Positions 1 to 64,000 of a stretch of 64,000 bases of DNA are shown in pieces (the first letter of the stretch is position 1; the number at the start of each line of letters is the position of its first letter). The stretch comes from Gemmatimonadota bacterium. Its GTDB lineage: Bacteria; Gemmatimonadota; Gemmatimonadetes; Longimicrobiales; Gaopeijiaceae. The notes beneath the pieces are model-generated. The model worked only from the letters and a program-made list of their open reading frames with translations, searched no databases and was not told where the DNA came from. The translations under genes and the position numbers were made by a program. The DNA lies in NCBI GenBank assembly GCA_022826005.1, contig JAJDVT010000058.1, positions 6,605 to 70,604 on the forward strand. Direction: 5' to 3'.

Positions 1-1083
1 CCTGCCGTTCAGTTCGGGGCGCCGGTCCGCGAAGAGGAACCGCTGTGCGCCACCGCGAATCGCCAGCATCTCGCGCGTCTGCCCGTGGATGATCTCGACC
101 GTGTCGGGGTGGTCGAAACGGCGCACCATCGCCGAGTCGCCTCCTGCCGCGGCCCACCCCGGGATCGTGTACGAGCGCAGGTTTGACTGTGTCGCGGTGT
201 ACGAGTGATGCGCCCCCGCAACCTCGACCCCGCGGTTCCGCGCGGCCTCGATCAGCGCGGCCCCCTCGTGCGCGCGTCCGTAGTTGTGGGCCCCCTGGGC
301 GTTGAAATGGCTGAAGATGACCTTCGTCCCCGCCTCCTCCCCGATCCGGATCCCCTCCGCGGTCGACTCCAGGTAGCCGAACGGCGGGTAGGCGGCGCCC
401 AGATCCCGGTCGTGCGTGTCGTAGATCGCGCCCGGGTACTCGGCGGCCACCCGGTTGAGCTCGATCACCTCCTCGGCGTCGGCGTAGTTGCCCGGCAGGT
501 AGAACAGCCCCGACGACAGCCCGTACGCGCCCTCCTCCATGCCCTGGCGAACCAGCGCCCGCATCTCGTCCAGTTCTCCGCCCGTGGGTGCGCGGTCCCC
601 CATCCCCATCACCCACGCCCGCACCGAGTTGTGCCCCACGAAAAGGAACGCGTTCACGCCGATTCCATCCTCCTCCCAGGCGGCCAGCTGTGCGGCGACC
701 TCCGCACTGCCAAATCCGTCCACCCCCAGCGACACGCTGGTAATCCCCTGAAAGAGGAATGCTCGCGCGTCGCGTCCGTGGTCGGTGCCCAGCTCCGCGT
801 GGGAGTGCATGTCGATGAACCCCGGCGTCACGACCAGACCCGACACATCGACCGTGTCGAGCGCCGTCACACCCGCTTCCCGGGCATCGCCCACGAAGAC
901 GACGCGATCGCCCGCCACGGCGACATCGGCGCTGACCGCCTCGGCGCCCGTGCCGTCCAGCACCGAGCCGCCCATCAGCAGCAGGTCGGCGGGCCCGTCA
1001 GCGCCGGTGCAGGAGGCGAGCAGGAGCAGGAGCGCGGAGGCGGCGGCCGGGCTGCGCCCTGGGCCAGGGGTGGTCCGGTGCAT
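1..1083 (-). CDS. amidohydrolase-family lipoprotein, N-acyl-D-amino-acid deacylase-like (C-terminal part runs off the window)
   Basis: Absent from the ORF track because there is no stop codon in the window. My reverse-strand translation from the ATG at 1083 reads MHRTTPGPGRSPAAASALLLLLASCTGADGPADLLLMGGSVLDGTGAEAVSADVAVAGDRVVFVGD...VVTPGFIDMHSHAELG...GAYGLSSGLFYLPG. It has a lipobox (LLASC) and the DMHSH metal motif of the amidohydrolase superfamily. The listed + ORF 205..1101 is its antisense shadow. Confidence 0.8.
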   Translation of the reverse strand, partial: MHRTTPGPGRSPAAASALLLLLASCTGADGPADLLLMGGSVLDGTGAEAVSADVAVAGDRVVFVGDAREAGVTALDTVDVSGLVVTPGFIDMHSHAELGTDHGRDARAFLFQGITSVSLGVDGFGSAEVAAQLAAWEEDGIGVNAFLFVGHNSVRAWVMGMGDRAPTGGELDEMRALVRQGMEEGAYGLSSGLFYLPGNYADAEEVIELNRVAAEYPGAIYDTHDRDLGAAYPPFGYLESTAEGIRIGEEAGTKVIFSHFNAQGAHNYGRAHEGAALIEAARNRGVEVAGAHHSYTATQSNLRSYTIPGWAAAGGDSAMVRRFDHPDTVEIIHGQTREMLAIRGGAQRFLFADRRPELNGR

Positions 1084-1208
1084 GGGATTCGTCCGACTTG
1101 AGGGAGCCATTGCGACAGGTCCCCGGAAGATAGACGCGGGCGCAAGACCGCTGCCAGGCTGGCAGCCCCTCGGTCCGGCGCGGGGATTGTCCACGGACTG
1201 CCGGAGGA

Positions 1209-2510
1209 TCAATTCGCCGGAGCGGTCCCGCCTGACAGCCTGACGAAATAGACCCCGCCGCCGATCGAGGTCGCCCCGATGACTCCGCTCTCGAAGAACG
1301 GGTAGTTGCTCCATCCTCCGTCCAGCCCCGGCTCGTTCGATTGATCGGGCTCGTGGTCGAAGAAGGCGATTTCAACCGGGTCTTCCCGGGCCGCAATGCT
1401 GACGACCCGCAGTCCGGCATGGTAGTTGGACTGGTACATCAGGTTTCCGGCCACATACAGATTGTGGTCCGTCGCCTGGGTTGTCCCGAAGAAGTCTCCG
1501 GCAGGGATCGGATCGTCCAGATCCCTCACGTCCCACACGATGGTGCGGGTACCGGAGACCGTGCCGAAGGCCTCGTCGAACTCGTCGTTCATGTAGAGGT
1601 ATTCGTGTGCCTCGTCGAGCCACGCCTGGTGCGCGTAGGCGGTGTTCGGATAGGTGGCCGCGGCCACCGCCACCGGAGCTGCCTTGTCGGTCACGTCCGC
1701 GATGCTGAGCGCGGTCTCGTTGGAGCCGAAGCAGATCTCCCGGCTTCGGTAGTCGGTGTCGGGTCCGCGGTAAACCACGCAAATCGCGTCGTGGGTGTAT
1801 CCCGTGCCCGCCCTCCCGGTCGCCGCATCGGCAAAGCACCCCGCGAAGACCGGACTCACCGGGTTGCGGATGTCGATCATGTGAAGCCCGCCGCCACAGG
1901 AGTTCCCGCCGCCGCTGCTCCCGACCGCATAGGCGAAGCCGGTCTCCTCGTTGATGACGATGTTGTGGGCGCTGTGGATGCCATCGTACAGCGCATCCGC
2001 CTCGAAGGTCTCCGGAGGATTGGCGACGCGGCGCAGCCGGGTGAGGTCGAAGACCTGCATGCCGTGCGGTCCGGCGCCATCGGACACGACGAAGGCATGG
2101 TCCCTGTACACCTTGATATCGCGCCATGCCCCCGCCCGTGCGCCGTCGGTCTTCGGCAGAATGCCGGCGTACAGCGGACGTTCCGGGTCCTTGAGACTGA
2201 CAAAGGCCGTTCCCTGCTGGTGCCCCACCAGCGCCCACTCCGTGCCGGTCACCGGGTCGGTCCAGCCCCACATGTCGTTCACGATGCCCTCGGTCAGGCC
2301 GATCTCCTCGCCCGTGAAGTACGACACCAGGTCGATGCCCTGGCAGGGATAGATTCCGGCCATGCCGTTGGTGCACGGCCTTGCCCGGTTGTCCGGATCA
2401 GCAGGTTTCGCGGGGTTGTCGGACCCGGCGCGGATGATCCCATCCGAATCGCAACCCGGCAGGATAGGCAGGCCGACAATCCACACGATGGTGGCTATTC
2501 GCTTCGTCAT
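1209..2510 (-). CDS. choice-of-anchor B / LVIVD-repeat family lipoprotein
   Basis: ORF 1209..2564. Start chosen at the internal ATG 2510 (MTKRIATIVWIVGLPILPGCDSDG, lipobox). The body (DMWGWTDPVTGTEWALVG, YRDHAFVVSDG, HNIVINEETGFAYAVG, AHQAWLDE, DHNLYVAGNLMYQSNY) matches my memory of choice-of-anchor B beta-propeller proteins. Confidence 0.8.
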   Translation of the reverse strand: MTKRIATIVWIVGLPILPGCDSDGIIRAGSDNPAKPADPDNRARPCTNGMAGIYPCQGIDLVSYFTGEEIGLTEGIVNDMWGWTDPVTGTEWALVGHQQGTAFVSLKDPERPLYAGILPKTDGARAGAWRDIKVYRDHAFVVSDGAGPHGMQVFDLTRLRRVANPPETFEADALYDGIHSAHNIVINEETGFAYAVGSSGGGNSCGGGLHMIDIRNPVSPVFAGCFADAATGRAGTGYTHDAICVVYRGPDTDYRSREICFGSNETALSIADVTDKAAPVAVAAATYPNTAYAHQAWLDEAHEYLYMNDEFDEAFGTVSGTRTIVWDVRDLDDPIPAGDFFGTTQATDHNLYVAGNLMYQSNYHAGLRVVSIAAREDPVEIAFFDHEPDQSNEPGLDGGWSNYPFFESGVIGATSIGGGVYFVRLSGGTAPAN

Positions 2511-2574
2511 CCGTACCCCTCGCATCCCATGGCACCGGGCCAAGCGCCGACCCGCAGCCCCCAATGGTACGCAA

Positions 2575-3306
2575 TCAGTTCGATTCGGTTACCGCAGGGT
2601 CCGTCGAATCGGTCTGTGTACTCCGCAAATCCACCACGATCATACTGCTGTTCCTTACCTCCAGCAACCGGTACTCCATGTCGCTGCCAGCCCCGAGGAT
2701 CCACCGCACTCTGTTGTCCTCGTCGCAGGTCTGCAGCGCCCGGATGAGCGTCGGAAAGTCCGGAGCCAGATCTCGTTCACCGACCAGGGGGGTCCCGCCG
2801 TCATTGGATATGGTGCGCGGAAACTCGATGGCCAGTTGAGCGGGCGCGTCCGTTCCCGGTTCGGCGGCGTCGCAACCGCCCCCCCCTTCCTCCACCAGCC
2901 GGAGCTGGTATCCGGCCACCCTGGGTTCGAAGGTGAAGATGACGCGGTCGAATCCCTCCATGGCATGGGCCGATACTTCCGTCAGGCGGGCTGGCGCCGC
3001 ATCGGGGACGGGGTCGCGCGAAATGAGGTTTTGGGCCCAGGGGATGTGCAGCCCGACATCAGCGCGATCCAGATCGCCGTAGTCGGTGTCTTCCATTCCT
3101 TCGTGGCGAACCTCCCTGGGCTCCTCGTGGGGGAGGGTGTCGTTGTACACCACGTTGTTGCCACCCGCGCTGCCCTCGCCGCAGCCGGCCAGCGTGGTGA
3201 GCAGCCCGCAGAGAATCCCGGCGGGAAGCGCCGCCTGTCGAAGTACCGGGGTCGTTTTCTTGAACACGGGAATAGTCCTTTCCACGTCAGGTCGCTGGCG
3301 GTTCAT
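2575..3306 (-). CDS. hypothetical lipoprotein
   Basis: 243-aa ORF with a signal peptide and lipobox (LLTTLAGCGEGS). High GC3. Lies 16 nt downstream of sufS on the same strand. I recognise no catalytic motif. Confidence 0.7.
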   Translation of the reverse strand: MNRQRPDVERTIPVFKKTTPVLRQAALPAGILCGLLTTLAGCGEGSAGGNNVVYNDTLPHEEPREVRHEGMEDTDYGDLDRADVGLHIPWAQNLISRDPVPDAAPARLTEVSAHAMEGFDRVIFTFEPRVAGYQLRLVEEGGGGCDAAEPGTDAPAQLAIEFPRTISNDGGTPLVGERDLAPDFPTLIRALQTCDEDNRVRWILGAGSDMEYRLLEVRNSSMIVVDLRSTQTDSTDPAVTESN

Positions 3307-3322
3307 GCCGGGCCGTCCCGGG

Positions 3323-4564
3323 TCAGGGCAGAAGGAGTTGCCTTGCCGTCTCCACCGCCGCCGCGAGCCGCTCTATTTCTTCGTCGCTGTTATAAAGGTA
3401 GAAGGATGCCCGGACCGTTGCCGAAACGTCGAAGCGGTCGACCACCAGCTGGGCACAGTGGTGGCCGGCGCGCACCGCGATTCCCTGGGCATCGAGTATC
3501 GTTGCGACATCCTGGGCGGAAGCCCCTTCCAGCACGAACGGCACCACTCCGGCGCGGCCAGCGAGGTCGGTGGGCCCGAGGATGCGGATGCCCTCCACCT
3601 CGGAGAGAAGCGAAACCGCCCGGCGGGTCAGCGACATCTCGTGCCGGTGTATGTTTTCGATTCCCACGCCTTCGAGATAGTCGGCGGCGGCGGCCAGGCC
3701 CACCGCCCCGGCGATGTTGGGCGTGCCCGCCTCGAACTTGTGGGGCACCTCCGCCCAGGTACTGTACTCGCGAAAGACCCGTTCGATCATCTCTCCGCCC
3801 CCCTGGTACGGGGGCATTCCATCCAGCAGCGACCGCCTGCCCCACAGTCCGCCGATACCGGTCGGGCCGCACATCTTGTGGCCGGAAAAGGCATAGAGAT
3901 CACAGCCCAGCGCCTGGACGTCGAGGGGGAGGTGGGGTGCTCCCTGTGCGCCGTCGAGGATGAAGACCGCGTCGCTCCTGCTCCGGACAAGCGCGCCGAT
4001 CTCCTGCACCGGATTGATGGTCCCCAGCGCATTCGAGACGTGCGGAAGCGACACGACCCGGGTGTGCGGGCCGAGCAGCGAGGACAGGTGGTCGAGGTCG
4101 AGGCGGCCGTCGTCGGTGAGGCCGGCGTAGCGGAGACGGATCCCCCTGCGGGCGGCCAGCAGCTGCCACGGCACCAGGTTGGAGTGGTGCTCCATCTCGG
4201 AGATGACGACTTCGTCGGCGGGGCCGAGGCCTTGGCCCAGCGAGGACGCGACGAGGTTCAGGGCCTCGGAGGTGCCCCGCGTCCAAACGACTTCGTGTGC
4301 GTCGGCCGCGTTCAGCCAGCGTGCGATCCGTTCGCGCGAGCCTTCGTACGCTTCGGTGGCCCGGCGGGCCAGTTCGTGCACGCCCCGGTGGACGTTGGCG
4401 TGGTCGCGAAGGTAGTAGCGGCTGATCGCATCGATGACCTGGCGCGGCTTCTGGGAGGAAGCGGCGCTGTCCAGGTACACCAGTGGCTTCCCGTCCACGG
4501 TCTGGTCGAGGACGGGAAAGTCCCGCCTGATGGCGGCGACATCCAGGGCGACGGTCTGCCTCAC
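3323..4564 (-). CDS. sufS: cysteine desulfurase SufS (class V aminotransferase fold)
   Basis: 413 aa. Contains LDSAASSQKP, HEMEHHSNLVPW, the PLP-lysine region FSGHKMCGPTGIGGLWGR and the C-terminal RAGHHCAQ active-site Cys loop. Last gene of the suf cluster. Confidence 0.93.
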   Translation of the reverse strand: MRQTVALDVAAIRRDFPVLDQTVDGKPLVYLDSAASSQKPRQVIDAISRYYLRDHANVHRGVHELARRATEAYEGSRERIARWLNAADAHEVVWTRGTSEALNLVASSLGQGLGPADEVVISEMEHHSNLVPWQLLAARRGIRLRYAGLTDDGRLDLDHLSSLLGPHTRVVSLPHVSNALGTINPVQEIGALVRSRSDAVFILDGAQGAPHLPLDVQALGCDLYAFSGHKMCGPTGIGGLWGRRSLLDGMPPYQGGGEMIERVFREYSTWAEVPHKFEAGTPNIAGAVGLAAAADYLEGVGIENIHRHEMSLTRRAVSLLSEVEGIRILGPTDLAGRAGVVPFVLEGASAQDVATILDAQGIAVRAGHHCAQLVVDRFDVSATVRASFYLYNSDEEIERLAAAVETARQLLLP

Positions 4565-4597
4565 CTTGCCCGGTCAGCCGGGTTCATCCGCTGGTTG

Positions 4598-4936
4598 CTA
4601 TTCAAGCCGCAGATAGACCCCGCCGTCGCGGACTTCCACCTCGAAGGTCCGCACAGGCGTGACTGCGGGCAACCGGGTGGCCCTGCCGGTGCAGAGATCG
4701 AACCGGGCGCCGTGGAATATGCACTCCACCTCGCCGTCTTCGAGTTCCCCGGCCGAGAGCGGATAGTCCTGATGCGAGCAGCGGTCCTCGAGCGCGTAGA
4801 TCCTGCCTTCGACACTCGCGAGCACGACGGGTCCCCGGTCGGTCGACACCGGGGTGAGTTCGTTCGGCTGCACCTCCTCCGCCGACGCCACTCTTGTCCA
4901 CGGAGCCTCCGTGCCGCGGGTCTTCCTGCGAAGCAT
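4598..4936 (-). CDS. Rieske (2Fe-2S) ferredoxin-like protein
   Basis: 112 aa with the CSHQ...C-IFHG Rieske ligand pattern (C-x-H ... C-x-x-H). Sits between sufD and sufS. Confidence 0.85.
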   Translation of the reverse strand: MLRRKTRGTEAPWTRVASAEEVQPNELTPVSTDRGPVVLASVEGRIYALEDRCSHQDYPLSAGELEDGEVECIFHGARFDLCTGRATRLPAVTPVRTFEVEVRDGGVYLRLE

Positions 4937-4940
4937 CGCC

Positions 4941-6317
4941 CTACCCGTGCAAGTGCCGCAGCTTCGCCCGGATCGCCCTGGTGACCTTCTCGGTCACGCC
5001 ACCCAGCGGCAGCCTGTCCAGCACCTCTCCGAGGAACCCGAGCACCACCAGGCGTTCGGCCTGCTCACGGTCCAGTCCGCGGCTCATCAGGTAGAAGAGC
5101 GACTCGGCGTCGAGCTGGCCCACGGTGGCGCCGTGCGAGCAGCGCACGTCGTCGGCACCGATCTCGAGGTTGGGCAGGGAGGTGGCGACGGCGTCGTCCG
5201 ACAGGATCAGGTTGCGGTTGGTCTGGTAGGCGTCCGTCCGCTGCGCGCCCTCGTGAACCCGGATGATGCCCCGGAAGACGCCGCGGGCCGATCCGTCCAG
5301 CGCCCCCTTGTACAGGAGGTCGCTGTGCGCGTCGGGCGCCACGTGGTCCTGGCTCGTGTTGAAGTCGAAGTGCTGGTCCTCGTCTCCGAAGTAGAGGCCC
5401 AGCATGTCGCTGTTGGCCCCGGGACCGAGGAGCCGTGCGTTCAGATCGACGCGGCCGACCGACCCCCCGAGCGCGACGTTGAGGGTGTCTAGGGTGGAAT
5501 CGCGCTCCGCCAGGGTGCGCTGGGTGGCGAGGTAGAATCCGCCCCGCCCCATGCGCTGCAGCGACACGTACTGCACCTGGGCGCCCCCCCGCGAGAAGAG
5601 CTCGACGGCGGTGTTGGCCAGCGTGGTCGACTCGAAGTCGGGAGACGTGATCTCGTCCACGAACGAGACCTGGCTGAACTCCTCGGCGACGATGAGGATG
5701 CGTGTGAAGGTCGCGGTGCCCGGCCGCGACACCCAGCGACTGAGCCGGATGGGTTCATCGAGACGGACGCCCTTCGGAACCCGCAGGAAGACCCCGTCCG
5801 TCCAGAGCGCGGCGTTGAGCGCCGGGAACTTGCCCTCGGAAGCGGGTACGGCCCGGGTAGCGAGGAGTTCCTCGACCACGGGGTCGCCGCTCCTCGCGGC
5901 CTCGCGCAGCGAACAAAGCACCACACCCTGCGCCGCCAGCGCCGCGTCCAGCTCCACCGACACGACGTGCCCGTCCACGTCCACGACGCGTCCGGAACTC
6001 GCCGGGTCATGGGCCATCGTGCGGAGCAGCCCATCGGGGACTGTTCCCCGGGATGGACCGCCGACGCCGGGCACCAGGTCGCCATCCGGCGCCCCGCCGG
6101 CCCCCTCCAGGTTCGGCTCCAGCCCATCCAGCGGCAACAGCCGCCCGACATCCGTGTAGCGCCACTCCTCGGAGCGAGTCGAGGGAAGTGGCGTGGCCAC
6201 GTAGAGGTCCCACGCTTCCTCGCGGCGGGCCTTCAGCCAGGCGGGATCCGCCAGCCCCGTCTCCAGCACCGCGTCCCTGTTCAGCGCGCGCGCTGCACGT
6301 TCCCTTGGCGGCGCCAT
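4941..6317 (-). CDS. sufD: Fe-S cluster assembly protein SufD
   Basis: The track ORF 4941..7031 over-extends into sufB. The in-frame ATG at 6317 (MAPPRERAARALNRDAVLETGLADPAWLKARREEAW) lies 5 nt after the sufB stop. The C-terminus is typical of SufD (DAYQTNRNLILSDDA...[23 protein letters not shown]). Confidence 0.88.
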   Translation of the reverse strand: MAPPRERAARALNRDAVLETGLADPAWLKARREEAWDLYVATPLPSTRSEEWRYTDVGRLLPLDGLEPNLEGAGGAPDGDLVPGVGGPSRGTVPDGLLRTMAHDPASSGRVVDVDGHVVSVELDAALAAQGVVLCSLREAARSGDPVVEELLATRAVPASEGKFPALNAALWTDGVFLRVPKGVRLDEPIRLSRWVSRPGTATFTRILIVAEEFSQVSFVDEITSPDFESTTLANTAVELFSRGGAQVQYVSLQRMGRGGFYLATQRTLAERDSTLDTLNVALGGSVGRVDLNARLLGPGANSDMLGLYFGDEDQHFDFNTSQDHVAPDAHSDLLYKGALDGSARGVFRGIIRVHEGAQRTDAYQTNRNLILSDDAVATSLPNLEIGADDVRCSHGATVGQLDAESLFYLMSRGLDREQAERLVVLGFLGEVLDRLPLGGVTEKVTRAIRAKLRHLHG

Positions 6318-6322
6318 CCGGC

Positions 6323-7738
6323 TCAACCGACGCTCCCTTCCATTTCGAGTTCGATCAGCCGGTTCAGCTCCACCGCGTACTCCAGCGGCAGCTCCCTGGC
6401 GATCGGCTCGATGAAGCCGCGCACGATCAGCGCCATCGCCTCGGCCTCGTCCAGCCCGCGGCTCATCAGGTAGAAGAGCTGCTCGTCGCCCACCTTCGAC
6501 ACCGTCGCCTCGTGGCCCACGGATGCACTCTTCTCGTCGATCTCGATGTAGGGGAAGGTGTCGGTCCGGGAGGTCTCGTTGATCAGCAGGGCGTCGCACT
6601 CGACGTTCGACTTCGAGTTGGAAGCGCCGTCGTAGACCTTGCAGAGGCCGCGGTAGGAGGAGCGGCCCGTGCCCTTCGAGATCGACTTGGACACGATGCT
6701 CGAGGACGTGTTGGGTGCCACGTGGATAACCTTGCCGCCCGTGTCCTGGTGCTGGCCGTCGCCCGCGTACGCGATCGAGAGGATATCGCCGTGCGCGCCC
6801 TCGCCCATCAGGTAGCAGGACGGGTACTTCATCGTGAGCTTGGAGCCCAGGTTGCCGTCCAGCCACTCCATGTGGGCGCCCTGGTGCACCAGCGCACGCT
6901 GGGTGACCAGGTTGTACATGTTGTTCGACCAGTTCTGGATCGTGGTATAGCGGAAGTAGGCGTCCCGGTGGACGATGATCTCGATCACCCCGGAATGGAA
7001 GGAATCGGTAGAGTAGACCGGGGCCGTGCACCCTTCGATGTAGTGCGCGCGGGACCCCTCATCCGCGATGATCAGGGTGCGCTCGAACTGCCCCAGCCGC
7101 TCCTGGTTGACCCGGAAGTACGCCTGCAGCGGCGTCTCCAGCTGCACGCCCGGCGGGATGTAGACGAAAGATCCGCCCGACCACACCGCCGAGTTCAGCG
7201 CGGCGAACTTGTTGTCCGCCGCCGGGATCACGGTCCCGAAGTACTTGCGGAACAGCTCGGGATGGTTCTTCAGGCCGTCCTCTATGGAGTCGAAGATCAC
7301 GCCCTTGGACTCCCATTCCTCCTTGAGCGAGTGATAGACCATCTCGGAGTCGTACTGGGCTCCGACACCCGCCAGGATGCGGCGTTCGGCCTCGGGGATT
7401 CCCAGCCGCTCGAAGGTCTGCTTGATGTTCTCCGGCACGTCGTCCCAGGAGCGCTCCATCTGTTCCTGCGGCTTCACGTAGAAGTAGGTCTGGTCGAGCG
7501 TGTCCTGAAGCTCCGACAAGTCCCCGCCCCACTGCGGCATCGGCTTCGCGTCGTAGATCCTCAGCGCCTTCAGGCGGCTCTTCAGCATCCACTCCGGCTC
7601 GTCCTTGCGCGCCGAGATCTGTCGCACGATGTCGCCGTCCAGCCCGGGACGCGTGCGGAAGACGGGCTCCGAATCGGTGACGAACCCGAACTTGTAGTCG
7701 TCGAGTCCGAGTCCCTGTATGACTTCATTGCTGGGCAT
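6323..7738 (-). CDS. sufB: Fe-S cluster assembly protein SufB
   Basis: 471 aa, highly conserved SufB sequence ([63 protein letters not shown]). Confidence 0.95.
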
Positions 7739-7791
7739 TCAGCCCTCCCTGTTCCGATCCATCCTGATGCAACAGGGCGCACTGCGGCCGG

Positions 7792-8565
<774 letters not shown>

Positions 8566-8693
8566 CCAACAGGCTCCACATTATTTGCTTTGACGACTTC
8601 GCTCTGACGACTGATTTCTCGACTATCGGGGGGCGCCGGTCCGCCGCGATTCGACCGCCCGGCCGCCACGACCGCTCGGCCAAGCGGACAGGA

Positions 8694-8778
8694 AAGCTAC
8701 CGGAGACGGGCGGACCCGTCAAGTTGCACAGGGGCGCTTGCAGGTGACTTGCACTTATTTGTAAGACATGCAATTGCA
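8694..8778 (-). promoter_or_regulatory. putative suf promoter plus upstream TTGCA-repeat / TGCAATTGCA palindrome
   Basis: On the minus strand: TTGACG (8717-8722), 17-nt spacer, TAGCTT (8694-8699). Immediately upstream, TTGCA recurs at 8724, 8738, 8749 and 8774, and there is a 10-bp perfect palindrome TGCAATTGCA at 8769-8778 in a locally AT-rich patch. Confidence 0.35.
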
Positions 8779-8798
8779 AGCATTTACGAGACTGAATA

Positions 8799-10418
8799 CT
8801 AGAAGATCGCCGCCTTGATCCAGGTGTCCGATCGAGCCCACGCCTCCCGGAACAGCTTGTTGACTTCATCAGCCTCGGACGTGCGGTCCTGGGCTCGGAG
8901 AGCCGCCTCCAGGCCGAAGAGCGACCATCCATTCATGGGATGGTCTTCGAGCGCGGCCTTGAACACGGCCTCCGCCTCCGCGTACCGTTCCATCTCCAGG
9001 AGCAGGTCGCCCAACCAGTGGCGGGCCGAGAAGTTGAGCGGTTCGGGCTCGTCGTAGCGCAGGCCGTCCTCGATTGCGATCGCCGCTTCCAGTACCTCGA
9101 CCGCCTCCTCGTTTTCGTCCTCCGCGCGCAGGATCTCCGCCTCCAGGATCCCGGCTACCACCCCGAGCAGATCGGCGGCCGAGTGCCCCCGGAACTGTCC
9201 CGTGTTCTGCGCCCCGAGCTTCACCTTTTCCAGGTAGAATCTCGCGCGATTCGCATCAATGTCGCGCAGGTGCGCGTAGCCGCGCGCGAAGTCCCAGAAG
9301 CCGCGCTGGATGCCTCCGGCGGGCGGGTCGTCCAACTCCAGGATCTCTTCGAAGCGGCCAAAGCGCAGCATGGTCATCGCCTCGTAGAAGTTGCCGCTGC
9401 GAACGGTCTTGCCGTAATCCTTCCCTGCCTGGATCGCGACCGCGCCCTGTCCGTCCATCGAGGCCGCGAAGAGGAGCATGTGCAGGTTGTGGGACGGATA
9501 GATGGCCCACGCGATATCTTCTTCGGCCCGCAGGTCGGAGTGCCAGGCGTCCAGGTTGGCCCGCACCGCGTCTCCCCAGCGGCCGACCCGGTTGTAGGTG
9601 TGGGACGGCATGTGCTGAATGTGGCTCGCGCCCGGGATAGACGCGCCGAGATGGTCGGCGCACGCTTCGGCCTTCTCCGGCTTGACGGTGGGCTCGGTGG
9701 CGTGGACGTAGAGGTGGCACGCCCCCGGGTGCTTGATGTCGATGGCCAGAACGGCCTCCAGGACCGCGTGGATCTTCTGCACGGCGGGCTTCTCGATGTC
9801 CCAGCGGCCGCGCCTGGGCTCGAGCAGCATGAGCGACTCGCCGTACAGCGTTCCCACTTCGACGTCGTAGGGGAAGCGCTGGTAGGCCTCGGCCATGGCG
9901 TCGGCGTACTCCTCGTCCATCTTCCGGCGCGACACCGAGTCGTGTTCCATCGCGTAGCGGACCGACATCGCCTCGATGAGCGTACGCTCGACCTCGTTGG
10001 CGTACCTGGCCGCGAGCGCCTTCGCCTTCATGATGTTCTCGTAGGCGCGCGGCGCGTCGTCGGGCCCCATGCCGCCGTTCAGGTATGGTCCCCAGGCCCA
10101 GGCCTCGCCCCAGAAGCACATTGCGCAGTTCGGGTCTTCCCGCTGGGCCTGGCGGAAGGAACGGGCCGCGCGCAGCGGAGTGAAGGCGTACATCATCTGC
10201 ACGCCCTGGTCGAAGAACTTCTGCGCTTCCGCCGAGCTGGTCGTGATCGGCCGGGTGAGGGGTCCGAGGGCTTCGGCGTAGTAGGTGGCCTCTTCGTCGA
10301 ATCCGGCCGGGTACTCCACCTCCTGCGCTGTCGCGCCGGGCGAAGCAATGGCTGAAAGAGACGAGATCACGACGGTCACGACGATGGCGCTGGAGCGCCG
10401 AATACATGCGGGTTCCAT
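8799..10418 (-). CDS. secreted helical-repeat (TPR-like) protein of unknown function
   Basis: ORF 8799..10505. Start moved to ATG 10418 (MEPACIRRSSAIVVTVVISSLSAIASPGATAQ, signal peptide). Conserved-looking blocks are CAMCFWGEAWAWGPYLN, HPGACHLYVHATE and HMPSHTY. The C-terminal third is helical-repeat-like. Confidence 0.7.
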   Translation of the reverse strand: MEPACIRRSSAIVVTVVISSLSAIASPGATAQEVEYPAGFDEEATYYAEALGPLTRPITTSSAEAQKFFDQGVQMMYAFTPLRAARSFRQAQREDPNCAMCFWGEAWAWGPYLNGGMGPDDAPRAYENIMKAKALAARYANEVERTLIEAMSVRYAMEHDSVSRRKMDEEYADAMAEAYQRFPYDVEVGTLYGESLMLLEPRRGRWDIEKPAVQKIHAVLEAVLAIDIKHPGACHLYVHATEPTVKPEKAEACADHLGASIPGASHIQHMPSHTYNRVGRWGDAVRANLDAWHSDLRAEEDIAWAIYPSHNLHMLLFAASMDGQGAVAIQAGKDYGKTVRSGNFYEAMTMLRFGRFEEILELDDPPAGGIQRGFWDFARGYAHLRDIDANRARFYLEKVKLGAQNTGQFRGHSAADLLGVVAGILEAEILRAEDENEEAVEVLEAAIAIEDGLRYDEPEPLNFSARHWLGDLLLEMERYAEAEAVFKAALEDHPMNGWSLFGLEAALRAQDRTSEADEVNKLFREAWARSDTWIKAAIF

Positions 10419-10666
10419 ACGTTCGCTGTCCGTTTGAGTTGCGGGTCTGGATATGCGGACCATGCCGGCAAAGTGCGGCTTGAAGGCTCCGGCCGCCAGA
10501 CCCATGCGATCCGCCGGACGGCGTACACCTCCCGCGCACTGCCGTCCCCAAGGGGTTAGAATGAAATGACGGCTTCATGCGTACCATTCCGGATGGGCCC
10601 GCCTCGGCCGCGCCGGCCTGCCGGGCTTGGCCATGACCACAGATTCGACCCACAACGGGAGGAAGC

Positions 10667-11266
10667 TTGCTCCCCGACCTTGAGCGGGAGCTTCTGCGAA
10701 AGTGCCAGCGGGGCGATTCCCGTTTCTTCGAGCCGATCGTGCGCGCCTACGAGCCCGCGGGCATGAGGGTGGCGCTCGGCATGATGGGGAACCCGGACGA
10801 TGCGCGGGACGCGCTCCAGGACGCTTTCGTGAAGACCTGGCAGACGCTGGGGCGCTTCGATCTGAAACGTCCCTTCGGACCGTGGTTCTTCCAGATTCTC
10901 CGAAACCAGTGCCGGGACGCGCTGCGGAAGCGCAAGGCGAGGTTTCGGCGGGAGGCTCTTGACGAAAGGCTGGAAATGAGGCCGGCGGATCCCGAGAGCT
11001 GCCCCGAGCGGCACAGGGAGCGCCGGGCCGCCAGGGAGCGCGTCTGGACGGCGCTGGAACAACTGAACGAAGACCACAGGGAGATTCTCGTATTGAAGGA
11101 GATCGAGGGATTTCGCTACGGCGAGATCGCAGGCATACTGGGCATACCGGAGGGGACGGTGGCCAGCCGTCTCTTCCACGCGCGCCGGGCACTGGCGGCG
11201 GTGCTGAGGGGTACGGATCCGCGAACGGATGGCGGCCGCGGCGGCCGCGGGAGGACTGGCAGATGA
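10667..11266 (+). CDS. ECF-type RNA polymerase sigma-70 family factor
   Basis: TTG start preceded by GGGAGG. Region 2 (DARDALQDAFVKTW...FGPWFFQILRNQCRDALR) and region 4 (REILVLKEIEGFRYGEIAGILGIPEGTVASRLFHARRAL). Confidence 0.9.
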   Translation: MLPDLERELLRKCQRGDSRFFEPIVRAYEPAGMRVALGMMGNPDDARDALQDAFVKTWQTLGRFDLKRPFGPWFFQILRNQCRDALRKRKARFRREALDERLEMRPADPESCPERHRERRAARERVWTALEQLNEDHREILVLKEIEGFRYGEIAGILGIPEGTVASRLFHARRALAAVLRGTDPRTDGGRGGRGRTGR

Positions 11267-11697
11267 ACAGCAATGTGCCAGCAAAGGTGGAACGCGAGGA
11301 CCTGATGCGGTTCCTCGACGGCGAGGTCACGCCCGAGGAGCGGGCGGTTGTCGAACAATACCTCGAGACGTCGAGCGAACTTCGCCGGGAGGTGGCGATC
11401 TTCCGGTCGATGAAGGAGGAGCTGCAGGGTCTCTCCTTCGCCCCGCACGGCGGGGACTCGCTGTGGAACCGGATTCGCGCCCGCATCACCGTACCGACGG
11501 GGTGGGTGCTGACGGGTTCCGGCCTGGTGGTCTGGGCGGGCTACGGAGTCTGGGCCTTAGTGAGGTCACCGTCGGGGATCCTGATGAAGCTGGCGACCGG
11601 AGGGATCGCGATCGGCGTCCTGGTCCTGCTCGCCCACGTAATCCTGGACAGGGTGCGGGAGTTCGGGACGGATCCCTACCGGCACGTCCACCGATGA
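11263..11697 (+). CDS. membrane anti-sigma factor (putative)
   Basis: ATGA overlap with the sigma gene. The N-terminus (DLMRFLDGEVTPEERAVVEQYLETSSELRREV) resembles anti-sigma N-terminal domains and is followed by two hydrophobic segments. Confidence 0.7.
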   Translation: MNSNVPAKVEREDLMRFLDGEVTPEERAVVEQYLETSSELRREVAIFRSMKEELQGLSFAPHGGDSLWNRIRARITVPTGWVLTGSGLVVWAGYGVWALVRSPSGILMKLATGGIAIGVLVLLAHVILDRVREFGTDPYRHVHR

Positions 11698-12041
11698 TCG
11701 TTGCCACAACGGAGAAGGCCTCGGGGTACACGGTCGTGCGCACCCTGGGCCTGGTGCGGGGCAGTTCGGTGCGCGTGCGGCACGTAGGAATGGACCTGAT
11801 TGCGGGCCTGCGCAACCTGGCCGGTGGCGAGGTCTACGAATACACCAAGCTGCTCGCCGAGGTGCGGGAGCAGGCGGTCGACCGGATGATCGCCGAGGCG
11901 GAGGCGCTCGGCGCGAACGGGATTCTGGCGGTGCGGTTCCAGTCGGCCGAGGTCAGCCGCGCTGCCGCGGAAATGGTGTGCTACGGGACCGCGGTGAAAC
12001 TGCGTCCCGAGGCGAGCGTGCCTGCGATGCAGGGCGAGTAG
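11694..12041 (+). CDS. YbjQ / UPF0145 family protein
   Basis: 115 aa starting at an ATG that overlaps the anti-sigma stop (ATGA). MIVATTEKASGYTVVRTLGLVRGSSVR...GGEVYEYTKLLAEVREQAVDRMIAEAEALGANGILAVRF is the typical YbjQ pattern. Confidence 0.85.
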   Translation: MIVATTEKASGYTVVRTLGLVRGSSVRVRHVGMDLIAGLRNLAGGEVYEYTKLLAEVREQAVDRMIAEAEALGANGILAVRFQSAEVSRAAAEMVCYGTAVKLRPEASVPAMQGE

Positions 12042-12098
12042 GGCCGGCATCCCCGGCACCTGGCCGCCTGCGGTACCATGCGCGGGTTGTCCAGGGGC

Positions 12099-12755
12099 CT
12101 ACTCCCCGGCGGCCTCCGCACGCTGCCGCGTCCAGTGTCCCATCTGCATCTGGTGAATCCGTCTGACGATCACGAGGAGGACCAGCACCAGCGCAACGTC
12201 GAAGCTGGAGATTGCTATTTCGTAGAGAGCATCCACCCGCTCCGCCCGCGGCCCCTCCATGTCCTGCGTCGCCGCCAGGGACGCCAACCCCAGCCCCCAG
12301 AACGGAATGAGCCAGAGCGCCCACCACCAGCCGAGCAGCGGTGACCCGCCCTGCTCCTTCCAATCCTGCGGATCGGCGCTCGCCTTCCAGATCTCCTTCA
12401 TGGCCTGGTACGGCTTCCAGAACCACGCGATCGGCATGAAGTACCACCCGACCGCCGCTCCCGGCGAGAAGGCCAAGCCCGAGGCGCCCAGCCGGCGGGC
12501 GTTGTAGTTGGCGCGATAGATCCACGAGAGGACGAGGATCGCAGTGCCGAGCATCACCCCCATCTCGAACAGACCCCAGAGGATCCCTGCCGCCAGCCAC
12601 GCCGCCAGCGATCCATCGTAGCCGAGGCCGTAGGTGACGTAGGCGCTGTTCATGTAGACGTGAACCAGCGATGTCGCCAGATAGGCGTAAAGAAAACCCC
12701 GCGTCCATTTGGTGAGGGCGGTAGGATCGCGGAAGCCGGCATCCTGCTCACTCAT
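12099..12755 (-). CDS. DUF4328 family membrane protein (paralogue 1 of 3)
   Basis: 218 aa, multi-TM. Core WIYRANYNARRLGASGLAFSPGAAVGWYFMPIAWFWKPYQAMKEIWKAS matches my memory of DUF4328. 8-nt overlap (ATGAGTGA) with the upstream paralogue. Confidence 0.85.
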   Translation of the reverse strand: MSEQDAGFRDPTALTKWTRGFLYAYLATSLVHVYMNSAYVTYGLGYDGSLAAWLAAGILWGLFEMGVMLGTAILVLSWIYRANYNARRLGASGLAFSPGAAVGWYFMPIAWFWKPYQAMKEIWKASADPQDWKEQGGSPLLGWWWALWLIPFWGLGLASLAATQDMEGPRAERVDALYEIAISSFDVALVLVLLVIVRRIHQMQMGHWTRQRAEAAGE

Positions 12756-13392
12756 GGTCGAACTCCCCGGTGCTACGGGTACGGTAGTGTGCCATCTGCA
12801 TCATGTGCACGCGGTTGATGATGCTCACGAGGACCAGCGTCAGGGGGATGCGGAGTACTTCGCGGACGACGTCGGAGATGCTTACGGCCGCCTCCGTGGA
12901 AACCGTCCAGGATATCCCCTGGGCCCCGGTGGTCAGGAGCCACAGACCCCACCACAGGGTAAGCAGAGCCGGCGTCTCCTCCTTCCACCACCGGGAGGGA
13001 CGGACGCTGGCCCGGCAGATCTCCTTCATCGCCTGATACGGCTTCCACAGGGAGGCAAGCGGGATGAAGTACCAGCCCACCGCCCAACCCGGCGTGAATT
13101 GCATCCCCTCAGCACCCAGTGCCCGTGCGTTGTGGTTGGCGCGGTGAATCCAGGCAAGCACCAGAATCGCGGCGGCCACCGTGACAATCGCGGTCGGCCC
13201 CACCAAGAGCACGAGGAGCGATCCAAACGCATCCCTGGCAGGGGCGGGCTCGCCGGTATTCGCCAGGTACTGATAGTCCCGCCAGCTCGCGGCAACGGAC
13301 ACGAGGGCGAGCGGGATGCTTGCATACAGCAAGCCCTTCGTCCACCTGGTCAGTTCCCTGGGATCCCGGAAGGGGGCATCGCGTTCATTCAT
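12748..13392 (-). CDS. DUF4328 family membrane protein (paralogue 2 of 3)
   Basis: 214 aa. Core WIHRANHNARALGAEGMQFTPGWAVGWYFIPLASLWKPYQAMKEICRAS. 8-nt overlap (ATGAATGA) with the upstream paralogue. Confidence 0.85.
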   Translation of the reverse strand: MNERDAPFRDPRELTRWTKGLLYASIPLALVSVAASWRDYQYLANTGEPAPARDAFGSLLVLLVGPTAIVTVAAAILVLAWIHRANHNARALGAEGMQFTPGWAVGWYFIPLASLWKPYQAMKEICRASVRPSRWWKEETPALLTLWWGLWLLTTGAQGISWTVSTEAAVSISDVVREVLRIPLTLVLVSIINRVHMMQMAHYRTRSTGEFDHE

Positions 13393-14155
13393 GATCGGAT
13401 CTCTGGTCTCGTTGCGACTGGAAGTGAGCCATCTGCATTTCGCGAACCTTCAGGATGATCGTCAGCAGAAGCAGCGTCAACGGAATGTGGAGCAGGCCGC
13501 CCGCGAGGCGTATGGCCCCTCCGACAGCTTCCCTGTCGCCCGGTTCGAGCGCCAGCAATGCGACGCCGGACGCCAGCAAGCCACCCCACGCAGCCGTTAC
13601 CCAGAGGGCCCACCACCAGCCCACAAGCGGTGAGCCGCGTTGCCGCCGCCAATCGGAAGGGCATACGCTCGCCTGCCATATTTCCTTCATCACCTGGTAC
13701 GGCTTCCAGAAGAGCCCCGGAGGCACGAAATACCATCCCGCCGCCCATTCGGGCGCGAACCTCATGCCGGAGGCCCCCAGTTGCCGCGCGTTGTGGTTGG
13801 CGCGGAGCGTCCAGGCGGGCACCAGCAACATGGTGCCGTACAGCACCACCATCCGGAGGGTCCACGAGATGGCCCCGGGGATGGATGAAAGCTCGGGCGC
13901 GTTCCCGGTTCCTGACTGGTCAATGGCGCGGATGCAAAGTCGTGCGACCACAATCGCCAGATGTGCGTACAGGAAGCCTCGGGTCCACCGGGTGAGACGC
14001 GTCGGGTCGGTGAAACCGGACCGGTAACCGGTGATGACTCTCCCCAGGGATCGATGGTCGTGTAGCGCGGCGGCGGCGGATGCACTCCTGGCCTGCACCA
14101 GCGCATAGAGAATGATCCGCTTGCAGTCCGCCAGCCGGGCCAGGACCGCCTTCAA
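13385..14155 (-). CDS. DUF4328 family membrane protein (paralogue 3 of 3)
   Basis: Core WTLRANHNARQLGASGMRFAPEWAAGWYFVPPGLFWKPYQVMKEIWQAS. There is no ATG upstream of the domain. The candidate starts are TTG 14155 (TTGA overlap with the methyltransferase stop, with high GC3 continuing to there) or GTG 14098. The track ORF extending to 14581 overlaps the methyltransferase and is rejected. Confidence 0.7.
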   Translation of the reverse strand: MKAVLARLADCKRIILYALVQARSASAAAALHDHRSLGRVITGYRSGFTDPTRLTRWTRGFLYAHLAIVVARLCIRAIDQSGTGNAPELSSIPGAISWTLRMVVLYGTMLLVPAWTLRANHNARQLGASGMRFAPEWAAGWYFVPPGLFWKPYQVMKEIWQASVCPSDWRRQRGSPLVGWWWALWVTAAWGGLLASGVALLALEPGDREAVGGAIRLAGGLLHIPLTLLLLTIILKVREMQMAHFQSQRDQRSDHE

Positions 14156-15138
14156 GGCGCGGCCGCCGGGAAGCCCACACACTCCGGTCCGAAACCGGCC
14201 AGTCTCGCGGCCATGACGCGCGCGGCCTCGGGGTTGGAGTCCACGAGGACGTATTTGCGTCCGTTGCGGGCCGACGCCTCGCCCGTGGTTCCGCTGCCGG
14301 CGAAGAAGTCGAGCACGGTGTCTCCGGGGTTCGAGTGCACCTTGACGATACGTTCGAGCACGCCCAGGGGCTTCTGTGTGGGGTATCCCGTCTTCTCGCC
14401 TCCGGTGGGGCTGACGATGGTGTGCCACCACACGTCGGTGGGCGTCTTGCCGCGGGCGGCCTTGGCCTTGCCGACCAGGCCGGGGGCCATGTAGGGGATG
14501 CGGTCCATCTCGCCGAAGTTGAAGGTGTAGTCGGCGGGGTCGCGCGCGTACCAGAAGATGGTCTCGTGCTTGGCGGGCCACTTGCGCTTCGGGCGGGCTC
14601 CGTAGTCGTAGGCCCAGATGATCTCGTTCATGAACGACGCGCGCCCGAAGATCTCGTCGAGGAGGATCTTGCAGTAGTGGGCCTCGCGGTAGTCGATGTG
14701 CAGGAAGAAGGAGCCGGTGGCGGTAAGGATCCGGTGCGCTTCGCGGAGGCGGGGCGCGAGGAAGGCGAGGTAGTCGTCGTGGCGGTCGTCGTAGCCGCTC
14801 TTGCCGAGGACGGTCGTCCGGTAGCGTGCGCCCTGGAAGCCGGTGCGGTCGCCGCTGGGGTCGCGTTCGACCCGGATGCGGGTACGGTTTTGGGTCTTGC
14901 CGGTGTTGAAGGGCGGGTCGATGTAGATGAGGTGGGCGGAGCCCGGCGCCATGTCGCGCAGGACGGGGAGGTTGTCAGCCAGAATGATGGTGCCGGATGG
15001 GCCGTCCCGGGGCCCCGCGTCCTCACCACCGGAGCGGGCGCCGGACTGGGCCAGGGGTGTATCGGCCAGCTGCCCCGGGCAGTCGGACTCGGACGCAGGC
15101 GGGCCAGCCGGGCGCCCCACGGAGCCGGATTCAGCCAT
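14152..15138 (-). CDS. site-specific DNA methyltransferase, beta-class N6A/N4C family (orphan)
   Basis: 328 aa. Motif IV IYIDPPFNTG (DPPF at 14908-14919) precedes the SAM-binding motif I VLDFFAGSGTTGEA near the C-terminus, which is the beta permutation. I find no restriction endonuclease candidate nearby. Confidence 0.88.
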   Translation of the reverse strand: MAESGSVGRPAGPPASESDCPGQLADTPLAQSGARSGGEDAGPRDGPSGTIILADNLPVLRDMAPGSAHLIYIDPPFNTGKTQNRTRIRVERDPSGDRTGFQGARYRTTVLGKSGYDDRHDDYLAFLAPRLREAHRILTATGSFFLHIDYREAHYCKILLDEIFGRASFMNEIIWAYDYGARPKRKWPAKHETIFWYARDPADYTFNFGEMDRIPYMAPGLVGKAKAARGKTPTDVWWHTIVSPTGGEKTGYPTQKPLGVLERIVKVHSNPGDTVLDFFAGSGTTGEASARNGRKYVLVDSNPEAARVMAARLAGFGPECVGFPAAAP

Positions 15139-15187
15139 GGTCCCGTCGTCCGCGCACCCCCGGGGGTCCGGCAGCCTCGTGGCTCTC

Positions 15188-16816
15188 CTAGTTCCCCCCG
15201 TTGTCGGAGACCGCCCGCTCCTCCTTCGCCTTCCTGACCATCTCGCGCACGTCGGCCAGCAGTTGCCGCGCGTCGTAGACGATGCCGTCCTTGATCGTGT
15301 ACCTGATGCCGCCGACGCGCTCGGTCTCGCCGGTCTCGTCGTTGAGCTTCACCGCACCGTTGCCGTACAGGACCTTGAGGTTCTGCAGCGGGTTCTCGTC
15401 CACGACGACCAGGTCGGCCTTGAGGCCGGGGCGAAGGATGCCGAAGTCGATGCTGGTGCCCTTCGGGTCGTGGAGCTCCTCGGCACCGAAGAGGGTGGCC
15501 GAGCGGATCACCTCGACGGGGTGGAAACCGGCTTCGCGGAGCAGTTCGAGCTCGCGGATGTAGTCGAAACCGTAGAGCTTGTAGATGAAGCCGGAATCTG
15601 AGCCGGTCGTGACGCGGCCGCCGGCGTTCTTGTAGTCGTTGAGGAAGTGCATCCACTTCTGGAAGAACCGCTTCCAGTGATACTCGTCCTCGGTGGTCCA
15701 GTAAAACCAGTAGGAGCCGTGGGCGCGCCGGGACGGCTGGTAGAAGTCCCACTGGCTCGGCAGCGTGTACTCCTCGTGGAAGTCGGCCTCGCGGGAGCGC
15801 ATCACGTCGCGGCTGGCCTCGTAGATGGTCATGGTGGGGTCGATGCCGAAACCGAGTTCGAGGAAGCGGTCGATGAGGTCGTTCCACTGCTCGGAGCCGG
15901 GCTCGGCGGCCTGGTTCCAGAGTCGGCCGACGTTGCCGAAGCGGTGCTGCTCGTCCTGATAGTTGTAGTCGAGCGGCCAGTCCTGGACGCTGTAGTCGGT
16001 CAGCATGGACTCGAAGAGCCCGTAGTAGTGGGTCATCATGTCGAGGCCGACCTCGGCGGCGTCGAGCGCGGTCATGCGCACCACGCCCATCTGGCCGAGG
16101 TGGGCGACGGTGCCGAGGCCGTACTTGTGGGCCTCGTCTATGACGGCGGCCATGATGTCGGGGTCCATGGCGCCGAGCTTGAGGCCGTCGATCTTCGCGC
16201 CGTCCACGTCGACCCCGACAGCCCACTGCACCCACTCGCGCGCCTTCTCGGGGGAGTCCACGGGGCCGCGGTCCCAGGCCTCGCCGGGGCGGGCGTAGGT
16301 GAACATGCGCGGCGCGACGATCTCGTTGCGCTCGGCCGCCGCCTTCTCGCCGAGCGCCCACATCATCGGGCCGTGACCGACGCCGCGCGAGGTGGTGATG
16401 CCGTGCCCCATCCAGAGCTTGTAGACATACTCGGGCTGGGGCGCCTTGGGGTTGCCGCCGGTGTGGGCGTGCATGTCGACGAAGCCGGGCATGACGTACA
16501 TCCCGGACAGGTCGATCGTCTTCGTGGCGCCGGAGGGGCGGCGGTCCTCGTCGATGGGCACGCCTGGATATCCAACTGTCTGGATCTGAACTATGCGATC
16601 GCCCTCGATCACGATATCCACGGGTCCCATCGGCGGGGCGCCGGTGCCGTCGATGATCGTGGCGCCACGGAGGATGAGCCGCTCGTGGGGGCCGTCGCCC
16701 TCGTCTGCGCCGCGGGGGGTGGTGGGCTGCATCTGCGCGGAGAGAGCGGGGGAAATCGCGGCGGCGCCGACCAGCGCCATGGCGAACACGCGAGGCAGGA
16801 CGCGCGGGGACTTCAT
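15188..16816 (-). CDS. secreted amidohydrolase family protein
   Basis: ORF 15188..16945 trimmed to ATG 16816 (MKSPRVLPRVFAMALVGAAAISPALSAQ), which is preceded by AGGAGG. GFVDMHAHTGG metal motif and the C-terminal GSDSG...LKADLVVVDENPL pattern of the amidohydrolase superfamily. Confidence 0.85.
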   Translation of the reverse strand: MKSPRVLPRVFAMALVGAAAISPALSAQMQPTTPRGADEGDGPHERLILRGATIIDGTGAPPMGPVDIVIEGDRIVQIQTVGYPGVPIDEDRRPSGATKTIDLSGMYVMPGFVDMHAHTGGNPKAPQPEYVYKLWMGHGITTSRGVGHGPMMWALGEKAAAERNEIVAPRMFTYARPGEAWDRGPVDSPEKAREWVQWAVGVDVDGAKIDGLKLGAMDPDIMAAVIDEAHKYGLGTVAHLGQMGVVRMTALDAAEVGLDMMTHYYGLFESMLTDYSVQDWPLDYNYQDEQHRFGNVGRLWNQAAEPGSEQWNDLIDRFLELGFGIDPTMTIYEASRDVMRSREADFHEEYTLPSQWDFYQPSRRAHGSYWFYWTTEDEYHWKRFFQKWMHFLNDYKNAGGRVTTGSDSGFIYKLYGFDYIRELELLREAGFHPVEVIRSATLFGAEELHDPKGTSIDFGILRPGLKADLVVVDENPLQNLKVLYGNGAVKLNDETGETERVGGIRYTIKDGIVYDARQLLADVREMVRKAKEERAVSDNGGN

Positions 16817-17000
16817 CCTGGGACCTCCTGGGTTGGCTGAGTTGGGCCGGCGTCCGAGGCTGGCCCGGTCATGGGGTACGGAATCTGAATAGTAGCCGCA
16901 TGGTGGGGACGAGAACAGGACGGCGGGGCGGGATGGCAGCGACATTGGGGATGCGGCCGGACCGGCAGGCGTTCAGCGCGGTCCGCACCAAAGGAGAGCC

Positions 17001-19190
17001 GTGACGGCCTGTGCCCTTCCCCGGGAGGCGCATGCGGCGATAGCGTTGACAATGACTCCCGACGAACGCGGCCAGGCCGCGCCGGATACGCTTGGCCACG
17101 AGGAGGCCGCCGCCGAGATCGCTCGGCTGCGCGCCGAGGTCGATCGCCACAACCACCTCTACCATGTGAAGGCGGCGCCCGAGCTCTCCGACTCCGCCTA
17201 CGACGACCTCTTCCGGCGTCTGCAGGCGCTGGAGGCGGCCCATCCTTCGCTGGCGACACCCGATTCGCCCACGCAGCGGGTGGGAGCCGACCCTCTGGAG
17301 AGCCTTCCAAACGTTGAGCACGTCGTACCGATGCTCTCGCTGGACTCGGCGCACGACATCGACGCGGTCCGCCGCTTCGACGAGCGGCTGCGGAAAGCCC
17401 TGGATGACGACGAGGTCAGCTACGTGCTGGAGCCCAAGCTGGATGGGGCTTCGCTCGAGCTGGTGTACGTCAACGGGGTCCTGGAACGCGCGGTGACCCG
17501 TGGGAACGGCCGGGTTGGCGAAGGCGTAACCGAGAATGTGCGGACCATTCCGTCGGTCCCGCTCCGTCTTGGCGAAGACACGCTTCCAGCGCCGGCGTTT
17601 CTGTCAGTGCGGGGCGAGGCCATCATGTACCTGGGTGAATTCGAGAACCTCAATCAGCGGCGCATCGAGGCCGGGGAGCCGCCCTACCAGAACCCGCGCA
17701 ACGCAACGTCCGGCGCACTCCGCCAGCTCGACTCGCGGATCACGGCGACGCGGCCGCTGACCGTGCTCGCCTACGACGTGATGGAGGTGGAAGGGGCGGA
17801 CTTCGCGACGGACTCGGAGGGACTTGCGGCGCTGAGGGCCTGGGGGCTGCGGACCCCGGAGCGGATCCGCGTGGCGGAGTCGGTGGAGGAGATCGCGGAG
17901 TACCACCGGGCGTTCGACGCCGACCGCGAGTCGCTCGATTATGAGATCGACGGCGTGGTGGTGAAGCTGGACGCGTGGGGGCCGCGGGAGCGACTTGGGA
18001 GCACGTCGCATCATCCGCGCTGGGCGATCGCATACAAGTTCGAGCCGCGCAAGGAGGTCACGCGGATCGACCGGATCTTCGTGTCGGTCGGGAGGACGGG
18101 TGTGTTGACCCCGGTGGCGCTGCTGCGGCCGGTGGAGGTGGGCGGGGTGACGGTCTCGCGGGCGTCACTGCACAACCGCGAAGAGCTGGAGCGGAAGGAC
18201 TTGCGCGAAGGCGACCAGGTGCGGGTGCAGCGTGCCGGGGACGTGATCCCCCAGGTGGTGGAGCGGATCGCGGAGGAGGGGAGGGGGCGGGGGGAGGCCT
18301 TCGTCATGCCGGACGAGTGCCCGTCGTGCGGCACCGAGCCCGTCGAGAAGGGGCCGTTCACGGTCTGTCCGAACCATTTCGCCTGCCGCGCGCAGCTGAA
18401 GGGGCGAATCACGCATTTCGGGTCGCGAAACGCCCTGGACATCGAGGGGCTGGGGTCGGAGACGGCGGCGCTGCTCGTCGACGAAGGACTGGTGAATGAA
18501 CTCGCCAACATCTTCGACCTGACGGAGGATGACCTGGTTCCGCTGGAAGGGTTTGCCGAAGTCTCCGCGCGCAACCTGGTCCGGGCGATCGGGGAGCGTC
18601 GCAGCGTCGAACTGGGCAGGTTCCTGGTGGGGTTGGGGATTCCCGAGGTGGGGGTGGCCGTGGCCGCGGACCTGGCCGCCCACTTCCGCAGCGTGGACGC
18701 GATCCGGGGGGCGGCGCCGGAGGAGATGGAGGAGATCCACGGGGTGGGGGAGAAGATGTCGGCCGCGATCCGGAACTTCCTGGATGAGCCGCGGGTTGCG
18801 GAAGCGCTGGACAGGCTGATGGCGAAGGGCATCAAGCCGACGGCGCCACCTGTGCGGGAGGCGGGCGGGGACGGGGAGACGGATGGGCCCGAGAGCCCCT
18901 GGGCGGGGAAGAGGGTCGTGTTGACCGGGGCGCTCGAGACGTTCTCGCGGAGCGAACTCAAGAAGATCCTGCAGCACTTGGGCGCCCGGGTGACGGGTTC
19001 GGTCAGTGCTCGGACGGACCTGGTGGTGGCGGGCGCAAACCCGGGGTCGAAGCTGGCGAGGGCGCGGGAGCTGGGGGTGGACCTGGTGGACGAAACCGAA
19101 CTGCGAAAGCGGCTGGACGCGAGCGCCGGCGGGCGGGGAGGCTCCGGCGACGGCGGCGACGCTTCCGCCGCGGACGCGGCCACGCGGTGA
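17001..19190 (+). CDS. ligA: NAD-dependent DNA ligase LigA
   Basis: GTG start preceded by AAGGAG. Adenylation motif EPKLDGAS, zinc finger CPSCG...CPN..C, HhH region and a C-terminal BRCT (GKRVVLTGALETFSRSELKKILQHLGARVTGSVS). Confidence 0.93.
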   Translation: MTACALPREAHAAIALTMTPDERGQAAPDTLGHEEAAAEIARLRAEVDRHNHLYHVKAAPELSDSAYDDLFRRLQALEAAHPSLATPDSPTQRVGADPLESLPNVEHVVPMLSLDSAHDIDAVRRFDERLRKALDDDEVSYVLEPKLDGASLELVYVNGVLERAVTRGNGRVGEGVTENVRTIPSVPLRLGEDTLPAPAFLSVRGEAIMYLGEFENLNQRRIEAGEPPYQNPRNATSGALRQLDSRITATRPLTVLAYDVMEVEGADFATDSEGLAALRAWGLRTPERIRVAESVEEIAEYHRAFDADRESLDYEIDGVVVKLDAWGPRERLGSTSHHPRWAIAYKFEPRKEVTRIDRIFVSVGRTGVLTPVALLRPVEVGGVTVSRASLHNREELERKDLREGDQVRVQRAGDVIPQVVERIAEEGRGRGEAFVMPDECPSCGTEPVEKGPFTVCPNHFACRAQLKGRITHFGSRNALDIEGLGSETAALLVDEGLVNELANIFDLTEDDLVPLEGFAEVSARNLVRAIGERRSVELGRFLVGLGIPEVGVAVAADLAAHFRSVDAIRGAAPEEMEEIHGVGEKMSAAIRNFLDEPRVAEALDRLMAKGIKPTAPPVREAGGDGETDGPESPWAGKRVVLTGALETFSRSELKKILQHLGARVTGSVSARTDLVVAGANPGSKLARARELGVDLVDETELRKRLDASAGGRGGSGDGGDASAADAATR

Positions 19191-20989
19191 CCAACGCCGA
19201 ACTGGCGGCGCACATCGCCGAGCTGGCCGACCTGATGGCTCTGGACGGTGCGGACACCTATCGCGTGTCCCACTACCGCAAAGCTGCCGCCGCCATCCGC
19301 CGTTTCCACCATCCCCTCGCCGCGATGATCGAAACGGGGACCGATCTGAGCGCGGTCCCGGGGATCGGGAAGGGCCTCGCCACCCTCCTCACCGATCTCG
19401 TGCGGCAGGGTTCCTCACCGCGCCTGGACGAGTACCGCGCGAGGATCCCGGCCGGGATCGTGGCCCTCATGCGCCTGGACGGCGTGGGAGCGACGCGGGC
19501 GCGCACCCTCCGGGACGCGGGCATCGACACGGTGGCGAAGCTCGAAGCAGCGCTGGACAACCGGGAGATCCGCAGGCTCGAGGGATTCGGACCCGGCGTG
19601 GTGAGCCGGTTGAAGCGCGGCCTGGCGGCTCGGCGGGTACTCGGGCAGAGCTCGCTCCTGTTCCGGGCGGACCGCGCCGCGGAACGGGTGACTGAAGCAC
19701 TCAAGGACGCGGGCATCGAGTTCAGACTCGCGGGCGATGCCCGGCGGCGCGCCGAAGTCGTGACCAGCGTGGATGTCGTCTGCGCGGTGCCGGGCGATGC
19801 GCTCTCCGACCTCGCGGCCGGCATTTCCGCCGCGCGCATCCAGGGATCGCGAAGTGACAACCCTCTTCCGCTGATCCTGGACGGGGTGAGGATCCGACTG
19901 GTCGCCGCTCCGGGGGAGGTGCTGGAGACGGTCGCCCACCACCTGACCGGCCCTCCCGCATACATCGAGGCCCTGGCGGCGCGTGCCCGCGGGCGCGGCC
20001 TGGAGTTGACGCCTGCGGGGATCGTGAGGGGCCCCGATGGAGGTTCGCGCCAGGCCTCCCGGAATGATGTCGCCGATGCCGGAGCCATGCCGACCGAGGC
20101 CACCGCGAATGATGCGGCCGGTGCGGGAGCCGCGCCAACCGAGGCCACCGCGACCGAACCGAGCCTCTACAAAGCGCTGGCCCTTCCCTGGATTGCGGCT
20201 GAACTGCGGGAAGACTCCACCACGATCGAGCGCGCCGAGGCCGGGCTACCGACGCTGGTCACCCATGGGGACATCCAGGGCGACCTCCACATGCACACGA
20301 CATGGAGCGACGGCGCCGCCACCCTGGACCGCATGGCCGCGGCCTCGCTGGCCAGGGGCTACCGGTACATCGCCATCACCGACCATTCGCCCTCCACCGG
20401 GATCACCGGCGGCCTGGACGGGCCGGCCCTCAGGGCGCAGGCGGCGGAGATCGCCCGCGTTCAGGAGCGTCTGCCCGGCATCCGTATCCTGCGCGGCTGC
20501 GAGGTGGACATTCTCCGGGACGGATCCCTGGACATCGGAGACGAGTTTCTCGCGGAACTGGACCTGGTCCTGGTATCGGTTCATTCGTCCTTCGACATGT
20601 CCGAGGCGCAGATGACCAGGCGGATCATCAGGGCGCTCGATAATCCGCTCGTACACGTTCTTTGCCACCCGACCGGACGGAAGCTGGGTCGGCGCGCACC
20701 CTATCCGGTCGACCTGAATGAGGTGCTGCGGGCGGCAGCCGCGCTGAACGTCGCGGTCGAGATCAACGCGAATCCCCGGCGCATGGACCTCGACTCCTGC
20801 GGCCTTCAGCGGTGTGGCCAGCTCGGGGTCAGGGTCGCGGTAAACTCCGATGCGCATTCAGTGGCTAGTTTGGATAACATGCGCTACGGCGTCGACCAGG
20901 CTCGGAGGGGTTGGTTGCAACCAGACCAGATCTTGAACGCGGGAACGCTAGCGGGGTTGCTCGAGTGGGCGGCCCGGAGGCATGCATGA
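19187..20989 (+). CDS. polX: family X DNA polymerase with C-terminal PHP domain (PolX)
   Basis: GTG start overlapping the ligA stop (GTGA). The N-terminal HhH/8-kDa-like domain (NAELAAHIAELADLMALDGADTYRVSHYRKAAAAI, PGIGKGLA) and the PHP motifs (GDLHMHTTWSDG, IAITDHS, VSVHS, NSDAHS) are present. Confidence 0.88.
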   Translation: MTNAELAAHIAELADLMALDGADTYRVSHYRKAAAAIRRFHHPLAAMIETGTDLSAVPGIGKGLATLLTDLVRQGSSPRLDEYRARIPAGIVALMRLDGVGATRARTLRDAGIDTVAKLEAALDNREIRRLEGFGPGVVSRLKRGLAARRVLGQSSLLFRADRAAERVTEALKDAGIEFRLAGDARRRAEVVTSVDVVCAVPGDALSDLAAGISAARIQGSRSDNPLPLILDGVRIRLVAAPGEVLETVAHHLTGPPAYIEALAARARGRGLELTPAGIVRGPDGGSRQASRNDVADAGAMPTEATANDAAGAGAAPTEATATEPSLYKALALPWIAAELREDSTTIERAEAGLPTLVTHGDIQGDLHMHTTWSDGAATLDRMAAASLARGYRYIAITDHSPSTGITGGLDGPALRAQAAEIARVQERLPGIRILRGCEVDILRDGSLDIGDEFLAELDLVLVSVHSSFDMSEAQMTRRIIRALDNPLVHVLCHPTGRKLGRRAPYPVDLNEVLRAAAALNVAVEINANPRRMDLDSCGLQRCGQLGVRVAVNSDAHSVASLDNMRYGVDQARRGWLQPDQILNAGTLAGLLEWAARRHA

Positions 20990-21960
20990 GTATGCTGGCC
21001 TGGTACCTCGTGCTGCTGCTCGGCGGGTTCGGCGCCATCTATTTCGGCGCCGAGTGGCTCGTGCGGGGCTCCGCGCGCATCGCTTCAGGGATTGGGATCA
21101 GCCCGGTGGTCGTGGGGTTGACCCTGGTGGCCCTGGGCACTTCGGCCCCGGAGCTCGTGGTCGGGATCTTCGCGGTCCTGCAGGGCGACGGGGGCCTTCT
21201 GATGGGGAACGTGCTGGGCTCCAACCTCGCGAACATCGGCCTGATCCTGGGGGCTACGGCGCTGATCACTCCGCTGGGCGTCGCGGACCGGGTGATTGCG
21301 CGCGATGTACCGATCATGCTGGTGATCACGGTGCTGGTCTTTCCCCTGGTGCTCGATGGGGTGGTCGACCGGGGCGATGGCGTCATCCTGCTTGCTATTC
21401 TCGCGCTGTACATCGGCTTCACCTTCATCCCGCTCGGGGAGGATGCGAGCAGCATCCGGGAGGAGGTGGACAGCCTGACCGACGAACCGGGCAAGCCGTT
21501 CTCGGTCCGGGATTCGCTCGGGAATCTGGGACTTGCGGCGGGTGGAGCAGTGGGACTGGGCTTCGGAGGTTGGGCGACGGTGGCAGGAGCCAGGTATCTG
21601 GCAGGGGCGCTGGGAGCCAGCACGGAAGTCATCGGCTTGACGGTGGTGGCGGTGGGAACATCGCTCCCGGAACTGGTCACGTCGCTGGTGGCGGCGGCGC
21701 GGCGGCAACCGGACATCGCAGTGGGCAACATCGTAGGATCCAACATCTTCAACCTGACGCTGGTCATCGGGGCGTCGGGCCTCGTCGGTACCTTCCCGGT
21801 CGGTGAATCGATCCTGACACTCCAGCTTCCCTCGGTGCTGGTCCTGTCGCTCCTGGTCTGGCCGGTGGCGGCCAGCGCCCGGATGGTCAGGCGCTGGGAG
21901 GGACTTCTGCTGCTGGCCGTCTATGTCGCCTTCGCGGTCTGGATCTCCGTTGTCACCTGA
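20986..21960 (+). CDS. CaCA-family sodium/calcium exchanger membrane protein (YrbG-like)
   Basis: ATG overlapping the polX stop (ATGA). Two alpha-repeats are present (GLTLVALGTSAPELVVG and GLTVVAVGTSLPELVTS). About 10 TM segments. Confidence 0.88.
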   Translation: MSMLAWYLVLLLGGFGAIYFGAEWLVRGSARIASGIGISPVVVGLTLVALGTSAPELVVGIFAVLQGDGGLLMGNVLGSNLANIGLILGATALITPLGVADRVIARDVPIMLVITVLVFPLVLDGVVDRGDGVILLAILALYIGFTFIPLGEDASSIREEVDSLTDEPGKPFSVRDSLGNLGLAAGGAVGLGFGGWATVAGARYLAGALGASTEVIGLTVVAVGTSLPELVTSLVAAARRQPDIAVGNIVGSNIFNLTLVIGASGLVGTFPVGESILTLQLPSVLVLSLLVWPVAASARMVRRWEGLLLLAVYVAFAVWISVVT

Positions 21961-23317
21961 CCGGCCCGGCCGGGAGTTGGCGGAACGCCTTTCGCGGGTC
22001 GAGTCGCGCAACGTCACCTTCCTGGAACCGGCCCCGCCATTCTGGACCGAGGCTTCGGGCGCCCGCGTCCGGGATGCGGCGGGCCGCGAATACCTGGACT
22101 TTACAGGCGCCTTCGGAGTGGCCTTTGCCGGGCATCGGCATCCCATGGTGGTAGAGCGGATCCGCGCGCAGGCCGGGCGGCTCGTTCACGGGATGGGCGA
22201 CATTCACCCGCCTGCGGTCAAGGTTGAATTCCTCGAGGCGCTGACCGCGCTGATGCCGTGGCCGGAAGCGCGGGCGATCCTCGGGCTGAGCGGGTCGGAC
22301 GCGGTGGAGGCGGCGCTGAAGACGGCCCAGCTCGCGACCGGCCGGCCGGGAGTGATCGCCTTTGAGGGCAGCTATCACGGCCTGACGCTCGGCGCCCTCG
22401 CGACGACCCACCGGGAGCATTTCCGTGCTCCGTTCGTCCGCCGCCTTGCGGAGCACGTGCACTTCGTGCCCTTCCCGGTGACACCGGAGCAGGGGGATGC
22501 GGTGCTCGACCGGGTGGACGAGCTGGTCGGCCAGGCGACACCGGTCCCCGTGGGCGCGGTCATCGTGGAGCCCATCCAGGGCCGGGCGGGGGTGCGCGTC
22601 CCGCCGAGCGGGTTCCTGGCAGAGCTGGCGGTACGGGTCCGAGAGCGCGGCGCGCTCCTGATCGCCGACGAGATCTTCACCGGAATGGGGCGCACCGGGA
22701 CCCTGCTGGCGAGCGACCACGACGGGGTCGTGCCGGACCTCGTCTGCCTGGGAAAGGCGCTGGGGGGCGGCATGCCGCTGTCGGCGTGCGTGGGTCCGGC
22801 ACAGGTGATGGACGCCTGGCCACCGTCGTCCGGCGAAGCCATCCACACCAGTACGTTTCTGGGGCATCCCGTCTGCTGTGCGGCGGGATTGGGCTTCCTG
22901 AAGGCTCTGCAATGCGACGATCTCATCGCCCGTGCCGCGCGGCTGGGCTCCCTGGCCCTCGACCATCTTTCGAAAGCCCTGGCCGGCCGCGAGCAGGTCG
23001 TCCAGACACGAGGGCGGGGGCTGATGCTCGGCGTCGAATCAAGCGGACACGGTGCGGCCCGCACCGTCCGCCACGCGCTGGAGCACGGTCTGATCCTGCT
23101 CCCGGCAGGGGGACACGGCCAGGTCGTCGAACTGACCCCGCCCGCCACCCTCACGGAGGATGAACTCGAAGCGGGGCTGGCGATTCTGGTCACCGCGATA
23201 GAGGCGAGCGGGAACGCCGAACAGCGACCCGCGAACCAGGCCGTGGACAAGCCCCCGCGGCATTCGAGCGGCGATGCATCCGAGTTGGACCGCTTCGCTG
23301 ACCCGTCCACGCTGTAG
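21923..23317 (+). CDS. class III PLP-dependent aminotransferase (acetylornithine/GABA aminotransferase-like)
   Basis: GSDAVEAALKTA, DEIFTGMGRTGTLLASDHDGVVPDLVCLGKALGGGMPLSA (PLP lysine). The ATG at 21923 overlaps the upstream gene by 38 nt, so the true start may lie further downstream. Confidence 0.85.
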   Translation: MSPSRSGSPLSPDRPGRELAERLSRVESRNVTFLEPAPPFWTEASGARVRDAAGREYLDFTGAFGVAFAGHRHPMVVERIRAQAGRLVHGMGDIHPPAVKVEFLEALTALMPWPEARAILGLSGSDAVEAALKTAQLATGRPGVIAFEGSYHGLTLGALATTHREHFRAPFVRRLAEHVHFVPFPVTPEQGDAVLDRVDELVGQATPVPVGAVIVEPIQGRAGVRVPPSGFLAELAVRVRERGALLIADEIFTGMGRTGTLLASDHDGVVPDLVCLGKALGGGMPLSACVGPAQVMDAWPPSSGEAIHTSTFLGHPVCCAAGLGFLKALQCDDLIARAARLGSLALDHLSKALAGREQVVQTRGRGLMLGVESSGHGAARTVRHALEHGLILLPAGGHGQVVELTPPATLTEDELEAGLAILVTAIEASGNAEQRPANQAVDKPPRHSSGDASELDRFADPSTL

Positions 23318-23359
23318 CGTCCGCTCGCCCACGTGAACCGGGAGCGGAAGCGCGCGCTG

Positions 23360-23650
23360 TCAGCGAGCGGACGTGGCGAAGTCGATTCGCTCGGCGAGCG
23401 CCAGATCCCTATCGGTCACGCCCCCGGCGTCGTGCGACCAGAGCCTCAGCAGGACCTCGTTGTAGTTGACCCTGATCTCGGGGTGGTGCTCCAACTCGTC
23501 GGAGATCGTCGCCACCCGGTTGACGAAGACGATCGCGCTCCTGAAGGACTGGAAGACGTATTTCTTGCGGATCTTGCCGTCTGCGAACTTCCACCTCGGG
23601 TGGGCGTTGACCCATCCTTCGACTTCAGTCGGCGGAAGAATTCCTTTCAT
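23360..23650 (-). CDS. 4a-hydroxytetrahydrobiopterin (pterin-4-alpha-carbinolamine) dehydratase
   Basis: Trimmed to ATG 23650 (MKGILPPTEVEGWV...). FQSFRSAIVFVNRVATISDELEHHPEIRVNYNEVLLRLWSHD is the PCD signature. Confidence 0.88.
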   Translation of the reverse strand: MKGILPPTEVEGWVNAHPRWKFADGKIRKKYVFQSFRSAIVFVNRVATISDELEHHPEIRVNYNEVLLRLWSHDAGGVTDRDLALAERIDFATSAR

Positions 23651-23911
23651 CGGTGTCGTGCTCCCATCTGACAACTGCCGTCCGGCCCCCGCATCGGGCG
23701 GAATCAACCCTGCCAGCGTATTATAACGTTGGCGGGTTTGGGGGCGAAGAAGGAGACCGCTCCCGGGCGTTGGGCGCCCGGAAGGAGTTGCCTACATTTA
23801 TCTTGGCCAACACGGGGAGAAACGCGACCGTGCCGACTTTCGGGCAAGGGAGTGTCGATCCCGACCGTCGGTCGACCATGGATCACGAGGCGTTGCAGTT
23901 GCGGGGAGGCG

Positions 23912-25087
23912 ATGGCCGTCACAATTCCCAGCTCGTACGCGGAGGGGTATGAACTGGCCCGGGCCATGGATCCCGGGCTGAGCGAGGTCTATATCCGCCA
24001 TACACACATCGGCGACCCGTTGGCGGATGCCGTGGCCGAGGACCTGGTGTCGTGGCCGTCTCGCGAGGTCCACGCCCTGCTGGCGAGGGTTCTGCAGGAC
24101 CCCGAGAAACTGTCGGCAAAAACCCCGGATTCCCTAAGGCGCTTCATGGCCGAATCCCTGGAGGTGCCGGACTGGTTCGATGAGGAGGTCGCGCTGGTTG
24201 CATCACGGGCCTTCCTTCGCAACTCGGATCTGGTTCTTGCGGGCCTGGTGGGCGGCAGCATCGTCGAGGGGTTCGCGACGCTGATCAGCAAATCGTTCCG
24301 GATCAGGGGCAGGGTCACGGCGTCGGGGGTCCGGCGCCTCAAGCAGAACGGTCTGCAGCTGATCGAACAGTACCTGCCCGGTGGCATGAGCCCGCTCGGC
24401 GACGGGTGGAAGCTGACGATTCGCGTCCGACTGGTTCACGCACAGTCGAGACTGCTCATCAGCCAGTCCGACGAATGGAACCGGGGGCGCTACGGCCTGC
24501 CCATCAGCGCCGCGACCGTATTCCTGGCCGGCGCCGCCTTCTCGGGCAGGCTGATGCAGCACGTCGCGGCGCTGGGCGGCGACTTCTCCAGAGAGGAACG
24601 CGAAGCATACATCCACGTCTGGCGCTACACGGGACTTCTGATCGGCATACCGGCGGAACTCCTCTTTCACGACGAGGCTTCCGCGGTGCGCGCGTTCGAG
24701 CTCGGCCAGCTCTGCGAGCCGCCGCCCGACGAAGACGCGATCATCATGGCGAACAGCATCGTCAACAGCGCGCCCCTGGTCATCGGCATCAACGAACCTG
24801 CCGAAAGGAGGAAGCTGGCCAGATACGTGTACCAGGTCTCCAGGGAACTCATCGGCAACGACCTCGCGGATGCCTTCCTGTTCCCGAAGCACCGCCGCAA
24901 GGTGGTTCCGGTCTTCCGCCTGAGGAACCGGTCGAAGCGATTTCTGGCCCGAACGCTCCCCTCCTGGCGCCAGAAGAAGGACCTGGAGCGGTTCAACGGC
25001 CTGATGGACTTCGTGAATCTGGGCAGGCTGGAGCACTCCTACAGCCTGCCGACGGCGCTCCACGACGAGCACTCGGCTGAATGGTAG
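23912..25087 (+). CDS. MpaB/DUF2236-family oxygenase-like protein
   Basis: Start at ATG 23912 preceded by GGGGAGG. DPLADAVAEDLV, the PDWFDEEV...SRAFL pattern and RLVHAQSRLL recall DUF2236 (MpaB / rubber-oxygenase-like) proteins. Confidence 0.7.
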   Translation: MAVTIPSSYAEGYELARAMDPGLSEVYIRHTHIGDPLADAVAEDLVSWPSREVHALLARVLQDPEKLSAKTPDSLRRFMAESLEVPDWFDEEVALVASRAFLRNSDLVLAGLVGGSIVEGFATLISKSFRIRGRVTASGVRRLKQNGLQLIEQYLPGGMSPLGDGWKLTIRVRLVHAQSRLLISQSDEWNRGRYGLPISAATVFLAGAAFSGRLMQHVAALGGDFSREEREAYIHVWRYTGLLIGIPAELLFHDEASAVRAFELGQLCEPPPDEDAIIMANSIVNSAPLVIGINEPAERRKLARYVYQVSRELIGNDLADAFLFPKHRRKVVPVFRLRNRSKRFLARTLPSWRQKKDLERFNGLMDFVNLGRLEHSYSLPTALHDEHSAEW

Positions 25088-25136
25088 GACCCCGCGCCCC
25101 GGCATGCCGCGGGCCGTTGTTGGTGGAGACGGGCAG

Positions 25137-28100
25137 CTATGCGATCCGCTTCGTCCGCCATCCTTCGAGTTTGAACTGAAGCATGACGAGTGCCGGGACG
25201 ACCAGCATCAACAGCGCGGTCGCGACGACCACTCCGAATCCCACCGAGGTGGCGAGCGGCACCAGGTGCTGGGTCTGAACGCTCGTCTCCAGCATCAGTG
25301 GCGCGACGCCGAGGAAGGTGGTCACCGAAGTCAGCAGGATTGCCCGAAAACGGGCCTTGGCCCCGGCGATGACCGCTTCCCTCGGCGTCAGTCCGCGTTC
25401 CCGGGAACGGTTGATGAACTTGATCATCATCAGTGAGTCGTTCACGACCACGCCGCTCACCCCGATCAGCCCCTGGATGGACGAGAAGCCGAGACTGAGG
25501 CCCAGTATGAGGTGTCCCGCCAACGCGCCCACCAGCCCCAGCGGAATCGCGGTCATCACGATGAGAGGCTGCGCGTAGGAGCCGAAGGGGATCGCCATGA
25601 GCACATACATCACCAGAAAGGCGAAGAAGACGGATCTGGGCAGGGCGGCGTTCACCTCCCTCTGCTGGCGCTGCTCCCCCCCGTGGGTGTAGGTGAATCC
25701 GGGATGGTCGTCGCCCAGCCTGGCCAGGAGGTTCCGCTCCATATTGCTGTTCACCCCCTGCCCGGTCACGACCGCGTTGTCCACGCTGGCCGTGACCGTG
25801 ATGACCCGCCGCTCGTCCAGGCGGTGAATGGTCGTGGGAGACCTTGCCAGCCCGACGTGGGCCACCTGGCCCAGGGGAACTTCCCGGCCCTGCGGGGTTC
25901 TCACCAGATAATCCTCGATGTCGGCGGGCGAGTTGCGTTCCTCCTCCGGGAGGCGCACGTAGACGCGCATCTCCTCGCGGCCGCGCTGCACGCGCAGGGC
26001 CTCGGTGCCGAAAAACGCGGCACGAACCTGGCGGGCGAAGTGATCCAGTGTGAGATCGAGCGTCCGTGCCGCGGGCTTGAGGTTGAGCTGCAGTTCCCGG
26101 ACGCCCTCGTCGTGGTTGGTCCTTACGTCGTACACCCCGCCCATCGACTCCAGCCCTGCGACCACCTCGTCGGCGATCCGTGCCAGGCGATCCGGATCGG
26201 GATGGGAAAGCTCGAGGTGGACCGGGAGTCCCAGCCCGAGGGCGCCCGCTGAAAACGCCAGCGACTTCACCTCGGGAAGCGTCCCCGTCTCCTCCCGCCA
26301 CAGGTTCTGGAATTCCGTTGAGGTGAAGTCGCGCAGCGACAGCGCGGGGAGCTTGAATTCCACCGACCCGATGTGTCCCCTGGGCAACTCCACCGCGTCA
26401 CCCCCCAGTGGGTCGAAGAGCTGGGCGGCCTGGCCTACGGTGACGCTCACATCGGCCGCCATCGGCTCGGAATCGCGGGTGAGCGCCTCCAGCACGCGCT
26501 GTCCCGCCGCTTCGAGTTGCGCCGCCACGTCTGCCGTGCGCTCACTCGGCGTCCCGACCGGCATCTCGATGTTGGCCGACACGATGTCGCCCTCGATCTG
26601 GGGAAGGAACTCGTACCTGACCAGCCCAGTCGCTATGATCGTCATGGAGATCAGCATCAGTGCGGCTACGGCGGCGAGCACGACGGCCGGAGCGGCGGTG
26701 GCGAACCGAAGTGCGCGATCGAGCGGCCCGTCAACGATGCGGCGCAGCAGGCCGTCGACCGCCCGCTGGGCTTGCCGCACCATTCGCCCGGGCCGCCACC
26801 TGGGCTCGCGGGGCGCGGGCAGGTGCGCCAGGTGGTTCGGCAGCACGAGCAGCGATTCCACCAGCGAGAGCATGAGCACGGCGATCACGACGATGGGGAT
26901 GCTCAGGCCGATCTTGCCGATGGGTCCCGGCACGGTGAGCAGAACGGAAAAGGCCGTCACCGTCGTCAGCACCGAGAAGATCACGGGACCCGCGATGCGC
27001 TGCGTTCCGCGGACTGCCGCGGCCAGCCCCTCGGTCCCCCTCTCCCGCTCGGCGTAGATGTTCTCGCCGACCACGATCGCGTCATCGACCACGATGCCCA
27101 GCGCGAGCACCATCGCCATCAGCGAGAACATGCTGATCGAGATGCCCAGAAGCTGCATCACCAGGAATGTCCCGGCGAAGGCAACCGCGAGACCCACCGC
27201 CACCCACATCGCCAGCCTGATCTGCAGGAAGAGCGCGAGCGCAAGGAAGACGAGGAGCAGGCCCAGCAACGCGTTCTCGAGGAGCAGGTTGACCCGGCCC
27301 CGGAGGTCGACCGAGTCGTCCCTCCAGATCTGAACGCCAACCCCCTCGGGTAGCGATGGCACCACTTCGGCATCGATGTATCCGCGCACGGCCTGCGCGA
27401 TATCCAGCACGTCCTCGCCGGCGGTGCGGAAGACATCGATGCGCGCGGCCGGCTGCCCGTTGAAGCGCGCGAGCAGGTCGCTGTCGGCGAAGGCGTCCCG
27501 CACGGTGGCGATCTGCCCCAGCCGCACGGCGGTGCCGTCGGCCCGCGTCAGGACGATGATGTCCTCGAAGTCGAACTGCTCGTAGTTCTGGCCGAGGGTG
27601 CGGACGCGGATCTCCTCCTCGCCCGTGGATATCTTCCCCGCGGAGAGCTCCAGCGAACCCTGGCGAACGGCAAACGCGACGTCCTCCAGCGTCAGGCCGA
27701 GGGCGCGCAGGCGGTCGAGCGGCACCTCGATCGAGATCTCGTAGTTGCGCACCCCGCTGATTTCCGCGTAGGAGACCTCGGGCAGGGCCAGAATCCCGTC
27801 TTCGATCCGGTAGGTCAGCTCCTTGATCGCGCGTTCGGAGGCGCTGCCGTAGACCATGAGACGAAAGATGCTCTGGCGGCTCGTGACTTCGCGGACCTCC
27901 GCGCGCTCGGCACCCGCCGGAAAGGTCAGAATGCGGTCCACCTGAGCCTTCACGTCGGCCAGGGCCCGGCTCATGTTCGTCCCCTGCCTGAACTCCGCGA
28001 TCACCGAGCCCAGACCCTCGGCCGCCGACGATTCCGTCCGCTTCAGCCCCTCGACGGACTGGATCTGCTCCTCGATCTTGCGGACGATCGATTCCTCCAC

Positions 28101-28349
28101 CTCCTGGGGGGCGGCCCCGGGGTACGGCACGACCACCTGAATGCGGTCCAGCGAGGCCTCGGGCAGGAACTCCTGCGGGAGTCCCATCGCCGAGATCAGC
28201 CCCATGAACAGGAGGAAGCCCATCAGCAGGTTTGCGGCGATGGGGTTGGCCGCCATGAACGCAATCGGGCCGGCTGGGCCGCTCGCCGGTGGACCCGTCG
28301 CCGGGCTCGGTCGGGTGGGGGGTGGGACGGAGGTGTCCGGAGGATTCAT
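25137..28349 (-). CDS. RND-family efflux transporter permease (AcrB-like), no adjacent MFP/OMF genes
   Basis: About 1070 aa from ATG 28349. NPIAANLLMGFLLFMGL N-terminus, 12-TM/two-large-loop organisation, conserved GIVVDDAIVVGENI and GVVVNDSLMMIKF motifs. Confidence 0.88.
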   Translation of the reverse strand: MNPPDTSVPPPTRPSPATGPPASGPAGPIAFMAANPIAANLLMGFLLFMGLISAMGLPQEFLPEASLDRIQVVVPYPGAAPQEVEESIVRKIEEQIQSVEGLKRTESSAAEGLGSVIAEFRQGTNMSRALADVKAQVDRILTFPAGAERAEVREVTSRQSIFRLMVYGSASERAIKELTYRIEDGILALPEVSYAEISGVRNYEISIEVPLDRLRALGLTLEDVAFAVRQGSLELSAGKISTGEEEIRVRTLGQNYEQFDFEDIIVLTRADGTAVRLGQIATVRDAFADSDLLARFNGQPAARIDVFRTAGEDVLDIAQAVRGYIDAEVVPSLPEGVGVQIWRDDSVDLRGRVNLLLENALLGLLLVFLALALFLQIRLAMWVAVGLAVAFAGTFLVMQLLGISISMFSLMAMVLALGIVVDDAIVVGENIYAERERGTEGLAAAVRGTQRIAGPVIFSVLTTVTAFSVLLTVPGPIGKIGLSIPIVVIAVLMLSLVESLLVLPNHLAHLPAPREPRWRPGRMVRQAQRAVDGLLRRIVDGPLDRALRFATAAPAVVLAAVAALMLISMTIIATGLVRYEFLPQIEGDIVSANIEMPVGTPSERTADVAAQLEAAGQRVLEALTRDSEPMAADVSVTVGQAAQLFDPLGGDAVELPRGHIGSVEFKLPALSLRDFTSTEFQNLWREETGTLPEVKSLAFSAGALGLGLPVHLELSHPDPDRLARIADEVVAGLESMGGVYDVRTNHDEGVRELQLNLKPAARTLDLTLDHFARQVRAAFFGTEALRVQRGREEMRVYVRLPEEERNSPADIEDYLVRTPQGREVPLGQVAHVGLARSPTTIHRLDERRVITVTASVDNAVVTGQGVNSNMERNLLARLGDDHPGFTYTHGGEQRQQREVNAALPRSVFFAFLVMYVLMAIPFGSYAQPLIVMTAIPLGLVGALAGHLILGLSLGFSSIQGLIGVSGVVVNDSLMMIKFINRSRERGLTPREAVIAGAKARFRAILLTSVTTFLGVAPLMLETSVQTQHLVPLATSVGFGVVVATALLMLVVPALVMLQFKLEGWRTKRIA

Positions 28350-28481
28350 CGGACCAAGGTGTGCGGCTGTGCGGGAGCGCCGCAAGGGTCCCGATGTCCG
28401 TCCCTTGCGGTCGGTCGGCAAACGCAGCCGGCGGCGACGAGCGGTCGTTGACGGAGGGAGCCACGTGGTAGAAAATCAACC

Positions 28482-29453
28482 ATGGCAACGCTCCAAGAAC
28501 TCCTCGTCCTCTCGAGCCGCACCTTCGCCGTAGGCATCGGAATCCTTCCGGAACCACTTCGGGAGGAGATCACGGTGGCCTACCTGCTGCTCCGCGTCTC
28601 CGACTACCTGGAAGACAATCAGGAGCTGGAGGATGCCGACAAGGTTGACTTGCTGAGGAGCTGGGGCAGGGTGCTGGATGGTGGAGCGGGCCGTGAGGCC
28701 CTCCTCGAACGACTCCGGGCGGCCCGTGAGGATACCGCGGACGCGCTGGTAGCGCGGGATTCCGCCGCCGTGCTCGACGGGCTGAACCGTCTGGCGCCTG
28801 AAGCGCGCGCGATCCTGGTTCGCCGGGTTGGGGAGTCGAGCGAGGGGATGGCGCGGTGGGTGGCCCGCGGGTCCGTCTTCGACACCGAAGCCGACCTGGA
28901 CGACTACATGCACGAGGTGGCCGGGCGCGTGGGCCATCTGCTTACCGAGCTGTTCGCCGAGCGGCTTTCCGGGCTGGTGGGCCGGCGGGACCGGATGATG
29001 CCGCTCGGGCGCGAGTTCGGTCTCGCGCTCCAGACCGTCAACGTCATACGCGGGCTGCACGAAGACCGGGACCGCGGCTGGGTGTACGTTCCCACCGAGT
29101 TCATCCCGGATCCGGGACCGCGGCCGTCGGAGCTCTTCGAGCCGGGAAACCGGAATGCCGCGATGGGCGTACTGTCCCGCATGGTGGGGAAGGCGGAGCG
29201 CCACCTGGCCGCTGCCCGCGCGTACATTCGGATGATCCCGAGGCGCCATCACGGCGTGCGTCTCTTCTGCCAGCTCCCGCTCTTCTTCGCCGTCCGGACC
29301 CTCGCGCTCAGCCGGGGCAACCCGGACGTTCTCGAGCGCGAGACGAAGATGACGCGGCGAGAGGTGCTTGCCGTCACCCGGAACGCGAAGCTGCTGGGGT
29401 TCTCGAACCGGTGGATGGACTGGTATTGCGGGCGGCTGGCCGTGGTCGCCTGA
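28482..29453 (+). CDS. squalene/phytoene synthase family protein (squalene-synthase-like)
   Basis: 323 aa. SRTFAVGIGILPEPLREEITVAYLLLRVSDYLED (first Asp-rich region) and a second Asp-containing region DLDDYMHEVAGRVG. Confidence 0.85.
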   Translation: MATLQELLVLSSRTFAVGIGILPEPLREEITVAYLLLRVSDYLEDNQELEDADKVDLLRSWGRVLDGGAGREALLERLRAAREDTADALVARDSAAVLDGLNRLAPEARAILVRRVGESSEGMARWVARGSVFDTEADLDDYMHEVAGRVGHLLTELFAERLSGLVGRRDRMMPLGREFGLALQTVNVIRGLHEDRDRGWVYVPTEFIPDPGPRPSELFEPGNRNAAMGVLSRMVGKAERHLAAARAYIRMIPRRHHGVRLFCQLPLFFAVRTLALSRGNPDVLERETKMTRREVLAVTRNAKLLGFSNRWMDWYCGRLAVVA

Positions 29454-29527
29454 GGGCCGGCCGCGGGCGGCCCGGGTCCGCGGCTCCAGCCCGGTGGCGA
29501 TGTCCGGGAGGGGGGGCGGCACGGCTG

Positions 29528-29557
29528 TTGACAGCCCCGGCAGGCCGCCGCTAACTT
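29528..29557 (+). promoter_or_regulatory. putative sigma-70 promoter of the tRNA array
   Basis: TTGACA (29528-29533), 18-nt spacer, TAACTT (29552-29557). The first tRNA starts 10 nt downstream. Confidence 0.45.
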
Positions 29558-29566
29558 AAAGATCTC

Positions 29567-29640
<74 letters not shown>

Positions 29641-29714
29641 TGCTCAGCAAGTGGTTCCCGGGAACGCCGCCTCCGTGCGGCGTTTCTGGCGTATGCAGGA
29701 TGCGGCGGCCTCCG

Positions 29715-29787
29715 GGCCAGGTAGCTCAGTTGGTAGAGCACGCGACTGAAAATCGCGGTGTCGGCGGTTCAATTCCGCCCCTGGCCA
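29715..29787 (+). tRNA. tRNA-Phe (GAA)
   Basis: Hand-folded cloverleaf GGCCAGG/CCTGGCC acceptor, anticodon loop CTGAAAA, T-loop TTCAATT. Confidence 0.9.
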
Positions 29788-29801
29788 CTGTGAGACATCA
29801 C

Positions 29802-29875
29802 AGGTCCGTAGCTCAATTTGGTAGAGCACCGGTCTCCAAAACCGGCGGTTGGGGGTTCGAGTCCCTCCGGGCCTG
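29802..29875 (+). tRNA. tRNA-Trp (CCA)
   Basis: Acceptor AGGTCCG/CGGGCCT, anticodon stem CCGGT/ACCGG, loop CTCCAAA. Confidence 0.9.
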
Positions 29876-29890
29876 CATGCGTGGAATTAC

Positions 29891-29962
29891 GCCCTCATCG
29901 TCTAACGGTTAGGACACCACTCTTTCAAGGTGGAGATCGGGGTTCGATTCCCCGTGAGGGTA
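29891..29962 (+). tRNA. tRNA-Glu (TTC)
   Basis: Acceptor GCCCTCA/TGAGGGT, anticodon loop CTTTCAA, T-arm CGGGG-TTCGATT-CCCCG. Confidence 0.88.
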
Positions 29963-29997
29963 TGCGGCAGGGGATCGCCCTCGACCGTATGCAGGAT

Positions 29998-30072
29998 GGG
30001 GCTGTAGCTCAGTTTGGTTAGAGTGCCGGTCTGTCACACCGGAGGCCGCGGGTTCGAGTCCCGTCAGCCCCG
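29998..30072 (+). tRNA. tRNA-Asp (GTC)
   Basis: Acceptor GGGGCTG/CAGCCCC, anticodon loop CTGTCAC. Confidence 0.9.
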
Positions 30073-30134
30073 CTGGGCTTTTTGAAAATCCGGGTCCATT
30101 GGAACGAGTGTTCCTGGCTCATTTCCGCACTGCC

Positions 30135-30207
30135 GGGGCCGTAGCTCAGTTGGGAGAGCGCCTGAATGGCATTCAGGAGGTCAGGGGTTCGACTCCCCTC
30201 GGCTCCA
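30135..30207 (+). tRNA. tRNA-Ala (GGC)
   Basis: Acceptor GGGGCCG/CGGCTCC with the G3:U70 identity pair, anticodon loop ATGGCAT. Confidence 0.9.
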
Positions 30208-30290
30208 CTGGCAGCCCTGCGTAATGGATCACCGCCGTAAGCTGGCGGCGACTCCATTGCGGGCTGTCGGAAAGTGACGGTTTGCCGGGA

Positions 30291-30375
<85 letters not shown>

Positions 30376-30392
30376 TTGACTCAATCTGGAAT

Positions 30393-30476
30393 GCCCACGT
30401 GCTGGAATTGGTAGACAGGCTGGTTTGAGGGACCAGTGTTCGAAAGGACGTACAGGTTCGAGTCCTGTCGTGGGCA
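30393..30476 (+). tRNA. tRNA-Leu (GAG), type II
   Basis: Acceptor GCCCACG/CGTGGGC, anticodon loop TTGAGGG, long variable arm. Confidence 0.88.
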
Positions 30477-30480
30477 TGAA

Positions 30481-30554
30481 GCGCCCGTAGCTCAATTGGA
30501 TAGAGTACCTGACTACGGATCAGGGGGTTGGGGGTTCGAGTCCTCCCGGGCGTA
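30481..30554 (+). tRNA. tRNA-Arg (ACG)
   Basis: Acceptor GCGCCCG/CGGGCGT, anticodon loop CTACGGA. Confidence 0.88.
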
Positions 30555-30579
30555 CTTGGCCGGCGCAACCGCCGGAAGC

Positions 30580-30653
30580 GGGCGCGTAGCTCAGTTGGTT
30601 AGAGTGCCACGTTGACATCGTGGAGGTCACAGGTTCGAGTCCTGTCGCGCCCA
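30580..30653 (+). tRNA. tRNA-Val (GAC)
   Basis: Acceptor GGGCGCG/CGCGCCC, anticodon loop TTGACAT. Confidence 0.9.
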
Positions 30654-30700
30654 TTGTGGGGCCTGCCGTGGGGGGAGGCGCCCGCGGGTCGCAGGGGAAC

Positions 30701-30773
30701 GGGGCCGTAGCTCAGTTGGGAGAGCGCAGCGTTCGCAACGCTGAGGTCAGGGGTTCGACTCCCCTCGGCTCCA
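30701..30773 (+). tRNA. tRNA-Ala (CGC)
   Basis: Same backbone as the GGC isoacceptor (G3:U70), anticodon loop TTCGCAA. Confidence 0.9.
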
Positions 30774-30826
30774 CTGGTCGCGGCGGAAGGGCCAGGCCGC
30801 GCCGCTTGCCGCACACAGCAAACATC

Positions 30827-30899
30827 GCCACCGTAGCTCAGCTGGTAGAGCACGTCACTCGTAATGACGGGGTCGTCGGTTCGAGTCCGACCGGTGGCT
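30827..30899 (+). tRNA. tRNA-Thr (CGT)
   Basis: Acceptor GCCACCG/CGGTGGC, anticodon loop CTCGTAA. Confidence 0.9.
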
Positions 30900-31162
30900 C
30901 TGACCCTGACGTAACGTTAGGGTCGCGTTCGCGGAATGGACGGTACATGCGTTCGTGGATAATCCCGGCGTCGCACCGAGGGCGGCGAGGCGCCGGGCTG
31001 GCAAGGCGGGACGAAGGGCGCATAGCCGAGCTATTCGCCCGAGAGCAACGCAGAGCGGTGCTTCGGAAACTCGAAAGTAAAGAAAACATGACACCAGGTA
31101 AAGTCCTCTTTACACTTGGGAGTGTGGAGCGCCGCGGCCCAGCGCGGATGCATCGCCTCCCG

Positions 31163-31183
31163 AATGCAGCGGGGACTTATTCC
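31163..31183 (+). repeat. 21-nt exact direct repeat, copy 1 (AATGCAGCGGGGACTTATTCC)
   Basis: Identical to 45767-45787. Lies 10 nt upstream of tRNA-Gln. Confidence 0.9.
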
Positions 31184-31193
31184 ACGGACTGCT

Positions 31194-31266
31194 AGCCCCG
31201 TGGTGTAATTGGCAACACGTCTGACTCTGGATCAGAAGAGTCCTGGTTCGATCCCAGGCGGGGCTA
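31194..31266 (+). tRNA. tRNA-Gln (CTG)
   Basis: Acceptor AGCCCCG/CGGGGCT, anticodon stem TCTGA/TCAGA, loop CTCTGGA. Confidence 0.88.
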
Positions 31267-31269
31267 CTT

Positions 31270-31354
31270 GGAGGGATGGCTGAGCGGCTAAAAGCGGCGC
31301 CCTGCTAAGGCGTTGATCCCAGTGATCACGTGGGTTCGAATCCCACTCCCTCCG
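31270..31354 (+). tRNA. tRNA-Ser (GCT), type II
   Basis: Acceptor GGAGGGA/TCCCTCC, anticodon loop CTGCTAA, long variable arm. Starts 3 nt after tRNA-Gln. Confidence 0.88.
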
Positions 31355-31370
31355 TTGAGCGTCAGCGTCT

Positions 31371-31454
31371 GGAGGCGTAGTCCTAATTGGTAAGGCACCG
31401 CACTCGAAATGCGGCGTGCGCGAGCACTTGGGGGTTCGAGTCCCTCCGCCTCCG
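31371..31454 (+). tRNA. tRNA-Ser (CGA), type II
   Basis: Acceptor GGAGGCG/CGCCTCC, anticodon loop CTCGAAA, variable arm GTGC-GCGA-GCAC. Confidence 0.85.
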
Positions 31455-31538
31455 CTTGCAGTCGGTGGATGGGCCCGCGGAAGCATCGTAGCGGACCGCC
31501 AGCAACACTCCTCCGCACAGGAATGGACCCGGTTGCCA

Positions 31539-31612
31539 CGGGGCGTGGCTCAGTCCGGTAGAGCGCTGCGTTCGGGTCGCAGAGGTCCCCGGTTCGAATC
31601 CGGGCGCCCCGA
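31539..31612 (+). tRNA. tRNA-Pro (CGG)
   Basis: Acceptor CGGGGCG/CGCCCCG, anticodon loop TTCGGGT. Confidence 0.9.
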
Positions 31613-31654
31613 TTACCCGAAGGAGGAGGCCGCGTGCCCCCGCCTTCGGTTGCA

Positions 31655-31738
31655 GGACGGGTGGCCGAGTGGCTTAAGGCGCACGACTGGAAATCGTGTG
31701 GGCATCTGCCCGCGTGGGTTCGAATCCCACCCCGTCCG
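31655..31738 (+). tRNA. tRNA-Ser (GGA), type II
   Basis: Acceptor GGACGGG/CCCGTCC, anticodon loop CTGGAAA, long variable arm. Confidence 0.88.
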
Positions 31739-31912
31739 TTGAGGGTGATCGAGTTGGCCGCCCGAAGCTCTGTCCCGTCGAGCTCGGCGAGGACCCCCGT
31801 CCCCGGTGGTTGCGAAACCGGATTCCCGGACACGACGTAGGTGAAACGGATCGCAAGTCACGCTTGCGATTGAATCACATCACCTCGTCCCTTGCCGCCG
31901 ACCGGTTGCCCC

Positions 31913-32887
31913 GTGCTTCAAATCAGAGACCTCGTCAAGGTTTACCCGGGACCGGTAGCGGCGCTGCAGGGTGTCTCGCTCGAAGTCCCGAAAGGCATGT
32001 TCGGCCTCCTCGGGCCCAACGGCGCAGGGAAGACCACCCTGATGCGCATCGTCGCCGGGCTGCTCGAACCCACGTCCGGAACCGTCTACTTCGACGGTGA
32101 GGACATCGTCGACGACCCGCGCCGCATCCACCGCCAGTTGGGCTACCTGCCGCAGGACTTCGGCTTCTACCCCCACCTCACGGGCGAGTCCATGCTCAGG
32201 TTCCTCCTTGTGCTCAAGGGCGTGCAGGCGCCCGGCGGGGTGAAGCACCTCGCGGCGGAGCTCCTCGACCGCGTCAACCTCTCGTACGCCGCCAACCGCA
32301 AGGTGAAGACCTACTCGGGCGGGATGCTCCAGCGGCTGGGGGTCGCACAGGCGCTCGCGGGCGACCCGAGGCTTCTCGTGGTCGACGAACCCACGGCGGG
32401 GCTCGACCCGGAGGAGCGGCTCCGCTTCTACCGCCTGCTGGCCGAGCTGGCGGAAGACCGCACGGTGCTGCTGTCCACGCACATCGTCGAGGACATCTCG
32501 GTGCTGTGTCCGCGGGTCGCGATCATGTACGCCGGGCGATTCGTGGCCGCCACGACGCCGGTGGAAGCGCGGAACCGGCTGGCCGGGACGATCTATCAGG
32601 GCGAAGTCGAGCAGGGTGACCTGGCGACCATCGAGGGCAACTACCGGGTCACGCAGGCGATCCTCATCGAGGGGCGCAACCAGGTGCGCATCCATCTGCC
32701 CGAGGGGCCGCCGCCAACCGGCTTCGAGCCGGCGGAACCCACGCTGGAGGATGCGTACCTGCTGTTGGCGCAAGCGAACGGGGAAGGCGGCAGCGCCGAT
32801 GCGGGCCGCGCCGCCTCCTCGGACGTGCAGGGCGAGGGCGCCAGCGACGCCCGGCGGGAGGGCGCCAGCGCCGGAAACGCCTTGTGA
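31913..32887 (+). CDS. ABC transporter ATP-binding protein (copy 1)
   Basis: Walker A GPNGAGKTT, signature YSGGMLQRLG, Walker B LLVVDEPTAGLD. I prefer the GTG at 31913 (VLQIRDLVKVY) because the paralogue starts MLQIRDLVKVY, although a TTG at 31892 is also in frame. The C-terminal tail is about 29 aa longer than in copy 2. Confidence 0.9.
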   Translation: MLQIRDLVKVYPGPVAALQGVSLEVPKGMFGLLGPNGAGKTTLMRIVAGLLEPTSGTVYFDGEDIVDDPRRIHRQLGYLPQDFGFYPHLTGESMLRFLLVLKGVQAPGGVKHLAAELLDRVNLSYAANRKVKTYSGGMLQRLGVAQALAGDPRLLVVDEPTAGLDPEERLRFYRLLAELAEDRTVLLSTHIVEDISVLCPRVAIMYAGRFVAATTPVEARNRLAGTIYQGEVEQGDLATIEGNYRVTQAILIEGRNQVRIHLPEGPPPTGFEPAEPTLEDAYLLLAQANGEGGSADAGRAASSDVQGEGASDARREGASAGNAL

Positions 32888-35800
32888 ATTCGTTCACAAG
32901 GTGGTGGGAGGTCGTCCGGCGCGAGTTCCTGACCCAGGTCCGCCGTCCCGGCTACTGGATCCTCCTCGTGCTAATGGGGATGCTGGCGTTCGGGCTTTCC
33001 GACGGGTCGGTCACCATCGCATCCGGCGGCGGTGAGGCGGGACGCCCGCACCTGACCTCGGTCTTCGGCCAGAGCCGGGTGCAGGCCGTCCTGATCGTTT
33101 CGGTGGGCGGACTGTTTCTGGCGATCTTCTCCGGGCTGGCTGTGATCCGGGACATCGAACTCCGCGTCGGGGAGGTGTTCCATGCGACGCGCCTGACGGT
33201 CCGTGAGTACGTGTGGGGGAAGTTCTGCGGAGGCGTCGCGGTGTTCGGGCTCATCTGGCTTCTGTACCTGTGCACGTCGATCGGCTTCAACCACATCCTG
33301 CACGGCGGGAAGGGGCACATCGGCTTCTTCTCGCTGGCCAACTATGCCTTCCCCACGCTGCTCTTCGGGCTCCCGCAGCTCCTCCTGTTTGCGGGGGTTC
33401 CGTTCCTGATCGGCATCTGGTCGCGCCGCTCGCTCCTGGTCTTCCTGTTCCCGCTGGTTGTGCTCCTGCTCACCTTCTCGGTGCTGACCACCTGGTCGCC
33501 GGGCTGGCTGTCTCCGGAAGTCAACCGGACGTTGATGCTGATCGATCCGTCCGGTTTTCGCTGGCTGACCGAGACGTTCCTCAAGGTTGACCGCGGGGTC
33601 GACTTCTACAACACGTCGCCGCTGCGCCCGGACCTCGGCTTCGTCCTGAGTCGTGCGGCGTACTGCGCCGCCGGGCTGGCCTCCGTGTCCGTGGCCGCGG
33701 CAAGCTACGCCCGCCGCCTCGCCACGGGAGCCTCCGATTCCCCCATCGTGCGGCTGTTCCGGCGTCGCAGAGCCCGCGCGACAGCCGGGCCCCCGTCAGG
33801 CGCACCGCTCAGGGACCTCGAGATGGCGACCCGACCGCTCGGATTCGCCCGGGCCGCCGTGGCGATCGCGCGGAGCGAGGTCCGGGACCTGGTCGCCCGC
33901 CCGCCCATCTACTTCTTCGTGCCGCTGATCCTGCTGCAGGCGATCTCGACGACGACGCTCGGGTACGGGTACTTCGGGTCGCGCGTCCTCCTGACCCCCG
34001 GAACCGTGGCCGACCAGCAGGTCAACACCCTCAACCTGCTGATCTGCTGCCTGCTGCTCTTCTACACGGTCGAGTCGCTGCACAAGGAACGCAACCGGGG
34101 CATGCACGAGATCCTGCACGCGGCTCCCGTCGGTACCGGCGCGATGCTCCTGGGCAAGACGATGGGCAACGCGGCCATGGCCGGCCTGATCCTCCTCGCC
34201 GCGCTGGTGTCGGGCGCCGGGATCATCGTGTACCAGCAGATCGTCAACGAAAGTCCGGTGGGGTACGCCCTCTTCCCGTTCGTCGCGGTGTGGGGCGGCG
34301 TGTTGCTGCCCACCTTCGCCTTCTGGTCGGCGCTCGTTACCGCGTTCTTCTCTCTCCTGCGCAACCGCTACGCGGCGTACGGAGCCGGGCTCGTCTTCCT
34401 CATGTACACGGTCTTCCGACAGGAGACCGAGGGGACCCCCGGCTGGCTGACGAACTGGCAGGGGTGGAATCTGGTCCGGTGGACCGACATGGGCGCATTC
34501 ACCCTGCACGGTACCCCGCTGCTGCTGAACCGGCTGCTCTACCTCAGCTTCGTCCCGCTCCTGGTTGCGGTGTCGGTGCGCTGGTTCCCCCGGCGTGCCT
34601 TCGACGCCGCGGCGACCCTGAACCGCCTCCGTCCCCGGGCGCTGGCACTGGGTACCCTGCGTCTCCTTCCCCTGGCGGTTGCGCCCATCGTCCTGGCGTC
34701 GTTGCTGTTCTTCGGCGGCCGCTCCGGCTATCAGCGTCCCGGCGTGAATGATTGGCGGGAAGCCTACTGGCAGCGCAACTTCGCGACCTGGGACGGGCTC
34801 GAAATGCCGTCGGTGACGCATGTGGACCTGGATCTCGCCATCGAGCCCGCGCAGCGCTCCATCGCCGTAACGGGGGCGTACACCTTCCTGAACCACCGCG
34901 ACCAACCGTACGAGGAGCTTCCGATCACCGCCGGTCGTTGGGGCTCCATTGAGTGGACGCTGGCGGGAGAGATCCACGAACCGGAAGACCGCGCCAACCT
35001 GTTCGTATTCGCGCTGGACGGTCCCCTCGCCCCCGGGGACACCGTCACGATCGGCTTCAGCTACGACCTGGAGCGCCATGAAGGCATGAGCCGGCGGCCG
35101 GGCGGGACCAGCCAGTTCATTCTTGAGTCGGGCGTGGTGCTCAACGGGTTCGAGCCGACCTTCGCGCCGGTCCCGGGCTACGATCCCGACATCGGGTCGC
35201 CCGGCTTCCGCGGGCCCGAAATCGAGGACGACTTCTACCTGGGCCAGACCGAGCCGCTGATCGGGTGGGCGGGCAGACCCTTCACCGTGCGCACGCGCAT
35301 CACCATCCCGGAGGAGTACACGGCCAACGGCGTGGGACAGCTGGTCAGCGAAGAGGTGGCCGACGGCAGGCGCACCGTGGTTTGGGAGACCGACGACCCG
35401 GTCCGCATGTTCAACGTCATCGCCGGGCGGTACGACGTGATCGATGGGGATGGAACAACGATCTACTACCACCCGGCGCACGACTACTACGTGGAGGAGA
35501 TGTCCGCGACCCTGGACGCGGCGCGCAAGTACTACGCCGAGTGGTTCCATCCCTTCCCGCGGAGCGTGCTCAAGCTCTCCGAGATGCCGGCCTTCTCCCC
35601 GGGAGCGCAGGGGTTTCCGACCAACATCACGTTCAGTGAGGAGATGGGTTTCCTGACGCAGCGCGATCCCCGCTCCCACCTGGGGTTCATGGTGGTGGCG
35701 CACGAGGCCGCGCATCAGTGGTGGGGCAACCTGCTCGGGCCCGGCCGCGGTCCCGGGGGCAACATGCTGTCGGAGGGGATGTCCCACTATTCGACGATCC

Positions 35801-36459
35801 TGCTGCACGAACAGGTCTACGGCGACCGTTACCGGATGGAGTTCACGAAGCGGTTGGAAGAGGAATACGTCAGTCGGCGCCGCGTGGACACGGAGCGCCC
35901 GATGGTCAAGTCGATGGGCGGCGCCTACAACCGGGGCTCGTGGGCGATGTGGATGCTGCAACAGCAGATGGGACGGGAGAATATCCTTGCGGGATTGCGC
36001 GCGTTCATTGCGAGCTACAGGGACGGCCCGGACCATCCGGTGATTCAGGACATGCTGGCCGTGCTGCGTGACTTCGCGCCGGACACGGCGGCGTTCGACG
36101 CGTTCGCTGAGCAGTGGTTCTTCGAGGTCGTGTTGCCGGAGTACAGGTTGTCCGAAGTGACGAGGGTGCAGGAAGGGGATGAATGGGTGGTGCGGGGAAC
36201 GGTGGAGAATGTGGGGACGGGGCGGATGCCGGTGCAGGTTGGGGCGGTCGCGGGGGAGCGGTGGTCCGACCGGGGCGATGATGCGGACCGGTCCGTGGTG
36301 GCAGCGGGATACCGGGATGCCCGCACCGAGGTGGTGCTGGGCGCCGGGGAGTCGGCGGAGTTCGTGATCCGCGCCGCGTTCGAGCCCGACCGCGTGGTGA
36401 TCGACCCGGACGTGCTGGTCCTGCAGGTGAACCGGGCCACCGCGACGTTCGATTTCTGA
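32884..36459 (+). CDS. ABC-2-type permease fused to an M1-family (gluzincin) zinc peptidase domain (copy 1)
   Basis: 1191 aa, with a GTGA overlap with the ATPase gene. The N-terminal ~620 aa are multi-TM. The C-terminal domain carries VVAHEAAHQWWGN (HEAAH 35701-35715) plus a downstream SEG glutamate. Confidence 0.88.
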   Translation: MNSFTRWWEVVRREFLTQVRRPGYWILLVLMGMLAFGLSDGSVTIASGGGEAGRPHLTSVFGQSRVQAVLIVSVGGLFLAIFSGLAVIRDIELRVGEVFHATRLTVREYVWGKFCGGVAVFGLIWLLYLCTSIGFNHILHGGKGHIGFFSLANYAFPTLLFGLPQLLLFAGVPFLIGIWSRRSLLVFLFPLVVLLLTFSVLTTWSPGWLSPEVNRTLMLIDPSGFRWLTETFLKVDRGVDFYNTSPLRPDLGFVLSRAAYCAAGLASVSVAAASYARRLATGASDSPIVRLFRRRRARATAGPPSGAPLRDLEMATRPLGFARAAVAIARSEVRDLVARPPIYFFVPLILLQAISTTTLGYGYFGSRVLLTPGTVADQQVNTLNLLICCLLLFYTVESLHKERNRGMHEILHAAPVGTGAMLLGKTMGNAAMAGLILLAALVSGAGIIVYQQIVNESPVGYALFPFVAVWGGVLLPTFAFWSALVTAFFSLLRNRYAAYGAGLVFLMYTVFRQETEGTPGWLTNWQGWNLVRWTDMGAFTLHGTPLLLNRLLYLSFVPLLVAVSVRWFPRRAFDAAATLNRLRPRALALGTLRLLPLAVAPIVLASLLFFGGRSGYQRPGVNDWREAYWQRNFATWDGLEMPSVTHVDLDLAIEPAQRSIAVTGAYTFLNHRDQPYEELPITAGRWGSIEWTLAGEIHEPEDRANLFVFALDGPLAPGDTVTIGFSYDLERHEGMSRRPGGTSQFILESGVVLNGFEPTFAPVPGYDPDIGSPGFRGPEIEDDFYLGQTEPLIGWAGRPFTVRTRITIPEEYTANGVGQLVSEEVADGRRTVVWETDDPVRMFNVIAGRYDVIDGDGTTIYYHPAHDYYVEEMSATLDAARKYYAEWFHPFPRSVLKLSEMPAFSPGAQGFPTNITFSEEMGFLTQRDPRSHLGFMVVAHEAAHQWWGNLLGPGRGPGGNMLSEGMSHYSTILLHEQVYGDRYRMEFTKRLEEEYVSRRRVDTERPMVKSMGGAYNRGSWAMWMLQQQMGRENILAGLRAFIASYRDGPDHPVIQDMLAVLRDFAPDTAAFDAFAEQWFFEVVLPEYRLSEVTRVQEGDEWVVRGTVENVGTGRMPVQVGAVAGERWSDRGDDADRSVVAAGYRDARTEVVLGAGESAEFVIRAAFEPDRVVIDPDVLVLQVNRATATFDF

Positions 36460-36847
36460 CCCGGTCCGCGCCCCGTTCCGCATTGGGCTTCGGGCCGTCG
36501 GGTCGCCTATTGGCTTTCCGGTGCGCGGCCACTGCCGACCGGGGTGCCGGAGGGTACCCGAATGGCGGCGACCGCCGGCGCATCCCGACGCCGCCCACGT
36601 CCAGGTCGACAAGCCCGCGCAGCAGCGACAGCCTGTCGGCGTACACCATCCGCGCGCTCCGTCGATCCGCCGTGCCGGCCCGGCCCGACCGCTTGCCGGC
36701 CCCGATTATTGCGAGTACCCTTGTGACTGGATCTGCCGGAATATGAAACAGGGTTCCCGGGTTGCGCGTACAGGTCCCGGCTTGGCACGTGCGCCCGGAT
36801 CAGGTCAGATTCTGCGTACCGCCTGCCCGGTCGGAAGGAGAAGACTC

Positions 36848-37495
36848 ATGACGGATTCGGCCGCCACGGTATCCTCTTCACAGGTCTCGTTGATCCTTGA
36901 GCGGGCCGCCGAGATTGATGCGCGCGGCGACGTGCTCACCGTCGACGAACTGCGGCATATCGCGGCCGAGGCGGGAATCGACGCAGCGGCCACGGATATG
37001 GCGATTCAGCAGATCATGGCCGGTCGCGAGGACGCTTCGGTGCCATCGGTGCCGGAAGCGAAGCAAGGGACCAACCTGACCGCAGAGAATCCCAACGCCC
37101 CCGCGCCGGAGTGGATCGTGGCTGGTGGCGCGGTGGGCATGGCATTCGGCTTCTTTACCGCACTACCGAATGTCGTGGCCATACCCGCCCTTGGAGCGAC
37201 TGTACTGTACCTGCTGTTCAGGGCGGTGAAGAGCATGAGGACGGGCTCTGAACTGAGTTTCCAGCTTCAAAACCTCGCCGCTTGGCTCGGGATGGCGCTC
37301 AGCGCCACAGCCATCGGTGCGTTTTCTCCCGGCGTCAACTTCGCCGCCGCATTCATTTGCTGGATCGTGGTCGCCGTCGTCGGCGGAATGATTGTGAGGT
37401 TCGGTCCCCGCGAGGAGATGGCACACGATGAAGTGCCGCAGATGAGAGCGGGCGAGGGATCGGATGGCCCCAGCCTCTTGAGCGATCCGTCGTAG
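36848..37495 (+). CDS. hypothetical membrane protein
   Basis: ATG 36848 preceded by GGAAGGAG. A soluble helical N-terminus (LILERAAEIDARGDVLTVDELRHIAAEAGID) is followed by about 4 hydrophobic segments. Confidence 0.65.
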   Translation: MTDSAATVSSSQVSLILERAAEIDARGDVLTVDELRHIAAEAGIDAAATDMAIQQIMAGREDASVPSVPEAKQGTNLTAENPNAPAPEWIVAGGAVGMAFGFFTALPNVVAIPALGATVLYLLFRAVKSMRTGSELSFQLQNLAAWLGMALSATAIGAFSPGVNFAAAFICWIVVAVVGGMIVRFGPREEMAHDEVPQMRAGEGSDGPSLLSDPS

Positions 37496-37508
37496 CGCCG
37501 ACCGCCCC

Positions 37509-37673
37509 CTACCGCGACCGCTCCACCCGCACCGTCACCAGATCGCTCAGGTGGTAGTGGCGAAGCCGCACCGATGACGCGTAGTGGCTGAGCAGCCGGA
37601 GTGACAGCTCCTGCTCCACAGAGACCGCGTGCTTCTCCAGCAGCTCGGCACTCGTCACCTGCAAGACGGACAC
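37509..37673 (-). CDS. possible small ORF (54 aa), function unknown
   Basis: Very high GC3 (about 90 percent by my count) in this frame from about 37673 to the stop at 37509. GC3 collapses in the AT-rich operator region upstream, so the listed 101-aa ORF is over-extended. I recognise no homology. Confidence 0.3.
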   Translation of the reverse strand: MSVLQVTSAELLEKHAVSVEQELSLRLLSHYASSVRLRHYHLSDLVTVRVERSR

Positions 37674-37700
37674 CTGCTCGATTCGCGGGAAGGCGTGGCC

Positions 37701-37745
37701 TTGACATGTACGACATGGTGTCGCACTATACGATAGCATGTCGTA
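37701..37745 (+). promoter_or_regulatory. promoter with two tandem BlaI-type palindromic operators
   Basis: Perfect -35 TTGACA (37701-37706) with a -10-like CACTAT/ACTATA 17-18 nt downstream. Operator 1 is TACGACA-tgg-TGTCGCA (37709-37725). Operator 2 is TACGATA-gca-TGTCGTA (37729-37745). Confidence 0.7.
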
Positions 37746-37773
37746 GTTAAACGTGTCAGGAGGCAGCCACCCG

Positions 37774-38142
37774 GTGACGATACCGAAACTTGCGAACGCA
37801 GAACTCGCGGTCATGAACCGGCTCTGGGAGGAGGGGACCCTGACGGCCCGCCAGCTCCGAGAGCATCTCTATCCGGACGCCACGAGACCGATGCACGGCA
37901 CGATTCAGAGGCTGCTGCAGCGGCTGGAGGCCAAGGGCTTCGTCGAACGTGACAGCGACCGGGCCGCGCACCTCTTTTCGCCGCGGATCAGCCGAGAGGC
38001 CTACGCGGCCGGTTGCCTGGAGTCCTTGGCGGACCAGGTCACCGGCGGCTCGTTCGCGCCGATGATCACGCACTTGGTGGAGGAGCGGAAACTATCCGAC
38101 GCCGACATGGATCACCTGCGCCGACTGTTGGAGGAGAAGTGA
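37774..38142 (+). CDS. BlaI/MecI/CopY-family transcriptional repressor
   Basis: Winged-helix pattern LANAELAVMNRLWEEGTLTARQLREHL...HGTIQRLLQRLEAKGFVER. GTG 37774 lies 10 nt after CAGGAGG. An upstream GTG at 37753 is also in frame. Confidence 0.88.
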   Translation: MTIPKLANAELAVMNRLWEEGTLTARQLREHLYPDATRPMHGTIQRLLQRLEAKGFVERDSDRAAHLFSPRISREAYAAGCLESLADQVTGGSFAPMITHLVEERKLSDADMDHLRRLLEEK

Positions 38143-39578
38143 CGGACCTGGCCCTGCAGATCGCAGGCAGCAAGCTTGCAATCTCGGTGATCCTCGGCGG
38201 CGTGGTGTGGCTCGCCGCGATCGGCGAGCGACGACCACGCCTGTGCCATGCGCTCTGTCTCGCCCTGCTCTCGGCTCTTCTCATCCCGCCGTTGATTGCT
38301 ATCCCCGTCCTGCGGCCCGATCCGACCGCCGCTGTGTCGTTGGACCCGGTGCTCGGCGAAGCCACTTTCCCGATCGAGACCGATGCTCTGACCCGTGTCG
38401 CCGGGGATGTCTCGTTAGGGCGAGGGTTTGTGCGGTACGGAAAGGCCGGACTCGTCCCCGTCTGGTTCCTCGGGGTTGCGGTAGTTCTGGGTTGGACGAT
38501 CGTGCGGGCACGATCCTTCCGCCGTTTCCTCCGGGGAGCCTCGATCGAAGCCCCGGCCACGTTACGGCACGAGGCGAAGGAGGTCGCGCACATCCTTGGC
38601 CTCGCGACGGTTCCGGCGATCTACACGACTGACGCGCTGATTTCTCCGATGGTCTGCTGGAGCGGTGGCGCGGTGCGCGTATACATCCCTTCAACCCTGC
38701 TCAACGGCATGGAACCGGCCCAGTCACGCTGGATTCTGGCGCACGAACTGGCCCATGTCCGCCGCCGCGACCACCTCGTCCGCTGGCTGGAGTGGCTCGC
38801 ATGTACGGCGTTTTGGTGGAACCCGGTTGCGTGGTGGGCGCGACGACGGCTCCGGTCTGCAGGGGAGGTATGCTGCGACGCCATGGTCGTGCGTGCGTTC
38901 AACTGCACTCCCCGGGCCTACGCCAGCGCGCTGATGCGGGCTATCGACCTTGTTCGTACCGGAGGAGCGCCTCGCGTTGCCACCTTCGCTAGCCCCGCCG
39001 GCAGCGGGCAGCGAATGCGCATACTCGAAAAGAGACTTGGAGTGATCATGACGGCCAGGTCCGCCAGGACCCGTCCACCCGCGCCGCGCCTCGCAACGCG
39101 GGGCGGTTTCGTGGCCGTCCTGGCCCTGGGTCTGGTGTACTGCGGCGAGCAGCCCTCACCGGCCGCCCCCGAATTGCCTGGCTGGCTTGCCGAGCAGGAT
39201 CTCGATCAGATCGCCGAATACGCGATTGCGCCTCTCCACTCGCTTCTGTCGCCGGGCGGCGGGGACGCTGGCTGGACGGGCCGCGTCCCCAGGGATGCCA
39301 ACGACGTCTCGGTCGAAGCCGACGGCCTTCGCTCGATGTCGGATGGGGAGTACACGGTTCCGGGATTGGGCTTGATTCTGGTCGACTACGACCAGCGGGT
39401 TCCATACCGGGAGCAGGAAGCGCTGTGGACCTCCATCGCCCAACTGACGGCGAGCGATCGAAGCGCGGGATTCCTGGTTGCTCGCCAGGCCGACGATGGT
39501 GAATGGATCTTTCTCGACAAGGTCCCCGAAGCTTCAAGCTCCACGCTGCATCTCATTTCCCTGGAGCGCGATCAATGA
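38139..39578 (+). CDS. M56-family (BlaR1-like) membrane metalloprotease / signal transducer with uncharacterised C-terminal domain
   Basis: GTGA overlap with the repressor gene. HELAHVRRRDH zinc motif (HELAH at 38742-38756). The N-terminal TM domain is followed by a further TM segment and a ~170-aa C-terminal domain with no SxxK motif. Confidence 0.88.
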   Translation: MTDLALQIAGSKLAISVILGGVVWLAAIGERRPRLCHALCLALLSALLIPPLIAIPVLRPDPTAAVSLDPVLGEATFPIETDALTRVAGDVSLGRGFVRYGKAGLVPVWFLGVAVVLGWTIVRARSFRRFLRGASIEAPATLRHEAKEVAHILGLATVPAIYTTDALISPMVCWSGGAVRVYIPSTLLNGMEPAQSRWILAHELAHVRRRDHLVRWLEWLACTAFWWNPVAWWARRRLRSAGEVCCDAMVVRAFNCTPRAYASALMRAIDLVRTGGAPRVATFASPAGSGQRMRILEKRLGVIMTARSARTRPPAPRLATRGGFVAVLALGLVYCGEQPSPAAPELPGWLAEQDLDQIAEYAIAPLHSLLSPGGGDAGWTGRVPRDANDVSVEADGLRSMSDGEYTVPGLGLILVDYDQRVPYREQEALWTSIAQLTASDRSAGFLVARQADDGEWIFLDKVPEASSSTLHLISLERDQ

Positions 39579-40813
39579 ACGGGGTGTCCGGAATGTCCCG
39601 TCCCTCCACGATCGACATGGTGAGACACGTCCTGCTGTCAGCGGCCGTCACGGTCGGCGTGGGGGCATGTGACGACGCCCATCGCGCCGCCGGTCTCCGG
39701 GACGCCGACCGGTTCGTCGCCCTCGAGATGGATACCATCTACCAAATCGGACTCGACGGAGACGGGCACTACTTCGGCCGCGTATCATCCATCGGCTTCG
39801 ACGCCTCTGGGCGCCTCCACGTGCTGGACACTGACGCGCATGAGGTCACGTCTTGGGCCGACGATGGCCGGATGATCAGGCGTTTCGGGTCAAGGGGCGA
39901 CGGCCCCGGCGAATTCCGGACCCCGCGGGGGGCGTACGTGTTCCGGGACGGCACCGTGGCGGTTCGTGACATCGGCCATCGCGCCCTTGTGACCTTCGAT
40001 TCGGCCGGCGAGCATGTGGGCAACATTCGCATGGCAGGCGGCCGTGTGCCGGGCAACGGCGCGGTCGTCCTCGCCGGGATGCGGCTGGTTGGGCCCCATG
40101 ACCCCTGGATGACCAGCGGCAGCACGACGGACAGTGAGCGGCCGGTATACCGGTTTTCCCTTGAGCGCGACTCTCTCAGATCCGAACTGCTGTTTGTCGC
40201 CTGGCGCTCGACCGAGGACGACATGAGCTTCGTTCCCACCCTGCGCCACGCCGCGCTTCCCGACGGCCGGATCGTGGTGGCCGACTCGGCCGTGGGCTAC
40301 CGGATTGACATCCTCTCGACGGAGGGGGCGATCGACGGTACGCTCGAGCGGGCCGTCACCCCTTGGCCGGTGACGGAAGAAGTGATGGAAGCCGAGCGCG
40401 AGCGTCTGATCGCCGGTCTCCCCGATGAGAGAGCGCTGGCTCGGGCCGTGGAGGAGATGCAGGCGGCGATGGGGATCAGGCTCGCAAACGGAGTTGACCA
40501 TGCCGAGACCATGGAAAACTCGCGCGCCCTTATCGCGGATCGTCGATTTGCCAGCCACATTCCGGTGATCCGCCGCCTGCGAGCGGACTGGGACGGCCGG
40601 ATCTGGGTCGTCCGGAGCGACGCGACGGGAGGCGGGGACGGACCGATCGACCTGATCACCGTGGAGGGCGGGTATCTGGGCAGCTTGCATCAGGAAGACC
40701 TCGGACTTCCGTCGGCCTTCGGCCCGGATGGACTGATGGCCTACCGGCGAACTGACGAGTTCGGCAGGCAGGGCATCCTGGTCGTGCGATTGCGACAAGG
40801 GCAGCTGGATTGA
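39575..40813 (+). CDS. 6-bladed beta-propeller family lipoprotein (paralogue A)
   Basis: ATGA overlap with the M56 gene. Lipobox VGVGAC. Family motif GSRGDGPGEF and repeated hydrophobic-strand/DxxG blades. Confidence 0.82.
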   Translation: MNGVSGMSRPSTIDMVRHVLLSAAVTVGVGACDDAHRAAGLRDADRFVALEMDTIYQIGLDGDGHYFGRVSSIGFDASGRLHVLDTDAHEVTSWADDGRMIRRFGSRGDGPGEFRTPRGAYVFRDGTVAVRDIGHRALVTFDSAGEHVGNIRMAGGRVPGNGAVVLAGMRLVGPHDPWMTSGSTTDSERPVYRFSLERDSLRSELLFVAWRSTEDDMSFVPTLRHAALPDGRIVVADSAVGYRIDILSTEGAIDGTLERAVTPWPVTEEVMEAERERLIAGLPDERALARAVEEMQAAMGIRLANGVDHAETMENSRALIADRRFASHIPVIRRLRADWDGRIWVVRSDATGGGDGPIDLITVEGGYLGSLHQEDLGLPSAFGPDGLMAYRRTDEFGRQGILVVRLRQGQLD

Positions 40814-41278
40814 GGTGGCCCGACCACCCCCGCCAGCCCAAAACCACCTGCAAGCCACCGCTTTCCGCCCGTGGATCGCGAAACTTCGGCAAGCCGGTGG
40901 ACGGGCTCGTTTCCGGCCCGATTCCGGAGAGGATGGCACGCGTTTCAAACGCCTCCCAAAGGCGGAGGCGGCCCCTCTACGCGATCCTAACGCGCCCCCA
41001 CCGAGCGCGCACCGACGTGGACGGCAACCGTTTGCAACCCGAACAGGCGTCGCGCCGGGTCGGCCCGGCAGGTCGCCGCTCCCGGTGCGACGCGGGGCTG
41101 TCTACGGCCCGCCCGAAGATGCCATGATGCATACTGTAGACACGGACGCCTCCCCGCTCCCGCTGAAACCGCTTCCTGAGCAGCTCCGTATTTTGCACCG
41201 TTACGGCGACCGGCTCACACGGCACCAGCACGCGCTCACGGGTGAGCCCGAAGAAACCCCTCCAAAGGGCGGACACCC

Positions 41279-42166
41279 ATGCTTCAAATCAGAGACCTCG
41301 TCAAGGTCTACCCCGGACCCGTCGCGGCGCTGCAGGGCGTCTCCCTCGAAGTCCCGACAGGCATGTTCGGCCTCCTCGGCCCCAACGGCGCGGGCAAGAC
41401 CACATTGATGCGCATCGTGGCCGGCTTGCTGGAGCCCACCTCCGGCACCGTCCACTTCAACGGCGAGGACATCGTCGCCGACCCTCGCCGCATTCGCCGC
41501 CAGCTGGGCTACCTGCCCCAGGATTTCGGCTTCTACCCTCACCTCACGGGCGAGTCCATGCTCCGGTTCCTCCTCGTGCTGAAGGGAGTGCAGGCGCCCG
41601 GGGGGCTGAAGCACCTCGCGGCGGAGCTCCTCGACCGGGTGAACCTTTCCTACGCGGCCAGGCGCAAGGTCAAGGGCTACTCGGGCGGGATGCGGCAGCG
41701 GCTGGGGATCGCGCAGGCGCTGGCGGGAGATCCGCGGCTGCTGATCGTCGACGAGCCCACCGCGGGGCTCGACCCGGAAGAGCGGCTCCGCTTCTACCGC
41801 CTGCTCGCCGAGCTCGCCGAGGACCGCACGGTGCTGCTGTCGACGCACATCGTCGAGGACATCTCGGTGCTCTGCCCGCGCATGGCGATCATGCACGCAG
41901 GGCGCTTCGTGGCGGACACCACGCCGGCCGAGGCGCGGGGCCGGCTGGCCGGAACGATCTTCCAGGGCACGGTCGGCCGGGAGGGGCTCGCCGAGATCGA
42001 CCGCAACTACCGGGTGACGCAGGCAATCCTGATCGAGGGGCGCAACCAAGTGCGGATCCACCTGCCCGAGGGGTCGCCGCCGGACGGCTTCCAGGCTTCG
42101 GAACCCACGCTGGAGGACGCGTACCTGCTGCTGTCGCAGGCCAACGGGTCCGGAAACGCCTTGTGA
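41279..42166 (+). CDS. ABC transporter ATP-binding protein (copy 2)
   Basis: 295 aa, colinear with 31913..32887 and highly similar to it. Walker A GPNGAGKTT, signature YSGGMRQRLG, Walker B LLIVDEPTAGLD. Confidence 0.92.
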   Translation: MLQIRDLVKVYPGPVAALQGVSLEVPTGMFGLLGPNGAGKTTLMRIVAGLLEPTSGTVHFNGEDIVADPRRIRRQLGYLPQDFGFYPHLTGESMLRFLLVLKGVQAPGGLKHLAAELLDRVNLSYAARRKVKGYSGGMRQRLGIAQALAGDPRLLIVDEPTAGLDPEERLRFYRLLAELAEDRTVLLSTHIVEDISVLCPRMAIMHAGRFVADTTPAEARGRLAGTIFQGTVGREGLAEIDRNYRVTQAILIEGRNQVRIHLPEGSPPDGFQASEPTLEDAYLLLSQANGSGNAL

Positions 42167-45100
42167 GTTCTTTCACAAGATGGTGGGAGGTCGTCCGGCG
42201 CGAATTCCTGACCGGGCTCCGCCGTCCCGGCTACTGGATCCTCCTCTTCCTCATGGGGATGCTGGCGCTCGGGCTGTCCGACGGGTCCGTGACCATCGCA
42301 TCCGGCGGCGGCGAGGCGGGACGACCCCATCTCACCTCGGTCTTCGGCCAGAGCAGGGTCCAGTCCATCCTGATCATTTCGCTGGGCGGCCTGTTCCTGG
42401 CAATCTTCTCCGGGTTGACCGTGATCCGGGACATCGAACTCCGCGTCGGGGAGGTGCTCCATTCGACGCGCCTCACGATCCGCGGGTACATCTGGGGCAA
42501 GTTCTGGGGGGGCGTGGCCGTCTTTGCCCTGATCTGGACGCTCTATCTGCTCACCTCGATCGGCTTCAACCACGTCCTGCAGAGCGGGAAGGACCACATC
42601 GGCCCGTTCGTGCTGGCCAACTATCTCTTCCCGACGCTGCTCTTCGGGGTTCCGCAGATCCTCCTGTTCGCGGGGGTTCCTTTCCTGATCGGCACCTGGT
42701 CGCGCCGCCCGATCCTGGTCTTCCTGTTCCCGATGGTGGTGCTTCTGCTCGCCTTCACGGTGCTGACCACCTGGGCGCCGAGCTGGATGTCGCCGGAAAT
42801 CAACCGGACCCTGATGCTGATCGATCCGTCCGGTTTCCGCTGGCTGACCCAGACATTCCTCGTGATCGACCGCGGGGTCGACTTCTACAACACGTCTCCG
42901 CTTCGCCCCGATGTGGGCTTCGTGATGAGCCGGCTGGCATTTGTCGCCGCCGGGCTGTTCGCGGTGACCGGGGCCGCGGCGAGCTACACGCGGCGCCTGC
43001 GCACGGGCGCCTCGGATTCGCGCATCGGGCGACTGTTCCGCCGGCGCCGAACACCCCCGGCGGCCAGGCCCGCGTCAGGCGCGCCCCTCAAGGTTCTGGA
43101 GATGGCGACGCGTCCCCTGGGCTTCTGGAAGGCGGCCATGGTCATCGCCCGGAGCGAAGTCCGGGACCTCGTGACGCGTCCCGCCATGTACTTCTTCGTG
43201 CCGCTTATCCTGCTGCAGGTGATCTCGTCGACGGCGCTGGGCTACGGTCCCTTCAGTTCGCGCGTCCTCCTGACGCCCGGCACCGTCGCCGAGCAGCAGC
43301 TCAACACGCTGAACCTGCTGATCTGCGCGCTGCTGCTCTTCTACACGGTCGAGTCGCTGCACAAGGAACGCAACCGCAGGATGCACGAGATCTACAACTC
43401 GGCACCCGCGGGCACCGGCGCGATGCTGCTGGGCAAGACGATGGGAAACGCCGCCATGGCCGGTCTCATCCTCCTGGCCGCGCTGTTCTCGGGCGCCGGG
43501 ACCATCCTGTACCACCAGCTCGTCAACGGCAGTCCGGTGGGGTACGATCTCTTCCCGTTCATCGCGGTGTGGGGCGGCGTGCTGCTCCCCACCTTCGCCT
43601 TCTGGACAGCGCTCATCACGGCGCTTTTCGCCCTCCTGCGCAACCGCTACGCGGCCTACGGGGCCGGGCTCGCGATCCTCATCTACACGATCTACCGACA
43701 GGAGACGGGGGGGACCCCCGGCTGGCTCATGAACTGGCAGGGGTGGAACCTGGTCCGCTGGACCGACTTGGGGGCATTCACCCTGCACGGCACCCCGATC
43801 CTGCTGAACCGGCTGCTCTATCTCAGCTTCGTCCCGCTTCTGGTTGCGGTTGCGGTGCGGTGGTTCCCGCGGCGGGCCTTCGACGCGACGGCGACCCTGA
43901 ACCGCCTGCATCCCAAGTCGCTCGCACTCGGCACCCTGCGTCTCCTGCCACTGGCGGTCGCGCCCGTCGTGCTGGCCTCGATGCTCTACTTCGGCGTCCG
44001 CTCCGGGTATCAGCGTTCCGGCGCGAGTGCGTGGAGGGCAGACTACTGGGAGCGCAACTTCGCGACCTGGAGCGGCTTCGAGATGCCGTCGGTGTCCCAT
44101 GTCGACCTGGATCTGGAGATCGAGCCCGCGCAGCGGTCCATCGCGGTCAAGGGGGCGTACACGTTCCTGAACCACCGCGACCATGCGTACGAGGAACTCC
44201 CGGTCACCGCCGCACCGTGGGACTCCATGGAGTGGACTCTGGCCGGGGAGACGTACGAACCCGAGGACCGCGACAACCTGTTCGTCTTCACGCTGGACGA
44301 GCCCCTGGCCCCCGGAGATACCGTCACGATCGGCTTCAGCCACAATCTGGTACGGCTTGAAGGCATGAGCCGGCGGCCGGGCGGCGCCGCCGACTTCATC
44401 CTCGAGTCGGGCGTCGTGCTCGACGGCTTCGAACCGACTTTCGTGCCGGTCCCGGGGTACGATCCGGACATCGGGTCGCCCGGCTTCCGCCGCCCCGAAA
44501 TCGAGGACGACTTCTACCTGGGCGAGACGGAGCCGCTGATCGGGTGGGCCGGCAGCCCCTTCACCGTTCGCACCCGCATCACCATCCCGGAAGGGTACAC
44601 GGCCAATGGGGTCGGCCAGCTGGTCAGCGACGAGGTGGCCGGGGGCTGGCGCACGGTGGTATGGGAGACCGACCACCCGGTGCGCATGTTCAACGTCGTC
44701 GCCGGCAGGTACGACGTGACCGAGGGGGAAGGGACGGCGATCTACCATCACCCCGGTCACGACTACTACGTCGAAGAGATGTCCGCGACCCTGGACGCGG
44801 CTCGGAGATACTATTCCGAGTGGTTCCATCACTTCCCCTGGAGCGTTCTCAAGCTCTCGGAGCTGCCGATCTTCTTCCCGGGCGCACAGGGATTTCCGAC
44901 GAACATCGTCTTCGGCGAGGGGATGGGATTCCTCACCCAGCGCGATCCCCGCTCCCACCTGGGGTTCATGGTGGTGGCGCACGAGGCCGCGCATCAGTGG
45001 TGGGGCAACCTGCTCGGGCCGGGCCGGGGTCCCGGGGGCAACATGCTCTCGGAAGGGATGTCGAACTACGCGACCACCCTGCTCCACGAACAGGTCTACG

Positions 45101-45738
45101 GCGACCGCTACCGGATGGAGTTCACGAAGCGGATGGAGTCGACCTACACGCGTAGGCGGCGCGTGGACACGGAACGCCCCATGGTCGACTTGATGGGCGG
45201 TTCCTACAACAAGGGCGCGTGGGCGATGTGGATGCTTCAGCAGGAGATGGGCCGGGAGAACATCCTGGCGGGACTGCGCGCGTTCATCGGGAAGTACAAG
45301 GAGAACCCGGACCATCCGGTGATCCAGGACATGCTGGCCGTTCTGCGGGACTTCGCGCCGGACACGGCGGCGTTCGACGACTTCACCGGGCAGTGGTTCT
45401 TCGAAGTGGTGCTGCCGGAGTACACGCTTTCGGAGGTGACGAGGGTGCAGGAGGGGGATGAATGGGTGGTGCGGGGGACGGTTGAGAATGTGGGGACAGG
45501 GCGGATGAGGGTGCAGGTGGGCGCCGTTGTGGGCGAGCGATGGTCTGACGAGGGCGAGGATGCCGATCGTTCGGTAGTGGCTGAGGGGTACCGCGACGCG
45601 CGCACCGAGTTGGAGCTGGGCGCCGGGGAGTCGGCGGAGTTCGTGATCCGTGCCGCGTTCGAGCCCGGCCGCGTGGTGATCGACCCGGATGTGCTGGTCC
45701 TGCAGGTGAACCGGGACGCTGCCGTGTTCGAGTTCTGA
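42163..45738 (+). CDS. ABC-2-type permease fused to an M1-family (gluzincin) zinc peptidase domain (copy 2)
   Basis: GTG 42163 (VSSFTRWWEVVRREFL), with the same GTGA overlap as copy 1. Exactly 1191 aa. HEAAH at 44980-44994. The track ORF 41242..45738 (1498 aa) is an out-of-frame upstream extension across the ATPase gene. Confidence 0.88.
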   Translation: MSSFTRWWEVVRREFLTGLRRPGYWILLFLMGMLALGLSDGSVTIASGGGEAGRPHLTSVFGQSRVQSILIISLGGLFLAIFSGLTVIRDIELRVGEVLHSTRLTIRGYIWGKFWGGVAVFALIWTLYLLTSIGFNHVLQSGKDHIGPFVLANYLFPTLLFGVPQILLFAGVPFLIGTWSRRPILVFLFPMVVLLLAFTVLTTWAPSWMSPEINRTLMLIDPSGFRWLTQTFLVIDRGVDFYNTSPLRPDVGFVMSRLAFVAAGLFAVTGAAASYTRRLRTGASDSRIGRLFRRRRTPPAARPASGAPLKVLEMATRPLGFWKAAMVIARSEVRDLVTRPAMYFFVPLILLQVISSTALGYGPFSSRVLLTPGTVAEQQLNTLNLLICALLLFYTVESLHKERNRRMHEIYNSAPAGTGAMLLGKTMGNAAMAGLILLAALFSGAGTILYHQLVNGSPVGYDLFPFIAVWGGVLLPTFAFWTALITALFALLRNRYAAYGAGLAILIYTIYRQETGGTPGWLMNWQGWNLVRWTDLGAFTLHGTPILLNRLLYLSFVPLLVAVAVRWFPRRAFDATATLNRLHPKSLALGTLRLLPLAVAPVVLASMLYFGVRSGYQRSGASAWRADYWERNFATWSGFEMPSVSHVDLDLEIEPAQRSIAVKGAYTFLNHRDHAYEELPVTAAPWDSMEWTLAGETYEPEDRDNLFVFTLDEPLAPGDTVTIGFSHNLVRLEGMSRRPGGAADFILESGVVLDGFEPTFVPVPGYDPDIGSPGFRRPEIEDDFYLGETEPLIGWAGSPFTVRTRITIPEGYTANGVGQLVSDEVAGGWRTVVWETDHPVRMFNVVAGRYDVTEGEGTAIYHHPGHDYYVEEMSATLDAARRYYSEWFHHFPWSVLKLSELPIFFPGAQGFPTNIVFGEGMGFLTQRDPRSHLGFMVVAHEAAHQWWGNLLGPGRGPGGNMLSEGMSNYATTLLHEQVYGDRYRMEFTKRMESTYTRRRRVDTERPMVDLMGGSYNKGAWAMWMLQQEMGRENILAGLRAFIGKYKENPDHPVIQDMLAVLRDFAPDTAAFDDFTGQWFFEVVLPEYTLSEVTRVQEGDEWVVRGTVENVGTGRMRVQVGAVVGERWSDEGEDADRSVVAEGYRDARTELELGAGESAEFVIRAAFEPGRVVIDPDVLVLQVNRDAAVFEF

Positions 45739-45766
45739 CCAGCAGGCCGGGGTTTTTCGTTGGACT

Positions 45767-45787
45767 AATGCAGCGGGGACTTATTCC
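45767..45787 (+). repeat. 21-nt exact direct repeat, copy 2 (AATGCAGCGGGGACTTATTCC)
   Basis: Identical to 31163-31183. Here it is part of a hairpin CAGCGGG-N14-CCCGCTG (45771-45798) in a convergent intergenic region. Confidence 0.9.
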
Positions 45788-45810
45788 GCAGCCCGCTGGC
45801 GGTTCACCCG

Positions 45811-55811: not shown

Positions 55812-55867
55812 CGTTATCGGTCACCCGATTGTGACGGTTCCAACCCCTCGACAAGCGAGTCACCCAA

Positions 55868-58800
55868 ATGTTCAGCCGCGCCACGCTCCATCACGCCAAC
55901 CCGGCCACGTTGCGCCGCACGGGCGGCACCCTCCCGGGCCCCGCCTTGGCCCTCGCCCTCGCCCTGGCCTTCCTCCTCCTCCCCCCCACCCTCCTCGACG
56001 CCCAGCAGGGTGGGCGACGGGGTCCCGGCGGGGGCGGCGGCGCAGCCGGCCAGTCCCTCGACGACCGCTCCCTCGTCAACCGGGTCGCCGCGCGCTCGAT
56101 CGGGCCGGCCGTGATGAGCGGCCGGATCGTCGACATCGCGGTGGCCGAGACGCCGGGCATGCGGGGCGGCCGCCTCGGCACCATCATCTACATCGCCGCC
56201 GCGACGGGCGGCATCTGGAAGTCGACCAGCGGCGGCGTCGACTGGGAGCCGATCTTCGACGACGCCGGCGTGGGCTCGATGGGGGACGTGACCGTGGCGC
56301 CGTCGAACGCGAACATAGTCTGGGTCGGGACGGGCGAGCCGAACAACCAGCGCAGCTCGTCCTACGGCGACGGGGTCTACAAGTCCGTGGATGCCGGCGA
56401 GACCTTCGAACACATGGGGCTGCGCACCTCGCAGCACGTGGGGCGCATCGTCATTCACCCGGGGGATCCGGAGATCGTTTACGTCGCGGCGGTGGGTCCG
56501 CTGTGGGCGCCCGGCGGCGAACGCGGCCTGTACCGCACCATGGACGGCGGCGAGAGCTGGGAGGCCGTGCTGACGATCGACCAGCACACCGGCGTCACCG
56601 ACATCGCCATGGACCCGACCAACCCGGACATCCTCTACGCGGCGGCGCTCCAGCGCGAGCGGCGCGCCTACAGCTACGTCGGAGGCGGGCCCGGAAGCGG
56701 CATCTACAAGTCCATTGACGGCGGCGACACCTGGACGAAGCTCACGCGCGGGCTCCCGACCTCCGACATGGGACGGATCGGCCTCGACATCAGCCTCAGT
56801 CACCCGCAGACCGTCTACGCGGTGATCGAGGGCTCGGAACAGGGCGTCTACCGCACCGACAACGGCGGCCGCGCCTGGCGCCGGATGAGCGACATCGCCT
56901 CGATCCCGTGGTATTTCGGCCAGATCCGCGTCGACCCGCAGGACCCCGAAGTCGTCTATCACCTCGGAGTCCCGCTCCAGCGGTCGATGGACGGGGGCGT
57001 GACCTGGGCCTCGGCCGCGAGCGGCGGAGTCCACGTCGACCACCACGCCATGTGGATCAACCCCGAAGACCCCACCCACCTCCTGCTCGGCAACGACGGC
57101 GGCTTCTACGTCTCGCACAACTTCGGCGACACCTGGGACTTCTCGCCCAACCTGCCGCTCAGCCAGTTCTACGCGGTCGGCATAGACATGCAGGAGCCCT
57201 TCTTCGGGATCTACGGCGGCCTGCAGGACAACTCGACCTGGGGCGGCCCGAGCGCGACCCGCAACAGCATCGGCGTCGTCAACGCGGACTGGTTCCGGAT
57301 GCAGGGCGGCGACGGCTTCTTCGCGGCGATCGACCCCAACGACCACAACATCGCCTTCGTGGAGTCCCAGAACGGGAACCTTGTCCGCTTCAACGGCCGC
57401 ACGGGTGAACGCAAGTCGATCCGCCCGCGCCCCGCGCCCGGCGAGGATGCCTACCGCTTCAACTGGAGCTCACCGATCCAGCTGTCGCCCTTCGACCCGG
57501 CGACCGTCTACTTCGCCGGCAACCACGTCTTCAAGAGCCCCGACCGCGGCGACTCCTGGCAGGTGCGCGGGCTGGACCTGACCCGGGAAATCGACCGCAA
57601 CGTCCTCCCGATGATGGGATCCGTACCCGCCAACAACGCGGTCGCGCGCCATCAGGGCACGGCCGTCTTCTCGAACATCTCCACCATGCACGTCTCGTCG
57701 CACCAGCCCGGCCACATCGTCACCGGCACCGACGACGGCCAGGTCTCCGTGACCACCGACGACGGCGTCACCTGGCGCAGGATGACCGACTTCCCCGACG
57801 TCCCGGACACCACCTACGTCAGCAAGGTGCGCTGGTCCGCCCACGACGAGGCGACCATCTACGCCACCTTCGACGGGCACCGCAGCAACGATTTCAACCC
57901 CTACGTGCTGAAGAGCACCGACCAGGGGCAGAGCTGGACCTCGATCAGCGGCGACCTCCCTGAGTTCGGCAACATCCGCGCCTTCGCGGAGCACCACGAG
58001 AACCCCAACGTGCTCTTCGTCGGGACCGAGATTCGGCCTTTCGTGACGCTGGACGGGGGCGAGTCCTGGGTGCCGCTGGAGAACGGCATCCCGCCCTCGC
58101 CCGTGCACGACATCAAGATCCACCACCGCGACAACGCGCTGGTCGTCGCAACCCACGGGCGCGGCTTCTACGTCATCGACGACCTGAACCCGATCGTTCA
58201 CATGGCCGAGGCGAAGGCCGCGGGCGGGCCGTACCTGTTCCCGGTGGCGGACGCGTTTGCGTACGTGGTCAACACGGCGCCGAGCTCCGGGATTCACGCG
58301 GGCCGCGAGTACCGCGCGCCGAATCCGGCGTATGGGGCGGGGATCGCGTACTACATGCCGGAGGGGACGAGGGGCGAGCGCAAGCTGGAGATCGTCGCGA
58401 GCGACGGGCAGACGGTGCGCACACTGGAGACGGAGACGGGTGCGGGTCTGCAGCAGGCGCGGTGGGATCTGCGCTGGGATGCGCCGTGGTCCGGGCCGCC
58501 GGCGAACCAGCAGGGCGGGGGCGGCGGGTTCGGTGGTGGGTTTGGCGGGTTTGGCGGCGGGTTCGGTGGCGGTGGCGGTGCAGGGCCGCCTGCGCTCGGC
58601 GACCAGTACACCGCGCGGCTGACGATCACGCCGGACGAGGGCGAGCCCACGGTCATGGAGCGCAGCTTCACCGTGGAGATGGACGACCTGATCGGGATGA
58701 CGAGGGCGCAGCTCGCGGAGCTGCAGGAGCTGCGTCTGCGCCACCGGCGCCTGTCCGCGACCCAGCAGATGGCGGCCCGCCAGGCGCAGGAGATCCAGAG

Positions 58801-59185
58801 CGAGCTGCGCGGGATCGAGGCCGCGATGGCGCGGGTGGAGGTGAGCGACGAGCTGCAGGCGCGCGCCGATGAGCTGGGCGAGCAGGCGACGGCGGTGTTG
58901 CGGGGGCTGCGGGGTGGTGGGGGAAGGGGCTTTGGGGGTGGCGGGGGCGGGGGCGGCGCCGTGACCGTGCAGAGCCTGCTTGGAACAGCCGGCGGCATGA
59001 ACCAGACGTACGCGCCCGCGACCGACGCCGAAAAGACCGCGCTGGAGGAGGCGGGCCCGGCACTCGACGAGCAGCTCGCCGCGCTCAATGAACTGGTGGC
59101 CGCGATGCCCGCCTTCCGCGACGCGCTCGACGCGGCGGGCGTGCCCTGGACGCCGGGCAGGCCGGTCGGCCGCGGAGAGCCCTGA
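55868..59185 (+). CDS. VPS10/sortilin-like BNR (Asp-box) repeat protein, secreted
   Basis: 1105 aa with a signal peptide. Repeated Asp-box-like S/T-x-D-x-G-x-T/S-W motifs are present (KSTSGGVDWE, KSVDAGETFE, RTMDGGESWE, KSIDGGDTWT, RTDNGGRAWR, RSMDGGVTWA, SPDRGDSWQ, TTDDGVTWR, STDQGQSWT, TLDGGESWV). Gly/Phe-rich low-complexity inserts lie near the C-terminus. Confidence 0.88.
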   Translation: MFSRATLHHANPATLRRTGGTLPGPALALALALAFLLLPPTLLDAQQGGRRGPGGGGGAAGQSLDDRSLVNRVAARSIGPAVMSGRIVDIAVAETPGMRGGRLGTIIYIAAATGGIWKSTSGGVDWEPIFDDAGVGSMGDVTVAPSNANIVWVGTGEPNNQRSSSYGDGVYKSVDAGETFEHMGLRTSQHVGRIVIHPGDPEIVYVAAVGPLWAPGGERGLYRTMDGGESWEAVLTIDQHTGVTDIAMDPTNPDILYAAALQRERRAYSYVGGGPGSGIYKSIDGGDTWTKLTRGLPTSDMGRIGLDISLSHPQTVYAVIEGSEQGVYRTDNGGRAWRRMSDIASIPWYFGQIRVDPQDPEVVYHLGVPLQRSMDGGVTWASAASGGVHVDHHAMWINPEDPTHLLLGNDGGFYVSHNFGDTWDFSPNLPLSQFYAVGIDMQEPFFGIYGGLQDNSTWGGPSATRNSIGVVNADWFRMQGGDGFFAAIDPNDHNIAFVESQNGNLVRFNGRTGERKSIRPRPAPGEDAYRFNWSSPIQLSPFDPATVYFAGNHVFKSPDRGDSWQVRGLDLTREIDRNVLPMMGSVPANNAVARHQGTAVFSNISTMHVSSHQPGHIVTGTDDGQVSVTTDDGVTWRRMTDFPDVPDTTYVSKVRWSAHDEATIYATFDGHRSNDFNPYVLKSTDQGQSWTSISGDLPEFGNIRAFAEHHENPNVLFVGTEIRPFVTLDGGESWVPLENGIPPSPVHDIKIHHRDNALVVATHGRGFYVIDDLNPIVHMAEAKAAGGPYLFPVADAFAYVVNTAPSSGIHAGREYRAPNPAYGAGIAYYMPEGTRGERKLEIVASDGQTVRTLETETGAGLQQARWDLRWDAPWSGPPANQQGGGGGFGGGFGGFGGGFGGGGGAGPPALGDQYTARLTITPDEGEPTVMERSFTVEMDDLIGMTRAQLAELQELRLRHRRLSATQQMAARQAQEIQSELRGIEAAMARVEVSDELQARADELGEQATAVLRGLRGGGGRGFGGGGGGGGAVTVQSLLGTAGGMNQTYAPATDAEKTALEEAGPALDEQLAALNELVAAMPAFRDALDAAGVPWTPGRPVGRGEP

Positions 59186-59193
59186 ACCTGAAC

Positions 59194-59226
59194 CCCGGGG
59201 GCCCCCTCCAGCCCGGGGGCCCCCTC
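59194..59226 (+). terminator. GC-palindrome direct repeat (possible terminator)
   Basis: CCCGGGGGCCCCCTC occurs twice (59194-59208 and 59212-59226). Each copy contains GGGGGCCCCC. The repeat starts 9 nt after the stop codon. There is no T-tract. Confidence 0.3.
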
Positions 59227-59601
59227 TTCAGGCCCCGATGAGCCCGCGAACCTCCTGAAACACGCGCACAAGGGCTGGCCGTACGGAAACAGCGGATAGC
59301 TTGTTCTCTCCTCCAGACGGGCGGCCTGGTCGGGGAGAGCCTGCCGTGGATCGCCTGGATCGGGGATTCGAGTTTCATCACCGTCCCCAGCGAGCCCTTT
59401 CCGAAGGTGGAGGTGCGGGCCTTGCCCCCGGCGCCGCGGCAGGTCGCCCAGAACCGTTAGCGGGCCGCCCAGAACTTTTCGTGGCGGTGGTTCGTAGAGG
59501 ACTGCATGACACGCAATCTCACGCGGACCACCGAAGAAAGGGAAACGATGACTGCGCGGGCGAATTGTACGGCATTGGAAAGGTCCCCGGGGACAGTGGA
59601 T

Positions 59602-60450
59602 ATGGTGCGGGTGGCGCTGGCGGCGGCAGCGACGGCACTGGCGGCAACAGCTGCACTGCTGGCGGCGACACCGGCGGCACTGGCAGCCCAACGCGACTGC
59701 AAGTTCACCGACACGATCGAGCTTACGGCGCCGGCCGCGGGCACATTGCGGGTGGACGCAGGGGCCGGGACACTCTCCGTCCGAGGCGTCGAGGGGATCG
59801 ATGAGTTCCGTCTGGCGGCAAAGCTGTGCGCCTCCGACCAGCGCCGGCTGGAAGGGCTCGACGTAACGCTGCGCGGCGACCGGCTCGACACCACCTACCC
59901 GTCCACACGGGGCGGCATCTTCTCCTGGGGAAACCGGTACGCTCGGATCGATGTGGCGGTGGAGGTCCCAATGGACACGAACCTGCGCGTGGACGACAGC
60001 TCCGGCATCATCTACCTGAACGACACGGGCGACGTGACTCTGGTGGACGGGTCGGGCAACATCTTCGTTGGGGATGCCCGGTCGCTGACAATCGAGGACG
60101 GATCGGGAGACATCAACATCACGCGGGTCACCGGCGATGTCCGGCTTGAGGACAGTTCGGGGAATCTCAGTGTCGAGGACGTGAACGGAAACGTGGTGAT
60201 CAGCGACGGTTCGGGACGCGTGACCGTTCGGGATGTTACGGGAGATGTGACAATCTCCGACGGTTCGGGCGATCTGAGGATTGACGGGGTCGGCGGCAGC
60301 GTCCGGATGGACGAGATCGGCTCGGGGAGTGCGACGGTCCACAACGTGGACGGCGACCTGGTCGTGAGAGACGGACGCCGGGAACGGATCGAGTATTCGG
60401 ACGTTCGTGGTGAGGTGGACCTGCCGCCGGCGAGGCGGGGGAGCGGCTGA
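59602..60450 (+). CDS. secreted beta-helix repeat protein (DUF4097-like)
   Basis: Start at ATG 59602 gives a signal peptide (MVRVALAAAATALAATAALLAATPAALAAQ). About 10 repeats with an approximately 19-20-aa period of the form DGSGxIxVxDVxGxVxI. Confidence 0.75.
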   Translation: MVRVALAAAATALAATAALLAATPAALAAQRDCKFTDTIELTAPAAGTLRVDAGAGTLSVRGVEGIDEFRLAAKLCASDQRRLEGLDVTLRGDRLDTTYPSTRGGIFSWGNRYARIDVAVEVPMDTNLRVDDSSGIIYLNDTGDVTLVDGSGNIFVGDARSLTIEDGSGDINITRVTGDVRLEDSSGNLSVEDVNGNVVISDGSGRVTVRDVTGDVTISDGSGDLRIDGVGGSVRMDEIGSGSATVHNVDGDLVVRDGRRERIEYSDVRGEVDLPPARRGSG

Positions 60451-60486
60451 CTGCCAAAGCCGCGTCATCCGGGCCAGCCGCTACCC

Positions 60487-61119
60487 GTGAGCACCAGCAC
60501 CGGGCTACCTTGGTCAGGCTCTGAATCCACCGATCAACTGAAACGGAATGTTCTGGACGTGAGGCGGAACGCCACTCGCCGATGCCGCCGCGCCTTTTCG
60601 CTCGGAGGCGCTGCCGCTGCCCTGTCGCTGGCGCTGCTCTGCGGCCCCGCGCCCGCCGAAGCCCAGATCCTGGGACTCCTGCGCGCGATCAACGACGGCG
60701 GAAGCTGGATCAATCTCGAGGTGAAGGAGGGACGGGCCGAGTACCGCAGCCCCGTGTTTCCCGTGGCGGGGATGGCCGTGAAGGGGTGCGTGAAGATCTG
60801 GGACGGGAATCCGGGCTCGTGGACGCTCCGCGCCAAAGACCTGCTCGGCGAAGCTGAGCTCGAGGTCACGACCGATTCCGACAAGCCGGTCAGGTTCGAC
60901 TACAAGGGCGGACTGCAGGCGCAACTCGACCTTGAGGTGGAGTGGAGCGAACCGGGGGACACGACCCTCTACATCTGGGTCGGCGTATCACTCAAGGAAG
61001 AGCCGGACGAAGAGGAACGGGACATCTGTGAGCCTCCGCCTTCCAACCCGAACCGCGTGCACGCGGTGATTCAGGCGGGCGTCCCGGTCGACCGGGAGGC
61101 GCTCAGCAGCTGGAACTAA
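60487..61119 (+). CDS. hypothetical secreted protein
   Basis: 210-aa ORF (GTG start). An internal GTG at 60559 would give VRRNATRRCRRAFSLGGAAAALSLALLCGPAPAEA directly as a signal peptide. No recognisable domain. Confidence 0.6.
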   Translation: MSTSTGLPWSGSESTDQLKRNVLDVRRNATRRCRRAFSLGGAAAALSLALLCGPAPAEAQILGLLRAINDGGSWINLEVKEGRAEYRSPVFPVAGMAVKGCVKIWDGNPGSWTLRAKDLLGEAELEVTTDSDKPVRFDYKGGLQAQLDLEVEWSEPGDTTLYIWVGVSLKEEPDEEERDICEPPPSNPNRVHAVIQAGVPVDREALSSWN

Positions 61120-62300
61120 TCCCGCCGCAGGCCGGCCAGCAGCCCCGCCATCTCCGGCAACCCGATTACTTCGGTCGCTTCCGCCAGCGGATAGCGTTCG
61201 TGTCCGGCACAGACCACGTATGTGCGCTCCGGCTGCAGGTCGGCTCTCGCGCTGTGGAAGCCCCTGGCCAGGCGCGGTGTAAGGCCGTGCTTGACCTCGA
61301 CCGCCCACGGGCGGCGTCGACCGGGCAGTTCCAGCACGAGGTCCATCTCGGCTCCGGCGGCGGTACGGTAGAAGCTTGCCCGGGTCCCGGGAGGCGCCGC
61401 CGCGAGCAGGTTCTCGATCACGAATCCCTCCCAACTGAAGCCTGCGACCGGGTGCCCGGCGAGGGACTCGAAGCCCCCGATGTCGAGGAGCGCGTGCAGG
61501 AGCCCGCTGTCCCGGATGTAGACCTTGGGTGACTTGACGAGCCGCTTGCGGACGTTGGCCACGAAGGGCGGGAGGCGGCGGACGAGGAAGAGGCTCGCCA
61601 GCGCATCCACGTAGCGCGACACGGCCGGGGAGCTGATGGCCAGGCTCCTGGCCAGCGTCGCGACGTTCAGCAGTGTCCCCTGGGAGTGGGCAAGCATTGT
61701 CCAGAGCCGTCCCAGCGTCTCGGCGGGCAGCCGCGTCCGGACGAATTCGGACAGGTCACGTTCGAGGTAGGTGCGGACGAAACCCTGACGCCACGCCAGA
61801 CTGTCCCGGTCGCTCTCGGCAAGATAGCTGTCCGGGAAGCCGCCCCGGACCCAGAGAGCGGTGGTCGTCGCTTCGTCGGCCCCGACGTCCAGGACATCGA
61901 GTGGATCGAGGGACACGAACTCGATCCGCCCGGCGAGCGTCTCGCCCGCCTGCTTCAGCAACTCCACGGAGGCCGATCCCAGGATGAGGAATCGCCCGGT
62001 TCGCCGCCCGGCCCGGCGCCCCTCGTCGATCAGCCCACGGAGCTCCGGGAAGAGTTCAGGGGCCCGGTGAATCTCGTCCAGGATTACCAGCCGGTCCTGA
62101 TAGCGCCGCAGGAAGTAGCGCGGATTATCGAGTTTCGCGCGGTCGGCTCTTGCCTGAAGGTCCAGATAGAGCGAGTCGATGGTCCGCACGATCTCGTGGG
62201 CCAGTGTCGTCTTGCCCACCTGGCGTGGACCAAGCAGTGCGGTCGCCGCCTGACGGGCCAGTGCGCGCTGGATGTCGATCAGGGCTCTTCGGAATATCAT
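61116..62300 (-). CDS. AAA+ ATPase of the AAA_14 / DUF4143 family
   Basis: 394 aa. Walker A GPRQVGKTT, Walker B LVILDEIH. The C-terminal DUF4143-like region is FVANVRKRLVKSPKVYIRDSGLLHALL. Confidence 0.85.
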   Translation of the reverse strand: MIFRRALIDIQRALARQAATALLGPRQVGKTTLAHEIVRTIDSLYLDLQARADRAKLDNPRYFLRRYQDRLVILDEIHRAPELFPELRGLIDEGRRAGRRTGRFLILGSASVELLKQAGETLAGRIEFVSLDPLDVLDVGADEATTTALWVRGGFPDSYLAESDRDSLAWRQGFVRTYLERDLSEFVRTRLPAETLGRLWTMLAHSQGTLLNVATLARSLAISSPAVSRYVDALASLFLVRRLPPFVANVRKRLVKSPKVYIRDSGLLHALLDIGGFESLAGHPVAGFSWEGFVIENLLAAAPPGTRASFYRTAAGAEMDLVLELPGRRRPWAVEVKHGLTPRLARGFHSARADLQPERTYVVCAGHERYPLAEATEVIGLPEMAGLLAGLRRD

Positions 62301-62350
62301 CCTTGCAAAATAAAATCATACCTGCGATTTGCAAGTTTAATCGCCGTCAG

Positions 62351-63574
62351 CTACCACCCCGCCAGCTCGTACACGGCCACGCTCGGGACATCCAGCTCGT
62401 CCCGCACCACACCCAGCACGCGCCCCCCGGCAACGGCCAGCAACGCAAACCCCGCAGGAGGTTCGAAGACGCCCAGCCAGCTGCCGTCGGGCGCGATGAC
62501 GGTGTAGCGCGGCGTCGTTTTGTAGCACTCCAACATCCAGCTGCTGAGCCACACCCGGCCCAGGTCGTCCGAGAGGATCCGTCCGAAGAAGGGCTCGGGG
62601 GCATCGCCGGCGAACTCGAATCGGGTTTCCACCATTTGACGGACTGTGGCTGCGGGGGTCTCGGGGCTTTCCTGCCGGAATTCGTCGACCATGCAGGCAA
62701 CCCAGTTGTTCCAGCCCTCCGCGGTGGTGAAAACCGCCTCCGGTTGCCAGCGCACGATCTGGCGCACCGTGCCGTCGGGCCGCCGCCATAGCAGGCCGGG
62801 TCTGTCGGTGCGCCCGTAGACGAACTCTCCACCGGCAGTGCCGACCTGGCCGGCGTGGCGAAACATGGGTATGGCGGTCCGGTTGGCCGGCTCGGGAGGC
62901 AGCTGGTCGTAGGACCCCGCCGTGTCAACGGCCCAGCTTGCCAGGTCGAGACGCATCAGGTAGCCGGTCGTCCACTCCTCGCTCGGGTCCGGGCGCCGGT
63001 AGGCCGAGATCGTGAAAACGTGACCGAACCCGTCCGCTCCCTGCACGAACGTCAAGGCCCCACCTGGTGGATCCGGCAATCGCAGGTCGTCCACCAGCGA
63101 ACCCTCCGCGTACCTCAGTACACGACGGACCGCGGCGTCGTAGGCCAGCAGGCTGTCCTGTCCGGCAGCGAACAGCTGCGCGGACCCTCCCCTGATCTCG
63201 CCGGGACCTTCGCCCGGACCGGCGACTATTTCATGGTGACGGCCGTCGGCGCCGACGCGGACGACCTCCCCATTCCCCCAGTCGGAGACCACGGCGCTTC
63301 CATCCGCGAAGAGAACGCCCGAAAAGTCGCCCTGGAAGAGGTAGTCGCCCTCGCGGGCGCCGTGGGTGTAGATCGGCTCGGCAGCCAGCGTGAGGGTGGG
63401 CGCCTCCGGCGTCCCGGCATACTCCACGATGCGGATGTCGGCGCTGTCGCGGATCTGGACCGACGGGTCGCCGGGCGGGCCGGGATCGTCGCCTCCGCAG
63501 GCGCCGAAAAGGGCGGGCAGGATTGACAGCAGCAGCACCGACGGCAATGCGGTCGCGTTGGGTTTGTAGATCAT
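62351..63574 (-). CDS. 6-bladed beta-propeller family lipoprotein (paralogue E)
   Basis: Lipobox ALFGAC. Motif GPGEGPGEI. C-terminal DVPSVAVYELAGW. Confidence 0.85.
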   Translation of the reverse strand: MIYKPNATALPSVLLLSILPALFGACGGDDPGPPGDPSVQIRDSADIRIVEYAGTPEAPTLTLAAEPIYTHGAREGDYLFQGDFSGVLFADGSAVVSDWGNGEVVRVGADGRHHEIVAGPGEGPGEIRGGSAQLFAAGQDSLLAYDAAVRRVLRYAEGSLVDDLRLPDPPGGALTFVQGADGFGHVFTISAYRRPDPSEEWTTGYLMRLDLASWAVDTAGSYDQLPPEPANRTAIPMFRHAGQVGTAGGEFVYGRTDRPGLLWRRPDGTVRQIVRWQPEAVFTTAEGWNNWVACMVDEFRQESPETPAATVRQMVETRFEFAGDAPEPFFGRILSDDLGRVWLSSWMLECYKTTPRYTVIAPDGSWLGVFEPPAGFALLAVAGGRVLGVVRDELDVPSVAVYELAGW

Positions 63575-63601
63575 GCCTGGCCTCCTGCCTGCGTAAACAC
63601 G

Positions 63602-64000
63602 TCACCACCCCACAATGTCGTACACCACCACGCTGGGCACGTCCATCTCATCCGTTACCACGCCCAGCGCCCGGCCCCCGGCAACAGTCACCAGCCGGAA
63701 CCACTCCGGCGGCTCGAAGACCCCCAGCCAGGCTCCGTCCGTGCCGATCACGGTATAGCGAAACGGATGACACGGAGGGATTGCCGCGTTGTCGAGCCAT
63801 ATCCTGCCTGCGTCGTCTCCCGATATCCAGCGGAACAGGGGCTCCGGACCGGTGGGATCGAGGTTCCACCTGGCAACATTCTCCTCGAAGCGTGCCTCGG
63901 TGGCCCCGGGACCGATCATTTCACGCAGGTTGTCATGCATGCAGGCGACGAACGGTTCCCAGCGTTCCGCGCTCGTCAGAAGTCGTCCCGCCGCCCAGCG
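63602..64000 (-). CDS. 6-bladed beta-propeller family lipoprotein (paralogue F; N-terminal part outside window)
   Basis: The reading frame stays open to the window edge. My translation upstream of the listed Met (..RWAAGRLLTSAERWEPFVACMHDNLREM) aligns with paralogue E (RWQPEAVFTTAEGWNNWVACMVDEFRQE). The C-terminus is DVPSVVVYDIVGW. Confidence 0.8.
   Translation of the reverse strand, partial: RWAAGRLLTSAERWEPFVACMHDNLREMIGPGATEARFEENVARWNLDPTGPEPLFRWISGDDAGRIWLDNAAIPPCHPFRYTVIGTDGAWLGVFEPPEWFRLVTVAGGRALGVVTDEMDVPSVVVYDIVGW

Follow-up and report, generated by a model that had tools for sequence, protein, structure and literature searches.

The window, as we term the whole 64,000 nt stretch of Gemmatimonadota DNA analysed here, carries a DNA methyltransferase gene followed on the same strand by three tandem genes of the DUF4328 family (D1, D2 and D3). 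In the direction in which these four genes are read, the features are as follows.

15188-16945, minus strand: amidohydrolase gene (Pfam Amidohydro_1, Amidohydro_3), co-directional, 49 nt upstream of the methylase gene; left border of the slot
14152-15138, minus strand: solitary beta-class N6_N4 DNA methyltransferase, putatively of N6-adenine type, 328 aa (Pfam, PADLOC and structure matches)
14908-14919, minus strand: motif IV of the methylase, catalytic DPPF, residues 74-77 (read from the sequence)
14281-14307, minus strand: motif I of the methylase, AdoMet-binding FFAGSGTTG, in which FFAGSG is residues 278-283 (read from the sequence)
14152-14155, minus strand: TTGA, the methylase stop TGA over an in-frame TTG that is a candidate D1 start, a 4 nt overlap
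13385-14155, minus strand: DUF4328 paralogue D1, 256 aa counted from TTG 14155, N-terminal extension of about 45 aa (Pfam DUF4328, E = 6e-21)
13385-13392, minus strand: ATGAATGA, D1 stop overlapped by the D2 start, 8 nt
12748-13392, minus strand: DUF4328 paralogue D2, 214 aa (Pfam DUF4328, E = 1.7e-25)
12748-12755, minus strand: ATGAGTGA, D2 stop overlapped by the D3 start, 8 nt; GGGGAG precedes the ATG by 7 nt
12099-12755, minus strand: DUF4328 paralogue D3, 218 aa (Pfam DUF4328, E = 4.8e-26)
11700-12041, plus strand: YbjQ gene (Pfam YbjQ_1, E = 8e-31), convergent, last of an ECF sigma/anti-sigma/YbjQ string; right border of the slot

The amidohydrolase and LigA genes flank this arrangement upstream, and the YbjQ, anti-sigma factor and ECF sigma factor genes flank it downstream. 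Neither a second methylase nor a further DUF4328 gene was found in the window. The coordinates, motifs, open reading frames and overlaps given in a preliminary description of this DNA all proved correct, on the minus strand.

The methylase matches Pfam N6_N4_Mtase (PF01555) at profile positions 2-218 of 221 (E = 1.8e-48; 165.8 bits, cut-off 26.7). Its DPPF precedes FFAGSG, and placement of motif IV N-terminal to motif I is the order of the beta class. Motif I aligns with FFAGSG of M.RsrI, which is the nearest solved structure (E = 3e-27, 99 bits). DPPF in place of SPPF, together with the closest relatives (M.RsrI, Mod subunits and CcrM), points to adenine as the target base. In PADLOC-DB 2.0 the protein matches generic methylase models only, among them the MTase_II model PDLC03300 (E = 3.8e-132).

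At least 8000 homologous clusters (E ≤ 1e-30) make up the methylase family. The relatives at the best 80 genome loci are 61-86% identical to the window enzyme and come from Gemmatimonadota, Acidobacteriota, Chloroflexota, Planctomycetota, Spirochaetia, Poribacteria, Myxococcota and Proteobacteria. Their neighbours are of housekeeping type (LeuRS, FloA, HAD hydrolase, aminotransferase) and are kept only inside clades. No recurrent restriction enzyme, nuclease partner or nuclease remnant lies beside the homologues at these 80 loci across phyla, no restriction-enzyme candidate was found near the window methylase, and no simple repeats of the kind associated with phase variation were found in or near the gene. 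The proposal that this is an orphan beta-class methylase is therefore upheld by the motif order, the Pfam match and the lack of a nuclease at the locus and at the 80 homologous loci: the enzyme is a conserved solitary methylase of a very large family without a partner nuclease. Solitary methylases methylate fixed short motifs genome-wide, and the window enzyme would most likely act in the same way. A literature search on orphan methyltransferases in sponge symbionts gave nothing relevant.

D1, D2 and D3 score 75.1, 89.9 and 91.7 bits, respectively, against the Pfam DUF4328 model PF14219 (cut-off 27.2) and are 40-47% identical to one another. The core motif quoted in the preliminary description is present in all three, with diverged peripheries, and both of its Pfam assignments (N6_N4_Mtase and DUF4328) are confirmed above threshold. 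Its statement that DUF4328 is without known function also stands. A full-text search of a paper library for DUF4328, PF14219 and IPR025565 returned no mention. The D1 frame is open upstream as far as 14581, and the gene appears to start at TTG 14155, or possibly at GTG 14182. Relatives L081-L083 conserve the N-terminal extension encoded from the TTG onward (AVLxRLAD...). In L082 and L083 the D1-type genes reside at another, methylase-free locus, where the extension opens with ATG, which shows that the extension is coding. A start at GTG 14098 would cut the conserved extension.

The overlapping stop and start codons of the four genes were borne out, which makes their co-expression likely; with overlaps this tight, joint transcription and translation of all four is probable in this genome. 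Metatranscriptome contigs tile D3, D2/D1 and the junction of the methylase 3′ end with D1, although they derive from a strain that is about 92% identical and may include DNA; one such contig of a related strain spans the D1/D2 overlap. A scan of 11600-17100 for sigma-70 promoters and intrinsic terminators found none, but is uninformative at 67% GC, and the predicted folding of the 57 nt spacer that separates the convergent D3 and ybjQ genes is no more stable than that of shuffled sequence (z = -0.72).

The AlphaFold2 model of D3 (pLDDT 90.8) has the architecture of a multi-pass helical membrane protein, with four long helices (residues 12-42, 50-88, 139-163 and 168-217) and two additional short helices within the conserved loop. 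A Foldseek comparison of the model with the PDB and with BFVD, a collection of predicted viral structures, gave nothing below E 0.2. The motif W..R...N...P....G..F.P....WKPY....E is invariant in D1-D3 and 49 diverse family members, and basic residues are concentrated at the N-terminus, in the loop 81-139 and at the C-terminus in both sequence and model. Elsewhere in the family, DUF4328 is fused to N-terminal kinase (Hanks-type), GYF_2 or zinc-ribbon domains and, once, to a C-terminal DarT; both ends of DUF4328 would therefore be cytoplasmic. We infer a four-helix inner-membrane protein whose termini and aromatic/basic loop (RANxNAR...GWYFxP...WKPYQxMKEIW) face the cytoplasm. Judging by its fusion partners, DUF4328 may have a role in signalling or in the anchoring of effectors, and on first principles it may also have a link to DNA modification.

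Clustered at 50% identity, DUF4328 comprises about 13,500 representatives. The surveyed neighbourhoods are mostly of housekeeping type: the 135 adjoining open reading frames carry 142 different Pfam families, none of them recurring as a partner, and clustering of the flanking frames gave synteny only within clades. A single copy is present at 66 of the 77 surveyed loci. A methylase lies upstream at about 20 of the 77, all in the same syntenic slot, and no DNA methylase was found at the other 53. A regular-expression screen for methylases at the non-syntenic DUF4328 loci picked up rRNA methyltransferases, along with a CPBP protease, and nothing else. Viewed from the methylase side, DUF4328 lies within 6 kb at only the three closest syntenic loci among the best 80. 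The survey proposed in the preliminary description thus finds DUF4328 mostly as a single copy and its methylase neighbour confined to one slot; the pair does not recur in non-syntenic contexts or in distant taxa.

This slot, in the order amidohydrolase, methylase, DUF4328 array and ybjQ-antisigma-ECF, belongs to one clade of sponge-associated Longimicrobiales and was compared in 27 species-level genomes, with the amidohydrolase syntenic in 27 of the 27 related loci that have that flank. Its methylases form a single clade that roughly matches the species proxy tree, and its content of DUF4328 genes ranges through none (L004), one, two, three (the window and L081) and four (L084). L004 keeps the methylase and lacks DUF4328. 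Conversely, the methylase is missing on four separate branches (L084, L117, L108 and L135) where DUF4328 is still present; in L084 a clean deletion removed all but its last 57 nt, and in L117 a 56 nt remnant is left. Close relatives hold D2 alone, D3 alone, D1+D2, D2+D3 or four genes, with only a D2-type gene in L144 and L150 and only a D3-type gene in L108. The D1-, D2- and D3-types are old orthogroups and are found singly or in differing combinations.

In most species of the clade, the stop codon of the methylase runs into, or ends just short of, the start of whichever DUF4328 type leads, the overlap being 4-11 nt in at least eight related species, and the adjacency persists across 72-98% protein identity of the flanking genes. 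Such long-lasting adjacency may be due to selection for co-expression and not to inertia.

The two parts of the operon evolve at different rates. Identity to the L118 counterparts is 93% for the methylase (dN 0.034) but 69% for D2 and D3 (dN about 0.19), and the DUF4328 genes of the slot accumulate non-synonymous change 2-6 times faster than the flanks. Purifying selection on the methylase is strong (dN/dS 0.11-0.31). Values for D1, D2 and D3 against L081 are 0.39, 0.41 and 0.15, and D2 against L118 gives 0.33; dN/dS is thus below 0.42 in all four genes, which argues that all are functional. Near-identical strains from other samples carry an in-frame deletion of 270 nt (90 codons, 13854-14123) in D1, seen in contigs of runs X5 and X6 in which 13853 is joined to 14124.

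We consider it probable that these genes form a lineage-specific operon, historically assembled in a variable slot, and not a dedicated methylase-membrane system. A solitary adenine methylase would have entered the slot between amidohydrolase and ybjQ/anti-sigma/ECF once, in the ancestor of the clade, and been inherited vertically since, while the DUF4328 array downstream of it would have shifted in number (0-4) and makeup between close relatives. The methylase and the membrane proteins would then be separable though packed together, and D1-D3 would each act independently, as versions of one module that either replace or add to one another. The preliminary description had listed a fortuitous operon among its options, and the independent losses and one-slot adjacency favour that option. 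They speak against its functional methylase-membrane module, as the adjacency is limited to one syntenic clade in both directions of search and the methylase was lost independently; relatives exist without the adjacency, and the methylase proved to be a solitary enzyme with its own evolutionary regime. The single DarT fusion is a point against a purely lineage-specific operon, since it indicates that the DUF4328 module can couple to a DNA-modifying effector.

Alternatively, the locus might be a conflict or defence module, in which DUF4328 proteins serve as sensors or effectors (phage exclusion, abortive infection or immunity) and the methylase provides self-marking or epigenetic control of the array. 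The fusion of one DUF4328 member to the DarT toxin speaks for this reading. An AbiJ_NTD4 protein is encoded directly upstream of DUF4328 in Marinarcus and Aliidiomarina, and other members lie near a HigB toxin and an Mrr nuclease, near a transposase or on a contig with a phage-type Dam. Together with the fusion partners, these few defence-island contexts may point to DUF4328 acting as a sensor or in conflict. Rapid non-synonymous change in the slot, copy number that varies even between strains (the D1 deletion) and the recurrent start-stop overlap with the methylase are also consistent with such a module. However, D1-D3 gave no matches in PADLOC (PADLOC-DB 2.0), PHROGs or NCBIfam, and tblastn with D3 found none in 50,697 phage records. 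The prevailing housekeeping neighbourhoods, the separate losses of methylase and DUF4328 and their absence as a pair outside one syntenic slot argue in the same direction, and dN/dS values of 0.15-0.41 reveal no positive selection at the whole-gene level. We therefore think a defence module unlikely. The same low probability attaches to the proposal, prompted by the DarT and Hanks-type kinase fusions and by the pairing with AbiJ-N-terminal-domain proteins, that DUF4328 is an unrecognized membrane sensor or effector of conflict systems, its array here a set of diversifying defence or immunity cassettes with expression tied to the resident solitary methylase.

The preliminary description had envisaged a hetero-oligomeric membrane complex of D1, D2 and D3, with translational coupling setting a fixed stoichiometry. 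Retention of both 8 nt overlaps (D1/D2 and D2/D3) in L081, purifying selection on all three genes, and a shared core with diverged peripheries would suit such an assembly. Against this, the same slot holds anything from no to four DUF4328 genes in varying combinations, which is not the co-occurrence expected of an obligate multi-subunit complex. Moreover, near-identical strains lack 90 codons of D1, D2- and D3-type genes occur alone, and the preponderance of single-copy loci implies that the family works without paralogous partners. Because the paralogues are old orthogroups also found singly, a fixed heterotrimer is quite improbable, and the stoichiometry claim did not survive the comparison.

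Finally, a decayed restriction-modification or mobile remnant, whose partner nuclease was lost and whose gap was filled by DUF4328 genes, could draw on the very high score of the methylase against the REBASE-derived Type II model PDLC03300 and on the behaviour of the slot as an insertion hot spot (three extra tandem beta-barrel-like genes in L003), but it is scarcely credible and was rejected, given strong purifying selection on the methylase, vertical inheritance through the whole history of the clade, as expected of a functional solitary enzyme, and no nuclease near any homologue at the 80 methylase loci.

The lineage-specific operon that we favour reveals no new methylase-coupled membrane system, and we do not advise its pursuit as such. 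Its components merit attention separately. The methylase family is a candidate conserved epigenetic regulator, common to many sponge symbionts and soil Acidobacteriaceae and always without a nuclease, and its target motif should be readable from existing long-read sponge metagenomes. DUF4328 offers a high-confidence four-helix membrane fold with neither a PDB match nor a mention in the literature searched, and the natural 0-to-4-copy variants of this clade are material for testing its function.

Several known systems resemble parts of the locus. Arrays of bacteriocin-immunity or Abi/CPBP paralogues likewise comprise coupled, diverged paralogues of variable copy number that evolve faster than their flanks. 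The likeness is one of pattern only: no toxin, bacteriocin or secretion genes lie near the DUF4328 array, and D1-D3 have no sequence relation to known immunity families in PADLOC, nor a fold relation in the Foldseek comparison of the D3 model with the PDB and BFVD. Within Pfam DUF4328 (PF14219, an integral-membrane domain) most members are single-copy, whereas here three diverged copies stand in tandem, with up to four in relatives, and the N-terminal extension of D1 is specific to this clade.

As for the methylase, it matches models of Type II restriction-modification enzymes, but no endonuclease is found in its neighbourhood in the window or beside its homologues. CcrM and YhdJ are solitary beta-class N6-adenine methylases, and the window methylase likewise has no adjoining nuclease. 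It is an orthologue of neither, scoring 72.4 bits against NF050803 for CcrM (cut-off 830) and 102.1 bits against NF008572 for YhdJ (cut-off 292). It shares with the beta-class methylases of PF01555 the motif order, DPPF then FxGxG, and a full-length match, and its family differs from other beta-class methylases in being unusually conserved across phyla, at 61-86% identity.

We read the gene string on the minus strand from the ORF listing and the raw sequence of the window, which has a GC content of 65-71%. The features of the locus are as follows, the three plus-strand genes forming a string convergent on the DUF4328 array:

15188-16945, minus strand: amidohydrolase (ORF listing, raw sequence)
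14152-15138, minus strand: methylase, 328 aa (Pfam N6_N4_Mtase, E=1.8e-48)
14152-14155, minus strand: methylase/D1 junction, TTGA (raw sequence)
13385-14155, minus strand: D1, 256 aa counted from TTG (Pfam DUF4328)
13385-13392, minus strand: D1/D2 junction, ATGAATGA (raw sequence)
12748-13392, minus strand: D2, 214 aa (Pfam DUF4328)
12748-12755, minus strand: D2/D3 junction, ATGAGTGA (raw sequence)
12099-12755, minus strand: D3, 218 aa (Pfam DUF4328)
about 11700-12041, plus strand: YbjQ-family gene
11263-11697, plus strand: anti-sigma factor, zf-HC2-like
10667-11266, plus strand: ECF sigma

The architecture claimed in the preliminary description, a methylase followed by three DUF4328 membrane-protein genes with overlapping junctions, is correct and real. 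All three stop/start junctions match the raw sequence exactly in coordinates and sequence, and Pfam confirms the N6_N4_Mtase and three DUF4328 assignments (E-values of 6e-21 to 5e-26 for D1-D3). The methylase has its motifs in beta-class order, with DPPF (14908-14919) ahead of FFAGSGTTG (14281-14307), and M.RsrI is the closest solved structure (E=3e-27). LigA lies beyond the amidohydrolase in divergent orientation, and the window contains no nuclease candidate, second methylase or further DUF4328 gene. In the 49 nt that separate the amidohydrolase stop codon from the start of the methylase lies a perfect 12 nt palindrome, ACCCCCGGGGGT (15156-15167), which could be a hairpin or protein-binding site. 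The opposing string (10667-12041) is tightly packed, with a 4 nt ATGA overlap of ECF sigma and anti-sigma genes (11263-11266), and only 57 nt separate the convergent stop codons of YbjQ and the DUF4328 array. The public runs containing window sequence are sponge metagenomes.

D1, D2 and D3 do have in common the core motif quoted previously, at pairwise protein identities of 40-47%; their repeat units show 60-72% DNA identity, so the duplication must be an old one. Sequence alone leaves the start of D1 ambiguous, since its frame continues open upstream into the methylase gene. The N-terminal peptide encoded from the TTG onwards (K-AVLARLADCKRIILYALVQ...) has conserved counterparts in the D1-type genes of the related genomes L082 and L083, which reside at a different locus without a methylase and start with ATG. 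The ~45 aa extension is therefore coding, and TTG 14155, or a codon just upstream of it, is well supported as the D1 start. Contigs of two other public sequencing runs (X5 and X6), otherwise near-identical to the window, carry an in-frame 270 nt deletion in D1 (13854-14123) that removes about 90 codons (residues ~12-100), which cover the N-terminal extension and helix 1 together with part of helix 2. This deletion is a strain-level polymorphism.

The association of methylase and DUF4328 was surveyed from both sides. A scan for methylase homologues, with one genome per species, gave more than 588 loci. Among the best 80, which were examined, DUF4328 occurs within 6 kb only at the three closest (L001-L003); the other 77, L004 included, have none within that distance. 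Conversely, a methylase is directly upstream at about 20 of 77 DUF4328 loci, all in one chromosomal slot, which has LigA and amidohydrolase genes at one border and YbjQ, anti-sigma, ECF and TPR protein genes at the other. No DNA methylase is present at the 53 non-syntenic DUF4328 loci, which come from Palauibacter and other Longimicrobiales, from Gammaproteobacteria, from Campylobacterota and from further groups. The adjacency is therefore one evolutionary event in one clade, the pair being confined to a single syntenic slot. Most of the DUF4328 loci, 66 of the 77, are single-copy.

Twenty-seven species-level genomes with this slot in common were compared. DUF4328 is present in zero (L004), one (at least 12 genomes), two, three (the window and L081) or four copies (L084), and sister taxa differ in copy number (L089/L119, L084/L150, L136/L144 and L113/L155). 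Four separate branches lack the methylase. In L084 a clean deletion runs from just past the amidohydrolase stop to 57 nt ahead of the methylase stop, with the DUF4328 array kept, even expanded; L117 retains a 56 nt internal methylase remnant, and L004 keeps the methylase with zero DUF4328. The methylases of the slot group together in one clade, and their branching order roughly tracks that of the flanking-gene tree. This indicates that the gene was acquired once, then inherited vertically and occasionally lost.

Several further differences were observed in the slot. At the L084 deletion (4940-5010, lacking the equivalent of window 15171..14210) the last 57 nt of the methylase are fused behind the amidohydrolase stop, the breakpoints have a short GAGRCTG-like microhomology in common, and the first of the four DUF4328 ORFs is apparently frameshifted. 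The methylase frame is split into two ORFs in the short-read MAGs L112 and L120 (region about 4100-5050), representing either a pseudogene or an assembly error; that of their sister L121 is intact. Being an insertion hot spot, the slot takes up other genes too, including other tandem envelope-gene arrays: the related Longimicrobiales genome L003 carries three tandem paralogous ORFs (3920-5913; 195, 203 and 195 aa), with signal-peptide-like N-termini and beta-barrel-like C-termini, between amidohydrolase and methylase.

By Nei-Gojobori estimates, dN/dS is 0.11-0.31 for the methylase and 0.15-0.41 for D1-D3 orthologue pairs, and all four genes are under purifying selection. Between the window and L118, identity is 93% for the methylase (dN 0.034) and 78-95% for the flanks, whereas D2 and D3 are 69% identical (dN about 0.19). 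The DUF4328 genes are functional yet fast-evolving and the methylase is conservative, a contrast in rate that does not fit a co-evolving module. Independent loss of the two partners, together with the single-clade adjacency and these rates, argues against the methylase-membrane module proposed earlier. The best-supported reading, which we regard as reasonably probable, is a juxtaposition that arose by history and is restricted to one clade: a conserved solitary adenine methylase lies beside an array of autonomous DUF4328 membrane proteins that varies in copy number. The two would be functionally separable and probably co-expressed.

A profile search found 13,550 DUF4328 representatives at 50% identity. 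The AlphaFold2 model of D3, built with a 49-sequence alignment, is confident (pLDDT 90.8, pTM 0.86) and has four long helices (12-42, 50-88, 139-163 and 168-217) and two short ones (98-105 and 110-127) inside an invariant loop; Foldseek searches with this model against the PDB and BFVD (viral predicted structures) gave no significant match. Because basic residues are concentrated at the N-terminus, loop 81-139 and the C-terminal tail, an N-in/C-in topology is predicted, with the conserved aromatic/basic loop cytoplasmic. GYF_2 is the commonest N-terminal fusion partner (17 of 49 long members), and other longer members carry zinc ribbons, Hanks-type kinase domains, DnaJ or a C-terminal Lcl_C. 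Such cytoplasmic domains at either end fit this topology and suggest that the DUF4328 module serves in membrane anchoring or sensing. Among individual proteins (P0308, P0242 and P0383), two have N-terminal Hanks-type Ser/Thr kinase domains and one a C-terminal DarT ssDNA ADP-ribosyltransferase. In two unrelated bacteria an AbiJ_NTD4 protein is encoded directly upstream of, and co-oriented with, DUF4328: in Marinarcus (L109/L161, 3002-4678), where the pair adjoins an integrase and a ParE toxin, and in Aliidiomarina (L131, 4136-5756); the two AbiJ-like proteins are too diverged to be linked by tblastn. In the Palauibacter group (L088, 5725-6588; also L092), a CPBP/Rce1-like intramembrane protease gene follows a single DUF4328 by 20 nt.

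The most interesting of the remaining readings is a defence or conflict role for the array, for which the rapid evolution and copy-number variation of DUF4328, the one DarT fusion and a few defence-island contexts speak. Neighbourhoods elsewhere are heterogeneous (142 Pfam families, 135 flanking ORFs), a minority being mobile or defence-like, such as HigB plus Mrr, a transposase and a phage-type Dam contig. DUF4328 had no match in PADLOC, PHROGs or the phage record collection and no mention in a full-text literature search. We consider such a role unlikely.

Still less likely is that D1-D3 form a fixed heterotrimer, as in the hetero-oligomer of fixed stoichiometry first suggested. In the DUF4328 domain tree the D1-, D2- and D3-types are distinct, old orthogroups combined differently across genomes: D2 only (L144, L150), D3 only (L108), D2+D3 (L118), D1+D2 (L001), or D1 alone at another locus (L082, L083). 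This variable composition contradicts a fixed assembly.

At E<=1e-30 the methylase has homologues in at least 8000 clusters of the protein database, the fullest annotation being 'site-specific DNA-methyltransferase (adenine-specific)'. The best 80 of the more than 588 loci encode proteins 61-86% identical to the window enzyme, many in sponge MAGs, from Gemmatimonadota, Thermoanaerobaculia, Acidobacteriaceae, Chloroflexota, Planctomycetota, Spirochaetia, Poribacteria, Myxococcota and Proteobacteria. By flanking-ORF clustering of these 80, neighbours are kept within clades only. The Acidobacteriaceae loci have a housekeeping synteny of their own, and sampled immediate neighbours include leucyl-tRNA synthetase, FloA, HEAT-repeat, HAD hydrolase and aminotransferase genes. 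No restriction enzyme recurs at these 80 loci, in keeping with the orphan status originally assigned, and a restriction-modification remnant is highly improbable given that no nuclease lies near any homologue surveyed. The methylase scores far under the cut-offs of both the CcrM and YhdJ equivalogs. The survey and these scores therefore place it in a large and strongly conserved family of solitary methylases. Methylases 69-79% identical to it occur in sponge-associated MAGs of unrelated phyla (L006, L007, L009 and others; Thermoanaerobaculia, Poriferihabitaceae, Poriferisocius and Poribacteria), the Thermoanaerobaculia enzyme being no more distant from that of the window than are some copies within the clade. 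These identities suggest that the methylase has been exchanged among sponge symbionts.

In at least eight related species the methylase stop overlaps the first DUF4328 start by 4-11 nt, whatever the leading orthogroup; in others a gap of 11-180 nt separates the genes. Contigs of one sponge metatranscriptome, which derive from a related strain since they are about 92% identical to the window, cover D3, the D2/D1 junction, D1 and the methylase-3'/D1 junction. They are consistent with co-transcription; DNA carry-over or methylase-deleted variants could also account for them. Promoter and terminator consensus scans at the locus were empty and are uninformative here. Co-expression of the methylase and DUF4328 genes is likely in this genome.

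Follow-up and report, generated by a model that had tools for sequence, protein, structure and literature searches.

Positions 37774-40813 of a 64-kb stretch of DNA, which was analysed over its whole length and is here termed the window, encode three proteins: a repressor of the BlaI/MecI family, a BlaR1-type zinc protease of family M56, and a predicted lipoprotein with a six-bladed NHL beta-propeller fold. Their genes constitute a genuine and conserved unit, predicted to be an operon, in a sponge-associated member of the Gemmatimonadota (Longimicrobiales / Candidatus Palauibacter-like). It is probably a BlaI-BlaR signalling operon of the 'atypical' kind, which controls its own expression and responds to something other than beta-lactams, with the propeller gene as the sole cargo in cis. 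Of the two roles that the sequence-only reading had offered for this third gene, ligand-presenting partner of the protease or regulated output of the switch, the evidence favours the latter.

Gene layout, promoter and repressor

The promoter region and the first gene of the operon comprise the following features:

37701..37706, + strand: conserved TTGACA, putative -35 element (nearly invariant in a footprint of 11 aligned orthologous upstream regions)
37709..37725, no strand assigned: candidate operator 1, the 17-bp palindrome TACGACATGGTGTCGCA (pattern scan and conservation at the same position in orthologs)
37729..37745, no strand assigned: candidate operator 2, the 17-bp palindrome TACGATAGCATGTCGTA (pattern scan and ortholog conservation)
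37760..37764, + strand: Shine-Dalgarno sequence GGAGG, 9 nt 5' of the repressor start (from the sequence; GGAG kept in orthologs)
37774..38142, + strand: BlaI/MecI/CopY-family winged-helix repressor, 122 aa (PF03965, Penicillinase_R, E=1.4e-25)

The start of the repressor gene is GTG 37774, as originally proposed, rather than position 37753, where the ORF had been opened mechanically, since orthologs align an ATG at the former position behind the conserved GGAG. Both gene junctions were also found where they had been placed: at the repressor/M56 junction (GTGA), the GTG at 38139-38141 overlaps the TGA at 38140-38142, while at the M56/propeller junction (ATGA), the ATG at 39575-39577 overlaps the TGA at 39576-39578, corresponding to gene spacings of -4 and -4 nt. 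Such 4-base overlaps are frequent in bacterial operons and are unremarkable when taken alone. Among orthologs, the repressor and M56 genes are -4 to 0 nt apart, and the propeller gene follows at +5 to +20 nt; because the ortholog propeller genes start 5-20 nt past the M56 stop codon, it is the tight spacing which is kept and not the 4-nt overlap itself.

The sequence-only reading had proposed synteny of the M56-propeller pair in relatives as a test, and the adjacency was indeed found to be conserved. The trio is syntenic in 6/6 distinct orthologous loci (L001, L005 and L008-L011; M56 identity 63-76%), and the same order of repressor, M56 and propeller genes is present in three more distant loci (L016, L018 and L051; M56 identity 48-50%), with a repressor gene directly upstream of the M56 gene in nearly all related loci. 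The conserved unit consists of the trio only, the flanking genes varying among genomes, and in L001 and L005 the gene next downstream of the trio is convergent. The public sequencing runs in which the locus was found are sponge or marine metagenomes or of unknown type, DNA where the type is given, and the depth of the contig is flat.

The candidate operators are of the type TACGACATnATGTCGTA, two copies of which are located between the conserved TTGACA and the repressor gene, the second starting 20 bp after the start of the first. A scan of the window with the pattern TACGACATNATGTCGTA, allowing up to 3 mismatches, retrieved 2 matches as compared to 0.05 expected, and no further copy was present elsewhere in the 64-kb window, the other propeller genes included, at the same stringency. 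Across 85 related loci, the same tandem palindromes lie 5' of the leading gene of the BlaI-M56 operon with few exceptions, and no operator match was detected away from the promoters of these operons. The phylogenetic footprint of 11 upstream regions revealed that the sequence 5' of TTGACA is unconserved and that conservation begins abruptly at this hexamer; no clear -10 element was identified after it. A scan with the sigma-70 consensus, which may not be that of this phylum, returned no + strand promoter at the locus, and no intrinsic terminator was found there by consensus scan.

The alignment of the repressor to PF03965 spans profile positions 2-115 of 115, and its orthologs are 83-91% identical. 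Its best PDB matches are 2g9w (7e-9) and MecI (2e-7), with both of which it aligns end to end; the former, which the PDB lists simply as a 'conserved hypothetical protein', is presumably the M. tuberculosis BlaI protein Rv1846c. Judged from its sequence, the repressor displays the features of the BlaI/MecI/CopY family, these being a predicted winged helix, dimerisation helices and predicted inverted-repeat operators at the promoter. At the N-F cleavage site of MecI, which we take to be N101-F102, the aligned residues are H-L in the repressor and H-F in 2g9w, for which reason the M56 protein is only presumed to cleave the repressor.

Architecture of the M56 protein and of the propeller

The second gene and its product are described by the following features:

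38139..39578, + strand: M56 (BlaR1-type) membrane zinc metalloprotease, 479 aa (PF05569 E=2.3e-25; alignment to PDB BlaR1)
38742..38756, + strand: HELAH codons (residues 202-206), zinc-binding/catalytic motif (invariant in alignment A2)
38865-38879, + strand: codons of the ExxxD motif, EVCCD (E243-D247; aligned to BlaR1)
39102..39146, + strand: short hydrophobic segment GGFVAVLALGLVYCG, residues 322-336, presumed TM4 (kept across paralogs with unrelated tails)
39147..39365, + strand: variable linker of the predicted periplasmic tail, residues ~337-409 (AF2 pLDDT 29-44; gappy and poorly conserved in tail alignment A1)
39366..39563, + strand: small conserved alpha/beta module, residues ~410-475 (AF2 pLDDT ~70; conserved block of A1)

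The M56 protein scores 89.9 bits against PF05569 (cut-off 31), and the HELAH zinc site recognised in the sequence-only reading is present at residues 202-206, where, together with EVCCD at 243-247, it aligns to HEYAH and EVEAD of S. aureus BlaR1. Likeness to BlaR1 extends across residues ~92-273 only: the NCBIfam profile blaR1_generic yields 59 bits as compared to a cut-off of 400 and is covered only at positions 93-274 of 585, and the PDB BlaR1 structure 8exs aligns to residues 108-269 only.

By analogy with the BlaI/MecI systems, the protein would start with three TM helices, followed by the protease in the cytoplasm, a fourth and short hydrophobic segment, and a tail of 144 aa in the periplasm. 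Hydrophobic segments are present at residues 4-31, 34-60 and 103-124. The presumed TM4 contains only ~15 hydrophobic residues, which is under the hydropathy threshold used, and closes with a conserved lipobox-like GL[VI]YC motif, L332 V333 Y334 C335 G336 E337 being invariant in alignment A2; owing to this weak TM4, the placement of the tail in the periplasm rests on the BlaR1 analogy.

The length of the tail had been overestimated at ~170 aa and amounts to 144 aa after the conserved Cys335. In the AlphaFold2 prediction (mean pLDDT 50 for a model of the tail alone), a fold is given only to the final ~65 aa, and this at moderate confidence; these residues form the alpha/beta module, the order of which is strand-helix-strand-strand-strand. 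This module is an orphan domain: searches of the tail against Pfam including PF00905, PDB-sequence profiles and Foldseek gave no match, Foldseek of the tail model against the PDB returned nothing below E=1, and matches to HNF4-alpha (E~0.5) and DUF3024 (E=0.026) were dismissed as noise. An exhaustive HMMER search with the tail retrieved 3 convincing cluster representatives only, all of one Gemmatimonadota clade. For scans of genome contigs, a full-length alignment of close orthologs was used; tail alignment A1 has no sufficiently conserved stretch.

The third gene is described by the following features:

39575..40813, + strand: six-bladed NHL-type beta-propeller, predicted lipoprotein, 412 aa (AF2, Foldseek, Pfam)
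39668-39670, + strand: codon of lipobox Cys32 (cysteine conserved in orthologs)
40376-40537, + strand: three-helix insertion, residues 268-321 (AF2)

Candidate ATG start codons of this gene are located at 39575, 39593 and 39617, the first of which is preceded by the best Shine-Dalgarno sequence (GGAG, 8 nt upstream). The AF2 model of its product (mean pLDDT 86, pTM 0.83) contains at least 24 strands arranged in six blades, and its top 23 Foldseek matches are NHL domains (E=4e-14 to the TRIM2/Brat NHL), the best bacterial match being BF0058 (4raa, E=2e-9). In Pfam, the protein reaches 21.9 bits for NHL (cut-off 20) and 19.2 bits for DUF5128, which is below the cut-off of 22.9. Identity with ScyF was rejected on the basis of a score of 31 bits as compared to an NCBIfam equivalog cut-off of 350, the two sharing NHL repeats only.

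The N-terminus MVRHVLLSAAVTVGVGAC carries the lipobox Cys32 in the context VGAC, and in the listed full-length orthologs the cysteine follows a small residue (A; S or T in a few) and a hydrophobic stretch; from this lipobox pattern the propeller is predicted to be a lipoprotein. Asp at position +2 was discarded as an inner-membrane retention signal, this residue being variable in orthologs (D/E/G/N). As regards the six family copies that had been counted in the window, five are full-length (39575, 50839, 53134, 54404 and 62354), whereas the sixth, an ORF at 63605-64000 which is truncated at the window edge (E=0.12), is doubtful. The family further forms arrays of up to five or more around other loci and comprises 267 database clusters at E<=1e-5.

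The propeller gene as probable output and the alternative explanations

In the explanation which we consider probable, and which is modelled on BlaI/MecI, repressor dimers bound to the two tandem 17-bp palindromes would hold the three-gene operon at a low level. A periplasmic or envelope cue other than beta-lactam acylation would switch on the cytoplasmic HELAH/ExxxD protease, which would cut the repressor and in this way cause derepression of the operon. Gene organisation suggests that the propeller is the only cargo under the operon promoter, in which case the propeller level would constitute the output of the switch.

An output is preferred to a partner because the propeller family is also encountered behind M56 genes whose products carry unrelated, helical tails in place of the small alpha/beta module, and because some M56 proteins with the same type of tail have no adjoining propeller (L003, L004, L007 and L013). 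These same observations weigh against the propeller being a co-sensor, which would bind a ligand in the periplasm, dock to the M56 tail and thereby activate or restrain the protease as part of a three-component sensor. This explanation, which we regard as rather unlikely, can draw on the tight adjacency recurring in at least ~6 propeller clades, on the predicted exposure of both the M56 tail and the propeller to the periplasm at the inner membrane, and on the pairing of two sub-clades of the tail family with two distinct propeller clades. Moreover, propeller identity follows M56 identity among orthologs (M56/propeller 76/78, 72/78, 68/76 and 63/59%), yet such co-divergence is equally expected from plain co-inheritance of an operon, and 4/5 full-length propeller paralogs in the window are without an M56 neighbour.

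An extension of the co-sensor idea, which we judge to be quite unlikely, holds that the BlaI-M56-propeller cassettes of sponge-associated Longimicrobiales/Palauibacterales are three-component host-sensing devices that cross-talk via shared operators. The propeller would then catch a host- or envelope-derived ligand and relay this to the orphan M56 module, after which the protease would cleave the repressor. Since dozens of paralogous cassettes with a near-identical operator occur per genome, a cross-talk network of this kind could tune arrays of propeller surface proteins. NHL propellers belong to the 'eukaryotic-like' kinds of repeat proteins reported to be enriched in sponge symbionts.

It is very unlikely that the adjacency is devoid of function and that propeller paralogs are simply so abundant as to become neighbours of M56 genes often, even though the family is hugely expanded, with 5-6 copies in this 64-kb window besides the arrays and clusters mentioned above. 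In all six orthologous loci the propeller gene is located on the same strand and immediately 3' of the M56 gene, at -4 to ~20 nt, despite differing flanks. Furthermore, 21/58 Gemmatimonadota M56 genes examined have a propeller paralog directly downstream, which corresponds to a binomial P of 8e-8 at an assumed background of 10% and of 6e-5 at an assumed 15%, these 21 cases not being independent: an NJ tree computed without bootstrapping places them in ~6 propeller clades. In this rough tree the M56-adjacent propellers do not constitute a single clade, their ~6 clades being mixed with non-adjacent paralogs. Among ~30 Planctomycetota loci, M56-propeller adjacency was observed in none.

That the M56 protein is a true BlaR1/MecR1-type beta-lactam sensor with a strongly diverged sensor domain is extremely improbable and effectively refuted: resemblance of the protease domain and of the repressor family is its sole support, against which stand a BlaR1 likeness that ends well before the tail, a tail free of any PBP signature, the lack of an SxxK motif anywhere in the whole M56 protein, and an operon containing no beta-lactamase or PBP gene, with no further operator copy in the window. 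The conclusion of the sequence-only reading on this point is thus upheld. The transpeptidase/PBP fold, named at the outset as the result that would speak against it, was absent from the tail by Pfam, PDB profile search and Foldseek, and neither a PBP nor a class D beta-lactamase fold was among the PDB/Foldseek results. The BlaR1 sensor domain, which we take to occupy residues ~335-585 of 585 aa, is longer than the 144-aa tail could accommodate. The argument that the tail contains almost no lysine, by contrast, is uninformative, as it reflects genome composition: lysine accounts for 1.5% of the window proteome, and the probability of at most one lysine in 144 aa is 0.35.

Relation to other BlaI-BlaR systems

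To our knowledge, non-beta-lactam switches of the BlaIR type exist in very large numbers, and the ligand is known for almost none of them. In this respect, the operon of the present lineage is compact and strongly conserved, with a clear operator pair, a single dedicated cargo and dozens of paralogs in which the sensor tail has been exchanged, and therefore represents a usable comparative system for investigating which signals are perceived by tails other than the penicillin-binding one. A further suggestion concerns the way in which sponge symbionts that have not been cultured may control expanded families of NHL-propeller lipoproteins. Nothing in this operon alters how the BlaI/BlaR family is currently understood.

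The sequence-only reading had overestimated how unusual an M56 protein without a penicillin sensor is, such proteins being the majority: a transpeptidase domain is present in only ~6% of ~15,000 M56 proteins, the commonest architecture is M56 followed by a C-terminal region without known domain, and a blaI-like gene is located near 96% of M56 genes (PMC13492132, the CenIR paper of 2026). Transpeptidase-less BlaIR systems governing functions other than beta-lactam resistance have been described (PMC13492132; 10.64898/2026.08.03.742534). With a PF03965 repressor encoded immediately 5' and a 4-nt overlap, the M56-repressor pair appears, on sequence grounds, to belong to this class.

With BlaR1-BlaI and MecR1-MecI of S. 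aureus and B. licheniformis (8exp-8ext; PMC9834060), the operon has in common an HExxH + ExxxD protease between TM segments, an adjacent BlaI-family winged-helix repressor, palindromic promoter operators and autoregulation, the latter being predicted here. It differs from these in having no transpeptidase-like sensor, SxxK motif or beta-lactamase/PBP2a target, the operators within the 64-kb window occurring only at its own promoter, and in its order of repressor, sensor and cargo on one strand, whereas theirs includes a divergent target gene. In addition, the half-sites are TACGACAT, spaced 1 nt apart, as compared to the TACAnnTGTA core given for the family (PMC7253601), and H-L replaces the N-F cleavage site residues of MecI.

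CenIR of C. difficile (PMC13492132), PvmSR of P. aeruginosa (10.64898/2026.08.03.742534) and mycobacterial BlaIR (presumably the source of repressor structure 2g9w) share with the present system an M56 protein with an adjacent repressor, no link to beta-lactam resistance, and a short, mostly unstructured tail which belongs to no known family and whose end is a small globular module predicted only weakly, as described for CenR residues 334-460 (PMC13492132). The tail investigated here is an unrelated orphan confined to one Gemmatimonadota clade, the host is presumably diderm, as assumed for the phylum, and the operon includes a dedicated NHL propeller lipoprotein gene as its third member, of which the descriptions of CenIR (PMC13492132) and PvmSR (10.64898/2026.08.03.742534) make no mention. 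The propeller itself has the six-bladed NHL-type fold of DUF5128/'6-bladed beta-propeller' proteins (Bacteroides fragilis BF0058, 4raa) and of NHL domains, and resembles the former in being an exported protein or lipoprotein of a large paralog family, while its sequence likeness to them is marginal, a ~55-aa three-helix insertion is located between blades, and its family is repeatedly linked to BlaI-M56 modules. The operon is accordingly a fairly ordinary member of the non-penicillin-sensor BlaIR class, in which only the recurrent propeller partner is new.

Organization and putative promoter region of the three-gene unit

Three genes on the + strand are located between positions 37774 and 40813 of the window, the G+C content of which is 65-70%, and these genes are preceded by a region containing a pair of palindromes:

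37701-37706, +, TTGACA, upstream of the repressor gene
37709-37725, palindrome 1, 17 bp, TACGACATGGTGTCGCA, downstream of TTGACA
37729-37745, palindrome 2, 17 bp, TACGATAGCATGTCGTA, downstream of TTGACA
from 37774, +, repressor, 122 aa, Penicillinase_R (PF03965, E=1.4e-25)
from 38139, +, M56 protein, 479 aa, Peptidase_M56 (PF05569, E=2.3e-25)
39575-40813, +, propeller protein, 412 aa, weak matches to NHL and DUF5128

The repressor can be aligned end to end with MecI and with PDB entry 2g9w, which we take to be M. tuberculosis BlaI Rv1846c (the entry title being only 'conserved hypothetical protein'). Its start at 37774, as assigned by the sequence-only reading of this locus, is right as opposed to the mechanical ORF start at 37753, with an aligned ATG present behind a conserved GGAG in ten orthologous loci. 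Both overlapping junctions described in that reading are exact: the repressor TGA (38140-38142) is overlapped by the M56 GTG (38139), and the M56 TGA (39576-39578) by the propeller ATG (39575), which has the best Shine-Dalgarno sequence of the candidate in-frame ATGs (39575, 39593 and 39617). In orthologs the called propeller start follows the M56 stop by 5-20 nt, so that the tight spacing is conserved and the overlap itself is not.

Matches to TACGACATNATGTCGTA with ≤3 mismatches are limited in the window to the two palindromes, versus 0.05 expected. In nearly all of the 85 related loci compared, these palindromes precede the first gene of the BlaI-M56 operon, mostly as a pair spaced 20-21 bp apart, and occur at no other place in these loci, their placement being alike in Gemmatimonadota and Planctomycetota. 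Eleven aligned upstream regions are unconserved before TTGACA and strongly conserved from TTGACA to the start codon. Judged by sequence, TTGACA and the palindrome pair look like an autoregulated BlaI-type promoter with putative operators. A consensus scan returned no sigma-70 promoter on the + strand and no terminator. Paralogous BlaI-M56 systems of one genome (among loci L008-L085) carry a near-identical operator, TACGACATnATGTCGTA, as is the case for three loci of OZ220702.1 (L012, L053 and L074); this operator type is common to Gemmatimonadota and Planctomycetota with small subfamily-specific differences, and its near-sharing among paralogs raises the question of cross-regulation.

The M56 protein and its C-terminal tail

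The HELAH (202-206) and EVCCD (243-247) motifs of the M56 protein match HEYAH and EVEAD of S. aureus BlaR1 (8exs), in an alignment limited to residues 108-269, and the NCBIfam BlaR1 model is matched only at positions 93-274 of 585, with 59 bits versus a cut-off of 400. Hydropathy indicates three membrane segments near the N-terminus and, at 322-336, a short run of hydrophobic residues ending in LVYC. The corresponding motif GL[VI]YC[GSD] (window 39102-39146; residues 322-336; equivalents in L014-L085) closes the last hydrophobic segment in Gemmatimonadota M56 paralogs regardless of their tail; taken with the Arg-rich stretch before it, the motif looks like a lipoprotein signal peptide in an internal position, its lipobox being atypical.

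The tail past Cys335, taken as periplasmic by analogy with BlaR1, comprises 144 residues and contains no SxxK motif, as had been noted from the sequence; the accompanying argument from scarce lysine carries no information, because the tail has one Lys and lysine makes up only 1.5% of the proteome encoded by the whole window. When residues 309-479 were searched exhaustively with HMMER against 1.84 billion cluster representatives, three convincing matches were obtained, all from the same clade. Among the matches of the full-length search the tail is common to ≈30 proteins with identity down to ≈26%, all being M56 proteins, and carriers with a named source are Gemmatimonadota save one protein (P0028) from a Gammaproteobacteria-labelled MAG, which is likely mis-binned. 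The AlphaFold2 model of the tail (27-sequence alignment) has a mean pLDDT of 50, its first ≈78 residues being unstructured and its end forming a strand-helix-strand-strand-strand module of ≈65 residues (pLDDT ≈70). Nothing meaningful was retrieved by Foldseek against the PDB, by profile search of PDB sequences or by Pfam scans of all 27 tails. The comparison with known folds proposed in the sequence-only reading, performed with Foldseek and profile searches, thus detected no penicillin-binding fold, and in view of these results and the missing SxxK the tail is no penicillin-binding fold but an orphan.

The propeller lipoprotein and its linkage to M56 genes

The propeller was modelled by AlphaFold2 (60-sequence alignment; mean pLDDT 86, pTM 0.83) as six blades, with three helices inserted at residues 268-321. 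The top Foldseek matches of this model, with E values down to 4e-14, are NHL domains (TRIM2, Thin and Brat). Among bacterial proteins it is matched best by 4raa, a functionally uncharacterized exported protein from Bacteroides fragilis. The N-terminus (MVRHVLLSAAVTVGVGAC) and a conserved Cys, which in the listed full-length orthologs is preceded by a small residue and lies behind a hydrophobic stretch, are compatible with a lipoprotein. Six copies of this family had been counted in the window; a family HMM recovers five full copies, at 39575, 50839, 53134, 54404 and 62354 (the last on the - strand), and the sixth is a truncated ORF of doubtful status where the window ends.

Conservation of the M56-propeller adjacency in relatives was confirmed, the trio being present in every distinct orthologous locus (L001, L005 and L008-L011; 63-76% M56 identity). 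Three further loci (L016, L018 and L051; M56 identity 48-50%) also have the trio, with a different propeller paralog (28-29% identical). Flanking genes differ among trio loci, so the conserved unit is the trio. At L011 (CAXXDD010000002.1, 8479-9485) the propeller gene downstream of M56 is broken into two ORFs, as a result either of misassembly or of a frameshift that made it a pseudogene. Of the 58 Gemmatimonadota M56 genes whose downstream sequence is long enough, 21 are immediately followed by a propeller gene (binomial probability 8e-8 at an assumed 10% background, the cases not being independent), as against none at ≈30 Planctomycetota loci. M56-adjacent propellers group into about six clades, interspersed with non-adjacent paralogs, in a rough neighbour-joining tree.

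The locus is most simply read as a BlaIR-type switch with the propeller lipoprotein as its single co-transcribed cargo: the repressor would occupy its own promoter, the membrane M56 protease would remove it upon a periplasmic or envelope cue, and the propeller would be the sole cargo co-transcribed with the switch genes. That the propeller instead works with the M56 tail in signal perception is less likely, given that M56 proteins with unrelated tails precede the same propeller family: in other M56 subfamilies of the same taxonomic order, M56 proteins with clearly different helical tails have a propeller paralog directly downstream of them (L053, L055, L063, L071, L074 and others), often within arrays of propeller genes. 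Conversely, some M56 proteins with this tail have no adjacent propeller, a diverged version of the tail occurring without it at L003, L004, L007 and L013, and an M56 neighbour is missing for most propeller paralogs. These observations argue for the propeller as an output, not an obligatory docking partner of this tail. The earlier description of the trio is accurate, and its interpretation of a real feature is supported.

At L004 (6900-10242), L007 (4068-7479) and L013 the trio is replaced by an M56-repressor-M56 order, in which one repressor gene is flanked by two M56 genes of the same tail family, with a 33-aa ORF and an operator pair upstream of the first.

Genomic setting and comparison with known systems

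The closest proteins belong to Gemmatimonadota that carry the label Longimicrobiales or Candidatus Palauibacter, and most of the public runs containing the locus are sponge metagenomes. Within 2.2 kb of the + strand (29567-31738), 17 tRNA genes form an array (Met, Phe, Trp, Glu, Asp, Ala x2, Leu x2, Arg, Val, Thr, Gln, Ser x3 and Pro), and each of them scores above the Rfam gathering threshold. The trio is flanked on both sides by the copies of a tandemly duplicated gene pair (31874-36459 and 41279-45738, +; protein identity 88% and 81%), each copy comprising an ABC ATPase and a protein of ≈1190 aa in which an ABC-2 permease is fused to an M1 aminopeptidase domain, and contigs of two other strains' assemblies part from the window near 37635, just upstream of the trio promoter. 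Large predicted proteins are located near the propeller paralogs:

45811-49293, -, 1160-aa leucine-rich-repeat protein, weak M66 peptidase match
49096-50838, +, metallophosphoesterase
55835-59185, +, 1116-aa Sortilin/BNR-repeat protein

Sponge symbionts with many eukaryotic-like repeat proteins typically have a repertoire of this kind.

When ≈15,000 M56 proteins were sorted by architecture in the study of the C. difficile CenIR system, a transpeptidase domain was present in only ≈6% and a blaI-like gene was located within five genes for 96%; the commonest class had a C-terminal region of no known domain, often mostly unstructured and ending in a small globular part that is weakly predicted (PMC13492132). 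Among M56 sensors, the protein of the trio thus falls into the largest class known. Further examples are PvmSR of P. aeruginosa (10.64898/2026.08.03.742534) and mycobacterial BlaIR. Linkage of M56 systems to NHL propellers is apparently undescribed in the literature on CenIR and PvmSR; specific to the trio are its clade-restricted tail module and its recurrent linkage to an NHL propeller lipoprotein.
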